A stretch of 64,000 nt of DNA, taken from positions 106,702,001 through 106,766,000 of the forward strand of contig CM097884.1 of assembly GCA_044892505.1 (NCBI GenBank), written 5' to 3'. Origin of the DNA: Schmidtea nova (taxonomy: Eukaryota). Both the position numbers and the translations under genes were made by a program. Shown here piece by piece: positions 1-64,000 of this stretch. The notes below the pieces were generated by a model. The model was not told the origin of the DNA. It did not search any database and saw only the letters and a program-made list of their open reading frames with translations. How positions within the stretch are numbered: position 1 is the first letter of the stretch; every line of letters begins with the position of its first letter.

Positions 1-203
1 GTATTACTACCAACACCATTTTCATCATCAGTATAATACTTATGTTAGTGTTACTACTATCATTATAGTCACTATTATTATTATTATGACTACTATTATC
101 CTTATTATATTATTATTATTATATGATCATTGTCAGGATTTATGATCAAAAATATGTGTATATGTAGATTCGAGGACGAATCTTTTAAAAAAAGGGGGAG
201 ATA

Positions 204-1040
204 TGTTGGGGTTGTGAAAATCACAGAAAATCAATTTAAAATTGCACAAATCAATAAAAATACAAAAATTTTAAAAATAATAATTAATGTTCAAACATTA
301 ATTAAAAATTAATTAAAAATTAAAATAAAGTTTGAGCGGAGGAAACTTGTATGGGAGGATGTCAAATAATGAGACGAATTCGAATATGGGTATATAAAAA
401 TAAAAAGGGGCCCCCAGAAGGAAATAATTAGAAAATACAAATTAATTAAAATAATTAATTATTCTATAGGAAGCCCGAGCTAATGGGAAACGCGAGCTAG
501 TAGGAGATCCGAGCGATGTGGGAAACCCGGGGCATCAGCGAGGTCTTTAAACTATCGAAAAAAAGTGAATGCCCCGGGGAGAGCCGGAAAAACGATTTAC
601 GGCAAAGATCCAATTACGACCAAGTAGGGCTAATCAGATCCGATTACAACCAGCGGATTTGATAATGTACAATTACACCGACAGAATGGCAACACAAAGA
701 TGGTATAAAAATTGAGAGCAAAGTGCCGAAATTGCCAGTTGGTCGAAGATAAATTTTAGGCGTAAAGTGAATCTCAAACCGTTAGAAGATATTTGGAGGA
801 GACGTTGAAAGGAAATCAAAGGTAGAATTTGAACTTAATCTTTTGCGTACCAGAGAGGGAGATATCCCATTGGCTGTTCTACCCTCACGTGAAAAGTGTA
901 GAGCCTGAGTAACTTTTTGTGATAAAGAGTTGTGATCAGTTGAAAAATAAAGAAAGTTATTGTGTTGGGTTTTGTTTATTTTGTAATTGAAAGAGAACAC
1001 AGAAGTCAGAAACTACCGACTTCACACTAATAACCCAACA
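204..1040 (+). mobile_element. LTR (family A, copy 1), probably a 3' LTR
   Basis: TGTTGGG...CCCAACA termini. Polypurine tract AAAAAAAGGGGGAG immediately upstream (187-200). Shares internal motifs (CCCCAGAA, GAAGCCCGAGCTAA, ACCAGA.AGGG, AATAAA..TGTGTTGGG) with the copies at 51850, 54812 and 59761. Confidence 0.75.
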
Positions 1041-1326
1041 ATATATATATATATATATATATATAAAGCTGAAAATTGTATGTATATTTATGATACTTTT
1101 ACTAATAATAATAAAATTTATGTACATATTACTTTCAATTTTAAGTAATACAAAATTATATTAAAATTTAAAATACAAATACAAAAATTACGTACGGACG
1201 TTAGAACATACATTAGTCAGTGGCGTATCTATGGAAGGCGATGGTGTTGGCCGCTTGGGAGCGGCATATTCGCCATGGAATCATCTAGCGCGGTTATTAA
1301 CCCTGAATATACTTACATCTTATATA

Positions 1327-1927
1327 TGTTGCAGTCAAAGCATTCATTTAGTAAATGTATACATTTACTAGCCAATGCATACATTAGCTGAGATCCGTAG
1401 TTAAAGTATTCATTATAATTGAAATGAATGCATTTGCTAGTGGATGTATGCATTCACGGACTGCCTCTAGTCAAAGTGAGTCAAGTGCTGCAGTTTATAG
1501 GGCTGTTTGCACCGTTTGTTGTTTGCTGTTTGTGGTTTTGTATTTTTATGTTTTAAATTTTTATTTTCTTTTATATAGAATGTATATTTATTTATGTGTT
1601 ATTTAAATTTTTACGTTGCATAGTGTATTGTTTAAACTTTTTTAGTAAACAAAATGTTTATCTATTTTAATGTGTTTTCTGAGTTACTTCTTTCATCTGT
1701 TTCATATTTCAAAATTTAATTTTAAAAACTTTACTTTGAAATTCATCAATTAACGCTTTGACTGCAGTGGGTTAGTAACTTCATACATTATCTAGTTAAT
1801 GCATGCATTCACTAGTTAAAGTGTTCATTCCTATAGTGAGCGAACGCTTTGACTGAAATGGGAAGTGAATGTATGCATTGGCTAGTAAATGTATACATTG
1901 GCTGGAATGTACACTTCGACTGCAACA
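1327..1927. mobile_element. MITE inserted in the TA run at the Helitron 5' end
   Basis: TIR TGTTGCAGTC/GACTGCAACA extended by imperfect ~60-bp inverted arms (ATGTATACATTTACTAGCCAATGCATACATT). Flanked by TATA on both sides. Confidence 0.7.
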
Positions 1928-2098
1928 TATATATAAAGCTGATAATTGTATGTATATTTATGACAAAATGACGTCACAACAATAAATATAAAATGGCCAT
2001 GAGCGAAGTTTTTCTTCATCGCCTCAAAATACAGACTAACATTAATAACAAACAGTTTTCCCCAGAAATCTACGATATAACGATATCTAATTTGCAAA

Positions 2099-3628
2099 AT
2101 GTGTGACTTTCTGAGTGGAAAATCTCTCGAACAGCTAGGTATGCTAACGCCACACAGAATACATACCAATGACCTTACTTCTGATATATTACGTGAAACT
2201 TATTACAATTTTCAAGAATTGGCAGATTTTGTTGCAAATAACGAGCATTTATTAGTTCCCGATCAACAAATTGTATATAATAATATATTAAACATGGACC
2301 ATGTTACATGGTGAATTCTAAACAAGGAAGTATAATTTTTCTTGATGCCCCATGGGGCACAGGAAAAACTTTGGTGATCAATTTGATTTTTGCTAAGTTA
2401 CGCTTGCAAAAATATATTGCACTTTCTGTGGCATTATCAGGAATTGCAGCAACCTTGCTTGCCGGAGGAAGTACTGCACATTCCACATTCAAACTTCCTC
2501 TAAATATAATAAGCAATGATAATCCTGTATGTGATATTGCTAAAGGGACGGGAATGGCTCAGGTTCTACAAAAATGCACTATTATTATTTTGGATGAGTG
2601 TACTATGGCACACAAAAGAGCACTAGAAGCATTGGATCGCACACTCCAGGATCTTCGATCTAATAAATCTTTAATGGGTGGAGTTGTTGTTCTAATGGCA
2701 GGTGACTTTCGCCAAATTTTACCCGTTATCCTGCAATCGACAATGGTAGATGAGCTGAATGCGTGTTTGAAAGCATCGTATTTATGGAAACATGTTACGA
2801 CATTACATTTAACTACGAATATGAGAGTTTATCTTGGAGGAAATACTTCAGATGGTTTGTTTGCAGAATGATTACTACAATTAGGGAATGGAAAAGTGCA
2901 GTCTCACTTAAAAACTGGAATGATTCTGTAACTTCAACATCTTTGCAACATAGTTACATCAACAAGTGAATTGATAAATAGTTTTTCTTAATATACATGA
3001 TAACTTTAAAAACCAAAAATGGCTTTGTGTAAGAGCAATTTTATCACCTAAGAATGATAGTGTTCACAGTTTAGACCTTCAAATTCAGGAAATGATACCT
3101 ACCCAAAGTAAACAATTTAAATCCATTGACACAATGACTGGCCCTGCTCAGTCCGTTTTCTATCCGACTGAATTTCTTAATTCGTTAAATCCTTCTGGTT
3201 TTCCTCCTCATAACTTAGATTTGAAAATAGGATCTTCAATTATGTTACTTCGTAACCTAGATACTCCAAAACTTTGCAATGGTACAAGAATGTCAGTCAA
3301 AAATATGTATAATAATATTATTGAAGCAGCAATTTTAACAGGCTGCGCAAAAGGAGAAGATGTTTTCATTCCGTGGATCCCACTCATTCCAAATATTTTA
3401 CCATTTGACTATAAAAAGATTCAATTCCCCTTCAGATTGGCGTTCGCTATGTCGATTAATAAATCGCAGGGCAATCATTGAAAGTAGCTCGGATAAATTT
3501 AGAAAATCCGTGTTTTACCCATGGACAACTTTATTTGGGATGCTCACATGTAGGGAATACTAAAACTGTATGTGTTTGCAAAAGCTGGGTTAACAAAAAA
3601 TATTGTATACCAGAAGGCACTCCAATAA
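2099..3628 (+). pseudogene. Helitron PIF1-like helicase, frameshifted
   Basis: DAPWGTGKT (Walker A with G>W), TAHSTFKLP, ILDECTM, GDFRQILPV, LLRNLD..LCNGTR, QFP.RLAFAMSINKSQG spread over several frames. Confidence 0.9.
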
Positions 3629-4047
3629 TTTTGTATTAAATTTTTTATTTTGTTAAATTTTATTGTTACTTTTTCACCTAATGCGTAAGCTAAAGACCAA
3701 TTGTTAAAATTAAACAACCTGTTGATTCAAAGTAATTGAAAATAAAAGTGTTTAAACAATTTTTTGCTTTCATTAATTTAATCCTCCTCCTCCCAGAGCG
3801 ACGTCCGGTATTAAAGCTAGTATATATATATATATATATATAGAAGAATTTTATTATGAATTTCTAAAAGTTTAAAAATTTGAAACAATAACTAACCATA
3901 TGTTTACTATGAATATATAAGTATTTCCAATTATTTATCTATGTAACTAGATGATAAATGTTTTTTAAATTAGGCTGATAAGAACAATAAATAAAATGTA
4001 ATTTGTACTCTTCTAATAAAAAATATTCTTATATTATCGAAAATGAT

Positions 4048-4272
4048 TTAAATGTTCAGATAAAATAAATACTTTAAAATTACTAAATCTCTGGAAATCA
4101 TTTTCCCAAACCAAGATATGTACCTAGAATTCTTTTTCCAATAACTTTTAATTGCTAGTCTTTTAGTTATACTCATCTCCAGTAAAACTTCAGTGAAAGC
4201 TTTCACTTTATGTACTGTTATTGGCGTCCACCTTTCTGCCTGTGAATCTAATAATACAATTACTAAATTCAA
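4048..4272 (-). pseudogene. piggyBac transposase remnant
   Basis: WTPITVHKVKAFTEVLLEM...SYW...WFGKMISRD resembles the PGBD N-terminal block WxxVTxxEMKAFIG...YW...FxxxMSRxRF. Confidence 0.55.
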
Positions 4273-4859
4273 AAACTGAAAAACATATCAATTTGTTTCT
4301 TTTACGATATTTTCGTGCAGTTATGTATGTTAGGGATAGGCCCTTGACTTTAAACATAAAAGAATTTTATAATACTTAACCCATTGACACACGAAGCCGG
4401 CGAATCGCCAATCTGTCTTTGCGTAATCATTTTATGTATAAAAAAATCATAGACAACAACTTTATTCATGTAAATATCGTTGATAAAATAATTACGAATA
4501 ATATATTGATGAAAAAATATCGAAGAAAAAATTATTGAAGAAAACAATAGTGGAGGAATGGGCTAAAATAGAAAAATTACAAAAATCGGAATAAATAATT
4601 AATTTATATAGATTTAAATATTAATTAATTACCCAGAAAAGAAATAGACTGTGATCCATTACTAAAAATATATTTTGGGCTACCTTTGGTAATTGAAATT
4701 ATCATTAAACTAAATATATTAATTTTTCGGTTACTAATAAAAATAATTAAATTTTATTTTATTTTATTTTTAATATAAAAGCTCGGGTAAAACACTGTAA
4801 GATCATAAGACACAAGAACGAGATACACTTACATTTTATTTCAAACTTTAACACTGTAC

Positions 4860-6270
4860 TAAGATCAATGTCTTCTACTCCAGATCAAGAGGTATTATGA
4901 AGTCTAATAACTCTTGTTCGGGTCGATCGATTAGTCCATCTACTTGCTGATTGAAGTGATAGCAAAATCAACCGAGGTCTATTTTGCTGATTTGGCTTGG
5001 AGCGTTTAAATTTTGTCTTAGCCAGCTTTGGTATTTAATTTGTTTATTAGATCGGAACACTTGGATTCGGGTCTCTTCCCATTAGAAGTTCGTTTATGGG
5101 GTGGACACGCAAAGCCAATTCCTTTGTAACAAAGGTTCATTCAAGGCCTCTTTACAATTACGAAGCTCCATCCTCGTAGTCCATAGGCAAGCTTGTAATG
5201 TATCTTTGACTTTCATCATCCGAATCAGCTTCTCATTTAGCATTTTCACTGGATGCGGTAAAAATAGGTGGTCTCTAATTTTTTTTCTGATCTTTGCGTT
5301 GCCATGGCTCTTGTTGTTTAATGCGTTTGGAATTAACCATTGGTATCATGTAATTTATAAAAAACACAAAACAAGCCTTAAGCTGGTTAAAACTTTGATC
5401 TCCTACTCTCCTAATTACAAGTACTAATTACTAGTACTTGTCATTTTACGCCAATACTACATTTATTTTACAATAATTTTTACTCCCGTTCCTCTCACTT
5501 TTATTATTTGACAACATGTGACCAAAACTAAGGAAACAAAAAAAATTATTAGCGAATAACAAATTTTATCAGTTCTTTCTTTGCCTTGGGCCATCACATC
5601 CTCGCCCTTGTCTAAGTTTCGGTTCTGTACTCTGGCGCCGCACATCGCACAGAACGTTCGAAAAAACCGTTAGATTCATGGCTTGATGACGGAATATTCT
5701 AAAGTTTCCAGCATCCCCATAGCTCATTTTTTCAACACTTCATAATTGGGAGTTCCTTCCTAGTTGACTTTTAAATGGAAAGTTCACTCCTCGTTGCCTA
5801 ACCAAGTGATTCTTTTTCCTTCTTGTTCACAATCTAGAGTTGAAGGTCTAGTTTCTTACTAATTCAGCAGGAGTCATTGTAACTGGTTTTAGTGAGGTTG
5901 GTATAATCAATTGTCAATTTGGGTCGGTGCTCTTGCTCTTACTTTACTATATTTTCTAAACAATTCCGACATTAACCTGTGGACAAATTATTCAAATCAC
6001 TACTAAATTTATGCTTGATTTTTTGCAGAAATTTCCCAAAAAAATTCGATTATCTCGGAACCAAAATCTAAGCTATATCTTCAGTATGTCATCTACTAGA
6101 CTCTTACCTTTATGGTGTAGTCAATTCTTATTAACTCCTATTTATCCCATCGCAATTGTTTTTTATTTAGTTCCAACTGTCCGTCCGCTAATTCCCTATT
6201 TGGAATTAGAGTCCAGATAATTGGTAACCCCTCAACGACTCATTAGGGCATCGGAGGCTAGCCATTTAGA
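4860..6270 (-). pseudogene. Highly decayed LTR-retrotransposon pol remnant
   Basis: Scattered RNase H-like NYEVLKK*AMGMLETLEY and RT-like ITWLG peptides. PBS-like TGGCTAGCCTCCG near 6253-6264. Confidence 0.3.
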
Positions 6271-7179
6271 TAAGAGAACAAAATCAAAATAATAAACTAA
6301 TAACCGAATTAATTTCCAAATTTATATACAAAGAAATACTTCGATGACATTTATGATGTATTAGTAAAAACTAATGGAAAAATATGCTTTAAACTAGGAA
6401 AAGTTATGAAAGTTCGTATGGTAATATAAAAGTTATGATTGCGGAACGCTTTACATACTAAATCGGGTTGTTTTACCCCTACAATATTTTACTTAAATTA
6501 CGGTTATTAATATTTTATTAATATTTTATTTCGTTTTAATTGTTGAATATTTTTTTTCATTTTTATTATTATTTTATTGATCCTAATTTTTATATTTAAT
6601 TTATCATTCTCGTTTCCATTAGCAACTCTTATCGTCTTTCTATTGATTTTTTTGTTTTTATTGTTTAATAATTCTCAATTTATTTTCTTTTTGTCTCCAT
6701 TTGTTTATCCATATTCTATTTCCATTGCTTTCTTTCTTTCTATTCTTTTAATTAGATTTATTTGTTTTACGTTTGCGTTCTGCATGAATTTCCTTTGTTT
6801 AAATTGTCGTCGAGCGTTCTGGGCCAACAAAATTGTTGAAATAAAAGACATTGCTTGTTTAGATATTGATGATTTTTTTCTTTTGATAAAATTCAATTTA
6901 TTACTTACTTTTTCTTTTTGAGTTTTTGATTGATTTCAAAATAATTTATATGTAAACCACCACAGCATAATTCGATATAAACAGTAATTATCGTCTTGTG
7001 GGAGACTGGTGCGACTGATTTAAAAACAAAATAATGGTTTCCTCATCAAGTGAAAAAAATTGAAGAGTTGTCATATGATGACTTATCTTTTAAACATCTA
7101 ATTGTGTTGCTGAACATGAAATTTTCATTGTAAAAGATAGCACTGAATTACAATATTTACAGCCTTAAATATTCTTCGC

Positions 7180-7745
7180 GTGAAACCAGGCTCCACTACA
7201 TATCCATGTACGTGCATCGAATTTGGTCACCGTTAAAATCTCTTTGAATGAAGCAATTTTACATTATATAAAAGAGTGCATCGAATATGAAGTTTGAATA
7301 GTATTGTTGAGGGGTTGGGATCTTACGTTCTCATGCTTAGAAGCTTTCATTGGGTTGGCATGTGCTATTGGTATTTTAGGAGCCAACAAATGTTCAATAA
7401 AATCTCTTTACTCTAAGGATTATTAGAGTTGCATATTTGAGTCAAATCTGTCGAGATTATACAATTTATACCTTTATATTATACATTTACTTCAATTTGA
7501 TTTTAAGCAAACCAGTAGAGGAAAATTATAGTCGTCCAAATTTGAAATGATTTCTCATATTTTGGACGAGATGAAGAACATCTTGTGAATCAACTATTAG
7601 CTGATTATGAGGTCAAGCCGTTAATTAAAAGCTATTTAGAAATTGAATACAATTATTACAGATAATTTCATACACCTTTCTGTCACTTTAAACTTATCCC
7701 TTGAGAATAAAACTTTCATCGGAACAATACATCTAAATCGATACA
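7180..7745 (+). pseudogene. piggyBac transposase remnant
   Basis: GWDLTFSCLEAFIGLACAIGILG, LQFD, TIITDNF and TFIGTIHLNR motifs with stops and frameshifts. Confidence 0.6.
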
Positions 7746-7763
7746 CAATAATTTAAATGTAAA

Positions 7764-8009
7764 ATTTCAGGTCGTGGAAAAGGGTTTGGTAAAGGTGGAG
7801 CTAAGTGTCATAGAAAAGTTTTGAGAGACAAAAACCAAGGCATTACTAAGCTAGCTATTAGAATATTAATTCGTAGATGTTGTGTCAAACTAATTTCTGG
7901 TGTCATTTATGAATAAAATCGAGTTTTTTTTAAGGTTTTTCTTGAAAACGTTATAAGAGATGACTGATATATTGTCTATGCTCTTAAACGACAAAGTTTT
8001 GGAGTTTAG
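7764..8009 (+). pseudogene. H4: Histone H4 pseudogene
   Basis: Translates [64 protein letters not shown][deletion]IVYALKRQSFGV*. No ATG, an internal stop and deletions. Confidence 0.9.
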
Positions 8010-8699
8010 ATGTATTTATTTTTAACAGAATAAAATTCTTATCATTGTTAATTACATACAAAACCACAAAAACCGATTGAAACACGAAAAGTAGGCCGAT
8101 CGGAACGACAAACCTTCACTTGATTCCATTTGTTCTTCATTAAAAATTCCATGTGTTCTTTATACATAACTGCTTAAAATCATTTTGAAAAAGAAAATGA
8201 AAACAATATTCACTGTGAAAAAGTTTATTAATTTCCAAATTAAAAATTAACAGAACTCAGTTTCAATCCAAACTCCATTCGAAATTTAAAAATAAAATTA
8301 AAATTCTGAACTGATTAGATGCACCAAACAAAAATGAAGCACAATCATTATCTGCAAGGACACGATTAAAAACATACATTTGTGCAATTCAAAAATGCAC
8401 ACATTGAATTGGCTATTCTATCATTTGACACATGTGTGACAATGTCGTCTTTTATTTCTCAACACTCGTATTATTTCTTTCTATTCATACAAAATGTTTC
8501 CTTCACTATCTTTGCCATCCTCCCCTATCATCATCTTCGTAACCTTTTAAATTGTCATTTACCAAAATCGTTCTTATCTAGCATCCATTTTTTTAATTTA
8601 TGTTCCTCATAGTTCTATTTTGCTCATGCTCTCAATAGATTTATTAATTATTTCATCCTTCGGATACAGAATTGTCGACATAATTCCTGAATTCTCTTC

Positions 8700-10420
8700 C
8701 ATCTCACATAAGTGTACATTCCAGTCTTTTCATTTACTTTAATAAGGGATTCCGCTTTCTATCCTGCGTTTTTTTTTGAGTAATCAATGTATCTTCCATG
8801 CTCTCATCACTGTAAATCAAATGTGGTTGAGAGTTTAACAAAATCTCTTCGATTTCACAAACATATTGGTCATTGAATTTTGCATTAAATAGCACTTCAT
8901 TCGTTGCGCGTTTTGTCGACTTTATTAACGACTCAAGAACTCTTCCATGGTGAAGAACAGGTGGTGGATTAATGTCCAGTTCCTTGAAAATTCCTTTATG
9001 ATCTAATAAAAAGTTCTTTACTTGTGACTGCGTTCCAACAAAGTTAGTCTCATTGTCTGATAGCATCAACTTTGGCATTCCGTGTTTTCCGGCAAACCGT
9101 AAAAATGTTCTAATGAACGCATTTGTATCAAGTACGTAAGCCATTTCCATGTGGACCGCTCTTGTTTTCATAAATACAAATAGGCATAAACACTTTGTTG
9201 CGAGATCGGCCTCGACCAACTCTATTCTTACACGGCCATGCAAAAATCAACCGCTTTATGCACAAATGCTCGTAGAGGTTTCGTTGTTTTAAACGCTGGG
9301 AGCAGAGCCATAATCTTTGTTCTTTATCTTGCTCTTCTCTGACATCTAGTACATTCTGTTTCACATTTTTTATTAATTTTCTTGCTTTCAAAATCCATTT
9401 AAAATCTCATTGATAAAATTCAACATATTTTGTACTCCTTCATAATGGTTCAGTCTTTCAGGATAATCCTGTGCAATAAGCTTTGTGATCCAAATCTTAT
9501 CTGATAGAATTAGCGAAAACTTGGTTAATATGCGGCTCCCATGATTAATACGTAACATGTACAATTCAGCTCTTACTTCTCAGCAATCTTTCAGATTCCA
9601 ATATCGGTGTAAGTTTACTTAAATTCTTTAGGCATTTTTTCTCTTCCTTAAAGTATTTTCCTTGGTCCTCCCGAACAGTTTTAACCGTATTGAGCTTAAC
9701 TCATCAACGGACAGATCCCCTTTCATTCGTTTAGTTTCTTTTCCTTTTGTATATTGAATAAATCTTTCGATCCAGGCTCGAACTCTAACCAATCTTTTCC
9801 ACGAAGAGAATGTTTCTACTTCAGAGCAATTCGTATTATCTTTCCAAATTTGGTTATCCTTTCTTGACATTAAAGTAATTTCTTTTTATTCCTTTGACGG
9901 TGCTGTATTCAACATTGGCCTTCTTCTGATTTTTTAAGGAACTTCGGTCCAATGCACTAAGGTTCATTTCACACCAAATCCCTGACAGTATTCCTATGGA
10001 TATTACATTTGCGGGATTTTTTTTTCGTTGGAATGTATTTCCATTTAGATATGTTCGTTTTCTTTTGAGTAAAACCAATTCTATTGGTAACAAATGGTTT
10101 AAACTTTCTCGCGTAATTTCGGATCCAGTAAATCAAAACCTGGCTGTCCTACAAGTAAAACTTTTTGTTTTATTCCTTTGCTAAGATTACCGACATGTTT
10201 AACGCTAATTTGACTTCTATATAAGCCGCCATCAGTTCTATTCTTGGGATGCTTACAATTTGTATGAGTACCACTTTAGTCTCAGATGCTTTGAGTATTA
10301 ATCAAATTCCCATTCTTAAATAAATTATCTAGCCAAAGTGTTTTTCGACGCATCAAAGAAAATATGCCAAGATTGTTTGCATCATCAATCCATTTCCGTA
10401 CTTCTTAAAATAAATCTTGA
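8700..10420 (-). mobile_element. Bel/Pao LTR retrotransposon pol remnant (RNase H/peptidase A17 region and integrase)
   Basis: HIFFDAS, SIPRIELMAA, FVANRI, NPA, FSSWKRLVRVRAW and TRAVHMEM...FLRF...SDNETNFVG motifs with many frameshifts. Confidence 0.85.
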
Positions 10421-11618
10421 AGTAGTTTATCATTTTAATCAATACCCATAACCGTTAAATATCATTTTTCGACGGTCATGGATATTGTTCCCATTATTGG
10501 TTAGATATGTAATTTATTCTCTCATTGATCTGGAGCATACCGATCGGAATTCATGGGTTTTGTCCCTGTCCTATAGATGTTTGGATTTATTATGATGACA
10601 TAAAACTATAAAATGAAACCAGTCATTCATCTTACATGGAGAAAATTGACCTATAAACCTTTGAAAATTTCCATTTTTTATCAAAATGTCAATCTTACAC
10701 CGGATTAGTTGCCTGAGATATGATGTGATATTCTTTATCTACCTTTGCTATTGCTGGATCTATTCGATCGATCCTAAATGGCCGAATTATTAAAAAGTAC
10801 AAAGCGGAGTAATCCTTCAATAGCAACAATAATAGTAAAGTGTGACTGAGTTGATTAATAACGAAAGCGCATACATATGGCATACAGATGCATTTCAACC
10901 GCTTGCATGTTTAGACCAAGCATTTATTGTTTACTTCAAAGGGACTACAAAATAAATTGATTGCAGACTTTTTATCCAATGACTTGTGGATGAATTGTTT
11001 AGTGGATTCCTCCTCAGAATGATACCAAATCATTAAAAAATAACAGACAGCTTATAAAACGAAAGCTATGTTAAACATTTTAGTATTGCGATAAATCATC
11101 GTCATTTTGTAATAAATGTGGACAGGTGGTGTGGGGAACATACCACCTTGGTGTGATATTTAATGAGGTGATTGTTATGAAATATTTTAGTGTTAATATT
11201 CAAAATTGACACTGTTATCATAACAATTACTATTATTCGTTCAAAATGACAGCTTCCTCATTTCCAGTGTTAACTAATTTAAAATTGTTTATTGTTCGTT
11301 GTTAGGGTGTAAATGAATTATTATATATTAAATTAATAAATAAAAGTAATTAATGATATAATTATTATTATTGAGAAATTCGTAAAGTTGTTTTATTAAA
11401 TTAAGCAGCGAAAGATTTCTTATTTAATAAATTTGATATTATTCTTAACATTCTTCACCTTTGATTTTTTTTCAATATTTTTTATTTTTTTTGACAATAA
11501 ACCAAAAAATTTTTGAACTTTTGTGTAAAAACCTGGATAAAAATTAAATTCAAAACATAACACAACAAACATGGTACTAAAATAATTAAAAACAAACGCC
11601 AATCCAAATATATATTCT

Positions 11619-11659
11619 GCACAATATATTTCGAGAACTTAATTCTCTTCATCAGGTGC
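11619..11659 (-). ncRNA. Minimal type I hammerhead ribozyme
   Basis: GCAC CTGATGA A GAGAA ttaag TTCTC GAA ATATAT T GTGC: stem I GCAC/GTGC, core CUGAUGA and GAAA, stem II GAGAA/TTCTC, palindromic stem III. Confidence 0.7.
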
Positions 11660-12455
11660 TACTCAATCTTCCATTCAAATATAAATCAAATAAAATGATT
11701 TATGAAACACATTAATAATAATTTTTAAAATAAAATGCATTTTATAAATTTTATAAAATAGTCAAAAAATTTAAAAACCATTAAAAATTTTTAATTTAAA
11801 TTAATTAATCTTAAAAATTTAATACTCTCTTTTTTATAAAAAAAAATATTTTTTTAAGAATATTTATAAATATTTTCATATTTATAAACAACATAATGAC
11901 TGAAAACAAAATCTATAATCCCCAAATGAAAATGCTCTAATACTCAAGTACAGAAAAGTCTTCTCCAAAGTATGTGGCATTTCGCCCATGACATTTGAAA
12001 TATTAAACGAGTATAGAACACAAATCAAAAGAAAAAATAAACATCGTCAACAATCACATCAATAAATATACTCAAACCGCAAAAAATGAGGCAAACACAC
12101 GCACTCAAAACTCTCACACTCACATATTCACAAACATCGATATGACTGAAAACAACACTAAATCCCATTAATTGACTCCGCTCTGAAACTTGAATACAGA
12201 GAATATTTGTTTTCAGTCATTATGTTGTTTATAAATATGAAAATATTTATAAATATTCTTAAAAAAATATTTTTTTATAAAAAAGAGAATATTATATTTT
12301 TAAGATTAATTTATGTAAATTAAAAATTTTTTAATCGTTTTTAAATTTTTTGACTATTTTGTAGAATTTATAAAATGCATTTTATTTTAAAAATTAATAT
12401 TAATTTGTTTGGAAAATCAATTTATTTAATTTATATTTGAATGGAAGATTGAGTA

Positions 12456-12495
12456 GTACCTGATGAAGAGAATTAGTTCTCGAAATATATTGTGC
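12456..12495 (+). ncRNA. Minimal type I hammerhead ribozyme
   Basis: GTAC CTGATGA A GAGAA ttag TTCTC GAA ATATAT T GTGC; stem I retained with one G-U pair. Confidence 0.7.
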
Positions 12496-13573
12496 AGAAT
12501 ATATATTTTGATTGACGTTTGTTTTTAAAAGTTCAATTGTTTTACTTTTAGCAGCCTAGAGATTATAAAATTGTAGGATCAGTAAAAATTTGGTCGGTTT
12601 CCTTATTGAAACCCTGGAAGAAAGAAATCTCATCGCAATAAATAACGAAAACTTATGATTTATAAGATTTTTTACTTTCATCCAAAAATTTTATATTATG
12701 GTCGAAAACAGTTGTATTATAGAATTTTGTTTGATGAAAGTTTTGTGAGAATAATATCTACTGCCGATCAGTTATAAGAAAGACGTTTCCCTAGTAAAAC
12801 TTACCTCGTTGAATATTAAATGTGATTGTTGTCTGGTGGTATAAAACAGAATTGTGGTATAAAATGTTGAAAAAAACAAATTCGAGTGTAAGATCAGTAT
12901 TTTCGAGAAACAGAAAGGTCAATTCAAAAATCGAAATATTTTTTTAAATCGGTTGGGGTCGCCAAACACTGATTCCACAATTACAAACAATATATAATAA
13001 TCTTTTTTATTTTATTAAAGCTAATTAGTATGCTTTAATAATCTTTTTATAAAATGTAGATGACTCTCATGCAACGAAGGATATTTTCAAAGCTTCACAA
13101 TTCGTGTCTCGAGAAACACCATACGAAAAATTCACCACACTAATAAATTATGAATTATCGAGACATTCAGATAAAGATGATAGTAGAAGGTTAAATGACG
13201 ATAAAGAAATGAAATTGTTTTGAATTGGTTTTCATTTTCAATATACTACTCTAGTTATTATTTTTTATTGGAATAATTTCTTTTTTTCAATAATTTTAAA
13301 ATGTTTCATGCACTTGGAATGTTTATTCGAATATTTAAATTGTATTTAATGTTCCTAGAGTCAGTTGATTATTAATACCCGAATTAATACTAGTGGCGTA
13401 GTTAGGGTCTGTGACACCCCGGTTGATCTTTAACTTTGTCATCTACTTAGCAATATCTAATACAAAATCTGGCCTTCTAAATATCTGTAACTCAATTAAT
13501 GTGCCAAAACTTTACTGAACACACGGACCTCTTTGAATCCACTAGCTATGCTATATACCCTTCGCATATTAAA

Positions 13574-13577
<4 letters not shown>

Positions 13578-13654
<77 letters not shown>
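13578..13654. repeat. (TA)n microsatellite
   Basis: Direct observation. Other (TA)n runs lie at 1041-1064, 3821-3842 and 17832-17887. Confidence 0.95.
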
Positions 13655-13657
<3 letters not shown>

Positions 13658-14400
13658 GGTTGTCACATGTTGAGAGGCTCAAATTAGGACAAATCAATAA
13701 CCAAAAAAATGATGAATAAAAAACAATTCAGTATATTTATAAATTAAAGTTTTTTTACACATAGCAGTTTTTATTTATTATGTCTAAACTTATATTTTTG
13801 ATCATTCTTTGCACATTTTAATAATTCAATGTCATTTTGTATTGTTTCAAAAAATTGTGCGCAACTGCTTAAAATATATGTTAAGATTTTAAATACATTT
13901 TCGTTATCAGATGTTGTATTTTTAAAAATAATGTTCCATTTATCGGTGGTAGTACATTCTGTTTGCCAATCTGGCGATTTAGTAATGATATTCTAAATAA
14001 TATTTTAAATAATTTCAATTCTTTATTTAATACTTAATGTTAAAACATTAAACATTGATTTATACTTACCTATTCAGTGAATAAATTTTGTTTAAACTTT
14101 ATTAAACTTATTTTAACAAATCTTTATTAAAACTGATTTTATAAAGATAAATAAAATCAAATACATACAAACATGTTTAAAAAATTTTCAGAATTTTTTT
14201 TAATATTTTAATCTAGATGCCTTTGATTTGAATTTTAACGAGAAAAAGATTTTTCTCGTTAAAATTTTATTTTTGCTAAATATCAAGGGAAAACGGTTCA
14301 AAGTTGGGTAAATAGTTCAAAGTAGGACAATTTCCCTTTCATGTAGTACGTAGGACAAATATCCAAATTGTAGGACAGTCCTACCATAAATACAATATGA
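13655..14400. mobile_element. Degraded hAT-like non-autonomous element
   Basis: TAGGGTTGTCA left end and clustered subterminal TAGGACA motifs near both ends. The right TIR is not recognisable. Confidence 0.35.
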
Positions 14401-15999
14401 CATTGCAGTAGGTAGAAGTGTGAAACTGGGAACAAAGACATATGACTCATAACAATAAACATGACTTGTCGCTATGATCCATCTCAACGTCAATTTTGAA
14501 GTTTTAAAGGTCAAACCTTAAAATGAAGATATCATTCGAAAGGTAATTGATAGGTGCATGAAATGGTCATACCCTCGAAGGTTTATGGTCGGTCAAAAAC
14601 CTTCAAAGGGTCTCTAAACTTAAATGTTTTTCAAACATTACAAGTTATAGGTTATTCGAAATGTCTTTTGATGGTGTTCGAAAGGTTCAAAATTTTTAAG
14701 ACCTTATAATATATACATCATTCAAAATGTAATTGAATGACAATATTATGATATTATTCTATTATATAGTATTATGTTGTAATTATGTGTGTGCAAAGGA
14801 AACTGATGAGCCCAGCCGAGTCACCAGTAAAAGTGTATCGGGACAGCTGTGGGTGTTTGTTGTGTTTTATTTGTGTGTGCGTGTGCTTGTGTATGTTTTA
14901 TAGCATTTACTAATAACAAATAGAAAGATTTGTACAAAAACTTTTATTCAAAACAATTGTTAATAAAACACAAATGAACATAAAATTCTTTTTTAACTTC
15001 TTTAATTTCAGATAGTTTTCGGTTGTTTATCCTGTTAATTATTCAATCTTTTTCTATAGTTATTTTTATTATCCATGTCAGCGAGTTCACCCATGACAAA
15101 AAAATAACAACAAAATTAACTAAAAAAAATAACAATCAAAAATAATAATAACAATATTTAGTAATTACAGACAAGTATGATGGACATACCTGCAAATTAT
15201 TTTCCTACCCCCACTTTGTGTAACCATGTACAATTAAAACAAAGACATTCAAGTTCATAATAATAATCATAAGAAATAGCCAAGATAATAATAAAAAAGT
15301 CGGATCACAATAATAATTTCAATTGTTTTCGCAATTTTTATAGAATCAACAATTTTGGCCATGGAGAGGGCCTTTGCTTCTTTCTTAAATCTTTTCTGTT
15401 TTTCAATATTTTTTTTGTTTTTCTATCTCTTTTTGAATGTGTTTTCCTTTCTGGTTGACTCTGTTTGCATCATATAAAATTTTCTTATATCTGTTTTCAT
15501 CATCTAAATTTTTAAAAAAATAACTTTCACAATCAATAATTGTGAACCTGAAGATGGCCGTTGATTCATTCTCAATTTTCTTTTACTCTCTTTTTTATTT
15601 TAGGTTTCTCTCTTATTTTCATTGCAGGAAATAGTCATGCTGCTGAGGCTCGTAGAAATAATACGGATCATCATGGTGATTCTGATTCGGTAATTCGCCA
15701 TCATCCTGTTGTTCTCCTGGATCATCTACAATGGTGTCATTCTATAATGGCCATATGCCAAGGTTTTATTTTTGGACACCCAATTTCTCTTATCTTATTA
15801 ATTTTATGCTGAATAACTGATGGTTTTTTGAGGTCATCCTAAACTGGAGGACTGTATAGATCTTATTGTTTAAATAGAAATCTAGATATGACTGATGTGT
15901 GAGTCCAGTATCTTTCATGCTAATCCCCTTAGCCTTTATGATTGCTTCATCCCCCATCAAACTATAACATTTAGGCCTTAAGAACTCAGTAGTAGGATG

Positions 16000-16810
16000 T
16001 GGTCCATCAGATGTAGGTCAAGACCCCTCCTAGAAATATTTTTATGTAGGTCAATTTAAGGACACTTTAAGGTCAAGTTTTTTGTTTAAGGACACTTTAA
16101 GGTCAAAAAAGTAGGTCAATGACGGTTTAAGGTCATTTTAAGATGAATTTAATGTCAAATTTATGTTTTAAGGACACTTTGAGGACAATAAAGTATGTCA
16201 AGATCGTTTTAAGGACAATAAAGTATGTCAATGTCGTTTTTAGGACACTATACGGTCAAAAAGTTGGTCGATTTCAGGTTACTATGAGGACAGAATAATT
16301 AGGTCAAATATTTTAAAGGTGAATTTAAGGTTAAAATAAGTAGGTAAAATATAATTTTCAAAATTTCTCTGTCAGAATTAAGTTGGTCGATTTCAGGTCA
16401 CGATGAGAACAAATTAAGTAGGTCAATAATAATTTTTTCAATTTTTCTGTCAGAATTAAGTAGGTCAAATATAATTTTCGAAATTATTCTAAGTTATAAT
16501 AAATTTAAAAAATTTTCTGTCAGAATTAAGAAGGTCGATTTCAGGTAACGATGAGGACAAATTAAGTAGGTCAATAATAATTTTTTTAATTTTTTTATGT
16601 CAAAATTAAGTAGGTCAATAATAATAATTTTCGAATATTTCTAAGTCAGAATTAAGTAGGTTAATAATAATTTTCAAAATTGTTCTAAGTCAGAATTAAG
16701 GATACTTTAAGGTCAACAAAGTAGGTCAAATATAATTTTTCTATGTCAGAAATAAGTAGGTCAAATATAAAAAACTTGAAACTTTTTCAAAGTCAGTATT
16801 AAGTAACTCA
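16000..16810. repeat. Complex minisatellite built from TAAGTAGGTCAA / TTAAGGTCAA / TTAAGGACAC units
   Basis: Many degenerate tandem units visible directly. Confidence 0.85.
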
Positions 16811-16939
16811 AATATATTCAAAGTCTGAATTAACTATTAAGTGACACAACACTTTGTGACTCATATGGCATTGTAAGTGCAAGTTTTATAAAGCCAATTC
16901 AATCAAGCTGCAAGATTGACAAAGGTAAGTAAAGAATAT

Positions 16940-17520
16940 TTTGATCTGGTAAAATGTTCTGCCATAAAAAAATTAAAAAATAAATATAATTTGAATATTT
17001 AAAGTTTAATTAAATTCAAAATAGCATCAAACAAATTATTCTTGTTGTTCCATTTCCAAATAAATTCAGATAAAAACTCTTCCCTATTAGCCGTAGTAAC
17101 ACCTATTCTTTTTTAATTTCACACTTTAATAGATTGTTCAAAGACTCTACATGCTGAGTGTGAACACCAGTTTCTTTTTCAACATTTTGTTGAACTTCCT
17201 AAAAGTTGGTTTTGAAATATCAATTGAAGATAATATTGAACGTTGTGATTGTTTGGCACTGATCCTTATCGCTAATTTTTTACCAGATCCATATTTTGGA
17301 TCTAGTAAAAAAGCTGCTATATTGTGATCTGGTAAAATTTTCTGCCATATAAAAATTTTAAAAATAAATATAATTTGAAGAGTTTAATTAAATTCAAAAT
17401 AAAGAAATAATATATTTAAGCTACTGAATTAATATATGTATTTTAAATAATTAATTATCAATAATTATAAAAAACTGGTAAAAAACTGCCATATGGCAGC
17501 TTTTTTTACCAGATCCAAAT
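16940..17520. repeat. Direct and inverted GATCTGGTAAAA..CTGCCATA repeats, transposon subterminal-like
   Basis: ~80-bp direct repeat (16943 and 17326) plus inverted TTTTACCAGATCCA copies (17278, 17504). Confidence 0.55.
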
Positions 17521-17828
17521 ATTTAGTATTCGAAACTTCTAAAAGAAATGTCTTGAAATTTTATATATATAAAATTTGTTATTATAAATAAATTCGCATA
17601 TGATTGAATCTAATTTCTGTAAAAATAAAAATTTTTTTTTGTAATAATATATTATGTAAAAATTTAGATTAAATTATTAGAATATAAAAATTATAAATCG
17701 GAAATTTTATTATTATTATATTAGAATATAAAAGATTATAAATCAAAATTTTTATTATTATGTACATTTTATAGAAAATCAAGTTTAGTTTTTTGAAGAA
17801 AATTATAATTATTATTTTATTTATTAAA

Positions 17829-17890
<62 letters not shown>

Positions 17891-18593
17891 AAATATCTCT
17901 CACGATATCACGAAATACTTATGAATACATCCATACCTTTTATTAACACCATCCATATCCATTACAATACACAAAAATTTATTCATCTACAATACACACA
18001 TACCACATCGTTTCACTCATTAACATCCATCAGCATGATACATCCAGAAAATTACATACAAATCCACTCATTCACATCTCTCATCACATTACCCATTTCA
18101 TCCATCAACATCTCCAGCATTCAAATTACTACACTGAGAATTACCCATTTAATTTATAGAAATACATACAAACTACCTATTTGTGGCATATCACATCCTA
18201 TGGTATTGGTTTTCTCTATTTGCACCTATTAACATCATAAACAGTAACTAACTTACGAAATATCACACATTATAGTATTAACCCCCTTCAATAACTTAAA
18301 AACTTACTACACTCTACAGTATGAATTATCTAACTTGTACTATTAACCCTACAATAACAATTAACTCACTGGTGACGATACCCTATAACAATAATATTTT
18401 TCCTCCTTGCAGAAATTTATATAACTACAATAAATTAAGTACGTGGGAAAACCAACGGTTTAGTAAATGAAATCACCCAGATACTGTCTTTTCATTTGAA
18501 AAGCACGTAGATTTTTATAGGATTTCTTTTGGAAACTAGAATCTAAATAAAATTTACTCAAAACAAAAAGGCAATCATTAGGAAAGTGTAAAT

Positions 18594-19062
18594 CAGTGAT
18601 TCCCAACCTATTTTGGCTTAGGGCCACTTTTGTTTAGTTGGAGGGCACGAAGGGCCAAAAGGTTAAAATAACTAAAAATTACGAAGATAAAATCTCTATG
18701 ATGAGTCTATAGTATAGACTTTAGATTTTACTATTATAGATTTTACTATTATATGCCCATCTAGCTACTGAAATATATTAATTTGGTAAATGCAAACGAC
18801 CCCTCTCTCTTGTAAGGCTGAACGCGCCCTCTCTCCTGCTTTGCCGTGGAAATAGTAAGAGAGGGGAGCACGTTTGTCCGACGTCAATGGTTTATTTAAC
18901 TATACTGATATATCATAGTTTTAAACTAAATTTAGGGCAAACGTTTTCAATGGAAGGTGTAATTGTGATATATTTTTAGTGTTCTTTGTTGAGAAGCCGA
19001 GGCCACTTTTTTATGTCCGGCGGGCCACTTCTGGCCCGCGGGCCACAGGTTGGGAACCACTG
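18594..19062. mobile_element. hAT (Charlie-type) MITE
   Basis: 16-bp TIR CAGTG(A/G)TTCCCAACCT, perfect 8-bp TSD GTGTAAAT, subterminal GGCCAC motifs. Confidence 0.92.
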
Positions 19063-20438
19063 GTGTAAATAAATAAACTAAAACGATTTATATTATAGCA
19101 TTTAAATTTCTCAGTAGACCCACTATCAACAAGAGGTTTTGTCTTCACAATAAATTTTCTCTGACTAGAATCATCATTGAAAGTTGGATGATGTGCTCAC
19201 ACAAATTCATTAAATTCCAATGGACGAGAACAGCAAATATAGCGGGGGGATTGAGTTGAGTTGGTGTCAGAAGCTCGAGTGAGATGTTTTTCTGAGGTGT
19301 AATCGAGTTATGCTCAGGTGTTGAGCAAGATTTTGAACTGACGGTTATTTTATAGTACTCATGATTGATTGCTATCGTGATTTTCGAGGAAAATTGTTTG
19401 GCTGGCAAGGTTGAAAGATTTGAGTATCGAAATTCTACCAGTAAAGGGAGTTCTAATTCTAAAATTCGTCGATATGATAATAAATTAAAGATTATAATAA
19501 TAAATGTTACCGAAGTTTCATACTGAAAACATATTGAATTGAATTTTGCGCCTGGATATAAACAAATAAATCAATAAATTTCTATTGAAAATGCATTTCA
19601 TAATAGAAAATTTAGCAATAGAAAAATCCAATTTCTGAAAATCGTTTATATAGATTCTTTATTTTTGAAATATACCGCTTCAGGTGGTAAGGAAACGGGG
19701 GGAAATTTCATCCCATAGTATAAAATTAAAAACTTAACATCCTCGTAGTTTTCATATATGGAAACCCTAAGGTCTAACAAATCCAAGTTTTCTTTTGATA
19801 TTAATTATAACCGTTGCCTGTTGTCAAGGCCTCTGCGATAATTTGAAATATAATTTTTGTTTTTGGTTAATTTAATTTTAACATAGATTTAACGAGATTA
19901 CCCGTATTAATTCGACGTAAAATGGACCTAAATAAATTTTTTCTGGATTTAACCCTATATTAAATTAAAATTAAAATAATGATATAAATAAATACAGACT
20001 TGAGTCAAAACATCAGGTTTGAGTATTGTTGGGCAAAAACTGAGATTTGTTTAAATAGCGCGGTATTATAATAGGTAGAAAGCGCGCGAGGAAGTAGACT
20101 TGAAATTTATAATATGTAGAGTGCGCGCAAGAAGTAGATTTAAAATTTTACGAACCTAAAACACCAAGTAAAGCTTAGTAGCAACAGAACACATTAAATA
20201 GTCAATCAAAACACGTCGAAAAATTGAAACAAACAAAAGTGCATTGAGTTTATACGTGAAAAACACATGTATAGCGTGAGAACATCAATTGTGTAATAGA
20301 ATAGCACACTGGGAAAAATAACCAAATTTTCAAATTTTAGCGTAAAAATTTGAATAATATGAAAGAAAATTGTTTTAGGCAGAAATTATGATAAATTAAT
20401 TAAATTGGGGAAAACTTTGATTTAAAAATGAAATATTA

Positions 20439-21556
20439 CTGTAAAATCCCGAGTATAAGCTGCAGCTAATACGTACATTAAGGCAACATTTCTGAATTGC
20501 AGCTAATATGATGTGCAGCTTATACAACTAAAAAACAATTCAAATCGAAGATAAGATTATTTATTTCAATTTTCAACATCACACTCCTCAAAACCATCAC
20601 ACTTTTCATTGTCAATAAAAGTGAAATTTTCTAGTAATTCTACAATGTTGGGATCAGACTCGTTCACATTCATTTCATTTTCTTCAATTTCAAGAACATC
20701 GTCGTCTTCACCGAATGCAACACAAAAACCATTCAAAATGGTGGAAATGTTAACATCTTCCCAAGAGGAAACAATCCATTCAAAAATAGTATTCCAGTCA
20801 GCTGCTTTCATATTTCCGGACTTAGTATGTTTGATGTTTTCATAATCTTTAATGATCCAATCCTCCCACTTCATGCGCAATTTTGACTTGAACGAACGGT
20901 TAACAGTAAGATCTAATGGCTGCACCTTTGATGTCAATCCGGCAGGTATGAAAGCTACTTTGGATTCCTTCTTAATTTTATCAAGTGTAGTACTGACAAG
21001 ATGTGAGCGATGCATATCAAATAAAAGCAATGATGGTACTTTTGGATCCTGGTTCCATGGTGTCTTTGGAGGCAATGTAATTCGACTCTTCCATACTTTC
21101 TTGAGCCATATCTCAAGAGTTTCATGATTCATCCAACCAGATCCATTAGCTGCAATAACAAGCTTTGATTCAGGAATGCAAGTCTTTGGATGTTTCTTTG
21201 TGCCCAAAATAACAAAAGGCGGAAGTTTAGTACCATCTTTGAGAACACATAGATTGACGGTAAATCGTTTTTTCTCATGTCCTGTAGTTTTAATTCGGAC
21301 CTCCTTGGCACCTTTAGTCTCAATTGTGTACCCTAAAGGCATGTCACATTGAACGGACACTTCATCAAAATTATTGTTTTTTAATGATATTTGATATTTG
21401 TTTTTTAATGATAGGTTGCTGATTTTAAAATCAGGTGTTTTCAACGCAAATGGTGCAGCTAATACGTGCTGCGGTTTATACGACTAAAAAATACATTTTT
21501 ATAAAAATGTCATCTGCAGCTAATACGCGCTGCAGCTTATACTCGGGATTTTACAG
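20439..21556 (-). mobile_element. pogo/Tigger-type DNA transposon, internally deleted
   Basis: Perfect 28-bp TIR CTGTAAAATCCCGAGTATAAGCTGCAGC, TA TSD, repeated subterminal TGCAGCTAATAC motifs. Confidence 0.93.
20566..21444 (-). pseudogene. pogo DDE transposase lacking the N-terminal CENP-B/HTH domain
   Basis: NFDE, KTTGHEKKRFTV, DGTKLPP, LLLFDMHRSH, IPAGLTSKVQPLDLTVNRSFK. No native start or HTH present. Confidence 0.85.
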
Positions 21557-23721
21557 TAGTTGCTTTTCCTTGTCTATGCCATAAGAAACATTTAAAAACT
21601 AATTATTGCAAAAACAATAATTCAATTTTGCATAAAATTATTGAAATTAATTTTCAAGAATCGAAAAAATCCTTCTAGAACAATTTGCTTTAATATATCA
21701 ACGAAAGTAGCAATTCGAACAACTATATATACCTACATCAAAATGGATTATTTCAGAATTTTTGCTACTGCCATTTTAGAATTTCATTATAAGGCGGCCC
21801 CTTACAAATTTTTCAGAACGACAGAGAAAAGCGAAACTCTACCAGAATATCACTAGAATTTCTCCTCAAGAATTTTCAAAAAATAAATTTTCGAAATTAG
21901 ATATTATAGAAGTATTTAACTGCCAACCGGGAGAGCCGTGCAAGAAATCCACTGATATTCCGCATACAGTTTCGTATCCGAATTTGAGTCTCTCGTTAGA
22001 AGAAAGATTCCGAAGGGAAATTGCCATATCCAAGCTTCACAACAGGCGAAACCCCCGAAATTTTAAGGAAAACTCGGATGACTGATCGTAAATCAAATTA
22101 CTAGTAAATTAGGAATTTTACTTTTAATTGTTATAATCGATATATACTTTTTTTTGGTTGTTGGTCATGCCCCACAACCCCTGTATTATTTGATTCTGGG
22201 TTATAATTATTTAATTCTGGGTTATTATGATTTCTATAGGTCTTTTTATTATTTATGCCATGTGAAAATGTTAAATTTAATTTTGGAAATTAAATATTCG
22301 ATATCTTATGCTAGTTTATTTCTTTTTATCTCGATTATTTGAAAATTTTAGGAAATCAAAATTTATGATGGTTAGGAAAACCTGCACATTTCGCCCTCAA
22401 TACAATTACATTACACCCAATTTATTCTAATTAATAATATAATTCATTTTCATATATAATATTTCTTTTTAATTAATGCATTTTCCATACGTCTGATGGT
22501 GGTCCACCTAGTCGTTGTACCGCCATTAGTCGCTTTGGTGAATCATTAGTTCGCTGGAGTCCTTTCAGCGTTCTGATCCATTTTTTCATCGAAGTGAGCG
22601 CATACACCCAATCTCGCTTTATCTCATACTTGGCTATATGAGGAGTAGTGGTTTGGCCAAGCGCAAGGTTTTGTTCAAAGTAAAGTTATTTATATTATAA
22701 TACCGTAACTATTTTTATTAATATATGAAAATGTGGAAATGCTAAAAGATTCTAGAAAACACGCGATTCTCGTCATTTTGCCTTCGCTCTCATAAATGTT
22801 TTTTCGTCTCGCTCACAAATGAATTCGCAGATCATCTGAAAATCACAATTGAAAATTCGTATTATTAACCGTTATAAAAGAAAAGAATTGTTCAGATATA
22901 CTAGATGATATGAAGAAAAGTAAATTTTTCAGTCGAACTTCAGTCTATCTGAAAGCATATTAGAAGTAAACATTTATTTTATTCGTAAACCTAATTTCGG
23001 GTATTCGAAGCTTTCAAGCGAAGTGCACCAAAAATTTCGAGTGTAATTTGCTTGAAGAATTTGCATACGAACGAAATTTAGTTGGTAAAGATCCTATTTT
23101 CAAAATATTATTACCCAAAAAGTATTGGAATTGGATTAAATTACGATGAAAGAAAAATTTGGTTATTTGGAAATTTCAATATTTTATAAATTTTATTGAA
23201 TTATTTTATTTTAGCATTTTATTATAAATTTTATTGTTTCATAAATTTTATGGATTTATTCTCATTTCAGGATTTTATTAAAAATTTTATATCATAAATT
23301 TATTATTAAAGAGATTTTTGTATTATGGAATCTAGAAATTAAAATGAAAAAATCGAAATGAAAAATATTAACTATCATATAAAATTTTCTAAAAACCGAA
23401 AAATTAATTTTATACTAAATTATAAAAAGTTTATGAAAATTTGAATTATTTTTTTAGAATTTTATTATCAATTTTATGTACCAAAGTTATCATCAAAGAT
23501 TTGCATTATAATTTATGATCTAAAGTGTAGAAAGACGAAATTAGATTTATTAAATATTGGGTGAATTTTCCTAAAAATCCAAAATTGATGTAGTTAAATC
23601 AAACTCGGTTTTAAAAGACTGAACTTCCTTCATAGATTTATTTAATTAAAATTTTATAAAAAGTGCCAAAATACTCAATTATTAAAACACCAGTTAATTT
23701 AAATATCCAACTCTCCCCTTC

Positions 23722-24897
23722 TTAAGAACTTTTCCACTTCTTCAGCCACTCGATTCTTCTTTCTTTCGTTCCTTCTTGCGAATGTAGTTCGACTCGATGA
23801 GGTGATAGAAATCTGATGATTTTATATGGGCCATCGTACTGCATACCATCCTTGTGTCTGTTCTGCGGTTCTTTGCGTACGAGTACCTCCTCCCCCACCT
23901 CAAAAACACGAGTTCCTCTCTTTGTCTTATCCATAGCTCTCATAGTGTCTGCGGCTTTACTCGAGTTATATCTTGCGTCTTCTATCCATTCGCTTCTTGA
24001 TATCTCTGCTTGTTTCAAGTTTGAATGTAGGTTAACACTCCGTCCATAAATTATCTCAAATGGTGATAAGCCTGTAGCACTCTGTCGACTGCTATTTATA
24101 CTGAACTCTATTCTAGGTAGAAGTTCATGCCAGTTTCTCTCTTCACACCCACCTGCCAATGTCGCTGTAATAAGATCTCTTACTGTTCGTATGGCTCGTT
24201 CGGCTAATCCATTTGATTGGTGCTGGTAAGGTGAGCTGAATTCCTGTTTGATTCCAAGTTTCTGTAGTCTCTGTCTTAGAAAATTCCCTTCGAAATTGCG
24301 TCCTCTATCTGTTAAAATGCTCTTTGGTTTTCCAAATCGATAGATCCAACTGTTAAGTATAGTTTTGAAAATTGTCCCTTCGTCTTGCTTCGTGATTGCG
24401 GTCACAGAAATCAATTTACTAAACCGGTCCACAATTACTAACATATATTTTTTAATGGTGTTTTTTTCCATGTAGGCCACATCCATTACAATCTGTTCTA
24501 GGAATTCAGAACTACATCTAGGGATAAATATTTCCTTGGTTCTTGTCTGGTCGATCTTTCTCGTAGAGCAGATATCGCAACATTGTAAACAGAGCTGAAT
24601 TGTTTCTTGCATCTTCGGCCAGTAAAATATCTTTTCCATATAATGGAATAATTTCTTAACTCCAATATGACATAATTCTTCATGTAGAGTTGTTGTTAAT
24701 AAGCCTGCAAAGGTTTCTGGAACTAACATTAAAATATTTTCGTTCTTTTCGACTGTTATTAATCCTCCATCAATTCTTGTATTTTTTACGTTAAATGGGA
24801 AACAATTCTTTTTGTCCCGTGCGCATCCATTTTCTAATATCTCTCGTAACTCTTGAAACCTAATGTCCTTCTGCTGTTGCTCCAATACTTTTTCCAT
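23722..24897 (-). CDS. Gypsy integrase (C-terminal part of pol, frameshifted from RT-RH)
   Basis: HEELCH...CDIC zinc finger, VMD / LTDRG / NGLAER DDE triad, GPY motif. Confidence 0.9.
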   Translation of the reverse strand: MEKVLEQQQKDIRFQELREILENGCARDKKNCFPFNVKNTRIDGGLITVEKNENILMLVPETFAGLLTTTLHEELCHIGVKKLFHYMEKIFYWPKMQETIQLCLQCCDICSTRKIDQTRTKEIFIPRCSSEFLEQIVMDVAYMEKNTIKKYMLVIVDRFSKLISVTAITKQDEGTIFKTILNSWIYRFGKPKSILTDRGRNFEGNFLRQRLQKLGIKQEFSSPYQHQSNGLAERAIRTVRDLITATLAGGCEERNWHELLPRIEFSINSSRQSATGLSPFEIIYGRSVNLHSNLKQAEISRSEWIEDARYNSSKAADTMRAMDKTKRGTRVFEVGEEVLVRKEPQNRHKDGMQYDGPYKIIRFLSPHRVELHSQEGTKERRIEWLKKWKSS

Positions 24898-26885
24898 AGC
24901 TTCTGTTCTTTGGATAGTATATATATATATCGGATTTTTGACTTTCCTTCCTTGGCATCTTCATGTCGTGTTTGACACTGGGAACAAATCATACTTTTTA
25001 ATCTTGATAGCCCATCTGCATTCGAATGTTGTTCACCTTTCCGATATTTTAGTTCAAAATCATATTCAGACAAGTTTGCTAACCATGTTTGAAACTGCGG
25101 ACTGATTGGTGTTTTTGTAGTGTTCATGAAAACCAATGCTTTGTGGTCGGTGCGAATTATGAATTTCTTTCCGTAAAGATATTCTCTAAAATGTATGACG
25201 TACTCATGTACAGCGAGCAGTTCTTTCCTGGTTACACAGTAACCCTTTTCATGTGATGTCATATGTCTCGAACCATATGCTATAACAGATTCTTCTCCAT
25301 CTTCTTTAATTTGGCTCAAAACTGCACCAATTGCTCCAAAGCTAGCGTCTGTGTCTAAGATAAATGTCCTATCTTCTCTTGGATAATCAAGGATAGGTGC
25401 CTCGCACAACCGTTCCTTTAGTGTTTGGAAACTCTCATTGCATTCTTTAGTCCAAATTATATCTTTATCGCATCCAGATGTTGCGGCATATAGTGGTTCT
25501 GCGATTCTGGCGTAGTCTTTAATAAATCTTCGATAATAGTTCGTTAATCCGAGAAACGATCTTAATTGCTTTGAACATTTTGGTATTTCTGCTTTCTCGA
25601 TCTCTTCAACTTTCTTTCTGTTTGTCTGGATACCCTTCTCGTTAACTGTGTGCCCAAGGAAACACAATTCTGTTTTATTGAATTCACATTTTTCTGGATT
25701 TATCTTCAATCCTGCCATTTGAATTCTTCTAAATATTTCCCCTAGTAGCTCATCGTGGTCTTTTTGACTTTTCCCATAAATCAAAATATCATCTAAATAA
25801 ACAACTACCCCTTTGAATAGCATTCCTTCTAGTACTTTGTGCATCAGTCTCTGGAATGTCGCAGGAGCTGTTGCTAGGCCAAACGGTAGTCTGTTAAAGC
25901 AAAATTGTCCTTCTCTTGTACTGAATGCAGTCATTTCTTGAATTTCTGGGGCCAACTCTACTTGATAGTACGCCTGGCCTAAATCAATTGACGAAAATAT
26001 TTTTGCATTCGCTAGACAGTCTAATAAGAATTTGGTATTAGGCATCGGAAATGATTCCTTTTCTGTTATGGCATTCAATCCACGATAGTCTACACACATC
26101 CTGATGGATCCATCTTCCTTCCCTACTATAACTAACGGGGCATTCCAAGGACTCTTGCAACACCGAATAACATTTGCTTTTATTAATTCTTTTATCAGTT
26201 CTTCAATCTTTTTCTCCATGTGCATTGGTTGACGTCGAGGATGTTGCATTATTGGGCCTCCTGTTATCCGCATCTCATGTCGAACTAAATTTGTAAATCC
26301 CAAATCAAATTTCGACGCCATAAATATTCCGCCGTATTTCCTGATCATTCCTTCAATGTCTTTATTATTTTCACTTGCCATCGCCATTAGTGCTTTATTT
26401 ATTCTTTCTTCATCAGTGTGGATTTTGTTTATGTATGAAGTTTCTATATTATTGATCTTCACTAACTTTACTCCAAACTCTTTCATTGTATCAATACCCC
26501 CTATGAATTCTGGCTTGATCTCTTTTACAACCACTACTGTGATAATTTTGGTCTTCTGATTCCATGTGGCTGATATATTCATATATTCCATTGCCTCTTC
26601 ACCTCCAGTTGAAAATACGCCGCATAATAATATAGTACTACGTTGAAGGTCTGGTTTGCCTATTCTCTCCCACAGATTCTTGCTCATGACTGTTACTGAC
26701 GCTCCAGAGTCCCATAACATATCTACTTCTGTATTATTCAACATTATTTTACTCCAACTTCTTCCATCCTTCGTCTGATACATCTCTTCTTCTGCCTCGT
26801 CTCTTCTTCGTTCATTTCTTCTTTCATAATTTATTGCCTTGACTCCACCGACGAAATGAAACCCATGGAGTCGCTGATGTTTTTT
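24834..26885 (-). CDS. Gypsy pol: protease, reverse transcriptase, RNase H
   Basis: LWDSGA, SPWNAP, CVDYR, LPFGL, YLDD, DTDAS, TDHKAL. The frame stays open upstream to the slippery site at ~26880. Confidence 0.93.
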   Translation of the reverse strand, partial: KKHQRLHGFHFVGGVKAINYERRNERRRDEAEEEMYQTKDGRSWSKIMLNNTEVDMLWDSGASVTVMSKNLWERIGKPDLQRSTILLCGVFSTGGEEAMEYMNISATWNQKTKIITVVVVKEIKPEFIGGIDTMKEFGVKLVKINNIETSYINKIHTDEERINKALMAMASENNKDIEGMIRKYGGIFMASKFDLGFTNLVRHEMRITGGPIMQHPRRQPMHMEKKIEELIKELIKANVIRCCKSPWNAPLVIVGKEDGSIRMCVDYRGLNAITEKESFPMPNTKFLLDCLANAKIFSSIDLGQAYYQVELAPEIQEMTAFSTREGQFCFNRLPFGLATAPATFQRLMHKVLEGMLFKGVVVYLDDILIYGKSQKDHDELLGEIFRRIQMAGLKINPEKCEFNKTELCFLGHTVNEKGIQTNRKKVEEIEKAEIPKCSKQLRSFLGLTNYYRRFIKDYARIAEPLYAATSGCDKDIIWTKECNESFQTLKERLCEAPILDYPREDRTFILDTDASFGAIGAVLSQIKEDGEESVIAYGSRHMTSHEKGYCVTRKELLAVHEYVIHFREYLYGKKFIIRTDHKALVFMNTTKTPISPQFQTWLANLSEYDFELKYRKGEQHSNADGLSRLKSMICSQCQTRHEDAKEGKSKIRYIYILSKEQKLWKKYWSNSRRTLGFKSYERY

Positions 26886-28144
26886 CCGTCTTCTCTCAAT
26901 GTAGTATATTTTTCAGGAACATTGTATCTATCTTCCATATCGCTGTGAGCCATTCTGAAATCTTGGCTGTTTTCGGTGTAATCTCTTCTTTCAGATTTGG
27001 AATCTTCTTCTTCTATGCACGCTATTCTTTAATATCGACGGGGCACCTCTTTCCGTAACGAAAAACAATCTCGGAATCCGTGTCCCTCTTTACCACATAT
27101 CAGGCATTTATTTCCCAGTGGGCACTCATATCTTTTGTGTCCCCTTTCGCCACAGCAAAAACAATCACCTACTGTTAATTTTGGAGCCGGTGCTTGTGGT
27201 AGTCCTCTACTTTCGTTATAGATCCTTCTTGCTATATTCTTCATGGAAATTGTTGGCAGTTTCCTTTCTGAGCCATCTTGGATTCTAACATTTCTCAAAA
27301 ATTGTTCTTTTGGGAATTGTTCTCGTCGACCGCGGTTATTTTCTTCGAATTGTATCGGATGTTCATCTCTTCTTGGTCTGTGATGACTAAATGGGTCTTC
27401 TGATTGTCTTCTTTGTGATGGTGTAGGTCTGGTATCTTGAGTATTCTGTTGAATTCTCATTTGCCCTCCATCAATCACGCTGGCATATGTTCTTTTACCA
27501 ATTGATTTAATAAATTCAGTTTTATTGCTTCCCTTTTGGTTACTCTCAAAAATCTTCGCCAATGATCTCGTTTCTTCAATTTTTGTTTCTGGTTTTGTCA
27601 ATAATATTTCCCTCAATCTCGCATCACGTGCTTTATTTGCGATGAGATCTTGAACAATATCTTCTTCTGATCGTCCTGAATTTATAACTTCAGCTAAAGC
27701 TTTCCTTAATCGAATCTCGAAAGCTGCAAAACGTTGATCATCTTCCTGTTCCAGAACTGCCAATTCTCTGATTTTGTCAGTTATTGACTTCGTAATTGTG
27801 AAAGTATTTAGGAACCAAGTTTTGGCTTTCACATCTGTTGTTTCTGTTTCTCTGACGTTTCCCCACAATGTCTTAGCTTCTGCCACTAATAACAAATCGA
27901 AGGTGCTTGTCAATCGCTGTCCATTTGTCAACAGCCATTCTTCTATGTCTCTGATCCATTCTTCTGCTTCTTTCGATCCTCGTCCATCATATCGTCTGAT
28001 ATTCAGAGTGAGCATATCTTGGCATGATTTTGGTAGGCATTCCATTAACGTCTTTGTTGATTTCGAAACTGCATTGACATTCTGATTTTCGGCGTGGTCG
28101 CCAGTTAAATCAAACTCGGTTTTAAAAGACTGAACTTCCTTCAT
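26831..28144 (-). CDS. Gypsy gag with two CCHC knuckles; in-frame TAA at 27029
   Basis: CFCCGERGHKRYEC and CLICGKEGHGFRDC. The frame continues past the TAA (RIACIEEED...GKNISDSMG...RQ*). Confidence 0.85.
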
Positions 28145-29759
28145 AGATTTATTTAATTAAAATTTTATAAAAAGTGCCAAAATACTCAATTATTAAAACA
28201 CCAGTTAATTTAAATATCCAACTGATGTTATAATAAATTAAAAGATTTTTATAAAAATACACTTTATATTTATATAATCCTAAAATCCATAATTGATTCA
28301 GCGAAAATTAACCCAAATAAACCTAAAAAATCCTTTTTGCAAATCATAACATCCATTTCATTCATTAGTAACATTCATATATAATACTAAATAAAAATCC
28401 ATTCATTTCTCAACACACGCACTACATTGTTTCAATTATTAACATCTACCAGCATCAAACACCCATAAAATACACACCCAAAATTCATTTGATAACATGT
28501 GTCTGCATCATACATCCAGAAAATCTCACAAGCACTCATCCAATCTCACCCACCACTAAATTACTTGTTTTCATCCAGCATTCAATTCAACATACAGACA
28601 CATACAATAACATATAATCACATACAATCTCCTTGCAACTATCACCATGAAAATTCATAATAAACCTGTAAAAGTAACACAACATACAAACTCGAAATTA
28701 TAGCATCCCACATCATACATAAACATGCATACCTCCAACAAGACAATGCCAAAGTTTCATTCATTCAACAACCACAAAACATCATATTCATTTTATTATT
28801 TATTTTTATATTATAAAATAAGTCAAAAACTTCCGGTAAAAATCAGAACCAACACCCACAAAAAACAAAAACGATATTTATTTTTATTCAAAAATTTCAG
28901 TTAAAATAAAGTCAATAATTAACTATTAGTCTTTATTATAAAGTAAATTAAGCTTTCACATAAAATCAATAATCACGAACAATGGTTATTTTTATTATAA
29001 AGAGAATAAAAATTGTTTATCGATCAACGTTGCGCAAATACCGAGGAAAACTGATTGTCTGAGGAGTGAATGAGAAATCTCAAAATAAATTCCACTCAAA
29101 AACAGAAATTTGTGACGAACTATTAAAGGATTTCTTCGGAAAATGCCGGATCCTATTACTGATAATCCTGTTCACTTGTATTCTCATGGCTCTGACCTTT
29201 ATAGTTTTAGTTGATGAGAAGTGAAAAGATGCTTTCTGAATTCCGGTATTCAATTGGGAGGATATTGGCATAATATTTAAACAATTCATTTAAATATATT
29301 CCGATAGAAATCAATAGCTGATACTTAGTAGGAAGATTCGTAAATGTTTTATCGATTCAGATATTCCTTTAGAATTAGATAACTCTATTGGCAGCTTAGG
29401 ATTGACATTGAATAGTGAAATTGATTGGAACCATTGATCCCAGCTTCCGTGTTCAGATGCTATGAAAGTAATTAATTTCAGATTATCGATTTGAATTAAT
29501 AAATTTACTTATTTTTGCCAATAAATGAGCTTTCATAGAGAATTGGAGCAGCATTCAAATTTCCTAAAGGTTAAATAAAAGTTTAAACAAATGGAATATT
29601 AATAGAAATTTAAAGCAAGAAAATTATTTCAAGATATAAAAATAGGGAAAAACCTAAAGTAGAAATAAAATTATTTTCGTAAATTAAAAATTAAAGTTTT
29701 TATTTTATTTTAAATATGGGATAAAATTTTATTTTAGAATGCTTTAATTAACAATTACC

Positions 29760-30150
29760 ATAAATTGCAATATTAGTAAAATTTAATGTTTTGTTAGTGT
29801 TTTTGATGCTCGGAATGATTTATTTGGATGCAATAATAAATATATAGTTATGTAGAATATTTATATTGAATTGCCGATAAAATTTTGTTGAATGCCTATA
29901 GATAAATCATTGAAGAATTAACAGAATGGGCATTAAACCTTCTATCGGTAGCCCTTGGACCCAGGAGATATTCGGTCAATCATCAATCGGACGCTCACTG
30001 ATTGCGAATACCCACCCATTTGTTGCATTTCCAACATTACATTGTGACGGGCAACAAGATGGATAAACTGATGTTTTGTATGTTGAGTTATTGATGAGAG
30101 CCATAACAACGTTAAGGTCATATTGATGATCAATAACCCACCACTAGTTA
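29760..30150 (-). repeat. Dispersed repeat (family B, probably LTR-derived)
   Basis: Close match to 62830-63225 (GTAGCCCTTGGACCCAGGAGATATTCGGTCAAT) and a weaker inverted match at ~51480-51600. Confidence 0.7.
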
Positions 30151-30661
30151 CAGCAAAAATTAAACAGCCCATATGCCAACATTGTTATAGGATAGATGCA
30201 TCCGAATATTCCGTGTAAATGACACGCATTATCCAAAACTCATAGAACACTGTTAAAATTTTTCGATATTTTTCAAAATATAATTAATCAGTTTTTCCTA
30301 AAAGCGATTATGACTAAATTAGCTCAAACATAAAAGGAATATAATTGTAAATCTTTGAAAATGTTTATATAAAAAATTGGATAACAGTTGCGTAAAAAAG
30401 AAATAGGCATACAAATTTAATTTGAAAATCAAATAACATTGAAATGCTTAAAAAATTTTAAAAACAAATTTCAAAGTAAAATATTATATTTATTATTGCC
30501 TGAAAATATATTATAAATTTGCTTTCAAGATTTTAGATTTATTTACACATTAAGTAGTTGAAAAATATATGATTTAGTTTAATATTAATTAAATTATACT
30601 AATTTGTTTAAATAGTGCATCAGTGTGGGCTTTTTGACTTAGATATTTCTCATTTCAAATA

Positions 30662-31338
30662 ATGAATCTTATAGTTCGAGGTCTTCCTCCATCAACTACT
30701 TCATATGAATTGACTGATTACTTTAAAGTATTTGGACCTGTTGAAAAGGCATATGTCATGGAAGATAATGGATATGTGGTAATTAAAATTATTTTAAACT
30801 TCTCAGTTTTATATAAATTCTGTAAGCACATGTATAATAGAGAAGATGGAATTAAGATATTAAATTCTATGAGAAATCTCCACATGCAAGGTAGAAGATT
30901 ATTTATTGAGCCTGAAAGTAGAGATATGGGAATGAATAGAGATAGGGAAAGAGAAAGCTATCATGATCCAATGCCTAATCCCTACGGTGGGTGGACTGAA
31001 ATACCAAGGGATGTAGGCCATTCTTATGATTATGGAATGCCATTGGAAAGGTTTTCAAAAGTTGATGCCGATCCATGGAAACAAGTTATTCCGGAACATA
31101 ATTTAAATGGATCTCGATCAGAAGAGTAATAAACCATAATTGTGATCCTTATTGATATTATATAGGAGATTGGTCACCGAATCGTATGTTTATGTTGATC
31201 CACATGGGTACTCTCGTGATCCAACAATGCGCCCAGCACCGGAATATTATTATCGGTATTTTTTATTTATTGTTTTCAATAACATTTTTCTTTGTTTTTA
31301 GGATCAAACTTCTTGATACAAAATCCAAGCACAATTAA
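30662..31338 (+). CDS. RRM-domain RNA-binding protein, RBM4/lark-like N-terminal RRM, multi-exon
   Basis: LIVRGLP (RNP2); DNGYV|HM (RNP1) once the GT-AG intron 30779-30826 is removed; GRRLFIE. Further candidate introns ~31126-31165 and 31256-31301; the 3' exon structure is uncertain. Confidence 0.75.
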
Positions 31339-33599
31339 ATTCATTTACATGATTGTAAATATATGTTTTTTTTCATTTTGTTCTTGTCATATTTTAGAAA
31401 AAATATTGCTAGGTAGCTTTTGTTGGTTATTGTTTTATGATATGATATTTCATATTGTTTGTAATATTTATGACTAAGTAAATTTAATTTACAGGCGAAA
31501 TACTCAATTTATTTAAATTGCTGTAATAAACTAATCAATATCACTGATTATACATTGTTGTGTAATTTTTTTTGTTTATGTTATGCTTAGTCAAGTAAAT
31601 ATACATCTGTGGAATAATTTGTTTAGTTGGATATGTTTATACGCCAAGAATGAAGGTGAAATTACTTGTTATTTTGTTAAAAAATTTGAATGAAACATTT
31701 TTATTATTTTCACTATTATTTCGTTTATCAGAAATTTTAAAAAACCGCATTTCTTAATCACTTGGATGATTTACTAAAATTGATAGGATGAAAAAAAATA
31801 ATCCAATGAGCTAAATTATTGAATTATTTTTAGGAGAATTACTGAAAATACACAATTTAATAAATTTGTTTTAGAAAGTATTAGATATGGAATCCAAAAA
31901 TTTTCAGTCTGCCATTTGATGGAAGAGAATTTTGTTGGGCTGAACAATAAGTCTATAAAAGAAATTAAATAAAACAAATAAAAACTATAATATAAAAGTA
32001 AAATAACTAACTAAGTTGAAAGGCTAAAAATAAATAACAAAGCAAGGACAAATAAATTACCATTGTCCAGAAACCCATCGATTAATTGTGAGATGGAACC
32101 TGAAATGAAAATTCAATTAAAAAAGACGATAAATAAAAGTACAATTAATTACGTTATTGCATGACTATACCAATACACCTAACAGTCGGAAATAGCTGAA
32201 ATAAAAAACATTAAAATAATCTTACAAATGATTGACGGTATGTCTTCTGATTGGCTGAAATGGAACCCTTACAGAAACAAAAAAGAAAAGACGGAACCGT
32301 ATTGGGGGCGAGGTGCCGTAGAGAATGACGGGCATATGCCGACAAACTCGGAATTCAAGTTAGTAAAGACCCTTAGCCCCTCGATTTTTAATAAATAAAT
32401 TTTTAACGGCTTAATTTTCATTGTTCTTATCTAAAGTATGAATAAATTTAGGTAACATTTTGCATAGAATAGAAGGGACAAAGTTCGTGAGATGGTGAAT
32501 TAGGTCTCCTATCGACCTAGAACCCAAACATGCTCACCTGTTTCTTGGTATGCACCGTTTGGTACAGTACCATCGTGGGGTGATACTAGGGGAATTCCAT
32601 GGGTACCATAGCGGAGAAATTCATTTTATGCTGGTGTAATCATCTATTGCCCTTGCCTCACATGGAGTTAAATTTCAGATAAAATAGAGCACCAATACAC
32701 CAACATTTTTAAAAGATAACCGAATAAGGAACAGGTAAGAAATATACCTCTTTATAGTATCAGCAAATTAAATCAAATCTGTGTATAAGAAAGGGATTTC
32801 TAGAGCAATGGAACTGCAGAAAAGAGTATTTTTGATGAGTGCTAGATTGAATAAAAGTGTTGGGCTGATAGGATTGATAAAGTTAAAAATTAAAAGTAAA
32901 ATAATTAACAAAATAATAAGAAAAATAGATAAGCAAAGAGAATTAATATAAAAGAAAATAAGTAGTGAATTAGGAAATAAATGAAAGGATAATAAAATAG
33001 ATAAAAGGAAAAGAACAAAGAATTCAGCCCCGAAAAATAATAAATTAATAGGAAATAAACTAAGAAGAAATAGAATATTTTAGAAAAGAAAACAAATTTG
33101 GAAAAATCATTTATTGGTTAAAATAAAACAAAAACTTGGTTGGCTAGTTCCAGAACGAAAAATAATATATAAGAAACTAGCCAAGTCAGTCAAAAAATCC
33201 AGCATCATTCTGCTCAAAACACTTCCAATTTTGCCGAAACTCAACACTATCGGAACCTGTCCTAACCATTCGAGTTTGTGTAGTTAATTTCGGAATCTGT
33301 AACAATTGATTTGGAAGTCAAAAATAAAGTAATTTCCATTACGTCTTATTTTGATTTACAGGATTAATTCCTCATGCTTTTCATCCTCATTAAACTGATT
33401 AGTTTTAGGATCATTGTAGTCTATCCAACCACATGATCCCGATGAGTTTGAATCGCTGATTCGCAGAGGCGGAAGGGGGATTCGAACCATTGCAAGTAAC
33501 ATTTGTTATTATAGATGTAGAATTTTTCTAAGGAGAAAGTGGACAACCCCGAGGCTTTGTATAGTCTCATTTTTAGGGTGGGAACTTTTGATTGCGTAA

Positions 33600-34800
33600 A
33601 TATGATAATAAGTAAAGTGCCGGTAATGATCAAACTTCCTCAGGACTAGTTATTGGCGACTAAACATACATTGACATTAGTAATTATCATCAGGAACTAA
33701 AGACTACGTTAGACCACAAGTAACGAAATCGTATAACAAGTAACAAAATGTAACATATTCTCGAGTTGCAATTTATGAAGAGTTGTCGGAAAAGTGGCTG
33801 AAGTGTAACCATATTAGAATAATTTCTTTCGGATAAAATGTCCAGATTAGATACAAAAATTGTTACAATACCTTAGAGAAATCGTCATAGTATATAGTGT
33901 CAAGTACTATCCAAATCGTCGTATCAAGCGTTGCCAGATCACTACACTAAGTGTCATCGGAATTATTAGGCAAATCGTTACATGTGTAAATCTACCATCA
34001 GTAAAGATTTTAGTGGTTGTCGAAAACATTAGTAGAAAATCCAATTGGATAGAAATTGTCCTGAATAGTCGAAACGGAATTCGACGAAAGGATACATTAG
34101 TTGGGAATTGAAGGCATGAACAATGAGATTGCTGATGAGAATATTGTCCGGAATCCTGGACAATGATAGTCCTGTTCAGCCAAGTAGATTCCGGTAGTTA
34201 GATTGTAATTAATTGCGTGGGTGCACTGAAGACCCGAGGTCAGACAATGTTTTTAACTAAATTTATATAAATATATGCATGTGGATTCGGATAGTAAATC
34301 GTTCTGACTACAATAGATCACAAGTAGGGAGACCGAGTAAATATTAATAATATTACCGTAACATTTTCACTAGGTGTCACACCAATCTGAGATTATTTAG
34401 ATCGATCTTACGGAGAAGATTCGGTCCCCTAGAAATACAAGGACAACCCAAATATTGAAGTTCATCTACCTAAACTTCCGCCTTAGATACTAAAGAATCT
34501 AACTGAACGTATAATGAGGTAAATCGAAGAGGAGAAGCCAAACTCAAAGATGCCTCATTGGTACGAAGCTACTGAGGAAGCCATCTATGGTCCCTAAATG
34601 TGGAGAACGCCGTAGAAGGTATGTCGAACTTCTTTACAGTCTCACCCAGCATATTGTTCGGTTTTCATGAGATTTTCTGAGAAAGAGAAATTTTGAAATC
34701 GGAGTTTGTCGACTTAGAAAGGTTCGTTTTCCCGCGTTGAAAACTCTGGAAACCAAGGACAGAAATCAGAAACGAAACTGTACCAATGAACATCTAACCC
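33600..34800 (+). pseudogene. Decayed LTR-retrotransposon pol/integrase remnant
   Basis: Fragmentary VLTTIDH- and SP.ILFG-like integrase peptides with many stops. Confidence 0.3.
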
Positions 34801-35322
34801 ATCTATGAATTTTCTGTATGTTCATTTTAGTGTAATCCATAATAAATGTTCAATAGTATCGTGTTCGAATTTCTAGTAGCAAAAGTGTTCGTAAAAATGC
34901 AGGACAAATATAATTACAAATGGAAAGGAGTTCCTCATGAAGTGTGCGAGTGAAGGATTTTGATTTAGTGCAATGTCGAGGTGAGAACCATCAGGATCCA
35001 GCCAAGTAGAAATATGGGTACTACTAAGTAGAGATAGTAGAAATATAGCGTGCTTGCGAAACAGTCGAGGGAGGAGAACCCTTATATTAATATGGACGGC
35101 GTATTTATTTACTCTGACGAGACGTCGCTCAGTGCTAACTATTAATTTATCCGAATGCTTTGATTTTCTTTTGTAGCTCATCCCCAACTCGTGATGTGAG
35201 AGATAAAAGGGAAGAACCTCAGTTCAGGCAAATGTTCACGTCAAAGAGAGACATGGGATCGAGAAGCAGACGGGACCCGAAAACGAAGAATATTAGAATT
35301 AGAGGGAACTCATTTCTCTCCC

Positions 35323-35715
35323 ATGGAGATGCACAAGGTACAGCAATTGTTGTCAAAAGCAAATCAGGCCATTCTAGAGCTAGAGTTAGAATTAACCACG
35401 ACCAAGATTGAGATGAAGCAGTATAGAAAAGCACAAACCAAATCTTTTGTTGACAAACAGCTTAAAGGGAAGATAATACCTTTGACCTATGACGTCTGGT
35501 ACCCAGAGGAAACTACTCATCCTCCTTCGAGAAAGATTATAGATACTTCAATCGTACCGATGAAAAACTACAAACAAACTTGCCCAAGTGTTAAACAGCG
35601 AAGGAAGCTGAAAACGAAAAGAAAGAGCGAATTTAATTTCCAGCTAACAAGGCAGTTAAAATACCTCGATGGACTGTCCGAGTTCGAATTATTGAAGGAA
35701 ATTTTGCCCTTGTAG
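35323..35715 (+). CDS. Orphan 130-aa ORF with N-terminal coiled-coil character
   Basis: ATG-initiated ORF with no recognised motif; possibly an accessory ORF of the decayed element. Confidence 0.25.
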   Translation: MEMHKVQQLLSKANQAILELELELTTTKIEMKQYRKAQTKSFVDKQLKGKIIPLTYDVWYPEETTHPPSRKIIDTSIVPMKNYKQTCPSVKQRRKLKTKRKSEFNFQLTRQLKYLDGLSEFELLKEILPL

Positions 35716-35869
35716 AAAATTATGTAGATAACTGAATTAATTTATTAATGTACCCCGCCCTACCAAAAGTCTCCAGTCAGACAGTTATTTGCATATTGCA
35801 GTTTATAATGAACAGCACTGGAAACAAATGTCACAAACACACACGAATACTGAATGTCTGTAGTGCTGA

Positions 35870-36703
35870 GACAGTTGGTACTTCGTTTTATTACCTTTCA
35901 TCTGCATAACAAGGTGCACTCGTTTAGGAATTGTACTGACCAATTTTGCCAGGAAATCAGGGGAGATATGTGGCCATTCCTCATACAGATGCGTTTCCAG
36001 TTCGGAGACGTTACGTGTAATGGGAATCCTTTTGCGAACTCTTCTACCAAGGACGTCCCTCAGAAACTCAATAGGATTCAGATCAGGGCTTTGTGGAACC
36101 AAATCCAAAACGTTGATGCTGTGCTGCAGAAAAAATTCCTTCATAATGTGCGAAGTATGGATTGGTGCATTATATTGTTGGAAAATGAGCCTCTCAATTT
36201 CTGGGAGAAAGGGAACAAGCTCATTTTCCAGAATGACATGGTATTCCATTGACGTCATGTGATTACTGCACTTAACTAGAAGGCCAGTTCCACGAGCTGG
36301 GAAAAGACTCCAAAACATGATGGAGCTTCCTCCATATTTCACAGTTGGCTGAATGCAGTCAAGGTGAAATCGTTCTTCTACACGACGCCAGCAGAATTGC
36401 TGTCCATCAGATTTGAAAAGAGTGAAACGTGATTCATCACTCCAAATGACTGAGCGCCATTGTTCAACTGTCCAACTCCTTCTCTCCTGGCACCATTTAA
36501 ACGACTTCGACGAATTCTTTCTGTAATCAAAGGCTTCCTTGCGCAGTATATATCTTAGAAACCATGAAAATGTAATGCGCGACGAATGGTGGACATTCTG
36601 GGATGTACAGGGCCAGTGTTAAATGTGGACACTAACTTGGACAGAGGGAACCTTCGATGAGCCACCACAAGTTGTTTCAGCTGCCGTTGTTTACGGATGC
36701 TCA
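35870..36703 (-). pseudogene. Tc1 transposase, C-terminal part
   Basis: IWSDESRF, TVKYGGSSIMFW, FQQYNAPIH (catalytic D>Y), QSPDLNPIE; stop and frameshift present. Confidence 0.9.
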
Positions 36704-37841
36704 TGTTGAGGTTCCAAATATTTGCTATTTGCAATCTCAACTTGTTATTGGGGTGATTCTTATATAAATATCAAAAGCAAAGTTTGTTTTTCAAAATTTT
36801 ATTAATACAATAAAATTACTTTTTATTTCGTTTACAATTGTCTACGAATAACTCAAATTCTTTATTACACAAATTTAAAAAGAAAAAGTCGTATCAAATC
36901 AATTCTTGCAATTGAACCTATTGGGTGACTGTTATGTAGTGCGTGCTATATTTAATTGTGGATCCAATGTTTCTGATCCGGGTTTTAATAAGTTTTTCAA
37001 GATTGCCTTGAAAACTCAATTTGCGCTAATTTTAAATCTTGATTTTACACTAGATTTTAAAGCTAGGATTTTTTTGGGCCTCTTTACTGATTTTTTCTTT
37101 AGTTTATATAGTAAAATTTGGTATGGATAAATAATTTAATTTCCGGTCTGATATTAAAATATTATTAAATTTAGTTTTCAATTTATTCTATACTCTGCGA
37201 TTAAAATAATTATATTTCAATTTCCGTTCTTGTCGTGATATTAAAATTTTCAATTTATTCTATACTCTGCGATATAATTATATTTTAATTTCCGGTCTTG
37301 TCACGATATCAAAATTTCCAAATTATTTCGTATTCTGTGATATTAAAATATTATTTAGATTTGATTATTTTTAAACAACTGAATTAAATTATTTTATTTA
37401 TTGATCTGTTTGTTTTATATGTATATACAACTCATAAAATAATAAAAGGAATAAAATACACATCAAGATAAAAGGAATAAAATACACATCAAGATACACC
37501 TATTTTATATGTACATGCAAATCATAAACTACACATCAAGATATATTAAAAGAAAACAATTGTTTGTTGAGAAATGTCACAATAATAAAATGTCACAATC
37601 ATATTAATTTTCTTGATTTCTGTGATGGGAGTTGCAATCTTTGTTGAGAAATGTCACAATAATAAAATGTCACAATCATATTAATTTTCTTGATGGGAGT
37701 TGCAATCTTTGTTGTGTGGCTTGGATTGGTATTCTGTGTATTGGGATTCCGCGTAAATGTTGATCCTATAGCTGTTAGGCCCTGTCCTATAATATTTATT
37801 TAGGACAAATGCTTGGATGGGCTTCCCTCGATCATCCAACA
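36704..37841 (-). repeat. 3' LTR of the large Gypsy element
   Basis: TGTTG...CAACA; same length as 49332-50469 with no mismatch seen by eye. PPT GGGAGGAA adjacent (37842-37849). Confidence 0.95.
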
Positions 37842-39651
37842 TTCCTCCCAGGGCCGTCAAGGTAATGTCCTCATTACCTTTTTCACTCAGGACCATTTCA
37901 ATTTCTTTATCCTTTAATTTCATTATTGTTCTCTTGAATCCTTTCTTGATTGCCAGATTTAGGGTATCATCTTCCTCAATTCGTCTTCCGAAATGGGTAC
38001 ATAATTGTTTTTCCGTTATCTCTTTTTGGTCGGCACTTATAATGAAGCTAGGTTCTTCCTCCTCTTCTATTTCCATTTCAATGTCTGGTTCTGGTCCTAA
38101 TTCGTCTTCTGCTTTTATTTTACTCTCCATTTCTTTTGTGAAGTCTTCTTCGTCGTCTTCCTCAACTGAAAAATACTCTTCGTCCGAATCTAAATCGCAT
38201 ATGTCTTCTCTTTCTTTGTATTTTTGTATTAGTTGCGGTTCGTTTTTGATCATTATTTGATTTTCTGGTGGTCCTTCTTCTTTTGTAATCATTAGGTCGT
38301 CATCACCATCTTCATGTATTGTTTCTTCCATATCTGAATTTTCATCCATTATTATACTTTCTTCTTCGCTTTCCTTCAACTCTTCCATACATGATTTTCT
38401 GTTTTGCATCTGGTATAGGTCTCCTTTCATTTCGATATCGTCTGTTATTGGTGTATCACTTTGTAACGATGTTGAATCTGCTGAATTCCATTTTATTATA
38501 GGTTCCCATTTGTCTTCTACTATTCCATATATTACCTTTAATATTGTTGTTGTCTTTCTGGCAGAAAATGGCTCACTTTCTACTAATGCTTAATTCAGTC
38601 TCTTATCTTTGTACCATCTCTTATGGTATTTAATCACTTGGTAAGCTAAGTTAGATAGCTTAATTTTGAGTGGATCCACGTTTTTCACGAATGAGCACAT
38701 AAATTTATCTCCGGCCATTTCTCTCATTCCTGCAATGTTGTCTAGACCAAATGTTAGCATTTTTAATTTATCTATCATATCAAATCCTATGATTATTTTT
38801 CCCCACAACAGCTCTCTAATATCCCATAGAGCCTGGTACTCATCTTCATTTCCGACGATACTTTCTTTATTAACCATTGTTTTTTCTGTGCAGAAGTTTT
38901 TTATCTTCGTTCTTGGGGTTATCTTTTTGTTGTATATAATTTCACCGTTGTATTTTCTTATACATACTTCTACTGGTCGCTTGTTGTCATTTTTATCAAT
39001 TGCAAATTTTGCATCCAAGAACATAATTAGTTGGTGTCTCTCTTCTGTGGATAATTCATTGTGTGTGAAAGAGATTTTTTCATTTATCCAGCTTTGATCG
39101 TACCAAGGTTTTGAAGGGATTGGCGGCATTGATTGGAATGGATTTGATATCAGAGGGATATAGAGAATCTCGATTCCTATGACACACGGTAAGTTGTTCA
39201 TTTGGATTATGAGGTGATTAAAATCGTCTGGCATACTTCTGTTGTTTGTAATTGTTTTGATGATGATTGAACAATTACTTGTTGTGATTATTGGTACTTT
39301 ATGTTGGCAAATTGATACCTCGGTTTTTGTCATGTGGAATAGGATTCTATGTGGTACCTTTTTTCCTTCGATTACCGCTTTGTCGACATTAAGATGTTTT
39401 TCAAATGTGCCGATTAGGTCTTTTAATTTTGTTCGTCGAGCTTCATTAAATTTGATAATGTGTAGTTCTCTTTCTTCAATTTCCACTTTCATATCATTTG
39501 GGATGCATACTTGGTTTGGGAAGCTTCTGATTGTGATTGGATTTCCATCGGTACATATTTTGTTTTGTAGGGTTTTGTAAAAGTTTAGAGGGTGTTTGTT
39601 GATCATAGCCACATAGTTCATAGATCGAGAATAATTTGGCTCTGATTGCAT
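37681..39651 (-). CDS. ORF2 accessory protein (~656 aa if the TAA at 38590 is bypassed): unknown N-domain, degenerate DEDDh exonuclease fold, acidic tract, C-terminus in the 3' LTR
   Basis: The 502-aa and 249-aa ORFs share a frame and are joined by 53 open codons after a single TAA. Motif spacing parallels REX4/ISG20. The likely start is MQSEPNY at 39651. Confidence 0.7.
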
Positions 39652-40030
39652 TGTTAATTGAAGATACAAGAATCGGGATATTGATTGACAATAAAACACT
39701 AAGAATCGGGATATCGACTGATAAGTTAGTAAACGATAAAACACTAAGAATATAGATTGATAATGAGATCGAGATATGATTTTACGACTTGATTTGTGAT
39801 TGGATTGAAAATTGGAACGATTTGATTGGGAGTTGGTTTGATTGTTTTGATTGTGCTGAGGATTTGATGTAAAACTGGCTTTATTGGGTTGTTTGCCAAA
39901 TGGGTGACTTGTTTTTCTAAAAATAAAATGTAAATTTTTATGTTGAGAGCGTATTTCAGGTTTAACCTTATACGCTATTTTATAGATACAGATATATGTG
40001 ATTTTAATATATATTATTGACCAATTTAAC

Positions 40031-40240
40031 TTATACCAATGTAGACCTCGAATATTCACCTGGTATATATTTACCCAAATGGAAATGCCCTGGTACATTT
40101 CTGACCAGTTGGCTCCGATACCGCTGCCTTTTCCATTTGTACTTTTTATAAACTTGTACGCTAGTTATTAAAGCTAAAACTGCTAATGCTATTATTGATG
40201 TTGTGATGACATAAAAAGGCCAATGTGGATTTTTATCTTT
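40031..40240 (-). CDS. In-frame extension of the polyprotein beyond the TAA: TM helix, basic stop-transfer, tail ending STLV
   Basis: *KDKNPHWPFYVITTSIIALAVLALITSVQVYKKYKWKRQRYRSQLVRNVPGHFHLGKYIPGEYSRSTLV*. Confidence 0.7.
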   Translation of the reverse strand, partial: KDKNPHWPFYVITTSIIALAVLALITSVQVYKKYKWKRQRYRSQLVRNVPGHFHLGKYIPGEYSRSTLV

Positions 40241-43200
40241 TTAACGAAATGCTTGTAGTTCCTCTAAGTTATGTATCACTATTGGTCTTCCTTGCCTTAT
40301 TTTGATAGGTTCTTGTTTTTGTTTTTTGGCATTGTATTGTTTTTGGAGTTTGGCTATTCCAGTGCTTGTTGGTATTTCGTTTGTATGTAGTGTGGTATTT
40401 AGTCTATTATTTGATGTCGTTGTTGTGCTTTTTGTTATGTTTTGGTTTTTTATTATATCCTTGGGTAATTGTTCTGTTTTTATCTCTTTGCATCTCCATG
40501 TTGTTGTATCTGTGTTTCTCTGTATGCAGATTTTATATATTGTATTAGGTGTTAGTTTTGTGAAATTAATATAGTTTCCTCTTTCAATTTCGTTGGTTGT
40601 TCTGTCGTCCTTTCCTTTTATCATCTTTGGGTTTTTTCCATTCGTTGTTTGCATGTATAAATCAATTACTCCTCTATTTATGATAAATGCTCTAACTTCG
40701 TTTGTTGATATTTTTATTAATACTCTGTCAAATTCTATTGTTTCGGTTGAGCCAACAATTGTTATGATTGTTAAGAAGATAGCTGATATTATTAGTTTGT
40801 TATGAGATCTTAGATTATACTTGTGAGGTTTATCTATCGTGACCTCGGCTTCCGCCAACTTGCATCTGTTGACATGTACTACTATTGGATCCTCGTTTTT
40901 ATGCTTTTGTAAATGTAAATTCTCATTTATTACTTTTACTACTTCATATGGACCTTTATATGGTCTTGCTAATTTTGTTGTCTTTCCCTTTCCTACTTGT
41001 GGTGACATAAGTCTAACCTTATCACCTACTTTAAAGTTGTGTGGTTTACTATTTTTGTCGTAGTCGGCTTTGTATTGTTCTTGTCTATATTTGACTTTTA
41101 GATTGGCTACTTTATACACTTCTTGCAGTTTTTCCTGCATTAGTGTGACATAATCTGGTGCATCCAAATATTGTGATACTCGAGGTTCAAATATTGTATC
41201 TATTGGTGTTGCTGGTTCTCTTAAAAACATTAAATAATACGGCGAATACCCTGTTGTTTCGTTTGGAGTGATATTATGAATGTATGTGCATTGACTTATG
41301 TATTCGTCCCAATCATTTTGATTTTTTCCTACAAAAACAGCTAGTCTGCTTAGTAATGTCCCATTAAATCTTTCTACTAGTCCATCAGTTTGAGGGTGAT
41401 ACGCTGTTGTGTTGATCTTTTGCATGTTAAAAATATTAGCTACTCGTTTTATTAATTCACTAGTAAAATTTGTTCCTTTATCTGTTAATAATCTTTTGGG
41501 TGTGCCTATCTTGAAAATAATTTTTTCTATAAGCAATTTAGCAACTGTTTCTGCTGTTTCGTCTTTTGTTGGAAATGCTTCTGCCCATCTAGTAAAATAA
41601 TCACTAAATACTAGTATATGTTTATTCCCATTAATTGTAGTAGGTAATTTACATAGAAAATCCATTGCACATAGTTCCATTGGTGATGTTGTTGCTGGAA
41701 TGGGGTGTAACGGCGCTTTTGTTTTTGTACCTGTATTTTTTCTTGTTGCACATATTGTACACGCGTTACACCATCTCTTAACATCTTTCTTTAGTTCTTC
41801 CCAGTAATATTTTTGTAATAATCTACTTGCTGTCTTTCTAGATGATAAGTGACCTCCTAATGCTCCATCGTGATATTGTAGTAGGAGTATTTGTCTTAAT
41901 TTCTGAGGTACTACTATTAATTGCTTACCGTTGAAATCTTCTATTACTACTAATTTCTTTGATATTTTATATTTTGAATTGTTTTCTTTTCTGATTTCAT
42001 TCCTTATTCTATTGATCTCTGGGTCTTTCATCTGTTCCTCATATATATCTATTGGCTTTTCTGCTACTAGTGCAAATATTTCAAGTGCTCCTAATTCTGG
42101 TATTCTTGATAGTGCATCTGCGTTTTTATTTATTCTACCTGGTTTATATATAATTTTTAGGTGCATGTCTTGTATTTTCATTGCCCATTTAAGTAATCTA
42201 CTTGATGTATCTTTATGTTTCCATAAGCCTTCTAATGGTTTATGGTCTGTTCTTATTATCACTTCAGTTCCGTAGATGTATGGTTTGAATTGTTTTAGGG
42301 CAAATACTATTGCGTAACATTCTTTTTCTATTGTTGAATACCTCAGCTGTGCTCCTTTTAATGTTTTACTGGCATATGCTATTACGTAATCTTTCCCTTT
42401 CTCTTCTTCTTGGCCTAATACTGCTCCTACGGCTTTCCCGCTGGCATCTGTCATTACTATAAATTGTTTTTCGAAATTTGGGTATCTTAACACTGGTGCT
42501 GTTATCAATCTTTCTTTTAGTTTGTCGAATGCTTCTTGATGTTCTTTTGTCCATTTCTTTTGTATCTTGTTAACTTTATTGTTAATTTCTTGTACTATTA
42601 ACACGTCTTTGCATTCTCCTTTTGTTTTAATTCCCTTTGTTAGTTCTATTATAGGTGTTGCTATCTTTGCATAATCTTGTATGAATTTACGATAGTATCC
42701 TGTTAAACCTAAAAACCCTTGTACCTGTTGTACTGTTTTTGGTATTGGGAATTTCTTTACAACTTCTATTTTTTCTGGATTTGGTTTTATCCCTTCTACT
42801 GTGACTATATGCCCTAAAAATAGTGCCGAAGACTCTGCCCACTTACATTTGGTTGGTTTAATTTTTATCCTTGCTTTTCTTAGTCTCTCAAGTACGTTTG
42901 TTATATCTTTTAGATGTTCCTCGAATGTCTTTGATGATATTAATATGTCATCCATGTAAACTGCGCAGTGTTGTACATTTACTAATATTGTGTTCATTAG
43001 ACGTTGAAATGTGGCTGGCGCATTAGTTAATCCGAAGGGTAATCGTGTGTACTCATATAAACCATCCTCAATAACAAATGCTGTTTTTTCTGCGTCCCCT
43101 TCTTCCATTTGAATTTGCATATACCCCTTATTCGCATCAATGACTGAAAAATACTTAGCATCCCTAAGTTTATCATATTGCTCTTGTGCTTTTGGGAATG

Positions 43201-46200
43201 GATATGAATCTTTTACTGTTACATCATTTAATTTACGATAGTCAATGCACATTCTTATTTCTCCGTCTTTCTTTTTGACGGGTACAATGGGTGATGCCCA
43301 CTGTGAAAAACTTTGTTTTATTACACCTGCGTCTTTTAATTCTTTAATTTGTCGCTTTATCTCCTCTCTTAGTTTGTATGGTACGCTATATGGTCTTTGT
43401 TTTATTGGTCTTGCATTGCCCGTATCTATTACATGTTTGATTATGTCAGTATCTCCTAAATCAAATTCATGTTTTGCAAAAACATCGCTGTATTCATCTA
43501 TTAGTGTCTGTAATTGTGCTTGTTGTGTTATTGTTAGGTATTTATTATTGATTTTCACTTTGTCGTATGATTTTATACTATTTGTCTTACTAGGTTCGAC
43601 CACTCTTTTGCCGTTATCATTTATCACACTTGTCTCGCTGACTTCATACGTTTTCTCTAATTTGCCTTTGAATAGTTTTCCCAATTTTGTGCCTTTGTGT
43701 ATTTTTATATTACATTTTTCATAATTCGCTATTCTTAATGGGATTATTCCCTTTTTTGGAATTACGCATTCATTAGTTAACATTATATTTTGTGTAATTG
43801 CCGTTTCTGGCTCGAAAATAAAAGTGTCCTCACTTTTGACGTTAACTTTTATGGGGATTATATGATCACACTCATATTCTAGTTCGAATGCTTCTAATGC
43901 AACAACTTCCGTGAACTTGGACTTATGTTTGATAGCTTTTCTTTTAATCGTGTTATCCGTTAAGTCTATGATGCAGTTATTCAGCTTGTTGAGTATATCG
44001 ATCCCTAGTATACATATGCTATTGCATTCTTGTACTACTTTAAATATGTGGTGTATTACTTGTTCTGATGTTTCAACTACTAATTCAATATCTCCTTTTA
44101 GTGGAATGTAGTGTGCTGATAGTGTTACTACTTTATCCGTTGTTTTCATAATATTTCTCTTTTCACCATCTGTAAGTTGATCTTCCCTAATTAGGGACGT
44201 TGCTGCTCCAGTATCTACTAGTGCATTTATGATTATATTGTTTATAATTATTTTAAGTCTTGGCCTTGCTTCGTTTGCTGTCTCTAATTGCTCCATCATT
44301 TCGACTTCCAAGCTATAACAACCATATATTTTTTTGGGTTCACAGTAACAATTCTTACTTTCTCTAGGAATTTTAATCTCTATATTTTCTTGTAACTCTT
44401 TTAATTGTTCTCTTTGGTTTTCATATAGTCCTTGTTGTGGTGCATTTCCTTCATGTGATATATGCGTTTTAACTATTTCCTCATTGTTTTCATCATCTAT
44501 CAATATTTGCCTTTCTTCATTCCTTTGGATTTTTATTAAACGTATTTCTTTATCATGTTTTGCCGTAATCAGGTATTTGGCTACAAACGGGCATAAACAT
44601 GCTAGTAATTTATATGAATTTCCGAATACTTGTTTCAGCTGTCGTAGTGATACTAAAGAAGAACAAACCATTTTTAGTAAAGCAACCGTATAATAAATTC
44701 CTAAAATTGTAGAGAACATGTTTCCAAGGACTGCAAAATATCCCCATATACTATATAATACTTTGTATGCTACTTTTTTGAAATACTCTTTTGATAACAA
44801 CACGTCAAAATTGTAATTTCCTCCGTAACTTCCTTCGATAATTTTGTTTACCATTATTGACAGTATTCTTTCTTTTTCGTTTGAAAATAACATGTGTTTT
44901 CTTGCACTTTCTATAGCTTCTCTCGTATATATGCCATTGCTATATATATCGTTGATTTCTTTAAACTCCAATCTTTTTTCAAGCTCTATGAGTTCTAATT
45001 TGAGTGGTTTCATCGCCTCTTTCCTATCTGACATAGATATCCACATTTCGTCATTTATTTTGTATAATGGATCCAATAAATTAGTGCATTTTTCTATTTT
45101 TCTTGGTACATATGTTTTTTCTGTTAGTATTCTAGTAATTGGTTGAAGGTATACCCTTTCTCCTTTGTATATTACTGGTAACTCATTTGTGCACTGATTG
45201 TTTGTTGCCAATGATACACTAACAGGTTTGCATTGAAATGTCTGTATCACTTCTCCTACTATCCTGGCAAATGTTCCTTCTTCTGAGAAGATTATTGGTG
45301 CCATCAAATCTGGGTTTGTTACCGCGACTGCCATTTTTGTCCTTAATATTTCTCTGTTGAGTTTGCAATCGCTCATGATTGTTGATTGATATACTTTATC
45401 TAATTGCACTAGTTGATTATGATAGAAAAAATCTATTTTATTGTTGAAATATGATGCGAGTTTGACGTCGAATTTATTTACTTTTTGTTTTGCATCTTTG
45501 ACTTCTTCTTTGCTTATGTATATCCCTTCATAATTAGTTTGTATTATTTCCTTACCACATTTTACACTTTTCCTTTTACTAACAAACCTCATTGCTTCGT
45601 TTTCAGATTCTGACATATATATTGTTGGTGTATCTTTTTCTTGTACAATTGTTGTTTTCCTTTTTTGATCTCTCACCCTTTTTGAGTCTACTTCTGTGAA
45701 CTGTTTTCCCTTGATTTCCCTAAATTTTAATGATTTTAATTTTGTTAACTGACAATCATATTTATCTATTTTGTATATTAGCATTGATTCTCCTGTATCG
45801 CAATAAGATTCTTCTAATGTACAAAATTTGTATATCATCATTTTCTTTGAGCTGCTGTCGAATGATGCTTTGAACTTTCTCAGTTCTACCATGTAGTGTC
45901 TCCTTACTACAACATTACTCAGTTTTTCGCCCCATATTGTATATTCTCCTCCTTCACAATATCCTCCTTTTGATGTCCATCCCACGACATTTACATCTTG
46001 TCTCATTTTTGCCCCTATCCTTGCTTCTAATTCTATTCCATTATGACCGCTATATTTTACTTTTTTTGTTTTAAATGCATCTTCACACTCTATTGGTGAC
46101 AATATTACTGCTTCGGGTGTCCACGTAGGTTTTAACACTGTTCTTGCCCCAACATGACATATATATGCTTCCTCCTGATACTTTACTATGCACTCTTTGG

Positions 46201-49090
46201 CCTCTGTATGAATAAAGTCTGATTCTTGATAAACATGGAATATTTGAGGCTCTGACATGATTAATTTAGTTGGATTTGCTTCAGGGCAATTTTCAACATC
46301 TAACAGTGAGTATTTTTGTCCCCACTTTGGATTTTGACAATCATATGCTACCATTGCATTGCCTCCCTTGATTAAATCTAATAACAAAGTGATAATGACT
46401 ATTACTATGGAGGTTATCGATTTACTCTCTGTCTTTGGTTTTACTGTTGCTTTCTTTATTAATTGTTTTATTACCTCATCTGTATCACTCTCTTTATTCG
46501 TCGTATCTTTATCATATAATACTTTCCATCCTCCTTTCTTTTTTATCCATGGTATTGCCTCTACTTTCAATCTTTTAAACATTATTGTTGCTACTTTTTC
46601 TAATTGCTCTTTTGGATTTTCCTTTATGAGCTTTTTATATCTTGCGGCCAAGTATGCCATGGCCGTTATTATTTTATCTTTATCTATCCCTGTATTAAAC
46701 ATGATTTTTAACACTGTTTTTTCATTTGCTTCCTCTGTAGCTAGTTCTTTAGTATCCTTTTTAATTAACATCATCCTTTCAGTTATATTTTCAATAAGTA
46801 CTGTTGGCTTTGTTTCTGGAAATAGCTTAATATTCATTGCTTTTATTACTTCTTTTATTTTGTTTACGTCATTATTATCGTCTTGATACTCTGGTTGTTC
46901 ATGTTTATGTTGATTTGCAATCTCTCTTAATCGTTCTGCTGTCTTCCTATTCTCCGATTTTTCTATTATTTCTGATTTTCGAGGTCTTCCTCTACCTCGT
47001 TTTGATATTTCTGCATCTTTTGTTTTTGCTTCCTCAGCTATTCTTTCTATTGTTTCTTGTAAGTTACTATACTTTTCATCTATAGGTTTAAATATAATTT
47101 CTTCATCCATTACTGATTTCTTTGTTTCGCTAGGTGATTTATCCCATAGCCTAAATAATCTATCAAAATCGTTTTCTTCATTTATACTCAACTCAACCGA
47201 CGGTACTGGCGTCATTATTTCATTGATCATTTGTTTTTCTACTGTGGCTACCACAATATTATCACTTACTGGGTTTATCCCATAATCGATTAAGTACTCG
47301 TCACTTAATAATTCTATTCCGTTAAAATATAATTTTATTACATCTTTCTCTCCTATGGTTCCTGGCCATTTGGCTCTTACCATTCGTTTTAATTTGCTCA
47401 CTTTAGTGCAAGTATGCATCTTTTGTTTAATACTAAAAAAATAATTATCATTTGATTCAATCGTTACATTTAGTGTTTCATGCAATTTTTCATTTTTTCT
47501 TATATATTCTCCATAACATTTCAACATCTCTTTTATTTCTATTTCTAATTCAAATACTCTCGTTACATTTTGTCTCTTTACCATCATTGGTATCAAATTT
47601 CTAAGCTTGTCTAATTCAATCCCATTAACTTGTATTTTATTGATTATTCTCAGTGTTTCGTTATCCTCAAATGGTTGTTTATACAATATCTCTTTAAATT
47701 CTTCTATCAATTCTTTTTGTTTATTTTCTTCTGTGAGAAATATTTCATCTGCTTCTCTAATTTCTTTTAACTCATCATTATCGATATCTACTTCATTTGT
47801 AAAAGTACTAAATTCATTTATAGACATTTCAAGCTTTCTCTCAATAAGTCTTCCATATTGCGTTTTAAATTCTTTTAATTCTTCTCTTAATATGTTTATT
47901 TCTTTATTTGCTGATTCAAGCTCAGCGCTATTTACCTGCTTTATCTCAGGCTCATTTTTAAATCTTACTCTTATCGGTGAATCTGCTCGTGGTTTATTAT
48001 ATACCTTTGCTAGGTGACCATACTTTTGGCAATTGTAACATTTTATTTGTCCATTAAAATTCACTTTATCCCTACCATCATTATTATAAGTATTTCGCCT
48101 CACTGGGCTATCTTGTCTATTTCTCGAATTATCTCTGTATCTATTATCTCTTCTATTATATTCGAAGCGACTGTCTCTATTATTTCTATTATATCCACTG
48201 TAACTGTTATAACCAGAGCGATTATCTCTAAAATTATTATCTCTGTCAAAACGGTTGTCTCTAAAACTATCTCTATTATTATTCCCTTTATAGTTATCTT
48301 TAAAATTATCTCTATTTCTATTATCAAAATTTTTATTTCCTGGACTGTTAAACCTTCCCTTGTTTTCAGGTGATTGGCTTCTATTAGGACTAAATTTTCT
48401 TCTATTATTAACAAAATTCAAATATAATTGTTTCATTTCTTCCGAAGGGATACTATCATCTTTACTTTTCAACTCAGGTTTTACCTCAAGTTGCTTTTCA
48501 ATTTCTACAGCGTCTATCTCTGGTCTAAATCGATCTCTTTGTATTGCTTCTATGCGTTTTGCTTTTTGTACTAATTCATTTAAGTCTTCATATTCAATCG
48601 TAATTAATGCTTTGTATAAATATTTTTGGATTCCGTTCCAAAACTGATCCTCGATTAACCTACTAGTGTGATCTCCTGCACCAAATGCCTTTTTTGCTAA
48701 TTCTGTTATCGTGTATATATATTCACCTACTGATTCTCTTGCTCCTTGGTATCTACTTCTAAATTTTTGAACATTTATTTTTTGTAAGTCTCTATCTATT
48801 ACTATTTCTTTTCTAAGGTTTGTAACTAACTCTTGATAATTAATGCCTTTACATGCCAAATTATTGTATGCTTGTAATGCGTATCCTTTTAAGTATAATG
48901 GGATTCGTTGTTTTAATTCATTTGTTTTCCATCCGCAAGCCTCTGCGTATTGTGCGATTTCGGCAAAAAAGTCGTCGAACTTTTCAGGGTCTCCTTTATA
49001 TGATTCTATTGGTAGTGTTTTTATAAAATTATGACTGTTTCCTATGTTATCGTTATTACTGTTGTTACTACTGCTTGTACTATTACTCAT
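40241..49090 (-). CDS. 2949-aa polyprotein: Gag - Ubl - AT-hook - Bcl-2-like - envelope glycoprotein - PR - RT - RH - IN - FN3
   Basis: Gag N-terminus (YKGDPEKFDDFF..GW), CYNC..GH, LYFNG..L.DYGI, RGRGRPRK, WIKKKGGW, AYDC..Cys-rich..TM, LVDTGA, YMDD, TDAS, HHCC, DDE, GPY, LTPNTIYKICI. Confidence 0.95.
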   Translation of the reverse strand: MSNSTSSSNNSNNDNIGNSHNFIKTLPIESYKGDPEKFDDFFAEIAQYAEACGWKTNELKQRIPLYLKGYALQAYNNLACKGINYQELVTNLRKEIVIDRDLQKINVQKFRSRYQGARESVGEYIYTITELAKKAFGAGDHTSRLIEDQFWNGIQKYLYKALITIEYEDLNELVQKAKRIEAIQRDRFRPEIDAVEIEKQLEVKPELKSKDDSIPSEEMKQLYLNFVNNRRKFSPNRSQSPENKGRFNSPGNKNFDNRNRDNFKDNYKGNNNRDSFRDNRFDRDNNFRDNRSGYNSYSGYNRNNRDSRFEYNRRDNRYRDNSRNRQDSPVRRNTYNNDGRDKVNFNGQIKCYNCQKYGHLAKVYNKPRADSPIRVRFKNEPEIKQVNSAELESANKEINILREELKEFKTQYGRLIERKLEMSINEFSTFTNEVDIDNDELKEIREADEIFLTEENKQKELIEEFKEILYKQPFEDNETLRIINKIQVNGIELDKLRNLIPMMVKRQNVTRVFELEIEIKEMLKCYGEYIRKNEKLHETLNVTIESNDNYFFSIKQKMHTCTKVSKLKRMVRAKWPGTIGEKDVIKLYFNGIELLSDEYLIDYGINPVSDNIVVATVEKQMINEIMTPVPSVELSINEENDFDRLFRLWDKSPSETKKSVMDEEIIFKPIDEKYSNLQETIERIAEEAKTKDAEISKRGRGRPRKSEIIEKSENRKTAERLREIANQHKHEQPEYQDDNNDVNKIKEVIKAMNIKLFPETKPTVLIENITERMMLIKKDTKELATEEANEKTVLKIMFNTGIDKDKIITAMAYLAARYKKLIKENPKEQLEKVATIMFKRLKVEAIPWIKKKGGWKVLYDKDTTNKESDTDEVIKQLIKKATVKPKTESKSITSIVIVIITLLLDLIKGGNAMVAYDCQNPKWGQKYSLLDVENCPEANPTKLIMSEPQIFHVYQESDFIHTEAKECIVKYQEEAYICHVGARTVLKPTWTPEAVILSPIECEDAFKTKKVKYSGHNGIELEARIGAKMRQDVNVVGWTSKGGYCEGGEYTIWGEKLSNVVVRRHYMVELRKFKASFDSSSKKMMIYKFCTLEESYCDTGESMLIYKIDKYDCQLTKLKSLKFREIKGKQFTEVDSKRVRDQKRKTTIVQEKDTPTIYMSESENEAMRFVSKRKSVKCGKEIIQTNYEGIYISKEEVKDAKQKVNKFDVKLASYFNNKIDFFYHNQLVQLDKVYQSTIMSDCKLNREILRTKMAVAVTNPDLMAPIIFSEEGTFARIVGEVIQTFQCKPVSVSLATNNQCTNELPVIYKGERVYLQPITRILTEKTYVPRKIEKCTNLLDPLYKINDEMWISMSDRKEAMKPLKLELIELEKRLEFKEINDIYSNGIYTREAIESARKHMLFSNEKERILSIMVNKIIEGSYGGNYNFDVLLSKEYFKKVAYKVLYSIWGYFAVLGNMFSTILGIYYTVALLKMVCSSLVSLRQLKQVFGNSYKLLACLCPFVAKYLITAKHDKEIRLIKIQRNEERQILIDDENNEEIVKTHISHEGNAPQQGLYENQREQLKELQENIEIKIPRESKNCYCEPKKIYGCYSLEVEMMEQLETANEARPRLKIIINNIIINALVDTGAATSLIREDQLTDGEKRNIMKTTDKVVTLSAHYIPLKGDIELVVETSEQVIHHIFKVVQECNSICILGIDILNKLNNCIIDLTDNTIKRKAIKHKSKFTEVVALEAFELEYECDHIIPIKVNVKSEDTFIFEPETAITQNIMLTNECVIPKKGIIPLRIANYEKCNIKIHKGTKLGKLFKGKLEKTYEVSETSVINDNGKRVVEPSKTNSIKSYDKVKINNKYLTITQQAQLQTLIDEYSDVFAKHEFDLGDTDIIKHVIDTGNARPIKQRPYSVPYKLREEIKRQIKELKDAGVIKQSFSQWASPIVPVKKKDGEIRMCIDYRKLNDVTVKDSYPFPKAQEQYDKLRDAKYFSVIDANKGYMQIQMEEGDAEKTAFVIEDGLYEYTRLPFGLTNAPATFQRLMNTILVNVQHCAVYMDDILISSKTFEEHLKDITNVLERLRKARIKIKPTKCKWAESSALFLGHIVTVEGIKPNPEKIEVVKKFPIPKTVQQVQGFLGLTGYYRKFIQDYAKIATPIIELTKGIKTKGECKDVLIVQEINNKVNKIQKKWTKEHQEAFDKLKERLITAPVLRYPNFEKQFIVMTDASGKAVGAVLGQEEEKGKDYVIAYASKTLKGAQLRYSTIEKECYAIVFALKQFKPYIYGTEVIIRTDHKPLEGLWKHKDTSSRLLKWAMKIQDMHLKIIYKPGRINKNADALSRIPELGALEIFALVAEKPIDIYEEQMKDPEINRIRNEIRKENNSKYKISKKLVVIEDFNGKQLIVVPQKLRQILLLQYHDGALGGHLSSRKTASRLLQKYYWEELKKDVKRWCNACTICATRKNTGTKTKAPLHPIPATTSPMELCAMDFLCKLPTTINGNKHILVFSDYFTRWAEAFPTKDETAETVAKLLIEKIIFKIGTPKRLLTDKGTNFTSELIKRVANIFNMQKINTTAYHPQTDGLVERFNGTLLSRLAVFVGKNQNDWDEYISQCTYIHNITPNETTGYSPYYLMFLREPATPIDTIFEPRVSQYLDAPDYVTLMQEKLQEVYKVANLKVKYRQEQYKADYDKNSKPHNFKVGDKVRLMSPQVGKGKTTKLARPYKGPYEVVKVINENLHLQKHKNEDPIVVHVNRCKLAEAEVTIDKPHKYNLRSHNKLIISAIFLTIITIVGSTETIEFDRVLIKISTNEVRAFIINRGVIDLYMQTTNGKNPKMIKGKDDRTTNEIERGNYINFTKLTPNTIYKICIQRNTDTTTWRCKEIKTEQLPKDIIKNQNITKSTTTTSNNRLNTTLHTNEIPTSTGIAKLQKQYNAKKQKQEPIKIRQGRPIVIHNLEELQAFR

Positions 49091-49310
49091 GTTGTAGATT
49101 GTTCTATTTCTTAATTGATGTATTATTTCAGGTGCTGTATCTATGTTTATTTTATTAGCTTTTTAATGGTTTTAGTTCTTTATATGTTTGTATATCTTTG
49201 AATTTCTACTTTGGTCAATAATATTTAGATAAATATATTTTCCCGATATATATTACAATATCCCTCTGATCGCAATTCCTATCCCCCAATTGATATTATA
49301 ATATTTTATT

Positions 49311-49329
49311 GTCCCGGTTCGCGGCACCA
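49311..49329 (-). promoter_or_regulatory. Primer binding site TGGTGCCGCGAACCGGGAC
   Basis: 2 nt inside the 5' LTR boundary and complementary to a CCA-ended tRNA 3' end (Phe- or His-like; identity uncertain). Confidence 0.85.
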
Positions 49330-49331
49330 AA

Positions 49332-50469
49332 TGTTGAGGTTCCAAATATTTGCTATTTGCAATCTCAACTTGTTATTGGGGTGATTCTTATATAAATATC
49401 AAAAGCAAAGTTTGTTTTTCAAAATTTTATTAATACAATAAAATTACTTTTTATTTCGTTTACAATTGTCTACGAATAACTCAAATTCTTTATTACACAA
49501 ATTTAAAAAGAAAAAGTCGTATCAAATCAATTCTTGCAATTGAACCTATTGGGTGACTGTTATGTAGTGCGTGCTATATTTAATTGTGGATCCAATGTTT
49601 CTGATCCGGGTTTTAATAAGTTTTTCAAGATTGCCTTGAAAACTCAATTTGCGCTAATTTTAAATCTTGATTTTACACTAGATTTTAAAGCTAGGATTTT
49701 TTTGGGCCTCTTTACTGATTTTTTCTTTAGTTTATATAGTAAAATTTGGTATGGATAAATAATTTAATTTCCGGTCTGATATTAAAATATTATTAAATTT
49801 AGTTTTCAATTTATTCTATACTCTGCGATTAAAATAATTATATTTCAATTTCCGTTCTTGTCGTGATATTAAAATTTTCAATTTATTCTATACTCTGCGA
49901 TATAATTATATTTTAATTTCCGGTCTTGTCACGATATCAAAATTTCCAAATTATTTCGTATTCTGTGATATTAAAATATTATTTAGATTTGATTATTTTT
50001 AAACAACTGAATTAAATTATTTTATTTATTGATCTGTTTGTTTTATATGTATATACAACTCATAAAATAATAAAAGGAATAAAATACACATCAAGATAAA
50101 AGGAATAAAATACACATCAAGATACACCTATTTTATATGTACATGCAAATCATAAACTACACATCAAGATATATTAAAAGAAAACAATTGTTTGTTGAGA
50201 AATGTCACAATAATAAAATGTCACAATCATATTAATTTTCTTGATTTCTGTGATGGGAGTTGCAATCTTTGTTGAGAAATGTCACAATAATAAAATGTCA
50301 CAATCATATTAATTTTCTTGATGGGAGTTGCAATCTTTGTTGTGTGGCTTGGATTGGTATTCTGTGTATTGGGATTCCGCGTAAATGTTGATCCTATAGC
50401 TGTTAGGCCCTGTCCTATAATATTTATTTAGGACAAATGCTTGGATGGGCTTCCCTCGATCATCCAACA
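49332..50469 (-). repeat. 5' LTR of the large Gypsy element
   Basis: Matches the 3' LTR and is followed by the PBS. Confidence 0.95.
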
Positions 50470-50473
50470 CTCA

Positions 50474-50663
50474 GAAGTTTAGGGCGGCCTGAACGTTGCT
50501 TGTTGACATGTGTCTGCTCCTGGCGGTACTTCCTTAGGAAGTAGTTAATAGTTCCTTTGGGATGGCCAGTCAATGCAGCAGTTTTACTCTGACTTTTTCC
50601 ACAAAAGTAACATCCGTAAATAATACTTTTCTGAAAGTTTGTAAGCTTTCTCCGAGTAGCCAT
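50474..50663 (-). pseudogene. Tc1 transposase N-terminal HTH part
   Basis: MATRRKLT...RSGRPKLLS continues in frame with IRKQRQLKQL on the other side of the insertion. Confidence 0.9.
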
Positions 50664-51011
50664 ATTCTAAGAAAATGAAAATCCTTCATTAACATGACTC
50701 ACTGTTATCACGGTTGTGTGTCTGATGTGAGTAGTCATATTCTAAGAAAGTGACAATCCTTCATTAACATGACTCACTGTTATCACTGTTGTGTCTGGTG
50801 TGAGGGCGTGAGGGCGTGCGTGCGTACATGTGCGCATGTTGAAGGTGTTAGTGACATTTGTTCCCATTGCTGTTCATATTTGCACTGCAGACGTTCATTT
50901 TAAACTGCAATATGTAAATAACTGCCTGACTGGAGACTTTTGTTAGGCCGGGGTATATTGTTTCTTGATTTGTAATTGGAGTGAATTAATGTATTCGTGA
51001 AGTTATTAGGA

Positions 51012-51847
51012 TGTAACGTATTCACTTTTATTATGTTTTGATTAAGGTTAAGATATTGAAGCGCAATAAAAAGCCAGAATTTGTGACCCGATTGGCAAAG
51101 AATCAGAGAACTTAAAGTTTTTTATCAACCATAGTGAACCCGAAATATAAGTGACTAATTGTGAGTAGTCGCAATAATGCAGCTCATCTGCCTATTAGCG
51201 TTCGAAAGCCGTGATGTACATTACCAACGTGATAGTTAAGAATAATCTTAAGTACATGCGCTAATGACTCATAATGTCTTGTGCCCGTGAATGGAAGATG
51301 AAAGCTAACGAACCCTAGAAATTAACCCAACACGCGGTGAACAAAAATTATTGTGTTAGGTGCTTTGATTGATTTTAAATAAGAACACGAAGATTCACAC
51401 ATTTATAATGATGGGTTTTTGGCAAATAAACGAAAACTGATTACTGTGGCTCTATCTCAATAACCTCGATTATATACATTATATAACCAACTTGTGGGCG
51501 ACATCCTCAAAACGTGAGCTTCTAGTGTGTCGAAACTATAATTGACCGAATGTCTTGGGTGGGTTCAAGGGCGACTGATAGAAGGTACATTGCCCGTTTT
51601 TCGTCTCTTTAACTACTTGAATTATCTACAGGCACCTTGTATCGTTAGTACAGAGTTCACGATAGTGATTTCCGAGAAACATATGATAATAAAATTTTAC
51701 TATTAATTGGGAAAATAAATTTTATCATAACTGTATGACTATAGATCAAAATTTATTTTGGGTTTTTTGGTTGTAAAGTACACGATATTTCTACACAACT
51801 TTTATCAAGTGTGTATAAAGGTTGTGCAACATACCGTGTACCTTACA
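51012..51847 (+). mobile_element. Candidate LTR (family B-related)
   Basis: TGTAACGTA...TACCTTACA inverted ends; contains the GACCGAAT...CAAGGGC...GATAGAAGG motif shared with the 29.9-kb and 63.0-kb repeats. Confidence 0.35.
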
Positions 51848-51849
51848 AC

Positions 51850-52651
51850 TGTTGGGGTTTATTAAAAATTAGTAAAATACAAAAATAAAAATCATAAAAA
51901 CTTAGTAAAAGTCAATAAAGTATAAAATTTTCAAAATTAATTAAAATTTAGGAAAAATTCGAAAACAGAGAATTAGAGGGGGAAATTGGTATGGGTGGAT
52001 GCCGAATATTGAAACGAATCCAAAAATAATAAAACAAAGTGAATGGGGGGTCCCCAGAAAGAAATAATTAAAATATTAATTAAGAATTAATTGGCTAATG
52101 GAAGCCCGAGCTAATGGGAAACCCGAGACAACGGAGAACCTGAAGAGTGTGGGAAACCGGGACAAGCAATATGACAAGTAATAATTCCTGAGAAAATTAA
52201 CTTTGGAGGAGACCCGGAGAGTAACCGACAGATGGAAAATTAAAATGTCAAATCGGAAACTACCATTTGACAGCTGCAGCGAAGTGGGAAACCAATCATC
52301 AGAAGCAGTATAAAAGGGAAAGCCAAATACTAAAGCTTGCCATAATGGTCGAAGCAAAAGTAAGTGAATTCAGCAAGTGTGGAGTTAAGAGCGATATTTG
52401 AAAAGTTCAAAGCCAAATTTATCCTTCTAGCGTACCAGAAAGGGAGATCTTCTTTGGGGAGACTTATCCCTACGCGAAGTCGGAGAAGCAGTGATAAAAC
52501 TTATTGTGAAATTTTAAAGAGACTTGGTGTGTCAAAAAGTGTGATTGTTACAAATAAATCCTTCTGTGTTGGGTTATTTTATTGAATCAAATTAAAAGAA
52601 CACCGAGCAGTCAGACTAACAGCACCGACTAAACATCCCAAATACCCAACA
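51850..52651 (+). mobile_element. Solo LTR (family A, copy 2)
   Basis: TGTTGGG...CCCAACA, flanks CAAC/TAAC, shared internal motifs. Confidence 0.8.
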
Positions 52652-53201
52652 TAACCAAAAGCTTAAAGAATTTTTTAATCTAGTCATAAAATTATGAAAA
52701 TTATTGTTATAAAAAATAAATATTGCATTGATTGTCAGATATCTTACGGAATTCTAATTTTAGTCACAGTTTCACACTAATTTAGACAAAAATAGAGAAA
52801 CTTGATTTCTATTGGTTGCGATTTATTATCGTAAGTAATATTCTATATTATATCGTATTTATTTATAATCTATTTTTAGAAGTTTGATTTCCCCCGTAAA
52901 TAAATTGAATTATCGAGAAAATTTGTCTGGATTTTCATTAGATTAAATAAATAGTTCTTTTTATAAACCTTAAGTATCTATAATAATAATTATTGATAGA
53001 TTCGGTTTTCGTTTCAGAGTGAATTTGGAATTTAGCTACTATTATGGATTTTTCAAAAAAAATCTTCACGGATTATGTAATTATTTCCGATTTTGGATAA
53101 AGTAATATATTTTAATTAAGTTTTATGTTATAAATTTATTCTTTGGTTTTCTTGTAGTAATAAACCCAAAGTAGATTTTTCTATTAAAAATCTTATTATA
53201 T

Positions 53202-54105
53202 AGTTACAATCTCTTCATAATTCATAACAATTTAACAAATTAAAATATATATTTTTAAAACAGTGCCAACTTGCTAATATTTAAACAAGGTTAATTATTG
53301 AACATCACTCTCCTCTTCATTTTCTTTGAATCTCTTCAGCCATTCAATTCTTCTTGATTTGATTGAGTTTGGAAATTGTAATTCAACTTGTCTTGGTGAT
53401 AAGAATTTTAAAATTTTGTAAGGTCCTTCATATTGGATTCCCTCCTTCTTTCGTCTATGTGGTTCCGAGCGAACTAATACTTTCTCTCCCACCGTGAAAA
53501 CTCGAGTACCCCGGTGTTCTAAATCTCTATTTTGCATTGTTGTAGCTGCTTTCTCTAGATTAGTTTTTGTTTTATCCACGATTTCTTCTTTGCTTTTTTG
53601 TATATGTCCTAATCTAGAATATAAATTAATCTTCCGACCATATACAATTTCAAAAGGTGAGAAATTTGTTGAGTTTTGTATTGTAGCATTCAAACTAAAT
53701 TCAATCTTCGGTAACAATCTGCACCAATTATTTTCTGTTCTAATCTCTGTCAATGATGTTGCCAACATGTCCCGAACTGTTCTTATGATTCGTTCTGCTA
53801 AACCATTTGATTGATGTTGATATGGTGAACTGAATTCTTGTTTTATACCAAATTTCTCCATCCAATCACGAAACATCGATCCTTCAAAAATTCTTCCTCT
53901 ATCTGTAAGAATGCTTTCTGGTCTACCAAAACGATATATCCAATTATTTAAAATGACATTCAAAATTGTTGATTCATCCTGCGTACTTGTTGCTGATAAG
54001 CTGACCAATTTACTAAAACGATCTATTATCACTATCACATATTTCTTACTTGCTTTTGTCTCCATATATGCAATATCCACTACTATCTGTTCTAAAAACC
54101 GTTCT
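53202..54105 (-). mobile_element. 5'-truncated relative of the compact Gypsy: integrase plus ~108-bp 3' LTR (53202-53309)
   Basis: Integrase similar to 23722-24897 (FLEQIV.D.AYME, QEFSSPYQHQSNGLAER), PPT AAGAGGAG, AGT...ACT LTR ends. Confidence 0.8.
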
Positions 54106-54118
54106 CCTGTACTACAGC

Positions 54119-54404
54119 CAACAAAATCACCAACATTTTTAATCAAACAGATTTGCCTATCCGTCCAACGTTCATAACCTCCGCACCGTTAAAATCACAA
54201 CTCCGAAAGCCACCAATTTCCAACATCTGCAAACATAAATGTCTTTGTCGTTCCACAACCCGATGCTTTTGCTTTTCCAAAAATATAGTATATAAACTTT
54301 CTTGCCAAAAATGTGACGCTACTTACATAGGAGAAACACATAGAACTTTTCGCACCCGACTTAATGAACACACTAAAATCAAAACCAGTTTGTGCACAAA
54401 ATAA
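54119..54404 (+). mobile_element. Penelope-like element fragment (GIY-YIG endonuclease)
   Basis: C..KNIVYKLSCQKCDATYIGETHRTFRTRLNEH; near-identical copy at 63760-64000. Confidence 0.88.
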
Positions 54405-54419
54405 AAAGAAAACTAATTA

Positions 54420-55990
54420 TTAGTGGCATATTTTGAATTCTTTTAGGCACATATTTTGTGTACCACTGATGTACAACAATGTACGTCCTAAAGTACTTCA
54501 GCGTTTAATTGGGTATTTGAATGAAGTTTGAGTGTTTTTAGATGACCAAAAACAAATTCAATATAATGAATTATCGAATGTGAGTAGATATAAAGATTAA
54601 TGTCCATCTTTGATTTCTGGTGAAACAGTTGATGTGATATCTGATATGATCAAAGCATTTGGAGCTAAGTTACAAATATTAAAACGTGTTATAATAAGTA
54701 GTAATTTTAAGTATTTTTCAAACCTAAAAAAGGCCATGAAAGGTCTTGAAATTAACGAAAAGCTGGAAGAGGTAAAAATAACAAAATAGTTTGCAAGTAT
54801 TTTAAAATTAGTGTTGGGGTTTGTCATAAGTGACTTAAAAATAAAGTAAAAATTTAAAAAAATTAAATAGAAATTAATAAAATCACAAAAATTACAAAAA
54901 TCTATAAATTAATTAAAATACAACATTAATTAAAAAATTAAGAAAATTGAAAATCAACATATGGCGGGGGAAATTGGTATGAGTGTGTGCCGATTGATGA
55001 GACGAATTCAAATACATAAAATTAAAATCGATGGAGGGTCCCCAGAAAGAAATAATTAAAATATTAAAATATTATTTAAGAATTAATTGGCTATTGGAAA
55101 GCCCGAGCTAACTTAAAACCCGAGCGATGAGGAGAACCCGAGGTGACAAGTTAATTGCCTTGAAAATTAATGTTCCAGACAGAAGGCAAATGGCAATTAG
55201 CATCTAAATTGTCTCAGAATGTAAATTGGAATTTCGAAATTAAAAATTGACGGTTTAATGGCCTTAAAAGGGAAATTTACCATTTGAACGAAAGAAAACA
55301 AATAAATCAACTCTCAAAAGTTTAAATAAAAAGAGAGGCAGAATAAGCAAAGCGTCAGTTACGGTCGAAGCAAAGAAAAGCATCTTGATTAAAGGAAAGT
55401 GTGAAAAGTAAAAAGAGCAACGAGGTCAGTGATACTCTAATTTAAATTCATTTGTTAACACGCGCACCAGAAAGGGACATCTGCCGTTGGGAGACATATC
55501 CCTGGGCATTTGCGAAAAGTCTGAAAAGCAGTTAAATAATTTGTAAAGACAATTGAGTATTAGATTGATTATTAATAAAGGTTATGTGTTGGGCCTTGTT
55601 CATTGATTTTAATAAGAACTCCGAGAAGTCAGATAAAAACCGACTTAACCAAATAAATACCCAACATTAGTAATAGAACAGTTTTTGACAAGATTTAGAT
55701 AGTTCGACAATTTGAAGAATTACAAAATTTATTATTTATTCGGGCACTTATAGAAATGAAAACTTAAATTTAGCGATGCTTGAATGAATGGATTTGGATG
55801 ATTTTGAAATGCAATTGGTCTATTTTCAATCACATTCAGTATGAAGACAAATGTTTTTGGACTTGAAACATTTTGGAAAATATTGAACGAGATAAATTTC
55901 TGGAGTAACTTAAAAGGGTAGTGAAACAAAGATACTGACAACTTGAAAATCCATGCCAGAAAATTTTGGATGAAAAAATAGCAATGACTA
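54420..55990 (+). pseudogene. hAT (Charlie/GTF2IRD2-like) transposase remnant split by a solo LTR
   Basis: KVLQRL..YLNEV, RQFEEL, FWKNIERDKF and LKIHARK-like peptides on both sides of the LTR. Confidence 0.4.
54812..55666 (+). mobile_element. Solo LTR (family A, copy 3)
   Basis: TGTTGGG...CCCAACA with perfect 4-bp TSD TTAG. Confidence 0.9.
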
Positions 55991-56089
55991 TCTTTTATTA
56001 GATATCTTTTATTAAATATTTATGAATTATTGAAAAGGTAAGTTGTCTTACTTTTTATTCGGCAGTTAAATTACATGGGCTTATTTAAA

Positions 56090-56400
56090 TGTCCCCCAAG
56101 ATTTCCTCTTTGAATAAAGGCTTTGGAAAGATCCTTTTCTCTTATTCTTCCTCCACAAACCTTTTGAATGATTCCATCCGAATTTTGTAATCAGTGGTAC
56201 TAAATCCTTTGGTTGCCGCAAAATCTTGTCCGATAGCCCCTTATGATTTATTATATAAACTTTCTATGGGGTTTAGAAAGGGGCTAAATGGCGGCAAGCA
56301 TTTTATATCTTTTCACTCCGTTTCATTACTTCTATTAGTAATTTTTTTATCATATTCTCTATATCTATGAAAATTTGAGTTAAAAATTAAAAATTCAAAT
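56090..56400 (-). pseudogene. IS630/Tc1-like transposase remnant
   Basis: CLPPFSPFLNPIE motif at ~56266-56305. Confidence 0.55.
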
Positions 56401-57732
56401 ATATTTTACGTTTTTCGATGTTTCATTTCTACAGATTCGGGTGGTTGAGGCACAATAACTTCATTTTCTTCATTTCTAAAAATATTTTTTTTATTAAATC
56501 TTTTAATATAATAGTAAATTACATTTCTCATTGATCCTCTCCAATAAATGGTATTATTGATTTCGACAAAGGTTCTGAAATATCTTCATAAATCATGATT
56601 TTTTTTATATTTGTAAATCCCTTAATTAAAGATTGCCACTTAAATTATGTTCATGTGTTTGTATTTTTTATTATAAGATTTTTGTGTGTTGTGTAAGTGT
56701 GTTTTTTGACCTAATTTATCTTTCTTCTTTTCTGTAGTATGGCCCCGTAATTTATGACTGTGCTTTTCATCTTTGTCCTTATCTACAGTAGGTATGTATA
56801 TTTTTTTATATAATTTAATTTGTTATTATAGAATCCTTAATTGTTGCCTGCCTGGCTCTTAATTTATGACTTTTGGTGTATTTGGTATACAAAAAAAATT
56901 TCACTAATAATAAAAAATTCTTTAATTTAATTTACAGAATAAAAATAATAAATTTATTTTGTATATATTTTTAAAGGCACGAAATAGAGCTAGACAAGCA
57001 TAATATTTTGGTAATTTCTGATAGACGCACGTAAAAAGGTTCCCTTCCACTATAATATATACCAATATATATACTATAATATATACTTCCATAATTTCAT
57101 CAAAATTAAAATTTCCGCAGCTGATTTGTACTAGTACTCATGACCAAGTTATATGGTAGCATTACAATATAATGTCTATTATTTTAATTCTATGCTTTTT
57201 TCATGCACAATTTAAAAAAATACATTGCCTACATAATTAAATTTTCAATTACAAAAATCAAAATTATCCTCTTTCAAAATTTCAAACGAGTAATAATATA
57301 TTAATAATTTATAGTAATAATATTTGATAAACACTAAGAAATTTCTCAGATGCTACCTTTGATAATCTTAGCAACAAAATTTTATCAAACTCTATTTTTC
57401 TATGGAATTACTCATGATTTATTATTACATAATTTATTTGAACATAATTCGAAAATTAAAATTTCGAAACTACCAATTTTATCGATTTAAATTTTAATCT
57501 GATACAGGCCTAATTATCTTCAAAATGAGTCATTACCAATTACAAATTGCAATTCATACACCATTTCCTATATAGATAATGCATGAAACAATGTAATAAT
57601 AACGACATGTGCGCACACATACACACAATGCACGTCAGGATGCACAGGATTGGTATTCCTTTTTTGTTTGTTTCCGTTTTATTTTTTTTAATAATTTTGT
57701 ATAAAGAATAACTTAGTATAATTTTAGCACAA

Positions 57733-58776
57733 ATGATCTCCGGAATATTTTCATTTCGGGCGATATCTAAACCGTGCTTTTCCAAACGAATTGTGATAAT
57801 AATTTTTATTTTTATTCTATTGCTTTTTATTTATTTTTTAACCGTCATTAGCGGAACACACGAAAGGTATGATTCTTTTCAAGATTTCTCCTATCCGTCC
57901 GATGTAAATTTCTATAAAATTCTCCAACTTAACAATACAGACAGCATACCACAATTATTTAAATACGAACCAAAATTGATCAATGAAAAAAACATTAAAA
58001 AACATAACGAAACCGACAACATTGTTATTATCGTCAAATCATCTGTTGGTAATCTCGACAAACGCAATGGAATCCGTCAAAGTTGGGCCAGCAAAAACTG
58101 CAAAACAACTCATCAGTATCAAGTCTATTTTGCACTTGGTCAAGTTTCAATTACGCACAATGTCGACTCATTAATTCAAACGAAAATTGATCAAGAATCG
58201 ACTACTTTTAATGACATCGTACAATTCAATTTCATTGATAACTATGTAAACAACACTTACAAAGTGAGAGCAATTATGGATTATTTTGTTAAATATGAAA
58301 GTGAAGTGCCCTATTTGGTTGTTGTTGATGATGATTATTTCATTGATCCGTCGGTTTTGGTTGATACGATTGAAAACGAAATCACAATAGAGCAATATCC
58401 AAGATTTCTAGGTGGGTATGTTTGGTTTCAAGCGAGGCCGATTCGAAGTTCATTTTCCCAGTGGTATGTGTCATACAAAACTTACAGATATAACTACTAT
58501 CCTCCATATCCAGCGGGCGGGTTTATGTTGATTTCCAATCCCATGGCGAGAACATTGAATAAACTGTTGCCATATTTGGAATACAATTCAATCGATGATG
58601 TTGTGATCGGCATTCTCATGTTTAAACTGAACATTTATCCAAATCATTTACGAAATATCCACATGTATAAACCAGATCCTGTTCCAAAGAATTTATTGGC
58701 TTGCCATAGATTGTCTGCAAATTTGCATTTGTTTTGGACAAAAAATCAGTATCAGAAAAAATGTATTAAAAAGTAG
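57733..58776 (+). CDS. Beta-1,3-galactosyl/GlcNAc-transferase (GT31, brainiac/B3GALT-like), single exon
   Basis: Type II TM anchor, IIVKSS..N..KRNGIRQSW, DIVQFNFIDNYVNNTYK, VDDD, YPPYPAGG, IDDV.IG. Confidence 0.93.
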   Translation: MISGIFSFRAISKPCFSKRIVIIIFIFILLLFIYFLTVISGTHERYDSFQDFSYPSDVNFYKILQLNNTDSIPQLFKYEPKLINEKNIKKHNETDNIVIIVKSSVGNLDKRNGIRQSWASKNCKTTHQYQVYFALGQVSITHNVDSLIQTKIDQESTTFNDIVQFNFIDNYVNNTYKVRAIMDYFVKYESEVPYLVVVDDDYFIDPSVLVDTIENEITIEQYPRFLGGYVWFQARPIRSSFSQWYVSYKTYRYNYYPPYPAGGFMLISNPMARTLNKLLPYLEYNSIDDVVIGILMFKLNIYPNHLRNIHMYKPDPVPKNLLACHRLSANLHLFWTKNQYQKKCIKK

Positions 58777-59760
58777 AATTTTTTATTCGAAATCGATTTT
58801 TTATTATTTTACGAAATTAAATCTTTTTTTTCGTTTTATAAATCTGTTTAAATATTTTTTAAAATTTACTTTAGTTTTTGAAATTAGAATTTTATTGATA
58901 TTTATTTTTATCAAAGATTCGAACCCAAAATTATTTTGTTTCGCTTTTTGTTTGTGTTATTCAAATTGTTTTTGTTTAATTACGTTTCTGTTTAAAAAAA
59001 TAAATATTGTCTTGGTTTTCTGTTCGAAACCTTTGTTGTTTTTGGTCAAACTTAATAATTTGCAACAGTGGCGCATGCATTAAATCTTCACGCGGGTTTA
59101 TATGGCCTTAATTATGCTTTAATATTATAGTTCATTGAATTATAATATTAAATAAATTTTATTTTTAACGTCTCTTATTTCTTTGATCTTTCTATTTCAA
59201 AAATTTAATTTTTTTATTTTATTTAAATTAATTAATTTAGTTTAATTATGTTCTGTTCCTAGGGTCTTTAACTTTTTTATGCACCGCCTTCTTGTTTTAT
59301 GTTTGCATAACATAAACTTTAATACTCTTCACTATAAAAGAAAACTTGAAGGATTATTATTTCATAATATTTTACCCTTAATTCTGATAAAGTTCAAAAC
59401 TAAAGATTGTTTGATAAAGATTTTTACTGAAGAAATTTGTTTTATATGCTCCTGATACTATCCTCAATGCAAACGTCTCCATATTCTTTTCGAAATTTGC
59501 ATCAAATAATTTTATATTTGTTGGTTGGAATACTCGATTGTTTATATCAGTAAATAAAAAAAATAAGAAAAGAGCGTTTAATTTAAATAGAAGGGGTTAC
59601 TCTAGAAAGAATAATATCGAAAAATAGGAAAAACTAGTAAATAGCAGATAAAGACATCAAAAACAAAAATGTAAAAATAAACAGAAATAATAAAAAACCT
59701 TTAAGGAATAATAAAAATTTTTAAAAATTGATTGATGAAAGAATTAGAGAAAAACAAAAA

Positions 59761-60580
59761 TGTTGTAGTTAGTATAAAAATCACAAAAGTAACAAGAAAT
59801 AATAGGAAAAGCAAAGAAATATCAAAATAAATAAAAGTTCAAAAATTAATTAAAATTTATCAAAATTTTAAAATTAATATTCATTGGGGGAAATGGGTAT
59901 GGTTGAATGCCAAATCAAAAGACGAACTCGAAAATAATAATAGAAATTTAGTAAGAGGTCCCCAGAGAAAGTTATATGGTAAAAACAAACTAATTAAAAT
60001 TAATTAATCGCTCAATGGGAAACCCGAGCGATGAAGGAAACCCGAGTGCAGTAGAGACTTTTGAGATTAAAGACGGGAGATTGCGCAGGAAAATTACGGT
60101 AAATCCACCCACGCGCAAACATAATTATTTGTTAATGGACCAAATAAGCTAGAGATTGGATAACTTTTTGGTTATTGATAAAATTTAATTTCCATTTGCA
60201 ATATGTATAAAAGGCAGCGCAAAGTAAAAGACGAGGCCAAAAAAATTGAAAGATTAACTAACAGAGAGTTATTAAAATTTATTGAAATTAACCAAGAGAA
60301 AGAAAAGAGACAAATTGCGAAATTCGAAAAAGACAATAAGCGAAGTGAGGAAAGATATTTTGTAACCGTCCTAACGAGAGGATCAAATCAGAATAAGAAA
60401 GAAAGTGCAAATTTTTGAGAGGGTACATCCTATTGATTAAAACAAGTTGGGACAAATTGTAATTTGTGGTGATCATTAAATAAATTGTTCTGTGTTGGGT
60501 TTCATTGATATTCGATAATTAAAGGACACGAGGAGTCAGGTCGTTGAACTGATCTTAAACAACACAATAATTACCCAACA
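59761..60580 (+). mobile_element. Solo LTR (family A, copy 4)
   Basis: TGTTG...CCCAACA and shared internal motifs (GGGGGAAATGGGTATG, GGTCCCCAGA, GGAAACCCGAGCGA). Confidence 0.75.
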
Positions 60581-60629
60581 GAAAAAAAACTAATGAGGAT
60601 AAACAAAAAATAAAATAAGAAAATAACAA

Positions 60630-62400
60630 TTTAAAGTAGGGGGATGCGAGCTTCCCGATTCCCCATGAGTTATCGCTCACACGAGCCTTCCTCCCCCATA
60701 AAATCTTTTTTGTTATAATTTTTGATCATTTTTTTTGTTTTTTTCGCATTTTAGCACTGTGAAAATAAGATTTTTCAAATTTCCTCAACGCTGCACATTT
60801 TTTTGTGTTGGAAAACTTTTAATAGGATGCGAGGAAGTCGTCGAAAGAATGTGAACCCCCAAGCACAGGATGAGTTATCACGCATTGAAAATGATAATAA
60901 TAATTGATGGGCAAAAACTAGGAGTTGTTTGAATGAAGCGGTAACACAGCAATTAGAGAGCGCACAAGAAGTTAATTTAAAATTCTTTGAGCCAAAACAT
61001 CAAGTAAAACAAAATAATCACAAAACACCGAAATAATTAAATAAAACACGTCTAAAAATTAAAATAAACAAAAGCGCATTAAGTGTACACGTGAAAAACA
61101 CATATAACATAAAAACATCAATTATGTAACGAAATTACAAATTTATACAAATTAAAATATTTTTGGAAGGAAAATTTCGATTTTTACTCTGAAAATTCAT
61201 AAAAATATGGAAAAAAATTATTTTAGTTAAAATTTGACAAATTAAACTAAATTAGGAAAAAACTTTAATTCAAAAGTAAAATTTTGGATTAAAATTAAAT
61301 TATTTAAAGTTTTATTAAAATTTTATGCAAAAATTATAATTCAATTTTGCTTAAAATTATAAAAATTAATTTTGAAAGAATCGAAAATTCCTTCTGAAAC
61401 AATTTGTTTTAATACATCAATGTAAAAAACGCGCAGAAAATTATATAAAACCGCCATCAAAATGGAAGTCATACAGAATTTGCTCAGGATTTTCGGAAAT
61501 TTTGTTGCTAAAAATTTTAAAAGCGTTTTAACAGGAAAATTTTAAGAGAGAACTGTGTTTGAAAACCTTTGAGAGATTTCTCCGAAAGCGAACCCCTCGA
61601 AAGATTTCCAGAAACCGCATCCGAACCAAGCGGAGAAGCCATACGATTATGTAAGAATCTTGAATTTTATGTTATTTAGGCTAGCAAATCATGTCGTTGT
61701 TACCCTGCCGTAGGTATTTTAATTGACATTTCTATTGGAATATTGGTAATATGTTATTATACGATGTAATATGTTATTCATGATTTTGTTTTTTGAAATT
61801 ATAATTTTTCTATTTAAATTTTCATTTTAATTTTGTCATATTTTCTCATAAACTGATATCATTTTATTGTTATTTATTTATCATATGTATATCTATATTT
61901 TTTCTCATCAAAACCACTTCCATACATTCTGACATAAGTCTGGCCTCAAGCTGTACTGATGAAAGTACCCAAAGTGGATCGCTGATCGGTTAGTTACTGG
62001 TCAGCCAATATTTCCGCTATAGGCGAAGCCCACATATCCATGATCACTTCATTCCATATTGGGGAACAGTTGCTTGGCCAAGGGCAAGGGTTTTTAAAAT
62101 TAATTTAACGTCTAGAATCCTATAACATTTTTATTGAAGTGCGATTCGGTATTCGAAGACACAGATGATTATTTTATTTATAGTATGGTATTTATATTTA
62201 TTTATATTCAATTTACATAACTCTTATAACTACATAAAATTTTGGACATAATAGAAATAAATCGAAAGTATGCATCCATCTCGTAAATCGCCTGCGCTCA
62301 ATGAACTTCGCCTTTACCTCACTATTAAAGAGTTCGCAAAGTCGATTAGAAAGTCAAACGTATAAAAGCTCGTAAATGACCACTCCAAGAGTAGTAAAAA
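60630..62400 (+). repeat. Long dispersed repeat (family C), second copy
   Basis: Collinear with 19690-22900 and lacks the pogo insertion. Confidence 0.6.
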
Positions 62401-62789
62401 TGTTAGATTGAATTATGCTTACAGATTATGCTCAATAATATTCCGTTGAATTTTTAATCTAAATCGCAAATATTACGGATATAAACTTCTAAACGTTGTA
62501 TCTAGAATTGTGAGATCGCCAAAGGAACCGTCTTGGAATTTTATATATATTTTATTTTGAAAGTGCATATATGCTTGAACTAAATTTTGTAAAAATTAAA
62601 ATTTACTTTTAAAGATTATGTAAAAATTAAAATTTAAAAATTAAAAATCAAAAATGTTTTAACAGCTATAAATAAAGTAATATTCGTTGTAGACGTCGCA
62701 AATCGATCGATTTAATACCCGATCTGACGGAAGGGCTCGAGAAATACAGCCGCGAACAAATTTTACAGTACCTGAAACTTAGACACTAC

Positions 62790-63225
62790 TGTGACATATG
62801 ATTTTTATAGTTTTATAGTGTTTATTGATTTGCTGTGTATTTTAAATGGATCATTACGTAAATTTGTTAGTGTTTTAATGTTTGGAATGATTCCTTTTAA
62901 TGCAATAATAAATTTATATTGATGTAGATTATTTATTTTGAATTTCCGATTAAAATCTTATCGAATGTTTATAGATAAATAGTTGAAGTAGGAACTCAAT
63001 GGGCGTGAAACTTTCTATCAGTAGCCCTTGGACCCAGGAGATATTCGGTCAATAGCAGTTTCGAATTTTTCAACACTCATTGATTGCGAATACACACCCA
63101 TTTGTTGTATTACCAATGTTACATTGTGACGGGCAACAAGATGACTAAACTAATATTTTATGTGTTGAGTTGCTGATGTAAGCCATAACAACGTCAAAGT
63201 AATATTGACGGTCAACAACCCACCA
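62790..63225 (-). repeat. Dispersed repeat (family B), second copy
   Basis: Matches 29760-30150. Confidence 0.7.
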
Positions 63226-63429
63226 TATAAAAATTTGGGGGCTCAGCCGGAATTATTAGTTGTTTTGCGTGGGAAAAATCGAAAAATGATGAGAACGAGT
63301 TCGCTCGGGATTTAATTAGTTGTTTTTGTTGGGAAAAATGAAAATTCGAGAGAAAAGTGGGATTTAACTAATTTTACATGGAAAAAGAGGCAAACTTTGA
63401 AAATTCTTAATAAAATAGAACGAAAACTA

Positions 63430-63584
63430 NNNNNNNNNNNNNNNNNNNNNNNNNNNNNNNNNNNNNNNNNNNNNNNNNNNNNNNNNNNNNNNNNNNNNNN
63501 NNNNNNNNNNNNNNNNNNNNNNNNNNNNNNNNNNNNNNNNNNNNNNNNNNNNNNNNNNNNNNNNNNNNNNNNNNNNNNNNNNNN
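63430..63584. other. Assembly gap (N run)
   Basis: Run of n characters. Confidence 1.
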
Positions 63585-64000
63585 ACTTCAAAATACGATT
63601 CCTCCAAAATGGAAACCCTGAAGAATTTGTAAAAAAAATACTTCCTTAACGAACCATACCACAATAAACGCAACAATAAGAAACGCCAGAAACACAATAA
63701 CAATAGCAAACACACAACATATCTAAGATTACCTTTCTAAAATGACACTAAAATCAATAAAATCACCAAGATTTTTAACCAAGCAGATTTGCCTATCCAC
63801 ATTCGTCCTACTTTCATAACCTCCGCACCGTTAAAATCACAACTCCGAAAGCCACCAATTTTCAACATCTGCAAACATAAATGTCGTTGCCGTTTCACAA
63901 CCCGATGCTTTTGCTTTTCAAAAAATATAATATATAAACTTTCTTGTCAAAAATGTGACGCTACTTACACAGGAGAAACACATAGAACTTTTCGCACCTG
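63585..64000 (+). mobile_element. Penelope-like element fragment (RT thumb/linker to GIY-YIG), running off the window
   Basis: FLQNGNP..F, YLRLPF*, KNIIYKLSCQKCDATYTGET. Confidence 0.85.

Follow-up and report, generated by a model that had tools for sequence, protein, structure and literature searches.

The 64,000-nucleotide stretch of Schmidtea nova DNA analyzed here (the window) carries what we read as a recent, defective copy of a multicopy planarian Ty3/gypsy element of the GAG-ENV-POL type, whose polyprotein would be threaded through membranes to give enveloped particles, for which passage from cell to cell is likely; we put the probability of this reading at about 60%. The retroelement comprises 13,766 bp on the minus strand (positions 36704 to 50469), and its features are compiled in Table 1. 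The core of this architecture is already known; what is added is a compact Burro-like family and two modules that we did not find in print.

Table 1. Features of the retroelement and its insertion site, in window positions and ordered from the 5' to the 3' end of the element
Feature	Positions	Strand	Remarks
Tc1-like DNA transposon, insertion target of the retroelement	35740..50959	.	inverted ends 35747-35813 and 50893-50959
Target-site duplication CTCA, right copy	50470..50473	.	
5' LTR	49332..50469	-	identical to 3' LTR
Primer-binding site, 18 nt	49312..49329	-	tRNA-Phe(GAA)
Gag capsid region, from first ATG	48458..49090	-	28% to sister-family Gag, E 1e-34
Gag zinc knuckle	47999..48040	-	incomplete in this insertion
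Ubiquitin-like domain	47228..47530	-	family profile; terminal di-glycine lacking
AT-hook motif	46973..47002	-	sequence; 30/30 copies
Bcl-2-like domain	46508..46885	-	BH2-type WxxxxGGW present; BH1 NWGR absent
First internal signal-like hydrophobic segment, ahead of Env	46355..46417	-	hydropathy
Env ectodomain, chuvirus/gB-type fusion protein family	44753..46354	-	14 Cys
Env transmembrane helix	44663..44719	-	
Aspartic protease	43979..44272	-	DTG
Reverse transcriptase	42803..43495	-	YMDD
RNase H	42167..42553	-	
Integrase	40853..41911	-	has HHCC, D-D-E, GPY motifs
Second internal signal-like hydrophobic segment, behind integrase	40745..40792	-	hydropathy
FN3-like ectodomain	40472..40744	-	LxPxTxYxI motif; 3 sequons in FN3 and stalk
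Ser/Thr-rich stalk	40244..40471	-	sequence
In-frame stop private to this copy	40241..40243	-	shortens ORF1 by 70 codons; sense in 30/30 copies
Transmembrane helix, basic stop-transfer, cytoplasmic tail	40031..40240	-	ORF1 frame behind private stop
Open low-complexity leader from upstream ATG	39652..40098	-	coding status unsure; pN 0.39, pS 0.56
ORF2 N-terminal beta-rich domain, from likely start codon	39082..39651	-	cupin fold in sister families
ISG20/REX4-like DEDDh exonuclease fold	38467..39027	-	catalytic residues degenerate in this element's family
In-frame stop private to this copy, within exonuclease fold	38590..38592	-	sense in 20/20 alignable copies
ORF2 3' part: exonuclease-fold end, acidic stretch, small C-terminal region	37681..38589	-	beyond private stop
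Polypurine tract, 8 purines	37842..37849	-	adjoins 3' LTR; same in subfamily B
3' LTR, 1,138 bp, TG...CA	36704..37841	-	internal 68-77-bp repeats; identical to 5' LTR
Target-site duplication CTCA, left copy	36700..36703	.	empty sites in 6/6 Tc1-like copies

Insertion site and integrity of the copy

An earlier note on this DNA had reported intact LTRs, a target-site duplication (TSD), a primer-binding site (PBS), and a polypurine tract (PPT), and all of these were recovered. There are 0 mismatches between the two LTRs of 1,138 bp, CTCA is found at both flanks, the PBS matches a host tRNA over its 18 nt, and the PPT directly adjoins the 3' LTR. The hallmarks of Metaviridae, namely, TG...CA LTRs, a tRNA PBS, a PPT, and a short TSD, are present. 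Empty sites are provided by the Tc1-like host element: in 6 of 6 of its other copies, the two flanks meet directly over one 4-bp site.

The first open reading frame (ORF1), which had been described as unbroken, did not hold up as such. From its first ATG it spans 2,949 codons (8.85 kb) in this copy, but the stop codon that ends it is a sense codon in all 30 other copies, whose reading frame stays open for another 70 codons that encode a transmembrane helix and a tail; the complete polyprotein in copies without this stop has ~3,020 amino acids. The private stop would remove the C-terminal membrane anchor of the ORF1 product. Programmed read-through was considered and rejected, because the stop is absent from all other copies examined. 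Another private stop lies in ORF2; in the 20 copies that could be aligned there (the other 10 of 30 were too diverged at this position), it is always replaced by a sense codon, and the frame runs on into the acidic frame. Judged from its sequence, this insertion is a defective copy that could make neither the anchored FN3 protein nor the full ORF2 product.

Modules of the ORF1 polyprotein

The modules that had been recognized by motif were largely borne out. (i) The Gag of a sister family matches Retrotrans_gag. The Gag zinc knuckle is incomplete in this insertion and in a nearby duplicate of it but complete in 28 of 30 copies. (ii) For the ubiquitin-like (Ubl) module, the family profile gave ISG15 as the top match (E 0.003); the Ubl of this element's family had no match in Pfam. 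(iii) The AT-hook is conserved throughout the fetched copies, with evidence at the level of the motif. (iv) The Bcl-2-like module was matched by Pfam at an E value of 2e-5, which is below the curated cutoff, and by the family profile against the PDB (E 7e-4). A protein search with ORF1 residues 480 to 1600, confined to near lengths, returned no match at E 0.001. (v) The viral glycoprotein has a Pfam match to Monjiviricetes_fusion (E 1e-87). It sits in frame between Gag and Pol and is flanked by two hydrophobic segments, and its ectodomain of ~540 residues contains Cys residues that are conserved across 35 aligned proteins. Searched by sequence against the PDB, the Env profile matched no glycoprotein and no solved relative. 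(vi) Pol is of the Gypsy type, with the order PR-RT-RH-IN and with the catalytic and GPY/F motifs present.

Predicted membrane protein behind the integrase

Behind the integrase, the polyprotein is predicted to continue as a membrane protein composed of a signal, an FN3 domain, a stalk, and a transmembrane helix, for which we found no published description in the literature on Gypsy elements. Signal cleavage was judged from hydropathy alone. The FN3 domain is predicted from a short motif and from Atlas scores of 0.90 at most: the scores ranged from 0.87 to 0.90, every match that had a family was fn3, and the LxPxTxY motif is invariant in 5/5 aligned rows. In addition, the FN3 family profile retrieved FN3 proteins from the PDB in six of six matches (E 0.004); the FN3 region of this element's family had no match in Pfam, and a single FN3 query against the PDB by sequence gave noise only. 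The signal and the C-terminal helix recur in two sister families and in three of the five outside polyproteins scanned.

ORF2

The separate exonuclease-fold ORF proposed in the earlier note was confirmed as to its fold; the catalytic residues are not kept, and the frame is cut in this copy by its private stop. The last 161 nt of ORF2 lie inside the 3' LTR. In subfamilies A and B, only the first Asp among the acidic ligands of Exo I to III and the general-base His could be aligned; the catalytic residues are kept in families C, D, and E and in three outside proteins. The structural model of a sister-family ORF2 exonuclease reaches a TM score of 0.80 to ISG20. In sister families this exonuclease is preceded by a cupin; the N-terminal domain of family E is a cupin fold (model pLDDT 83; E 1e-5). 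Extension of the cupin assignment to this element's family was not supported, with a pairwise E value of 0.13 and a profile score of 15.8 that fell within the range of 30 shuffles (maximum, 18.6). A cyclic-nucleotide-binding fold for the same domain was also dropped, as the fold search gave cupins. The ORF2 model of this element's family is poor (mean pLDDT 44; N-domain pLDDT below 50). For the ORF2 of this family, Pfam gave no match, a protein search restricted to near lengths gave none at E 0.01, and the N-domain profile had none by sequence in the PDB. For an ORF2 with an ISG20-like exonuclease, as predicted here, that is preceded by a cupin and catalytically intact in sister families but degenerate in this one, we found no published description in the literature on Gypsy elements.

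Copies, age, and selection

The family is represented by at least 40 near-identical copies, since 40/40 scored matches were 99 to 100% identical over the stretch from Ubl to Bcl-2. Thirty copies were fetched for comparison; they were chosen by high identity, so that the sample leans young. Both LTR ends were recovered for 17 of these 30 copies, 11 of which had 0 mismatches and 4 of which had 1, and 16 of the 17 had a 4-bp TSD of their own. Together with the identical LTRs of the present copy, these data agree with the young age claimed previously. Among the public sequencing runs listed, no RNA run contained the element, a result that speaks neither for nor against its expression. In the reverse transcriptase (RT) tree, which contained no named references, the family groups with other polyproteins that have env in frame (support 93/88, not starred).

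Codon comparisons indicate that the modules are under purifying selection where this is measurable. Between subfamilies A and B, dN/dS was 0.03 for Env and 0.11 for the signal plus FN3, and the exonuclease-like part of ORF2 had a pN of 0.22 versus a pS of 0.82. The two subfamilies differ at too few positions in the Ubl (2/2 synonymous/nonsynonymous differences) and in the Bcl-2-like domain (0/3) for selection to be measured, and the evidence for constraint on these two modules therefore comes from sister families C and D.

Proposed life cycle and alternatives

From the anatomy, the copies, and the selection described above, we infer how the polyprotein could be threaded and what its modules could do. 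The products of a single chain, threaded through the membrane of the endoplasmic reticulum (ER), would be the capsid, a fusion protein of the gB type, Pol, and another surface protein, which contains FN3. The first hydrophobic segment would send Env into the lumen and, after cleavage by signal peptidase, would remain as the tail anchor of the Gag-Ubl-Bcl-2 part. The Env helix would bring the chain back to the cytosol, where the protease would free PR, RT-RH, and IN, and the second hydrophobic segment would start a type I membrane protein with FN3, stalk, transmembrane helix, and tail, which likely serves the fusogen as an attachment protein or accessory partner. tRNA-Phe would prime reverse transcription, and the integrase would make the 4-bp duplications. 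A likely role of the Bcl-2-like domain is to prevent the death of the producing or invaded cell. The ORF2 product likely acts on element RNA or dampens RNA surveillance by the host, in sister families as a nuclease and in this element's family as a noncatalytic RNA-binding or decoy protein. A bolder version of this scheme is tentative, and we consider it possible rather than probable: entry by two glycoproteins, a gB-type fusogen and an FN3 attachment protein from the Pol tail, independently built within one membrane-threaded polyprotein; an ISG20-like nuclease directed against surveillance that has become a conserved pseudoenzyme in this element's family; and an infectious, spreading flatworm analogue of retroviruses.

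Because the germ line of planarians is supplied by their stem cells, cell-to-cell passage would not be needed by an intracellular retrotransposon whose particles never leave the cell and whose Env and FN3 proteins are ER assembly scaffolds only. Such an element, which we regard as unlikely, would fit a polyprotein whose design tethers Gag and Pol to membranes and an Env in which a sequence scan detected neither an N-glycosylation sequon nor a furin site; however, the size of the Env ectodomain, its conserved Cys residues, and its low dN/dS exceed the needs of a scaffold, and the second ectodomain is also constrained. Less probable still is a host-element mutualism as in Burro1, in which the Bcl-2-like, Ubl, ORF2, and FN3 cargo would be kept mainly for the benefit of stem cells. 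PMC13465017, citing Lee et al. 2026, reports that the RING-BIR module of Burro1 guards stem cells against apoptosis, but all modules of the present family sit in young, dispersed, recombining copies. Mutualism and an enveloped element passing between cells are not mutually exclusive. A chimeric assembly, or a decayed element whose extra modules are chance motif matches, is largely refuted, since, although the copy is a mosaic (0.2 to 1% from its siblings in some kilobases and 4 to 9% in others) and several domain matches are individually weak, its divergent patch was found in 18 full-length matches at 98 to 100% (16 of them dispersed away from the locus), the whole layout recurs in the 30 fetched copies and in sister families (~50% RT identity), and purifying selection and clean empty sites also argue against it.

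Comparison with known elements

The combination and order of modules had been noted as unrecognized, but much of the same architecture has been described in the order of the Burro modules, in the catalogue of GAG-ENV-POL elements with gB-type Env in flatworms (PMC13524379), and in the Env of Smed_errantivirus_3. According to section 7 of PMC6431247, the giant planarian Gypsy elements Burro1-4/GYPSM1 likewise combine Gag, CCHC knuckles, Ubi2/SUMO-like and BCL2-like domains, an in-frame Env, and PR-RT-RH-IN in a single polyprotein, and Burro also has accessory ORFs; its Env matches mononegavirus glycoproteins. The same text gives a size of more than 30 kb and 4,873 amino acids for Burro, versus 13.8 kb and ~3,020 amino acids here. 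The Burro modules MATH, BIR, ankyrin, and dUTPase had no match in this element (Pfam only, E 0.1), and the FN3 membrane protein and exonuclease ORF, both predicted here, are absent from the Burro description in that section of PMC6431247. Set apart by description, the element is a compact relative of Burro, not Burro itself, and its family shows that the cargo core common to both consists of Ubl, Bcl-2-like, and Env.

Smed_errantivirus_3 of S. mediterranea, of the HSV/gB type, is ~71% identical in Env domains I and II (175/246, counted by hand), and the same comparison places the published Smed families 31-38% apart (1 and 2: 64%) (PMC13524379). Like the present element, it is multicopy, and its Env is placed in frame after Gag and ahead of Pol. 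The main text of PMC13524379 does not mention Bcl, ubiquitin, fibronectin, or exonuclease, and neither a tRNA nor an LTR is given there for the Smed elements. For most such elements, according to Chary and Hayashi (PMC13524379), Env-mediated transmission has yet to be demonstrated. The present family is young and abundant in animals that are tractable by RNAi, which makes cell-to-cell movement of env-bearing elements outside Drosophila testable. The gB-type class III fusogens frequently rely on partner proteins, as in herpesviruses, and the conserved, predicted FN3 membrane protein behind the integrase is a concrete candidate for such a partner. Anakin is the name of mosquito BEL/Pao elements with a chuvirus-like glycoprotein. 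This is the same glycoprotein class as here (PMC13524379), on a BEL/Pao backbone instead of one with Ty3/gypsy Pol domains.

Vesta and Juno, Ty3/gypsy LTR elements of bdelloid rotifers, also have a 3'-5' exonuclease of the DEDD family in a 3' ORF of its own (PMC5408684). Their ORF3 is RNase D-like (DEDDy), replaces env, and keeps its catalytic residues, whereas the exonuclease of the present element is ISG20/Pan2-like (DEDDh), accompanies Env, and is degenerate in the family; the cupin ahead of the exonuclease in sister families is a further difference. Why retroelements carry DEDD nucleases is an open point in PMC5408684, and the intact and degenerate ISG20-like nucleases in sister families of one genome offer a natural comparison.

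Structure, insertion, and defects of the element

The element in the window is real and young: a compact, Burro-like errantivirus from a published lineage, present here as a defective copy. A predicted FN3 membrane protein and a degenerate nuclease ORF are the parts that vary from the known kind. The ends described in the earlier note were borne out: (i) the LTRs (1,138 bp each, with TG...CA termini) show 0 mismatches, (ii) CTCA flanks the element on both sides as a target site duplication (TSD), (iii) the primer binding site comprises 18 nt identical to host tRNA-Phe(GAA), and (iv) an 8-purine tract adjoins the 3' LTR. The host of the insertion is a Tc1-like transposon (inverted ends; DDE_3 match), and the insertion is clean, since a single 4-bp site joins both flanks in 6/6 other copies of this transposon. 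The window corresponds to G000:C3:106702001-106766000, and the genome is AT-rich and measures 1.25 Gb. The genes of the primer tRNA, tRNA-Phe(GAA), form a tandem array with a 240-bp unit, and the end of this tRNA has 2,591 matches genome-wide.

Coordinates of the element, its relatives, and neighboring features
Feature	Sequence	Positions	Strand	Remark
Main element	Window	36704-50469	-	13,766 bp
End stop of ORF1	Window	40241-40243		
Stop splitting ORF2	Window	38590-38592		
YxLR(S/N) motif	Window	~40800-40820	-	
Pogo-type transposase frame	Window	20566-21483	-	DDE_1
Second Gypsy element	Window	23722-28156	-	Frameshifted
Repeat-flanked region	Window	51955-55676		Repeats 74-90% alike, ~3 kb apart
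Integrase frame in this region	Window	53295-54188		
Galactosyltransferase frame	Window	57712-58776	+	PF01762, E 2e-37
N run	Window	63430-63584		Outside main element
Segmental duplicate	G000:C3	106656211-106689166		~82 kb upstream
Tandem pair of copies	G000:C2	234307945-234335433		Common LTR
tRNA-Phe(GAA) array	G000:C1	from 566906065		
Two ubiquitin-like domains, family C	L113	5332-6140		
Two ubiquitin-like domains, family D	L122	5575-6380		

The coding regions were compared with 30 copies fetched from the 39 other top-scoring ones. ORF1, which has 2,949 codons counted from the first ATG and had been taken as unbroken, proved to be truncated: its end stop is a sense codon in 30/30 other copies, all of which continue for 70 extra codons; these encode a helix of hydrophobic character, then basic residues and a tail. 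The exonuclease-fold ORF is present as claimed; it forms a single ORF2 with an acidic frame, split by a stop that is sense in all 20 copies alignable there. The Gag zinc knuckle is complete in 28/30 copies and incomplete in both the window copy and a nearby segmental duplicate of the same insertion with its flank (left flank 100% and interior 99.9% identical). As this duplicate is free of the ORF1 stop, the stop either arose after the duplication event or reflects an error in base calling. In the duplicate, the offsets of flank and interior are 18.2 kb apart, and the match of the interior breaks off on both sides, which suggests later nested insertions; alternatively, the duplicate could be an assembly duplication.

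Family, age, and recombination

The stretch encoding the ubiquitin-like (Ubl) and Bcl-2-like domains was 99-100% identical in 40/40 scored matches (600 candidates). For ORF2, 60 of the 115 scored matches showed 82-100% identity and 55 showed 65-73%, and by these two identity classes the family splits into subfamilies A and B. LTR pairs from 17 copies with both ends found, a sample biased to young elements because copies were chosen by identity, had 0 mismatches in 11 cases, 1 in four, 2 in one, and 5 in one. A 4-bp TSD of its own was present in 16 of these copies, the remaining one lying within a tandem pair. Per kilobase, the window copy differs from its siblings by 0.2-1% in some parts and by 4-9% in others. 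A chimera was considered for this mosaic and dropped, since the divergent patch recurs in 18 full-length matches at 98-100%; judged from these identities, the mosaic reflects recombination. Two sister families of the same genome, C and D, have an ORF1 of ~3,400 aa and an RT 50% identical to that of A. Their RTs are nearly identical to each other, but similarity in the remaining modules is 50-86%, which likewise points to recombination.

Modules of the ORF1 polyprotein

The order in ORF1 is Gag, zinc knuckle, coiled region, Ubl, AT-hook motif, Bcl-2-like domain, hydrophobic segment, Env, transmembrane helix, PR, RT, RNase H, and IN. Behind IN come a second, signal-like hydrophobic segment, then an FN3-like domain and a stalk rich in Ser and Thr. 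Gag is 28% identical to a sister-family Gag that itself matches Retrotrans_gag, and the catalytic motifs of PR, RT, RNase H, and IN are present. The envelope proposed from motifs corresponds to a Monjiviricetes_fusion match (E 1e-87). Matches of three other proposed modules are each weak singly and are supported by family profiles, namely, Ubl against ISG15 (E 0.003), Bcl-2-like (E 7e-4), and FN3 (E 0.004, with FN3 proteins as 6/6 matches and Atlas scores of 0.87-0.90). Families C and D gave no AT-hook match; each has several zinc knuckles and a pair of ubiquitin-like domains.

A YxLR(S/N) motif occupies the gap between IN and the second signal in 30/30 copies and also occurs in families C and D, where it is found near the Gag start as well, and in 3 outside proteins; we take it to resemble the nucleosome-binding sequence of foamy virus Gag. 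Five env-in-frame polyproteins from outside this genome were scanned for the post-integrase signal-like segment and C-terminal helix. Families C and D have both, as do three of the five (P0004, P0008, and P0154); P0018 keeps the signal with weak later helices, and P0020 ends earlier. A LxPxTxYxI motif is invariant across the element's family and the same three proteins. The post-integrase ectodomain showed no match to the longer one of C and D. P0008, a close relative, is annotated as a Flavobacteriaceae MAG protein and is likely animal DNA contaminating a bacterial bin.

ORF2

A profile of the ORF2s of five families matched ISG20L2 (E 1e-10). Residues of Exo I, II, and III are kept by families C, D, and E (a further sister family) and three outside proteins. 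Subfamilies A and B retain the first Asp as the sole catalytic residue but the region is still constrained, a pattern that points to a pseudo-nuclease. In the family E model (pLDDT 83), an ISG20/Pan2-like nuclease comes after a cupin-like domain. In the main element's family the model of the N-domain was poor and its cupin link failed a shuffle control, so a cupin there is proposed solely by position. In P0018, residues ~125-295 resemble a DEDD-like nuclease by eye, ahead of Env and within the polyprotein rather than in a separate ORF.

Selection and proposed mechanism

Between A and B, dN/dS was 0.03 in Env, 0.06 in the capsid, and 0.04-0.06 across Pol; it reached 0.11 in the signal and FN3 combined and 0.35 in the helix and tail combined. 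The ORF2 N-domain and exonuclease gave pN 0.22 and pS 0.77-0.82 (saturated), and Ubl and Bcl-2 were too similar to judge selection. Between C and D, Ubl had a dN/dS of 0.05-0.27, and Bcl-2 a pN of 0.26 versus a pS of 0.75.

The hydrophobic segments of ORF1 imply a topology like that of alphavirus or flavivirus polyproteins, in which Gag-Ubl-Bcl-2 and Pol would face the cytosol and Env and FN3 the lumen. Host signal peptidase and the element's own protease would cut the polyprotein, and the first signal would also serve as tail anchor for the Bcl-2-like domain. Budding particles would bear both glycoproteins and enter other cells through class III fusion. We assign this joint reading, from membrane-threaded polyprotein to entry, a probability of about 0.6; Env has neither a sequon nor a furin site, which speaks against entry. 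A purely intracellular cycle seems unlikely, retention of the cargo mainly through benefit to the host is less probable still, and an artefact is highly improbable.

Relation to known elements and surroundings

Chary and Hayashi (PMC13524379) catalog GAG-ENV-POL gB-type elements in flatworms, six of them from Schmidtea mediterranea, whose Envs are mostly 31-38% apart. By hand count, 175/246 Env residues of the main element are identical to those of Smed_errantivirus_3, and family C resembles Smed_errantivirus_1 by eye; these similarities also suggest that the host is a planarian. Rotifer LTR elements are reported to carry DEDDy ORFs (Rodriguez et al., PMC5408684), and an anti-apoptotic role of Burro1 is cited second-hand (PMC13465017); passages of PMC8532177 and PMC11410931 add no domain detail. 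Literature searches turned up no relevant mention of FN3 or of cupin/ISG20 modules in elements of this kind, although primary Burro papers, their supplements, or Repbase may describe them.

Elsewhere in the window, the second Gypsy element comprises PR-RT-RH, IN, and an upstream frame; its RT is 42% identical to that of the main element, and it gave no Env match. The repeats around the integrase frame probably mark an old LTR element with an internal deletion. The galactosyltransferase frame is likely a host gene.

Follow-up and report, generated by a model that had tools for sequence, protein, structure and literature searches.

A conserved, catalytically degenerate ISG20-like exonuclease fold and an oxygenase-like barrel predicted in ORF2 of an env-bearing Ty3/gypsy element

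ORF2 of an env-bearing Ty3/gypsy LTR retrotransposon encodes a predicted ISG20/REX4-like exonuclease fold in which four of the five catalytic residues are replaced, the replacements are fixed across copies and subfamilies, and the domain is under purifying selection. The element lies in a 64,000-nucleotide stretch (the window, to which all unlabeled positions refer) of an animal genome of 1.25 Gb. The ORF2 family is an enzyme-derived accessory ORF of LTR elements, has two domains, and occurs in active and dead forms. Judged from its sequence, the window protein appears to work like a pseudo-exonuclease, outside the active DEDDh family, and we tentatively propose that it binds RNA. Functions are known for only a few of the accessory proteins that animal LTR retrotransposons encode, and it is still debated whether such elements encode a counter-defense against RNA silencing. 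Here a single genome holds high-copy elements that keep the nuclease intact alongside others whose version of the protein is dead but selected, which offers a natural paired test.

The element is 13.8 kb long and, like every feature of it described below, is read from the minus strand. Because its 5′ LTR (49332 to 50469) and 3′ LTR (36704 to 37841) are identical in sequence and are flanked by a CTCA target duplication (50470 to 50473 and 36700 to 36703), the insertion is young. A PBS-like TGG motif lies at about 49313 to 49330. ORF1 (40241 to 49090) is a single-frame polyprotein of 2,949 amino acids in which Pfam recognizes a gag zinc knuckle, a Bcl-2-like segment, a Monjiviricetes-type fusion glycoprotein (PF24664, E = 1e-82), protease, reverse transcriptase (RT), RNase H, and integrase. 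The Bcl-2-like segment (residues 790 to 855, about 46526 to 46723) sits between gag and env and has a Pfam E value of 1e-5, under the curated cutoff; it was undetected at E = 0.001 in the scanned ORF1 parts of three sister lineages. ORF1 ends at a premature stop (40241 to 40243) that is private to 1 of 29 copies, and beyond it the frame continues for 69 codons (40031 to 40243) through a hydrophobic, membrane-anchor-like segment.

ORF2 (37681 to 39651) comprises 656 codons when an X is read at one internal stop. In order, it encodes the barrel (residues 9 to 169, 39145 to 39627), the exonuclease-like domain (residues 208 to 387, 38491 to 39030), a poorly conserved acidic linker with a net charge of −44 (residues 390 to 545, 38017 to 38484), and a C-terminal module (residues 546 to 656, 37681 to 38016) that is partly conserved between subfamilies and whose end overlaps the 3′ LTR. 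An earlier, sequence-only reading had described a degenerate nuclease domain spanning the stop and had taken the two flanking ORFs to be one gene. All the peptides that it quoted are found in a single frame of the minus strand at 38527 to 39030, and the TAA (38590 to 38592, codon 354) sits between KLSNLAYQVI and PFSARKTTTILKVIY, where it had been placed. A host-genome search returned 52 full-length matches at ≥91% identity, of which 50 were retrieved and 49 analyzed; these 49 are gapless over all 206 codons of the domain, and one copy with 205 aligned codons was dropped. The TAA occurs in 1 of the 49, the window copy itself. Six other copies have a stop elsewhere in the domain, each private to a single copy, and contigs from three of three public sequencing runs (one study, possibly the source of the assembly) have no stop at the TAA site. 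Since the stop is found in only one copy, the joined 656-amino-acid reading is right, ORF2 being one gene broken in the window copy, and both programmed read-through and two separate genes were rejected. The stop is thus a private lesion and not a feature of the gene, which corrects the earlier description. Copying or assembly errors may account for both private stops, which lie in a copy whose LTRs are identical.

Assignment of the exonuclease-like domain to a fold rested on profiles and on a structure model. On its own, the window domain matches ISG20L2 (E = 0.004) and ISG20 (E = 0.005) weakly. With a profile of four subfamilies (4 rows) the corresponding values were 4e-5 and 6e-5; a 15-row profile reached 3e-13, and a 36-row profile reached 8e-18 and 4e-15. 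Pfam finds nothing in the window ORF2, including RNase_T (PF00929), which is matched by 11 of the 15 rows of an alignment that includes intact sister families (A4), and an Atlas search with the exonuclease part returned RNase_T clusters at 0.95. The structure model (residues 1 to 395, 36-row alignment, X at the stop) had a pLDDT of 86 and a pTM of 0.83; an earlier model from a 4-row alignment, with a pLDDT of 46, was set aside. Residues 208 to 387 of the model superimpose on human ISG20 (the ISG20/ISG20L2/REX4-type set, PDB 1wlj and 7yw5) with a Z score of 18.2 and an rmsd of 2.3 Å over 161 aligned residues, and ISG20L2 follows with a Z score of 17.9 (Foldseek E = 7e-8). Lower matches were Pan2 (Z = 14.5), DnaQ and SDN1 (PDB 5z9x; Z = 13.9 for both), and Exuperantia (PDB 5l80; Z = 10.4). 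A REX4/ISG20-like DEDDh fold, as proposed from the sequence, is therefore what both approaches recover.

The active site of this fold is degenerate. Against the canonical D-E-D-H-D, the window subfamily reads D-K-K-F-T: the ExoI Asp is kept as D213 (codon from 39015), and the ExoI Glu, the ExoII Asp, and the ExoIII His and Asp are replaced by K215 (39009), K295 (38769), F362 (38568), and T367 (38553), respectively, so that the first acidic residue is the only one left, as had been noticed. In the superposition, residue 208 of the model pairs with residue 6 of ISG20, in agreement with the sequence columns; if the strand is gapless, D213 then corresponds to D11 and K215 to E13. According to excerpts of a published account, single loss of D11, D94, or D154 abolishes the nuclease activity of ISG20 (PMC7756014). 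Judged from the modeled site, the ORF2 domain very probably lacks nuclease activity. An invariant Asp, D294, stands one position ahead of the ExoII column. Ahead of the ExoIII motif, all four dead subfamilies and none of the intact families carry an insertion (38590 to 38628) of roughly 13 residues, many of them K, R, W, Y, or H, in which H343, K344, W346, K348, and K350 are invariant. ORF2 shares its fold, best profile matches, and motif register with the ISG20/ISG20L2/REX4-type enzymes, but differs from them in four of five catalytic residues, in the insertion, in the fusion to a barrel, and in being encoded by a retroelement.

These replacements are not the state of one damaged copy. D-K-K-F-T was found in 48 of the 49 window-subfamily copies, the remaining one reading N-K-K-F-T, and in all four old subfamilies, which are 57 to 66% identical over the domain. 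At K215, K295, F362, and T367 the amino acid is kept while the codon differs silently between subfamilies. Over the whole domain, silent sites are saturated (pS = 0.75 to 0.82) versus a pN of 0.13 to 0.26, and 99 of 206 residues are invariant across the four subfamilies, with silent codon differences at 82 of the 94 that are able to vary silently. Within the window subfamily, variants common to at least two copies comprise 26 silent and 8 replacement changes, a ratio of 0.08; the first 30 copies had been picked by protein score, which biases this ratio downward, and the 19 lower-scoring copies gave 0.07 for shared variants. Private variants had a ratio of 0.47, and of 0.54 in lower-scoring copies, closer to neutral, as is expected after insertion. 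The ORF2 domain is thus under purifying selection and does not evolve neutrally among its copies. Constraint is much weaker on the acidic linker (dN/dS = 0.16 to 0.68).

The intact sister families, like the barrel, had been missed by the sequence-only reading. Multicopy homologues of ORF2 were obtained by searching the host genome with Pfam RNase_T and with follow-up searches. Intact families (tblastn E of about 1e-18) sit downstream of the same type of env-bearing ORF1, and 43 of their 44 extracted domains read D-E-E-H-D, the last ending in V; most intact sisters thus differ from the D-E-D-H-D of ISG20 and REX4. A third high-copy env-bearing lineage (C1:506.79–506.81 Mb and other loci; 72 matches) has a 716-codon frame directly after the ORF1 stop and is differently dead, reading A-H-F-L-D. 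The three lineages are deep in a pol tree, which settles no branching order among them. In a 17-row tree, which includes long branches, two dead lineages were grouped (86/91 and 88/90) and two alternatives were rejected (p-AU of 0.03 and 0.015). The strongest RNase_T match of the host genome, a 395-codon open frame (C2:259417007–259417531), is presumably a host ERI1-type exonuclease.

Beyond this genome, a profile search of 1.84 billion representatives yielded 65 proteins at E ≤ 1e-30 among the 150 matches listed. Catalytic losses were counted in the 45 library proteins, among the matches listed, that have both domains and all five columns filled, gapped rows being excluded. The distribution was bimodal: 32 proteins had lost none, 0 had lost one or two, 1 had lost three, 3 had lost four, and 9 had lost all five, and the 13 dead proteins showed 13 different replacement patterns. 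One of the 32 intact proteins, P0093, groups with cellular-like enzymes and, from its place in the tree, is probably not a family member. A 69-row tree built without the catalytic columns required 4 changes to the dead state (bootstrap 2 to 4), and a single origin was not rejected (p-AU = 0.415). In this tree, among the library matches listed, P0094 was the sister of the window clade (99/91, on a long branch); it has the same dead two-domain core and, in addition, a C3HC4 RING at 746 to 791. On a 2.4-kb metagenome contig (L175), a partial dead paralogue (2 to 607) lies directly upstream of P0004 (896 to 2221), a canonical D-E-D-H-D member. Six proteins (P0042, P0065, P0066, P0088, P0059, and P0067) have two to four profile-matched stretches each, which are possibly tandem exonuclease-like domains. 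A word-indexed protein search gave nothing with a single copy or with alignment A5, and 5 proteins with A4.

A comparison of the four dead subfamilies along the element showed that ORF2 has a history of its own. Their gag-env-pol regions are 85 to 95% identical in nucleotides up to about position 39913, after which identity falls to 58 to 71% over ORF2, and most of the LTR is unalignable between them. Silent divergence is 0.16 to 0.26 in env and pol versus 0.70 to 0.86 in the two folded ORF2 domains. In protein, the ORF2 variants are 54 to 60% identical on a gag-pol backbone that is 92 to 96% identical. The step in identity coincides with a splice-acceptor-like motif (39917 to 39929) that is present in all four dead subfamilies and, together with the 5′ extension of ORF2 that follows it, occupies 39652 to 39929. 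In 28 of 29 copies this extension contains no stop and keeps the ORF2 phase; its length falls into six classes and varies by multiples of three. No convincing splice donor that would place ORF2 in frame was found by eye near the gag start, and no sharp identity step at ORF2 was seen in three intact families. These features suggest that ORF2 is expressed from a spliced message, with a start possibly upstream of the ATG at 39651, and that it has been exchanged together with its LTR by recombination. As far as sequence comparison goes, ORF2 and the LTR behave like one old cassette carried by gag-pol backbones that are nearly identical. The sharp split between active and dead forms, the dead and intact members side by side on L175, the RING-fused relative, and this cassette-like exchange suggest that the fold was repurposed and not lost.

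The explanation that we favor, tentatively, is that ORF2 encodes an RNA-binding pseudo-nuclease that shields or handles element RNA. The sequence-only reading had likewise suggested a pseudo-nuclease that binds RNA or acts as a decoy, possibly against host RNA decay or silencing. This element group likely captured an active REX4/ISG20-type nuclease, and one to four losses of catalysis likely followed in which the binding groove was kept. The barrel would be packed on the ISG20-like domain, and the product would bind RNA without cutting it, holding it in the former active-site groove; it would probably shield or handle transcripts of the element in the face of host 3′-end decay or small-RNA surveillance. 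Binding to nucleic acid is reasonably likely; that the product acts on RNA of the element itself, or on RNA surveillance by the host, is a plausible but tentative proposal. In support of the RNA-binding explanation, two lysines and an aromatic residue are new to the site, and the conserved basic and aromatic insertion is adjacent in sequence. The family is bimodal for dead and intact members, ORF2 travels with its own LTR type, and Maelstrom, EXD1, and PML PXL are precedents for dead exonuclease folds that bind RNA. Against it, dead domains are no more basic than intact ones (net charge of +3 to +6 versus +4 to +6), the invariant charged residues include 17 acidic ones beside 19 basic ones, D294 is invariant near the ExoII column, and the RING of P0094 fits a protein adaptor equally well.

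Such an adaptor or decoy, in which the dead fold would bind a host factor (for example, a partner of the host REX4-type nuclease or a silencing protein) and titrate it or bring it to an effector with no need for RNA, is a credible but rather unlikely alternative. The RING-fused dead core of P0094, as the closest relative of the window clade among the matches listed, argues for it, as do the long branch to that clade (1.94, versus 0.54 for the intact families), the persistence of four old ORF2 variants on one backbone, and the presence of the Bcl-2-like segment in the same element. However, Pfam finds no RING in the window protein, and the conservation of the former active-site residues suits a ligand in the groove.

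The N-terminal barrel bears on another alternative, that of a structural part. Residues 9 to 169 of the model match an algal prolyl 4-hydroxylase (PDB 2jij) with a Z score of 11.6 and an rmsd of 3.5 over 152 aligned residues, followed by a viral prolyl 4-hydroxylase (PDB 5c5t, Z = 11.1), Ofd2 (9.4), and ALKBH6 (9.1), and the domain is predicted to be the double-stranded beta-helix core of a 2OG-Fe(II) oxygenase. An Atlas search with this domain gave no usable match (0.76). The iron triad of such oxygenases is HxD/E...H; H-x-D/E is absent from residues 1 to 175 of the window protein and was not found in the matching segment of the relatives viewed, with strands mapped by the spacing typical of the motif. 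A different His, H106, is kept in 30 of 31 covering rows (by eye), and E161 is kept in 33 of 33. The metal motif is missing in intact and dead members alike. An ORF2 of this family, be it intact or dead, is present in each of the three deep pol lineages examined, which points to a shared noncatalytic role. With the defined two-domain packing of the model (pTM 0.83), these observations would fit a structural component of the particle or RNP (packaging, export, or scaffold) for which the two folds are only a stable frame. This is improbable, since ORF2 variants 54 to 60% identical on a backbone 92 to 96% identical would be a loose match for a capsid partner.

A rewired site, in which D213 and D294 would coordinate one metal and the two lysines would stand in for the other, giving a weak or different nuclease or phosphatase, would account for the invariance of D213, D294, K215, and K295 across the four subfamilies; it is very unlikely, because the site has lost both its general-base His and its ExoIII Asp and 13 patterns in 13 dead proteins leave no shared alternative chemistry. 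A decaying relic that hitchhikes in a successful element could explain the stop in the window copy and those in 6 other copies of the 49, but this is scarcely credible and was rejected, as the stops are private to single copies, silent sites are saturated, 99 of 206 residues are invariant (82 of 94 with silent codon differences), and the shared-variant ratio is 0.08. A broader extension of the RNA-binding proposal would be a widespread, so far undescribed retroelement accessory family, a dead oxygenase barrel plus an ISG20-like domain in active and pseudo-enzyme forms, whose pseudo-enzyme suppresses host RNA decay or piRNA silencing in animals, is exchanged between subfamilies with the LTR as a counter-defense cassette, and in some members is linked to a RING ligase; we regard this as speculative and, taken whole, unlikely.

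Several known systems share parts of this arrangement. In excerpts of the account of rotifer elements, Juno and Vesta LTR retrotransposons and Terminons encode a DEDDy exonuclease, ORF3, with intact invariant residues, a DEDD-to-DEED change, and no clear departure from neutrality reported (PMC5408684); the excerpted part of PMC6338049 only cites this case. In both systems an LTR element carries an additional ORF for a DnaQ-fold exonuclease, and the DEED change is also seen in the intact sisters here. The rotifer protein, however, is an RNase D-like DEDDy exonuclease for which the excerpts mention no oxygenase barrel, whereas the ORF2 family is DEDDh, partly dead, and under purifying selection. 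The best matches of ORF2 are DEDDh enzymes and its relatives have a His in ExoIII, so it is not of the rotifer DEDDy type. The planarian gypsy-like elements Burro/GYPSM1, as excerpted, encode gag, a BCL2-like motif, and a mononegavirus-like env before protease and RT, and Burro exceeds 30 kb and carries MATH, BIR, ankyrin, and dUTPase cargo (PMC6431247). The window element has the same polyprotein order, with gag, the Bcl-2-like segment, and env in frame before pol, but is 13.8 kb long and has no MATH, BIR, ankyrin, or dUTPase match to Pfam in ORF1; the excerpted Burro account names no exonuclease or oxygenase ORF. Phalaenopsis Ty3/Gypsy elements, again as excerpted, have an AlkB/2-ODD accessory ORF whose product is active as an m6A demethylase and is close to AlkB of plants (PMC9289625). 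As in ORF2, an accessory gypsy ORF thus encodes a 2OG-Fe(II)-oxygenase fold. By structure score, however, the ORF2 barrel is closer to prolyl 4-hydroxylases; it also has no HxD/E and is joined to an exonuclease fold.

Among host proteins, dead exonuclease folds are reported, in the excerpts seen, to bind RNA in Maelstrom and EXD1 (PMC5408684), and PML PXL is described as an RNA-binding exonuclease fold without catalysis (PMC13659232). With Exuperantia, these pseudo-exonucleases resemble what is proposed for ORF2 in having the fold without catalysis and a reported RNA binding. They differ in being host genes from other DEDD branches, while ORF2 is on the side of the mobile element. Viral ExoN domains and fungal pseudonucleases are reportedly treated in the literature. 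Our literature search found no account of the barrel-exonuclease fusion or of its dead form, though the Burro supplements or Repbase may annotate such ORFs.

Other features of the window were recorded in passing. The LTRs contain several internal short repeats (37206 to 37714 and 49834 to 50342), and near 37420 one region contains TGTATATA, which resembles a Pumilio element. Another Ty3/gypsy element, frameshifted and with protease, RT, RNase H, and integrase but no env detected, lies at 23722 to 28156 (minus strand). Two DDE transposase fragments and one integrase fragment are found on the minus strand at 20566 to 21483, 35803 to 36618, and 53295 to 54188, the second transposase fragment adjoining the insertion point of the LTR element. 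On the plus strand are a host-like exon with an RRM (30638 to 31129) and a host-like galactosyltransferase ORF (57712 to 58776, E = 2e-37).

Follow-up and report, generated by a model that had tools for sequence, protein, structure and literature searches.

The window (the whole 64,000-nt stretch of Schmidtea nova DNA analysed here) carries on its minus strand a Ty3/gypsy element of 13.8 kb, arranged as Gag-env(gB-type)-pol in the layout of Burro and the errantiviruses. The 5' LTR (49332..50469, minus strand) and 3' LTR (36704..37841, minus strand) are identical, each 1138 nt long with TG...CA termini; a 4-bp target-site duplication (36700-36703 and 50470-50473) flanks both LTRs, and a PBS-like sequence starting TGG lies 2 nt downstream of the 5' LTR. 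The TG...CA LTRs, short duplication and PBS-like sequence are those of a Ty3/gypsy element, the Pfam order of the coding region (gag upstream, then PR-RT-RNase H-IN) is that of the Metaviridae, and the gB-type env lying in frame between gag and pol gives the GAG-ENV-POL layout of gB-type errantiviruses and Burro-like elements. Assignment to Burro/GYPSM1 proper was rejected (13.8 kb here versus >30 kb, with MATH, BIR and ankyrin domains returning no Pfam match in ORF1 or ORF2); the element shares the Burro core layout and is not filed as Burro. The insertion site (35803-36703 and from 50470) is a Tc1/mariner-like transposase copy, its motifs judged by eye, that now bears the 4-bp duplication. 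The closest relative of the window copy (L002) lies on the same contig ~64 kb away and shows 3 differences over 3075 aligned nt, a pair that could have arisen by either local retrotransposition or segmental duplication.

A minus-strand ORF of 2973 codons (49162 to 40244) holds the post-integrase module at its end, in the same frame; the single polyprotein ORF as a whole spans 40034..49090 (minus strand) and is interrupted by one stop in this copy. The order along the chain is Gag/zinc knuckle, Ubl-like, BCL2-like, gB-type env, PR, dUTPase-like, RT, RNase H, IN and, lastly, an FN3 membrane protein. Pfam matches the fusion protein (E 1.3e-87), RVT (1e-35) and rve (1.3e-9) in one frame, along with zinc knuckle, protease and RNase H; the Bcl-2 match is weak (2.2e-5, below cut-off), and the Ubl-like and dUTPase-like labels, which have no Pfam match, are given from position and the description of Burro. 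The first glycoprotein, a Monjiviricetes/gB-type fusion protein (44663..46420, minus strand; PF24664, aa 920-1580), possesses its own internal signal (46420-46355) and transmembrane (TM) segment (44767-44663). Between Gag and env, aa 575-885 of ORF1 (~47440-46500) comprise a ubiquitin-like stretch, an AT-hook-like RGRGRPRK (46999-46976) and a BCL2-like domain, as in Burro, and this segment is 39-50% identical to its counterparts in sister families.

The integrase terminates, after its GPY motif, in YNLRS (40819-40805), and is directly followed by a predicted internal signal sequence (40748..40804, minus strand; hydropathy, Kyte-Doolittle 19-mer 1.88). Cleavage likely occurs after V-G-S, where small residues occupy the -3 and -1 positions of the presumed cut by eye (VNS, ANA and ASA in sister families). 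Beyond this lie a single FN3-type ectodomain of ~90 residues (about 40466..40741, minus strand), a variable stalk (about 40283..40474, minus strand), the premature stop (40241..40243, minus strand) and 69 further codons; these hold the TM helix (40151..40222, minus strand; Kyte-Doolittle 2.23, the most hydrophobic 19-mer window of the entire frame) and a cytoplasmic tail (40034..40150, minus strand) made up of a basic/aromatic juxtamembrane block (YKKYKWKRQRYRS, 40150-40112) and a C-terminal T-x-V of class I PDZ type (STLV, 40045-40034). The signal, FN3-like region, stop, TM, basic stretch and STLV named in the original prediction could thus all be located, each in frame with the 2973-codon minus-strand ORF, and its central claim of a second type I membrane protein after the integrase is borne out by this anatomy, by the 28 genomic copies, of 150 scored, whose frames run for 3054-3082 aa without a stop, and by selection on the post-stop part (see below). 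Its “Thr-rich stalk” holds in part: the stalk of this family is Thr-rich and basic, but at only 22% Ser/Thr (with 19% Lys/Arg), and sister stalks are short and basic, not Thr-rich. An outer membrane-proximal block, I-x-N-[LW]-E-E-[LF]-Q (40244-40282, minus strand), is kept among sister families despite their FN3 domains being only 30% identical, and is possibly an amphipathic or oligomerisation helix.

An AlphaFold2 (AF2) model of the ectodomain, made from an alignment of 21 natural rows, is a seven-strand sandwich with pLDDT 85.4 and pTM 0.76 (superseding an earlier single-sequence model, 5 residues short, of pLDDT 63). The seven-strand, ~90-residue beta-sandwich that characterizes FN3 is present in this predicted model, and comparisons of structure agree with it: every one of the 10 best Foldseek rows is a chain containing FN3 (E from 2.2e-3 to 4.3e-3, with no row <0.001; TMq 0.53-0.60 for the rows listed), and VIA-align against 48,161 chains places FN3-type domains in all of the top 20 rows and, by title, in ~44 of 50, with IFNAR2, Sevenless, fibronectin, ROS1 and irisin in the top rows. 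The best VIA match is a Dscam FNIII domain (76 residues aligned, rmsd 2.8) with a Z of 8.4, which is at the edge of values that common sandwiches give; likeness to the FN3 domains of Dscam, NCAM2 and ROS1/Sevenless spans Z 7.5-8.4. Pfam fn3 (PF00041) reaches 13.5 bits against a gathering cut-off of 25 (E 0.085), and is the commonest weak match among the 21 members (9 of these, best E 0.019, below cut-off). PDB profile searches with the module gave nothing relevant, and a BFVD structure search with the weaker model (pLDDT 63) gave no E <0.001. The FN3-like region of the original prediction is consistent with all three of AF2, Foldseek and VIA, and the ectodomain likely has an FN3-type fold, as modelled.

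ESM features point, as a lead only, to FNDC5/9/10-type proteins (scores 0.85-0.89), and host FNDC5/irisin, FNDC9 and FNDC10 share the arrangement signal, FN3, stalk, TM, short tail. Unlike a host FN3 protein with nameable orthology or donor, the module is only 10-18% identical to its top structural matches. The proposal that it had been captured from a host gene found no donor: phmmer over 1.84 billion representatives returned one match, a tandem-repeat sequence (P0016) judged to be chance, and word-index searches returned P0001 only (one through its integrase end) or, in one case that counts as weak evidence, nothing. There are 108 fn3 matches in the genome, none of them inside a polyprotein-length frame.

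We turned to natural copies to rationalize the stop at 40241-40243. A DNA search for close copies (40 of 286 candidates scored) yielded 30 loci, one being the window copy itself, and the stop site is a sense codon in 29 of the 29 others; it is likewise open in all 18 of the older copies that cover it (20 more diverged copies fetched). The exact 26-nt stop context has 1 match genome-wide, and a pattern with the stop codon left free has 183, of which 100 were listed and 0 carry the stop. ORF2 of the window copy contains another private stop (38590-38592), at which all 27 of the other copies that cover the site are open, and over 3.9 kb (38450-42350) the window copy shows 6 private differences, two of them nonsense, despite LTRs that are identical over 1138 nt; these changes probably arose before insertion, either as mistakes of reverse transcription or in a defective parent mobilised in trans, or else are assembly errors. 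The stop is a private nonsense change of the window copy, found in this copy alone and not conserved in active copies as a programmed readthrough signal is. Because of this we reject the earlier suggestion of a leaky stop giving secreted and anchored forms, an explanation that is next to inconceivable: in its favour is solely that the frame runs on cleanly past the stop, and against it are the confinement of the stop to 1 copy, the second private stop in ORF2 of that same copy and its 6 private differences in 3.9 kb.

To estimate selection, pN/pS was pooled from two pairs of natural copies that do not overlap, using proportions without correction, which makes the estimate conservative wherever synonymous sites are saturated. 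The integrase gives 0.10, the FN3 region 0.48 (CI 0.33-0.71; p 5e-5), the stalk 0.65 (CI 0.41-1.06), the cytoplasmic tail 0.25 (CI 0.14-0.41; p 2e-7) and the whole post-stop part 0.30 (95% CI 0.20-0.44). The post-stop part is under purifying selection, and the TM extension that had been predicted from a single interrupted copy is conserved in frame. Sister families came to light through a pattern drawn from the end of the integrase (511 matches, of which 100 were listed, with 30 + 20 loci examined) and allow the rates of the different parts to be compared. Four of 5 loci share 85-86% identity in RT, and the fifth, a broken copy, 74% over a part of it; identity is 66-71% in the gB ectodomain and 69-72% in the cytoplasmic tail, whereas it falls to 27-31% in the FN3 domain. 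Among older subfamilies, gB is 94-98% and FN3 82-84% identical. Since FN3 identities trail those of gB, RT and the tail, the outer domain is the fastest-changing folded part of the polyprotein, with the inner tail held. This rapid change, at a pN/pS still below 1, could reflect relaxed constraint instead of host engagement.

More distant relatives extend these comparisons. A search for the gB family, in which 68 of 3412 candidates were scored, uncovered a second clade in the genome, with frames of 3393-3401 aa and a Pol ~43% identical to that of the window element; 20 loci were fetched, and among those displayed a signal, a ~270-residue ectodomain, a TM and a short tail follow one another. A further protein of 4029 aa (P0001, from a cluster of 20) has a like layout with three internal ectodomain repeats. 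An RT-RNase H tree, which took in our own loci and P0001 only, resolves three lineages ~1.0 change per site apart, RT-RH identity between lineages being ~50%. P0001 also holds three aspartyl-protease-like domains (regions aa ~1900-2030 and 3350-3450), one ahead of the main protease and one between the integrase and the second signal; the latter, by its placement, could free the integrase from the membrane.

The class I PDZ ligand pattern is [S/T]-x-hydrophobic at a free cytosolic C-terminus (ELM). Tails of the window clade end in STLV, STSV, STQV or STKV, and those of sister families in STLC, such that position -2 is fixed, -1 is free and position 0 is Val or Cys; the T-L-C ends of the closest sister families match the looser class I pattern only, not T-x-V. 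In the second clade ETFV closes 16 of 17 stop-free tails (ETIV and ETYV in related subfamilies), and ETSWV closes 15 of 15 listed members of P0001. Altogether 13 distinct terminal pentapeptides in the two clades fit the class I pattern, plus TSWV in P0001, the exceptions being broken copies (L061, L066, L083 and L108). Random frame ends in the window (n=1885) fit [S/T]-x-V at 0.8% and the looser class at 5%, making it unlikely that two further lineages match the tail motif by chance; the PDZ-type C-terminus read from the window copy is kept across lineages. The ectodomains behave otherwise: pairwise alignment among the three lineages is no better than shuffles, and the P0001 ectodomain gave a chance match only against the genome. 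Given these shuffle-level alignments, a common origin of the three lineages' modules, and an FN3 fold for the ectodomains of the other two lineages, are inferred from position, layout and weak ESM matches (<0.9).

How the module is expressed bears on what it could do. The young subfamily, the second clade and P0001 all lack a Met where the signal begins. A search of 12 loci for acceptor-like sites, by the crude rule of a YAG with >=9 of 12 pyrimidines, covered the stretch reaching 300 nt upstream and 180 nt downstream of the HVNRC motif and found none in any of the 12. Both results favour synthesis of the module within the polyprotein, which is the probable route, and make a separate spliced message for the FN3 protein less likely, as far as so crude a rule can tell. 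Translation of one chain would then proceed with the first internal signal sending the gB ectodomain into the ER, the gB TM bringing PR-RT-IN back to the cytosol, and the second internal signal placing the FN3 domain in the ER, where signal peptidase would cut to release the FN3 protein; the element protease would have to free the integrase from the signal stub, and the final TM would leave a free C-terminus in the cytosol. The predicted topology (Gag cytosolic, gB lumenal, Pol cytosolic, FN3 lumenal, tail cytosolic) requires that a mildly hydrophobic stretch past the gB TM does not cross the membrane. Because Pol is fused behind it, gB would be without a free C-terminus before processing, and so it would fall to the second protein, made 1:1 with Gag, gB and Pol, to supply a PDZ-type handle.

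We propose, at about even confidence, that the FN3 protein is an accessory envelope glycoprotein which engages host surfaces and is retained at cell contacts through host PDZ scaffolds. This reading follows from the second protein alone having both a predicted free cytosolic C-terminus and a PDZ-type motif, and from the precedent of HTLV-1 Env, whose PDZ motif binds Dlg at T-cell contacts (PMC3185783; also PMC3395148). By analogy, both would be surface proteins of retroelements that end in a PDZ motif of class I type and are associated with cell contacts (the contact role here being predicted); the HTLV-1 motif, as those sources describe it, sits on the fusion protein itself, whereas the motif predicted here lies on a separate FN3 protein. 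The PDZ-type tail would gather budding or contact sites at junctions while the FN3 domain, in what may be an attachment or receptor-like role, binds a partner on the host surface, and the element would thereby reach adjacent stem or germ cells more easily. A division of labour between fusogen and attachment protein is familiar from herpesviruses and paramyxoviruses; it was not found for retrotransposons in the literature searched. A broader proposal, which we hold more tentatively and at somewhat less than even confidence, is that flatworm-type Gag-env-pol retroelements are two-glycoprotein retrovirus-like agents, combining a conserved gB-type fusogen with a fast-evolving, host-like FN3 attachment protein whose PDZ-binding tail directs assembly to junctions, from which the element would pass straight into adjacent stem or germ cells.

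The same anatomy might instead belong to a host-modulating decoy on the surface of the expressing cell and not to a particle protein, i.e. a receptor or adhesion mimic competing for a host ligand or PDZ scaffold, and so acting on immune, apoptotic or polarity signalling or excluding further infection. We consider this a real but unlikely alternative. It sits well with the BCL2-like, Ubl-like and exonuclease cargo, and with the apoptosis- and ubiquitin-related cargo of Burro elements (PMC6431247); the combination of one FN3 domain, a TM and a short tail is reminiscent of FNDC5/9/10 and of cytokine-receptor modules (ESM leads <0.9), the VIA rows include irisin, IFNAR and IL receptors, and a fast ectodomain would suit an arms race. 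The module is, however, encoded as one chain with Gag, gB and Pol, unlike regulated accessory ORFs (ORF2 and the Burro accessory ORFs), and the phmmer and word-index searches found no specific host receptor homolog.

Alternatively, the module might bind and trigger the gB-type fusion protein directly, as herpesvirus gD/gH-gL and paramyxovirus attachment proteins do with their fusogens. In favour are its predicted co-translation 1:1 with gB and its occurrence in all three of the deep gB-bearing lineages examined. The rate contrast speaks against such a partnership: an FN3 domain ~30% identical where the gB ectodomain is ~70% identical is a poor fit to a fixed interface, as is an ectodomain whose length varies from one domain to about that of three, and we regard this role as improbable. 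A host-gene fragment carried along as a passenger, with no function of its own, is highly improbable as an account of the module: pN/pS is significantly below 1 in both FN3 (0.48) and tail (0.25), unless the alignments are biased, and lineages with an RT-RH ~50% identical have preserved the frame, the signal, the TM and the terminal motif. In its favour stand a near-neutral stalk and a function that is putative.

The preferred accessory-glycoprotein reading can be set against what is known of this class of element. In the parts examined, Chary and Hayashi (eLife, PMC13524379) describe gB-type GAG-ENV-POL errantiviruses from Platyhelminthes, Nematoda and Bryozoa, their six Smed elements measuring about 14.5-18 kb, and the window element resembles these in its Ty3/gypsy pol, gB-type env between gag and pol, LTRs and many near-identical copies. 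It differs in its second glycoprotein, which those parts do not mention (term matching of the main text, with fibronectin also matched in 7 supplements); the only post-integrase module discussed there is the chromodomain. Burro/GYPSM1, the planarian giant gypsy-like elements, encode one polyprotein of Gag, Ubi/SUMO-like, BCL2-like, env, PR, dUTPase-like, RT, RH and IN according to Arkhipova and Yushenova (2019, PMC6431247), an order that the window element follows through IN; Burro exceeds 30 kb with MATH, BIR and ankyrin cargo, whereas the window element measures 13.8 kb, follows IN with an FN3 membrane protein and has a single ORF2, and term matching of that paper gave no mention of FN3 or fibronectin. 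The element class is therefore already known, and we found no description of a post-integrase FN3 membrane module in the literature searched.

Herpesvirus gB-type fusogens need partner glycoproteins. Errantiviruses have been described with gB alone, and at stake is how env-bearing invertebrate retrotransposons choose and reach their target cells. What is added here is the refutation of readthrough, the contrasts in selection and rate, a confident single-domain model and a survey of tails in three lineages; a membrane module joins the known post-integrase cargo (chromodomain, ankyrin), and the FN3 protein, being small, expressible on its own and conserved in its PDZ-type tail, would permit host partners to be fished for without virus.

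Downstream of the polyprotein, ORF2 (37681..39651, minus strand) ends inside the 3' LTR and encodes a degenerate homolog of ISG20-like DEDDh exonucleases with an acidic C-terminal part. It is homologous to the ORF2 of the second clade (L082:6090-7535; 28%, E 8e-17), which matches ISG20L2/ISG20 exonucleases (E 5e-7) and whose N-terminal part gives a faint cupin match (E 0.13). The window-family ORF2 looks catalytically dead from its sequence, because motif I is without the expected acidic pattern. Elsewhere in the window, a second gypsy element (23592-28223, minus strand) is env-less, with identical 121-nt LTRs and separate gag-like and pol frames, and its RT-RH is 43% identical to that of the large element.

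Follow-up and report, generated by a model that had tools for sequence, protein, structure and literature searches.

The question raised by this locus is how one uninterrupted reading frame, with an envelope glycoprotein lying inside it between Gag and protease, could place its products on both sides of a membrane. The locus lies in a 64,000-nt stretch of Schmidtea nova contig CM097884.1 (the window, in which all positions are counted). A preliminary description of it proposed that the chain threads the ER as a flavivirus polyprotein does, with Gag and Pol cytosolic and Env luminal, and is cleaved by signal peptidase together with the element's own protease, giving Gag, Env and Pol at 1:1:1.

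The element is a recent Ty3/gypsy insertion

The frame belongs to a minus-strand LTR element of 13,766 bp in total (50469..36704; Table 1), which carries the LTR hallmarks of Metaviridae: identical TG...CA LTRs, a primer-binding site, a purine-rich tract and a TGAG duplication. In Pfam scans the Pol domains follow the order PR-RT-RH-IN, and among PDB entries the family profile matches Ty3 Gag-Pol best (E 9e-171), with foamy virus and retrovirus far behind. On these features the element is a Ty3/gypsy LTR retroelement; it is a recent insertion and belongs to a multi-copy family.

Table 1. Features of the element, with positions in the window
Feature	Position	Strand	Remarks
5' LTR	49332..50469	-	1,138 bp, TG...CA; identical to 3' LTR; 4-bp target duplication TGAG on both flanks
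Primer-binding site	49312..49329	-	2 nt after 5' LTR, begins TGGTGCC; same in other copies
ORF1, single Gag-cargo-Env-Pol-gp2 polyprotein	40241..49090	-	2,949 codons/aa; Gag to integrase without stop
Gag, aa 1 to ~420	47831..49090	-	CCHC knuckle aa 349-362; zf-CCHC E 6.7e-4; Retrotrans_gag E 0.053
SUMO/ubiquitin-like domain, aa 543-606	47273..47464	-	PF11976 E 0.012, below cut-off; module also in relatives
Bcl-2-like domain, aa ~787-855	46526..46732	-	PF00452 E 2.2e-5 (aa 790-855), below cut-off here
Internal signal sequence 1 (predicted), aa 891-912	46355..46420	-	hydropathy 2.7-3.3; predicted signal-peptidase cut after G-N-A912
Fusion ectodomain, aa 913-1447	44750..46354	-	class III (chuvirus G/herpes gB-type) by likeness; 14 Cys, no sequon
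Membrane-proximal region and TM anchor, aa 1448-1482	44645..44749	-	best 19-mer hydropathy 1.78; 1.79-2.40 in 12 relatives
Hydrophobic Cys/Pro helix after TM, aa 1492-1510	44561..44617	-	19-mer hydropathy 1.24; 1.01-1.66 in 12 relatives
Aspartic protease, aa 1607-1704	43979..44272	-	DTGA; RVP E 1.6e-6
Reverse transcriptase (YMDD) and RNase H, aa 1938-2308	42167..43279	-	Pfam
Integrase (H2C2, DDE core, C-terminal domain), aa 2394-2744	40859..41911	-	Pfam
Internal signal sequence 2 (predicted), aa 2765-2781	40748..40798	-	hydropathy 2.9-3.0; counterpart in 7/8 full-length relatives, also in the genome's two other families
gp2 luminal beta-sandwich (predicted, FN3/Ig-like), then Thr-rich stalk	40451..40747	-	3 sequons in luminal part; single-sequence model
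Premature stop and frame beyond	40034..40243	-	stop 40241-40243 removes gp2 anchor; TM and basic tail still encoded beyond
Accessory ORF2	37681..40098	-	ISG20/REX4-like exonuclease-fold region and acidic tail; premature stop 38590-38592 here
3' LTR	36704..37841	-	purine-rich tract just before

Among 550 candidates for the env segment, 40 scored copies have 96-100% identity, and of 150 scored matches 29 lie in frames of 3,050 codons or more. Env and protease motifs share the longest ORF in 18 of the 20 copies fetched, nine of which have an ORF1 of 3,024-3,038 aa. LTR pairs are 99.6-100% alike in 8/10 other copies (for one pair the alignment covers just 751 bp); one of the remaining pairs is 92% alike, and the other was not found. 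The copy in the window itself has two premature stops, one in the tail of gp2, the predicted second membrane protein described below, and one in ORF2.

Against four intact copies of other subfamilies, the pN/pS ratio of env is 0.04-0.06. Divergence is patchy along ORF1, which points to recombination between subfamilies. Two further families of the genome, with frames of 3,401 and 3,393 codons and ~29% identity over the env region, follow the same plan; a comparison of these two gives uncorrected pN/pS values of 0.12 (env), 0.27 (Bcl-2-like domain) and 0.32 (gp2 lumen), with pS near saturation. One chain holds env and then protease in all eight long homologues, and RT too in seven. Judged from this divergence, purifying selection acts on env in many copies across the genome, and the near-identical LTR pairs point to an element family that is maintained and active.

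ORF1 joins Gag, cargo domains, Env and Pol in one frame

Every motif quoted in the preliminary description was found at its place, on the minus strand and in one frame: the hydrophobic stretch SITSIVIVIITLLL at aa 891-904 (46420-46379), AYDC at aa 915-918, CKLNREIL at aa 1242, GTFARIVGEV at aa 1272, the TM stretch at aa 1448-1472 (44749-44675) and LVDTGA at aa 1624. The claim that env lies in frame between Gag and protease is therefore confirmed, as the frame runs from Gag to integrase with no stop. The Pfam order along ORF1 is zinc knuckle, Bcl-2-like domain, Monjiviricetes fusion glycoprotein, protease, RT, RNase H and integrase; ~125 aa separate the env TM from the protease.

Gag, which has no Gly2 at its N-terminus, is separated from env by ~470 aa of cargo comprising SUMO/ubiquitin-like, AT-hook-like and Bcl-2-like parts. 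The PF00452 match to the Bcl-2-like domain exceeds the cut-off in some other copies, and a gap-free alignment of 69-74 aa with Bcl-xL is weak (E 0.3-2). The BH2-like motif is clear, BH1 is degenerate and NWGR is lost. Among the 15 relatives scanned, six carry a BH2-like motif 35-100 residues upstream of the env signal, and the two other families of the same genome also have one before env. An ESM Atlas search with the SUMO-like/Bcl-2 region returned no usable match. Pfam scans of ORF1 gave no BIR, ankyrin, MATH or dUTPase match; HHpred, which was used for the planarian Burro elements (PMC6431247), is more sensitive. A BIR search of the genome led to a separate multi-copy frame of ~399 codons.

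Env resembles class III fusion glycoproteins

The Pfam family PF24664 (Monjiviricetes_fusion) spans aa 896-1556 with E 1.3e-87 and 295 bits against a cut-off of 27. An AlphaFold2 model built from 13 sequences (pLDDT 69, pTM 0.43) contains a 48-residue helix and long beta-hairpins. Searched with Foldseek, the model matched a chu-like virus G at E 3.6e-33 and HSV-1 gB at E 1.4e-12, and every PDB match listed was a herpes gB. The TM-score to gB is ~0.3 with an rmsd of 13-16 A, so that the domain folds agree and the arrangement of the domains is unreliable. By this likeness of profile and modelled fold, Env is a class III fusogen of the chuvirus type, as had been suggested, with a predicted fusion activity. 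Two of the refuting conditions set in the preliminary description, a lack of class III likeness and a lack of the segment in further copies, are thereby contradicted.

A homology search of 1.84 billion representatives gave 1,124 relatives at E<=0.001. The strongest of these were long chains or fragments of such chains (26-50% identity), followed by stand-alone glycoproteins of ~650 aa (22-27%). The ectodomain, which had been put at ~570 aa, is shorter, at ~535 aa with 14 Cys (a Cys share of 2.6%); in 11/11 complete ectodomains measured it is 527-542 aa long and holds exactly 14 Cys. The ectodomain has 0 N-glycosylation sequons against 2.8 expected from its composition, and those of nine relatives have 1-2, below expectation in 9/9. 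Glycosylation thus offers no positive sign of a luminal position. A furin site, RxK/RR, is absent from env, and the furin motif is likewise absent in 9/9 sequences checked.

Hydropathy and a conserved cleavage register suggest ER threading

Topology was assessed by Kyte-Doolittle scans combined with motif register. Strong hydropathy cores lie at aa 891-905 and 2765-2781, with an anchor at ~1460-1480. A start of the A/G-Y/F-D-C type with a preceding hydrophobic stretch occurs in 85/159 proteins. This stretch is internal in 24 of them, including three distant ~860-aa proteins of different layout, and small residues stand at -3/-1, two residues before A/G-Y/F-D-C, in 21/24 (background 8.2%). In the 61 stand-alone glycoproteins, where the signal is N-terminal, the same (-3,-1) register is found in 43. 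The register was fixed after inspection of the first 11 sequences, and the sequences are mutually related. As one register is shared by internal and N-terminal signals, the internal stretch resembles an ordinary glycoprotein signal peptide retained inside a longer chain.

Hydropathy and motif conservation together agree with the earlier proposal of an internal cleavable signal followed by a stop-transfer helix, which would leave Gag and Pol cytosolic, and the predicted ER threading of the polyprotein is well supported by these sequence features. The main topological doubt is the weaker Cys/Pro helix after the anchor: it is probably membrane-associated rather than spanning, and if it did span, Pol would face the lumen.

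Since the BH2-like motif stands 35-100 residues before the env signal where it was found, that signal may also serve as the tail anchor of the Bcl-2-like domain. The domain and its putative anchor had been overlooked in the preliminary description.

A second membrane glycoprotein is predicted after the integrase

The second strong hydropathy core opens a further predicted membrane protein, gp2, also overlooked previously. Signal 2, a terminal anchor and, between them, a luminal segment holding 2-12 sequons are present in 7/8 relatives with a complete integrase; the eighth, P0007, has none of the three. Both other families of the genome carry all of them, and other copies are open where this one has its premature stop in gp2. 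An FN3-type loop motif is found here and in six of the same eight relatives, and is missing from the two other families. The gp2 tail has no sequence likeness across relatives. Within the family, gp2 has a pN/pS of ~0.6, based on few changes.

The gp2 model has a pLDDT of 57. Nearly all its Foldseek rows are FN3 (best E 0.008, none at E<=0.001), VIA returned Ig-like/FN3 folds at Z 8.9-8.0, the top match having an rmsd of 2.5 A over 84 residues, and ESM Atlas gave a match at 0.85, a lead at most. The model makes a beta-sandwich likely for the gp2 lumen, and an FN3 fold in particular is a lead.

The accessory ORF2

ORF2 is ~800-870 aa long in other copies and has no Pfam match. Its likeness to ISG20L2/ISG20 is weak, at E 0.015-0.017 over just 66-71 aligned aa, and the exonuclease-like part has a pN/pS of 0.28. 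DEDDh exonucleases have four catalytic acids in ExoI-III; in ORF2 the ExoII aspartate column holds Lys, so the exonuclease-like part may be inactive. ORFs for DEDD-type exonucleases are known in rotifer LTR elements (PMC5408684).

Relation to known elements

Nematode NERVs are said to carry a continuous gag-env-pro-pol ORF. The contrast with errantiviruses that the preliminary description drew holds for the classical insect errantiviruses, in which env is spliced; it is limited to these, because the GAG-ENV-POL order is catalogued in other errantiviruses. The flipped env/pol order of nematode NERVs (Sacco et al. 2022, J Gen Virol 103:1739) is cited in PMC13524379.

The in-frame arrangement itself was reported in 2019 for Burro/GYPSM1, planarian giant gypsy elements (Arkhipova & Yushenova 2019, PMC6431247), which that paper names the first case of an in-frame env between gag and pol. 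The Burro polyprotein comprises Gag with CCHC, a Ubi2/SUMO-like domain (PF11976), a BCL2-like domain, the in-frame env, which matches mononegavirus fusion glycoproteins, and PR-RT-RH-IN (PMC6431247). Burro and the present element are alike in that a SUMO-like and a BCL2-like domain precede the in-frame env (both below the Pfam cut-off in this copy and supported by relatives). They are likened by domain content. Burro exceeds 30 kb with an ORF1 of 4,873-5,140 aa, whereas the present element has 13.8 kb and an ORF1 of ~3,030 aa (2,949-3,038). Burro also has BIR, ankyrin, MATH and dUTPase-like domains, for which Pfam scans of ORF1 gave no match, and the Burro section of the PMC6431247 text mentions neither an ER topology nor a membrane protein after integrase. 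Membership in Burro proper was rejected on the criterion of giant size.

The second precedent is the set of 'ancient errantiviruses' with GAG-ENV-POL order and an HSV/gB-type env from Nematoda, Bryozoa and Platyhelminthes (Chary & Hayashi, eLife 2026, PMC13524379), which includes six Schmidtea elements of 14.5-18 kb. Like the element described here, these are multi-copy and have a Ty3/gypsy Pol and a gB-type class III env after gag and upstream of pol; in some the ectodomain is 'flanked by two transmembrane domains', as is predicted here. Judged by eye, motifs of the present env recur in that paper's rows for Smed_errantivirus_1 and _2 over domains I-II. Its main text does not contain polyprotein, frameshift, splic-, Burro, Bcl or fibronectin, and gives no processing model, cargo domains or second glycoprotein (PMC13524379).

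In Belpaoviridae, Atlas virus encodes one Gag-Pol-Env polyprotein of 2,828 aa (PMC9094657), and Anakin is an LTR element with a chuvirus-type glycoprotein (PMC7642597). Both are Bel/Pao with env after Pol, in contrast to Ty3/gypsy with env before Pol here, and the Atlas fusogen is class II, that of the present element class III.

A 'categorically new' layout was thus rejected on the prior art (PMC6431247, PMC13524379). The main layout is already published and is no discovery; the element is compact, falls in the GAG-ENV-POL gB-type group and has its cargo domains in common with Burro. What may remain novel is the double-threading model together with the second glycoprotein: in the literature searched (text, with supplements for PMC13524379 only) we found no description of ER threading or of a glycoprotein after integrase in such elements.

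A doubly threaded polyprotein and its alternatives

We propose, with a probability of about 0.72, that ORF1 encodes a doubly ER-threaded polyprotein. Signal peptidase and the polyprotein's own protease would cut it, and enveloped particles would be assembled from it at the ER. Gag and the SUMO-like and Bcl-2-like cargo would be synthesised in the cytosol. Signal 1 would then start translocation, be cut after residue 912 and stay on the Gag-cargo product as its C-terminal anchor, which would give the Bcl-2-like domain its tail anchor and tether the unmyristoylated Gag to the ER. The 14-Cys ectodomain would fold and trimerise in the lumen until the env TM stops transfer, and protease, RT, RNase H and integrase would emerge cytosolic, attached to the Env tail up to their release by the protease. 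Signal 2 would re-enter the lumen and give gp2 as a second type I glycoprotein with FN3/Ig-like domain(s), stalk, anchor and basic tail; with two ER passes, as is likely, a second, smaller surface protein would also be released. Such threading would concentrate all parts on one membrane, and enveloped particles would bud from this shared membrane and pass between host cells.

Flavivirus and hepacivirus polyproteins have internal signals and signal-peptidase cuts, and their capsid is anchored by the signal of the next protein. The predicted processing of ORF1 is alike, and the term 'flavivirus-like' stands as an analogy of processing; beyond that it fails, because the fusogen is class III, not class II, and the enzymes are those of Ty3/gypsy, in an element that is reverse-transcribing and integrating.

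The claimed 1:1:1 output does not follow from the single ORF, which fixes at most the ratio of synthesis: synthesis would be equal, and the ratio in particles would probably be adjusted afterwards. Retroelements usually produce more Gag than Pol, and an unlikely alternative is that a spliced or internally started message or recoding yields excess Gag or stand-alone Env, the threaded polyprotein being a minor product. ORF1 contains 15 slippery-type heptamers, all of which reach a -1-frame stop within 36 codons, although such heptamers are expected in A/T-rich DNA. A Met913 stands at the env start, but downstream of the hydrophobic signal, so that a start there would be signal-less. Against this alternative, a scan of aa 780-900 found no acceptor-like site and ORF1 has no 2A motif, and single-ORF elements such as Tf1 can adjust their ratios through degradation. 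In contigs from four runs of unrecorded kind, one of the 15 joints listed skips the whole env (43428-48036); given its low depth and ends that are not of splice type, we read it as a deleted genomic copy, and contigs of this sort cannot show that splicing is absent.

Less probable again is that Env and gp2 are made as predicted without any extracellular step: they would scaffold membranes, either for assembly inside the cell or for direct fusion between cells, and the element would spread as an ordinary retrotransposon. The env without sequon or furin site would fit this, the function of the env fusion loops is putative, and the mechanism of transmission is unknown for most such elements according to the text of PMC13524379. 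Strong purifying selection on the whole ectodomain, with its invariant count of 14 Cys, argues against it. Class III fusogens, moreover, need no furin cut. In the gB-type errantiviruses the furin site is not always conserved (PMC13524379).

The idea that Env was captured recently from a virus and sits in the chain passively, or that it results from an accident of assembly or recombination, would have the odd gene order alone in its favour. It is refuted by env lying in frame with the protease in 18/20 copies, by its shared place in three families of the genome and in distant relatives, and by pN/pS far below 1.

Implications

The doubly threaded polyprotein, our preferred reading, can be extended to a broader and more tentative one, which we consider possible although the odds are somewhat against it. 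The elements would then be retroviruses of invertebrates in the full sense, enveloped and entering cells by means of two glycoproteins made from a twice-threaded chain. The FN3-like gp2 would partner the gB-type fusogen, in attachment or as its trigger, and the env signal would have a double role, as tail anchor of an element-borne Bcl-2 mimic and as Gag tether.

The fixed signal-peptidase register makes the polyprotein processing checkable, as new N-termini would be expected near residues 913 and 2782. The element is a compact, abundant and useful example of its layout. How gB-type errantiviruses enter cells without gD/gH/gL is a point that the text of PMC13524379 leaves open, and gp2 may be a concrete candidate for the partner.

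Genomic setting of the element

The Ty3/gypsy element has integrated into a DDE_3 (Tc1-like) DNA transposon, whose transposase frame it interrupts. The inverted repeats of this transposon, 67 nt each, were found at 35747-35813 and 50893-50959 of the window, and with the insertion subtracted they enclose 1,443 bp. Further coding features are listed in the table. In the second Ty3/gypsy element, PR-RT-RH and IN lie in different frames, and a 375-codon frame upstream of them had no match in the Pfam scan. The same scan of this element's frames gave no env match.

Features of the window
Feature	Position	Strand	Basis
DDE_3 transposon with inserted element	35747-50959		inverted repeats and transposase frame
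Second Ty3/gypsy element	23722-28156	(-)	frames and Pfam
Second Ty3/gypsy element, PR-RT-RH	24834-26912	(-)	
Second Ty3/gypsy element, IN	23722-24960	(-)	
DDE_1 transposase	20566-21483	(-)	Pfam
Integrase fragment	53295-54188	(-)	Pfam
Galactosyltransferase (PF01762) frame	57712-58776	(+)	Pfam
RGRGRPRK motif, cargo region of element	46976-46999	(-)	

A copy of the element, 99.9% identical, was located about 64 kb from the one in the window (locus L001, G000:C3:106678007-106687856). It lacks the initial 312 nt of the ORF match, reads open at the position of the ORF1 stop of the window copy, and no LTR pair was found when looked for at this locus. Elsewhere in the genome searched, a frame of approximately 399 codons with a BIR domain is highly repeated in many places (150 scored matches among 1,295 candidates), and is probably an accessory gene of another mobile family.

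Possible exchange and variation within the polyprotein

Between 45640 and 47290 of the window (residues ~600-1150), synonymous divergence from another subfamily is 0.01-0.03; in the flanks on either side, divergence from that same subfamily is 0.2-0.5. This block spans the cargo, the internal hydrophobic signal and the first half of env, and is, judged by these divergences, the product of a recent recombination or sweep.

Relatives P0001-P0007, P0013, P0015 and P0022 carry two or three protease-like motifs per chain, located 3′ of the env tail, 5′ of RT and in some cases past the integrase, whereas the window element has a single one. The RGRGRPRK motif, which we take to be AT-hook-like, has counterparts, recognized by eye, in several relatives. 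An apparent duplication of the helical and ubiquitin-like module precedes the Bcl-2-like domain in the relative P0003 and at genomic loci L051 and L053. In the relative P0023, two stretches 5′ of env look by eye like the exonuclease-like part of the element's ORF2, which suggests that exonuclease-like cargo can also reside within the polyprotein.

Follow-up and report, generated by a model that had tools for sequence, protein, structure and literature searches.

The window, i.e., the complete stretch of 64,000 nucleotides analysed here, harbors a young Ty3/gypsy element of 13.8 kb with identical LTRs, the ORF1 polyprotein of which contains a real Bcl-2 domain (aa 758-887, 46502..46891 on the minus strand, where all features mentioned below are located). 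Judged against the published description of the Burro layout, it is a compact Burro-like element, and the Gag-UBL-BCL2-env-pol layout, already published for the planarian Burro/GYPSM1 gypsy-like LTR elements, is not new (Jurka, 2007; Grohme, 2018; both via Arkhipova and Yushenova, 2019, PMC6431247). We put at about one in two the probability of a reading in which the Bcl-2-fold domain is situated in front of the signal peptide of Env, becomes membrane-anchored when this peptide is cut on its far side, and dampens host cell death.

The element is bounded by a 5' LTR (49332..50469) and a 3' LTR (36704..37841), both 1138 nt long and identical over their full length, and by a 4-bp target duplication (CTCA). 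A primer-binding-site-like sequence starting with TGG (49312..49329) follows 2 nt past the 5' LTR. The TG...CA LTRs, the short target duplication, the primer binding site and the order protease, reverse transcriptase, RNase H, integrase identify a Ty3/gypsy element of the GAG-ENV-POL type. ORF1 (40241..49162, 2973 aa, first Met at 49090) encodes, in a single frame and in this order, Gag, a ubiquitin-like domain, Bcl-2, a hydrophobic helix, a Monjiviricetes-type Env and Pol. The Gag capsid-like region of the window copy (aa 48-215, 48518..49021) has no Pfam Gag match of its own; the aligned regions of families C and E match Retrotrans_gag, and families A and C are 39% identical here. A zinc knuckle (48005..48046; zf-CCHC, E 0.0038) is degenerate in the window copy and complete in both of the other family A copies checked. 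Further on, a helical module conserved in the alignments (aa 478-560, 47483..47731) precedes a ubiquitin/SUMO-like domain without C-terminal di-Gly (aa 561-645, 47228..47482; PF11976, E 0.014), the profile of which has ISG15 as its best PDB match (E 7e-4). For the helical module, a profile search found no sequence match in the PDB and lent no support to a TFIIS-N/LEDGF-like fold, a resemblance seen by eye that was discarded. An AT-hook-like RGRP motif (46973..47002; Pfam AT_hook, E 0.065), with similar motifs in P0004 and P0007, lies ahead of the Bcl-2 region.

A fusion glycoprotein between gag and pol is confirmed by the match of aa 920-1580 (44423..46405) to PF24664 (E 1.3e-87); hydropathy places its C-terminal membrane helix at aa ~1480-1503. 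Pol (41393..44272) consists of protease (DTGA), reverse transcriptase (YMDD), RNase H and integrase, all recognized by Pfam. A second signal-like helix, an ectodomain that appears FN3-like by eye and a final membrane helix are encoded at 40031..40795, an in-frame ORF1 stop (40241-40243) preceding the last of these in the window copy. ORF2 (38590..40164) contains an ISG20/REXO4-like exonuclease fold at 38593-39039 (profile matches to ISG20L2, E 8e-10, and ISG20, E 5e-9), with catalytic motifs that are degenerate in the alignment of families A and B. The acidic ORF3 (37681..38589), without Pfam match, follows in frame; in family B, both form a single frame.

The Bcl-2-like domain put forward in the original prediction is borne out. 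PF00452 matches it in the window copy with E 6.5e-7 and 30.3 bits, slightly below the cut-off of 31.4 bits, and 16 of the 30 fetched genome loci above that cut-off are copies of these elements. A profile derived from eight host Bcl-2 genes only scored the segment with 27.9 bits, the reversed segment with 0.2 and the best of 2000 shuffled versions with 11.0, i.e., none of the 2000 came near the segment. In the other direction, a profile of six element copies matched Bcl-xL (E 9e-7), and profile-profile comparison with the host Bcl-2 genes reached 96% over 68 columns, with the N-terminal half of the element domain giving no sequence alignment. A single-sequence phmmer search of the PDB with the same region was suggestive at most (best E 0.14), word-indexed protein searches returned no matches and the ESM Atlas no usable one. 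Among the host loci, L013 is Bcl-xL-like and L015 is nearest to schistosome Bcl-2, and none stood out as a clear pro-death BH3 partner.

The AlphaFold model is a Bcl-2 helical bundle, the very fold on which the original prediction had been made to depend, with its helices predicted to pack around a central hydrophobic alpha5. Core pLDDT values amount to 76-91 for a model built from an alignment of 28 rows, seven of them cellular Bcl-2 proteins that may have pulled it toward Bcl-2; only one of the five models reached a pLDDT of 69.5, and a single-sequence model was poor (pLDDT 51). The fold aligns from model residue ~38-41 (aa 758-761). In a VIA search, the best 36 of 50 rows were all Bcl-2-fold proteins, led by a match with Z 13.1 (rmsd 3.1, 129 aligned), and the first unrelated row had Z 5.2. 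Foldseek returned the Bcl-2 family throughout among the PDB matches listed, with E-values of only ~2e-3 and TM-scores of 0.5-0.6 by target length. Cellular and herpes/ASFV-type Bcl-2 structures were matched at Z 10-13; viral Bcl-2 structures, which also formed the top BFVD rows, ranged over Z 6-12, with the poxvirus proteins A52, B14 and A46 at 7.8, 6.9 and 6.1, respectively.

All peptides quoted in the original prediction are present in ORF1 in the order given there, and the BH motifs assigned to them stood in part. The BH1-like IMFNTGIDKDKIITAMAY (46705-46652) and the BH2-like PWIKKKGGWKVL (46552-46517) resemble the family beyond chance according to Pfam and the shuffle control. AERLREIANQ (46910..46939), proposed as BH3, is an amphipathic, BH3-like helix upstream of the fold; it corresponds to model residues 22-31 (pLDDT ~50-57), beyond the range aligned to Bcl-2 structures. 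The span originally assigned, 46500..46945, encloses the fold, which comprises alpha1, a BH3 slot, BH1 and BH2, and misses the hydrophobic helix, which starts ~85 nt past the lower coordinate. The actual alpha2/BH3 slot (aa 788-808, 46801-46739) reads IENITERM in the window and ADNIGNRI in family B and is degenerate. The W-x4-GGW of BH2 is present and nearly invariant across element copies. The NWGR signature of BH1 is absent from the window copy, which reads DKDK; among the 20 element rows that could be aligned, Gly is present only in P0006 and Trp only in L023. As the TGG codon of L023 is CGG in all four sister copies, its Trp is probably a post-insertion change, and 'NWDR' was rejected as the ancestral state. 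The loss of NWGR renders canonical BH3 binding doubtful.

The hydrophobic helix (aa 916-936, 46355..46417), which precedes an AYDC motif (46348-46337) and overlaps the start of the PF24664 match, had been proposed as a Bcl-2 tail anchor that may double as the envelope signal peptide. Alignments uphold the latter half only: the helix belongs to Env as its signal peptide and is not a captured Bcl-2 tail anchor, given its fixed spacing, its cleavage pattern and its presence in relatives without Bcl-2. In each of the 13 homologues, two of which (P0001 and P0002) are devoid of Bcl-2, its hydrophobic core lies 18-22 residues ahead of the start of Env, while the distance from BH2 to Env ranges over 52-72 in the 11 homologues with BH2. 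Small residues occupy position -3 in 13/13 and position -1 in 12/13 homologues, a cleavage pattern read by eye from the alignment, and a signal-peptidase site is predicted after Ala936. In the three helices measured, basic residues are found on the predicted cytosolic side. The helix is positioned at tail-anchor distance after the Bcl-2 domain, with a linker length in range in all 11 cases, and would by analogy likely remain as a membrane anchor of Bcl-2 after cleavage. Signal peptides insert in the ER, not in mitochondria. The analogous case is the rubella virus capsid, an upstream polyprotein product that retains the signal peptide of E2 at its C-terminus as an anchor, is targeted to mitochondria by it and blocks Bax (PMC3040668); this anti-apoptotic protein is without Bcl-2 fold or homology and serves as a mechanistic analogy only. 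With this precedent, the proposal that cleavage leaves a membrane-anchored Bcl-2 is topologically plausible, with the amendment that the helix is not Bcl-2's own.

Substitution ratios show the Bcl-2 domain to be under purifying selection, with dN/dS values of 0.13 (window vs. L049), 0.23 (family A vs. B) and 0.12 (C vs. D), two of these comparisons having a dS close to saturation; the flanking linkers gave 0.69 and 0.82 (A vs. B). A phylogeny including cellular Bcl-2 proteins, as the original prediction had suggested, showed a 95/93 branch that separates 14 element domains from 11 cellular ones. These 14 share a conserved Bcl-2 core, and identity between families A and C is about 18%. The intact-looking relatives P0001 and P0002 lack the domain, which is thus dispensable for this type of element. 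An origin of the helix before the Bcl-2 capture, drawn from these two relatives, was dropped, because the Env tree (computed without the family E row) joins P0001 to the Bcl-2-bearing P0014 (98/96), a grouping that makes loss of Bcl-2 more likely; the RT tree favors no particular root and fixes no order of events. In L049, dS is 0.56-0.68 for the block of Bcl-2, signal peptide and Env start and below 0.05 for Gag, RT and IN, indicating that this far more diverged block recombines together with the start of Env.

In the mechanism that we favor, co-translational insertion would leave Gag, the ubiquitin-like domain and Bcl-2 in the cytosol, place Env in the lumen and return Pol to the cytosol. 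Signal peptidase would cut after Ala936, on the far side of the helix, which would stay on Bcl-2 as a C-terminal anchor, and the element's own protease would free the product from Gag. The anchored product would likely dampen host cell death, the least certain step, at the ER or, after re-routing, at mitochondria. With W-G of NWGR lost, such an action would need a remodelled groove or another surface. A more far-reaching version, in which a single ancient capture was rebuilt into a working tail-anchored death suppressor, such that each round of Env synthesis yields membrane-bound Bcl-2, is conceivable, and we advance it tentatively; in this version, the upstream BH3-like helix could be a latch removed by the element's protease.

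Several other roles would fit parts of these data. Uncut, the Gag-UBL-Bcl-2 precursor could be membrane-bound through the signal peptide of Env and bring capsids to Env, the Bcl-2 fold acting as a matrix-like module that binds membrane or Env and has no part in cell death. Such a topology is imposed by the single reading frame before proteolysis, and the lost NWGR and the joint recombination with the Env start agree with it, as does the rubella E2 signal peptide, which titles cited in PMC3040668 describe as required for capsid localisation and assembly. We nevertheless regard this tethering as unlikely, since P0001 and P0002 keep the layout and can do without the domain, and since UBL, IAP and TRAF cargo in related elements suggests host modulation. 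The poxvirus proteins A46, A52, B14 and K7 have a Bcl-2 fold, are not known to bind BH3 and inhibit innate-immune or stress signalling. A comparable signalling block through another surface, with BH3 binding given up, would suit the degenerate BH1 and BH3, the fold matches to A52, B14 and A46, and the additional ISG15-like and ISG20-like folds of the element; it is rather improbable in view of the clearly higher scores of cellular and herpes/ASFV-type structures and the nearly invariant BH2.

Alternatively, cleavage by the protease of the element or by signal peptide peptidase could separate the domain from the helix, making the coincidence with an anchor incidental. The linker that follows BH2, 30-40 residues long, varies and is under weak constraint (the dN/dS of 0.82), the helix tracks Env in spacing and history, and the rubella capsid is protective even without the signal peptide (PMC3040668). 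A soluble product would have to be squared with the tail-anchor range of all 11 linkers and with an alignment showing no conserved cleavage motif in them, and we give it little credence. Least credible of all is an old captured fragment retained only through the need for an open frame: low identity between families A and C and loss or absence in two relatives would be expected of such a vestige, whereas dN/dS well under that of the flanking linkers, a core conserved in 14 elements and a domain foldable in the AlphaFold prediction would not.

With Burro, as described in PMC6431247, the element shares a Gag with CCHC knuckle, a PF11976 ubiquitin/SUMO-like domain, a BCL2-like domain and an in-frame env ahead of the protease with matches to mononegavirus-type fusion proteins. 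It differs in size, the Burro elements exceeding 30 kb (over 25-30 kb) with long LTRs and polyproteins of 4873-5140 aa, compared to 13.8 kb, 1138 nt and ~3000 aa for ORF1 here, and in cargo: the BIR, MATH and ankyrin domains of Burro have no Pfam match in ORF1-3 and belong to another, 26-kb element in this genome. The ISG20-like ORF2 and the post-integrase membrane protein are mentioned nowhere in the Burro section of that article. A dUTPase-like domain between PR and RT, called by HHpred in the published Burro, had no Pfam match here at E 0.1. GAG-ENV-POL errantiviruses with an HSV-gB-type Env occur in Nematoda, Bryozoa and Platyhelminthes and share the gene order and an ectodomain between signal peptide and membrane helix (PMC13524379), an article whose main text contains no occurrence of 'bcl', 'apopto' or 'burro'. 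Troyka (PMC12440569) proved unrelated as far as its description goes. The viral Bcl-2 proteins (ASFV A179L, KSHV Bcl-2, BHRF1, M11, iridovirus GIV66, poxvirus M11L/F1L) have in common with the element domain the fold, the short alpha1-alpha2 loop and divergence from cellular Bcl-2. DNA viruses encode them as separate genes, each with a tail anchor of its own, unlike the domain described here, which is part of the polyprotein of a reverse-transcribing element and would be anchored through an Env signal peptide. A literature search found neither a functional assay of the BCL2 domain of Burro nor a statement that a signal peptide serves as its anchor; these points may be dealt with in Dev Cell 2026 and Grohme (2018) or in the supplements to these papers. 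The same sources may also list compact families like the present one.

If active, the domain would mean that a retrotransposon promotes host survival by the same means as large DNA viruses do. Stem cells of the host group have already been reported to benefit from a transposon-borne IAP, Burro1 B-IAP (Dev Cell 2026, doi 10.1016/j.devcel.2026.03.001, as cited in PMC13465017), which is likewise anti-death cargo of a planarian gypsy element and differs in being a functionally tested caspase inhibitor with BIR and RING, domains other than Bcl-2. The compact, young, high-copy family described here makes it easier to assay the long-noted Burro BCL2 domain as an isolated protein, and, should it be a tail-anchored suppressor, this would be a functional retrotransposon Bcl-2 and a second anti-death strategy beside the Burro1 IAP in planarian stem cells.

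The Bcl-2-like domain is encoded in ORF1, a polyprotein frame of 2973 aa (40241-49162, minus strand) in an LTR element (36704-50469) with TG...CA ends, a CTCA target duplication, a TGG-starting primer site and two 1138-nt LTRs, which are identical and thus indicate a young insertion. Pfam detects, in this order, a zinc knuckle, Bcl-2 (aa 812-879), a Monjiviricetes fusion glycoprotein (Env; aa 920-1580, E 1.3e-87), protease, RT, RNase H and integrase; a ubiquitin-like domain (UBL) without a di-Gly end resides at aa 561-645 (PF11976, E 0.014; best PDB match ISG15, E 7e-4). The zinc knuckle of the window copy is degenerate and an in-frame stop (40241-40243) terminates ORF1 ahead of the last membrane helix, whereas both other copies of its family (family A) that were checked differ at the two places. 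All 148 scored genomic candidates (2502 in total) match the element with 84-100% identity, about 30 of them, counted by eye, in frames over 3050 aa. Searches of the genome with Bcl-2 and Env models yielded four further families, B to E, each with the domain ahead of the same hydrophobic helix.

Several other features accompany these domains. A helical module (47483-47731, minus strand; L054:2045-3019 at another genomic locus) is always partnered with the UBL; families C-E carry this pair in duplicate. The Env ectodomain (44753-46345, minus strand; aa 940-1470) contains 14 Cys and, within its 531 residues, no N-glycosylation sequon, which is unusual for a fusion glycoprotein. A type-I membrane module lies past the integrase (40031-40795, minus strand). 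It comprises a second signal-like helix, an ectodomain recognized by eye as FN3-like and a basic-tailed membrane helix, and is common to the window element, families B-D and the database proteins P0001 and P0002. The downstream frame ORF2 features an ISG20/REXO4-like exonuclease fold (38593-39039, minus strand; PDB E 8e-10) with counterparts at L055:1603-2100, L057:1464-1943 and L044:1276-1740; families C and D keep its acidic and His catalytic-type motifs, which have degenerated in A and B. The whole element is nested within the remnant of a Tc1-like transposase (DDE_3 match; flanks 35803-36703 and 50470-50490).

The BH motifs of the original prediction were all found in the order proposed, and the similarity of its BH1 and BH2 exceeds chance: the segment matches Pfam Bcl-2 at E 6.5e-7 (30.3 bits, cut-off 31.4), and a profile built solely from eight host Bcl-2 sequences scores it at 27.9 bits vs. 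11.0 for the best of 2000 shuffles. A profile of six element copies retrieves Bcl-xL at E 9e-7, and profile-profile comparison with host Bcl-2 genes reaches 96% across 68 columns, which extend only from alpha4 to alpha8. The W-G of the BH1 signature NWGR is lost, Gly and Trp each occurring in one of 20 alignable element rows, the sole Trp through a single TGG codon where sister copies read CGG.

In the best AlphaFold model, computed from a 28-row alignment (21 element and seven cellular rows), core residues 41-165 reach pLDDT 76-91, the other four models being weaker (48-60). Every Foldseek match listed against the PDB belongs to the Bcl-2 family, at E of only ~2e-3, and an independent structure search of 48,161 chains placed Bcl-2-fold proteins in the top 36 of the best 50 rows (best match Z 13.1, rmsd 3.1, 129 aligned; first unrelated row Z 5.2). 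The domain is very probably a genuine Bcl-2 fold (probability about 0.9). Since the matches align with alpha1 of the target structures from model residue ~38-41 onwards, the fold should span aa ~758-887, with alpha1 at DVNKIKEVIKAMNIKLF and the BH3 slot at aa 788-808. AERLREIANQ, previously taken as BH3, is instead an extra helix of low confidence upstream of the fold. P0007 has a similar helix at the same place and families C-E differ there; the family-B counterpart resembles a BH3-only helix without the Asp.

Simple site counting over aa 760-884 gave dN/dS of 0.13 for the window copy vs. L049, another genomic copy, 0.23 for A vs. B (flanking linkers 0.69 and 0.82) and 0.12 for C vs. D, with dS near saturation in the latter two comparisons; A vs. 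C was saturated and uninformative. These ratios indicate that the domain is maintained by selection, more loosely than Env or RT. Compared with the window copy, L049:807-9998 is a mosaic: dS amounts to 0.56-0.68 across Bcl-2, linker and signal peptide and to 0.21 across Env, but stays below 0.05 in Gag, RT and integrase.

The tail anchor had been suggested to double as the envelope signal peptide. The hydrophobic core of the helix lies 18-22 residues ahead of the Env start in 13/13 homologues, a mis-anchored family-E row being left out, whereas the spacing between BH2 and Env ranges from 52 to 72 residues across the 11 homologues with BH2. By eye, a signal-peptidase pattern directly precedes Env, with a small residue at -3 in every homologue and at -1 in all but one of the 13, so that the cut would fall after Ala936. 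The Pfam Env match starts within the helix, and P0001 and P0002 carry helix and Env without Bcl-2. Taken together, spacing, cleavage pattern, match start and these two proteins identify the helix as the signal peptide of Env, not as a tail anchor captured with Bcl-2. The grouping of P0001 with the Bcl-2-bearing P0014 (98/96) suggests that P0001 probably lost Bcl-2 while the helix was retained, the RT tree leaving the root open. Although annotated as a Flavobacteriaceae MAG protein, P0002 belongs to this group as a gypsy Env-Pol polyprotein and probably stems from animal DNA in a bacterial bin.

Of the 13 proteins retrieved from 1.84 billion representatives, six are fragments running from BH2 through the hydrophobic helix into the start of Env, and a seventh also has Gag and UBL further upstream. 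Another three are short pieces lacking context, and the last three appear cellular. In a 25-domain tree, a branch with 95/93 support separates all 14 element-type rows from the rest, a topology that fits one old capture, with the caveats of long branches and of P0005 and P0006 being labelled by similarity alone. Six loci (L018, L020, L024, L032, L038, L041) represent a small expanded set of divergent host Bcl-2-like genes, of which L018, L020 and L032 adjoin the element group (84/84). Among solved structures, schistosome Bcl-2 is nearest to one host Bcl-2 gene.

In the proposed topology, Gag-UBL-Bcl-2 would reside in the cytosol, the first helix in the membrane and Env in the lumen; the Env membrane helix would return Pol to the cytosol, followed by the second signal-like helix and the small membrane protein. 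Basic residues lie on the expected sides of all three helices measured. As signal peptidase cleaves on the lumenal side, the helix would stay on the upstream product, from which the element's own protease is assumed to free Bcl-2 from Gag. The rubella capsid likewise keeps a glycoprotein signal peptide, that of E2, as its C-terminus; it is described as required for mitochondrial targeting and dispensable for the anti-apoptotic effect (PMC3040668). The Bcl-2 product rather probably retains the helix.

An anti-death activity is the weak step because the W-G of NWGR is lost, and we regard it as nearly an even chance. Gly changes at this motif in Bcl-2 and Bcl-xL abolish Bax binding; BH3 helices are bound by some viral Bcl-2 folds that lack NWGR, and other such folds target signalling. 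That the anchored domain is an active death suppressor appears unlikely. Among the rivals of the anti-death reading, a structural tether is rather unlikely. A signalling inhibitor, for which such viral folds offer precedent, is less probable again, a soluble product is improbable, and that a domain under this selection is a vestige is highly improbable.

According to Arkhipova and Yushenova (2019, PMC6431247), the gypsy-like Burro LTR elements of planarians carry Gag, a PF11976 domain, a BCL2-like domain and then an in-frame env that separates gag from pol; the BCL2 motif is credited there to Grohme 2018. The window element shares this domain order, but differs in size and lacks the BIR/MATH/ankyrin cargo; compared by description, it is therefore Burro-like, not Burro proper. 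GAG-ENV-POL elements occur in flatworms, nematodes and bryozoans, with Bcl-2 not mentioned in the available part of that account (PMC13524379). Burro1's IAP reportedly protects stem cells (through PMC13465017), and the same source describes IAP-bearing LTR elements of this type as planarian-specific. Their abundance in this genome, together with the host Bcl-2 gene nearest to schistosome Bcl-2, makes a planarian host likely. A 26-kb LTR element (G000:C1:369550127-369576170, L066-L069; LTRs 4662 nt, 99.98% identical) has helical+UBL/protease/ankyrin, RING-TRAF-MATH-like, BIR+RING and coiled-coil ORFs but lacks any RT, integrase or env frame of at least 250 aa, and apparently represents a non-autonomous Burro1-like family; all 150 scored BIR candidates matched, most within 399-aa frames. 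The window also contains a second, small gypsy element (23592-28223, minus strand) whose terminal repeats are identical and which encodes Gag-like, PR-RT-RH and integrase frames, a DDE_1 transposase (20566-21483, minus strand), an isolated integrase fragment (53295-54188, minus strand) and a galactosyltransferase frame (57712-58776, plus strand).

Two key papers (Burro1 IAP, Grohme 2018) aside, we found in the literature neither a functional test of the Burro BCL2 domain nor a statement of the signal-peptide-as-anchor idea. The window thus holds a real, selected Bcl-2-fold domain, borne by a compact element of an already described group; new here are its corrected boundary, the evidence for the helix as the signal peptide of Env and the evidence for a single origin with later loss.
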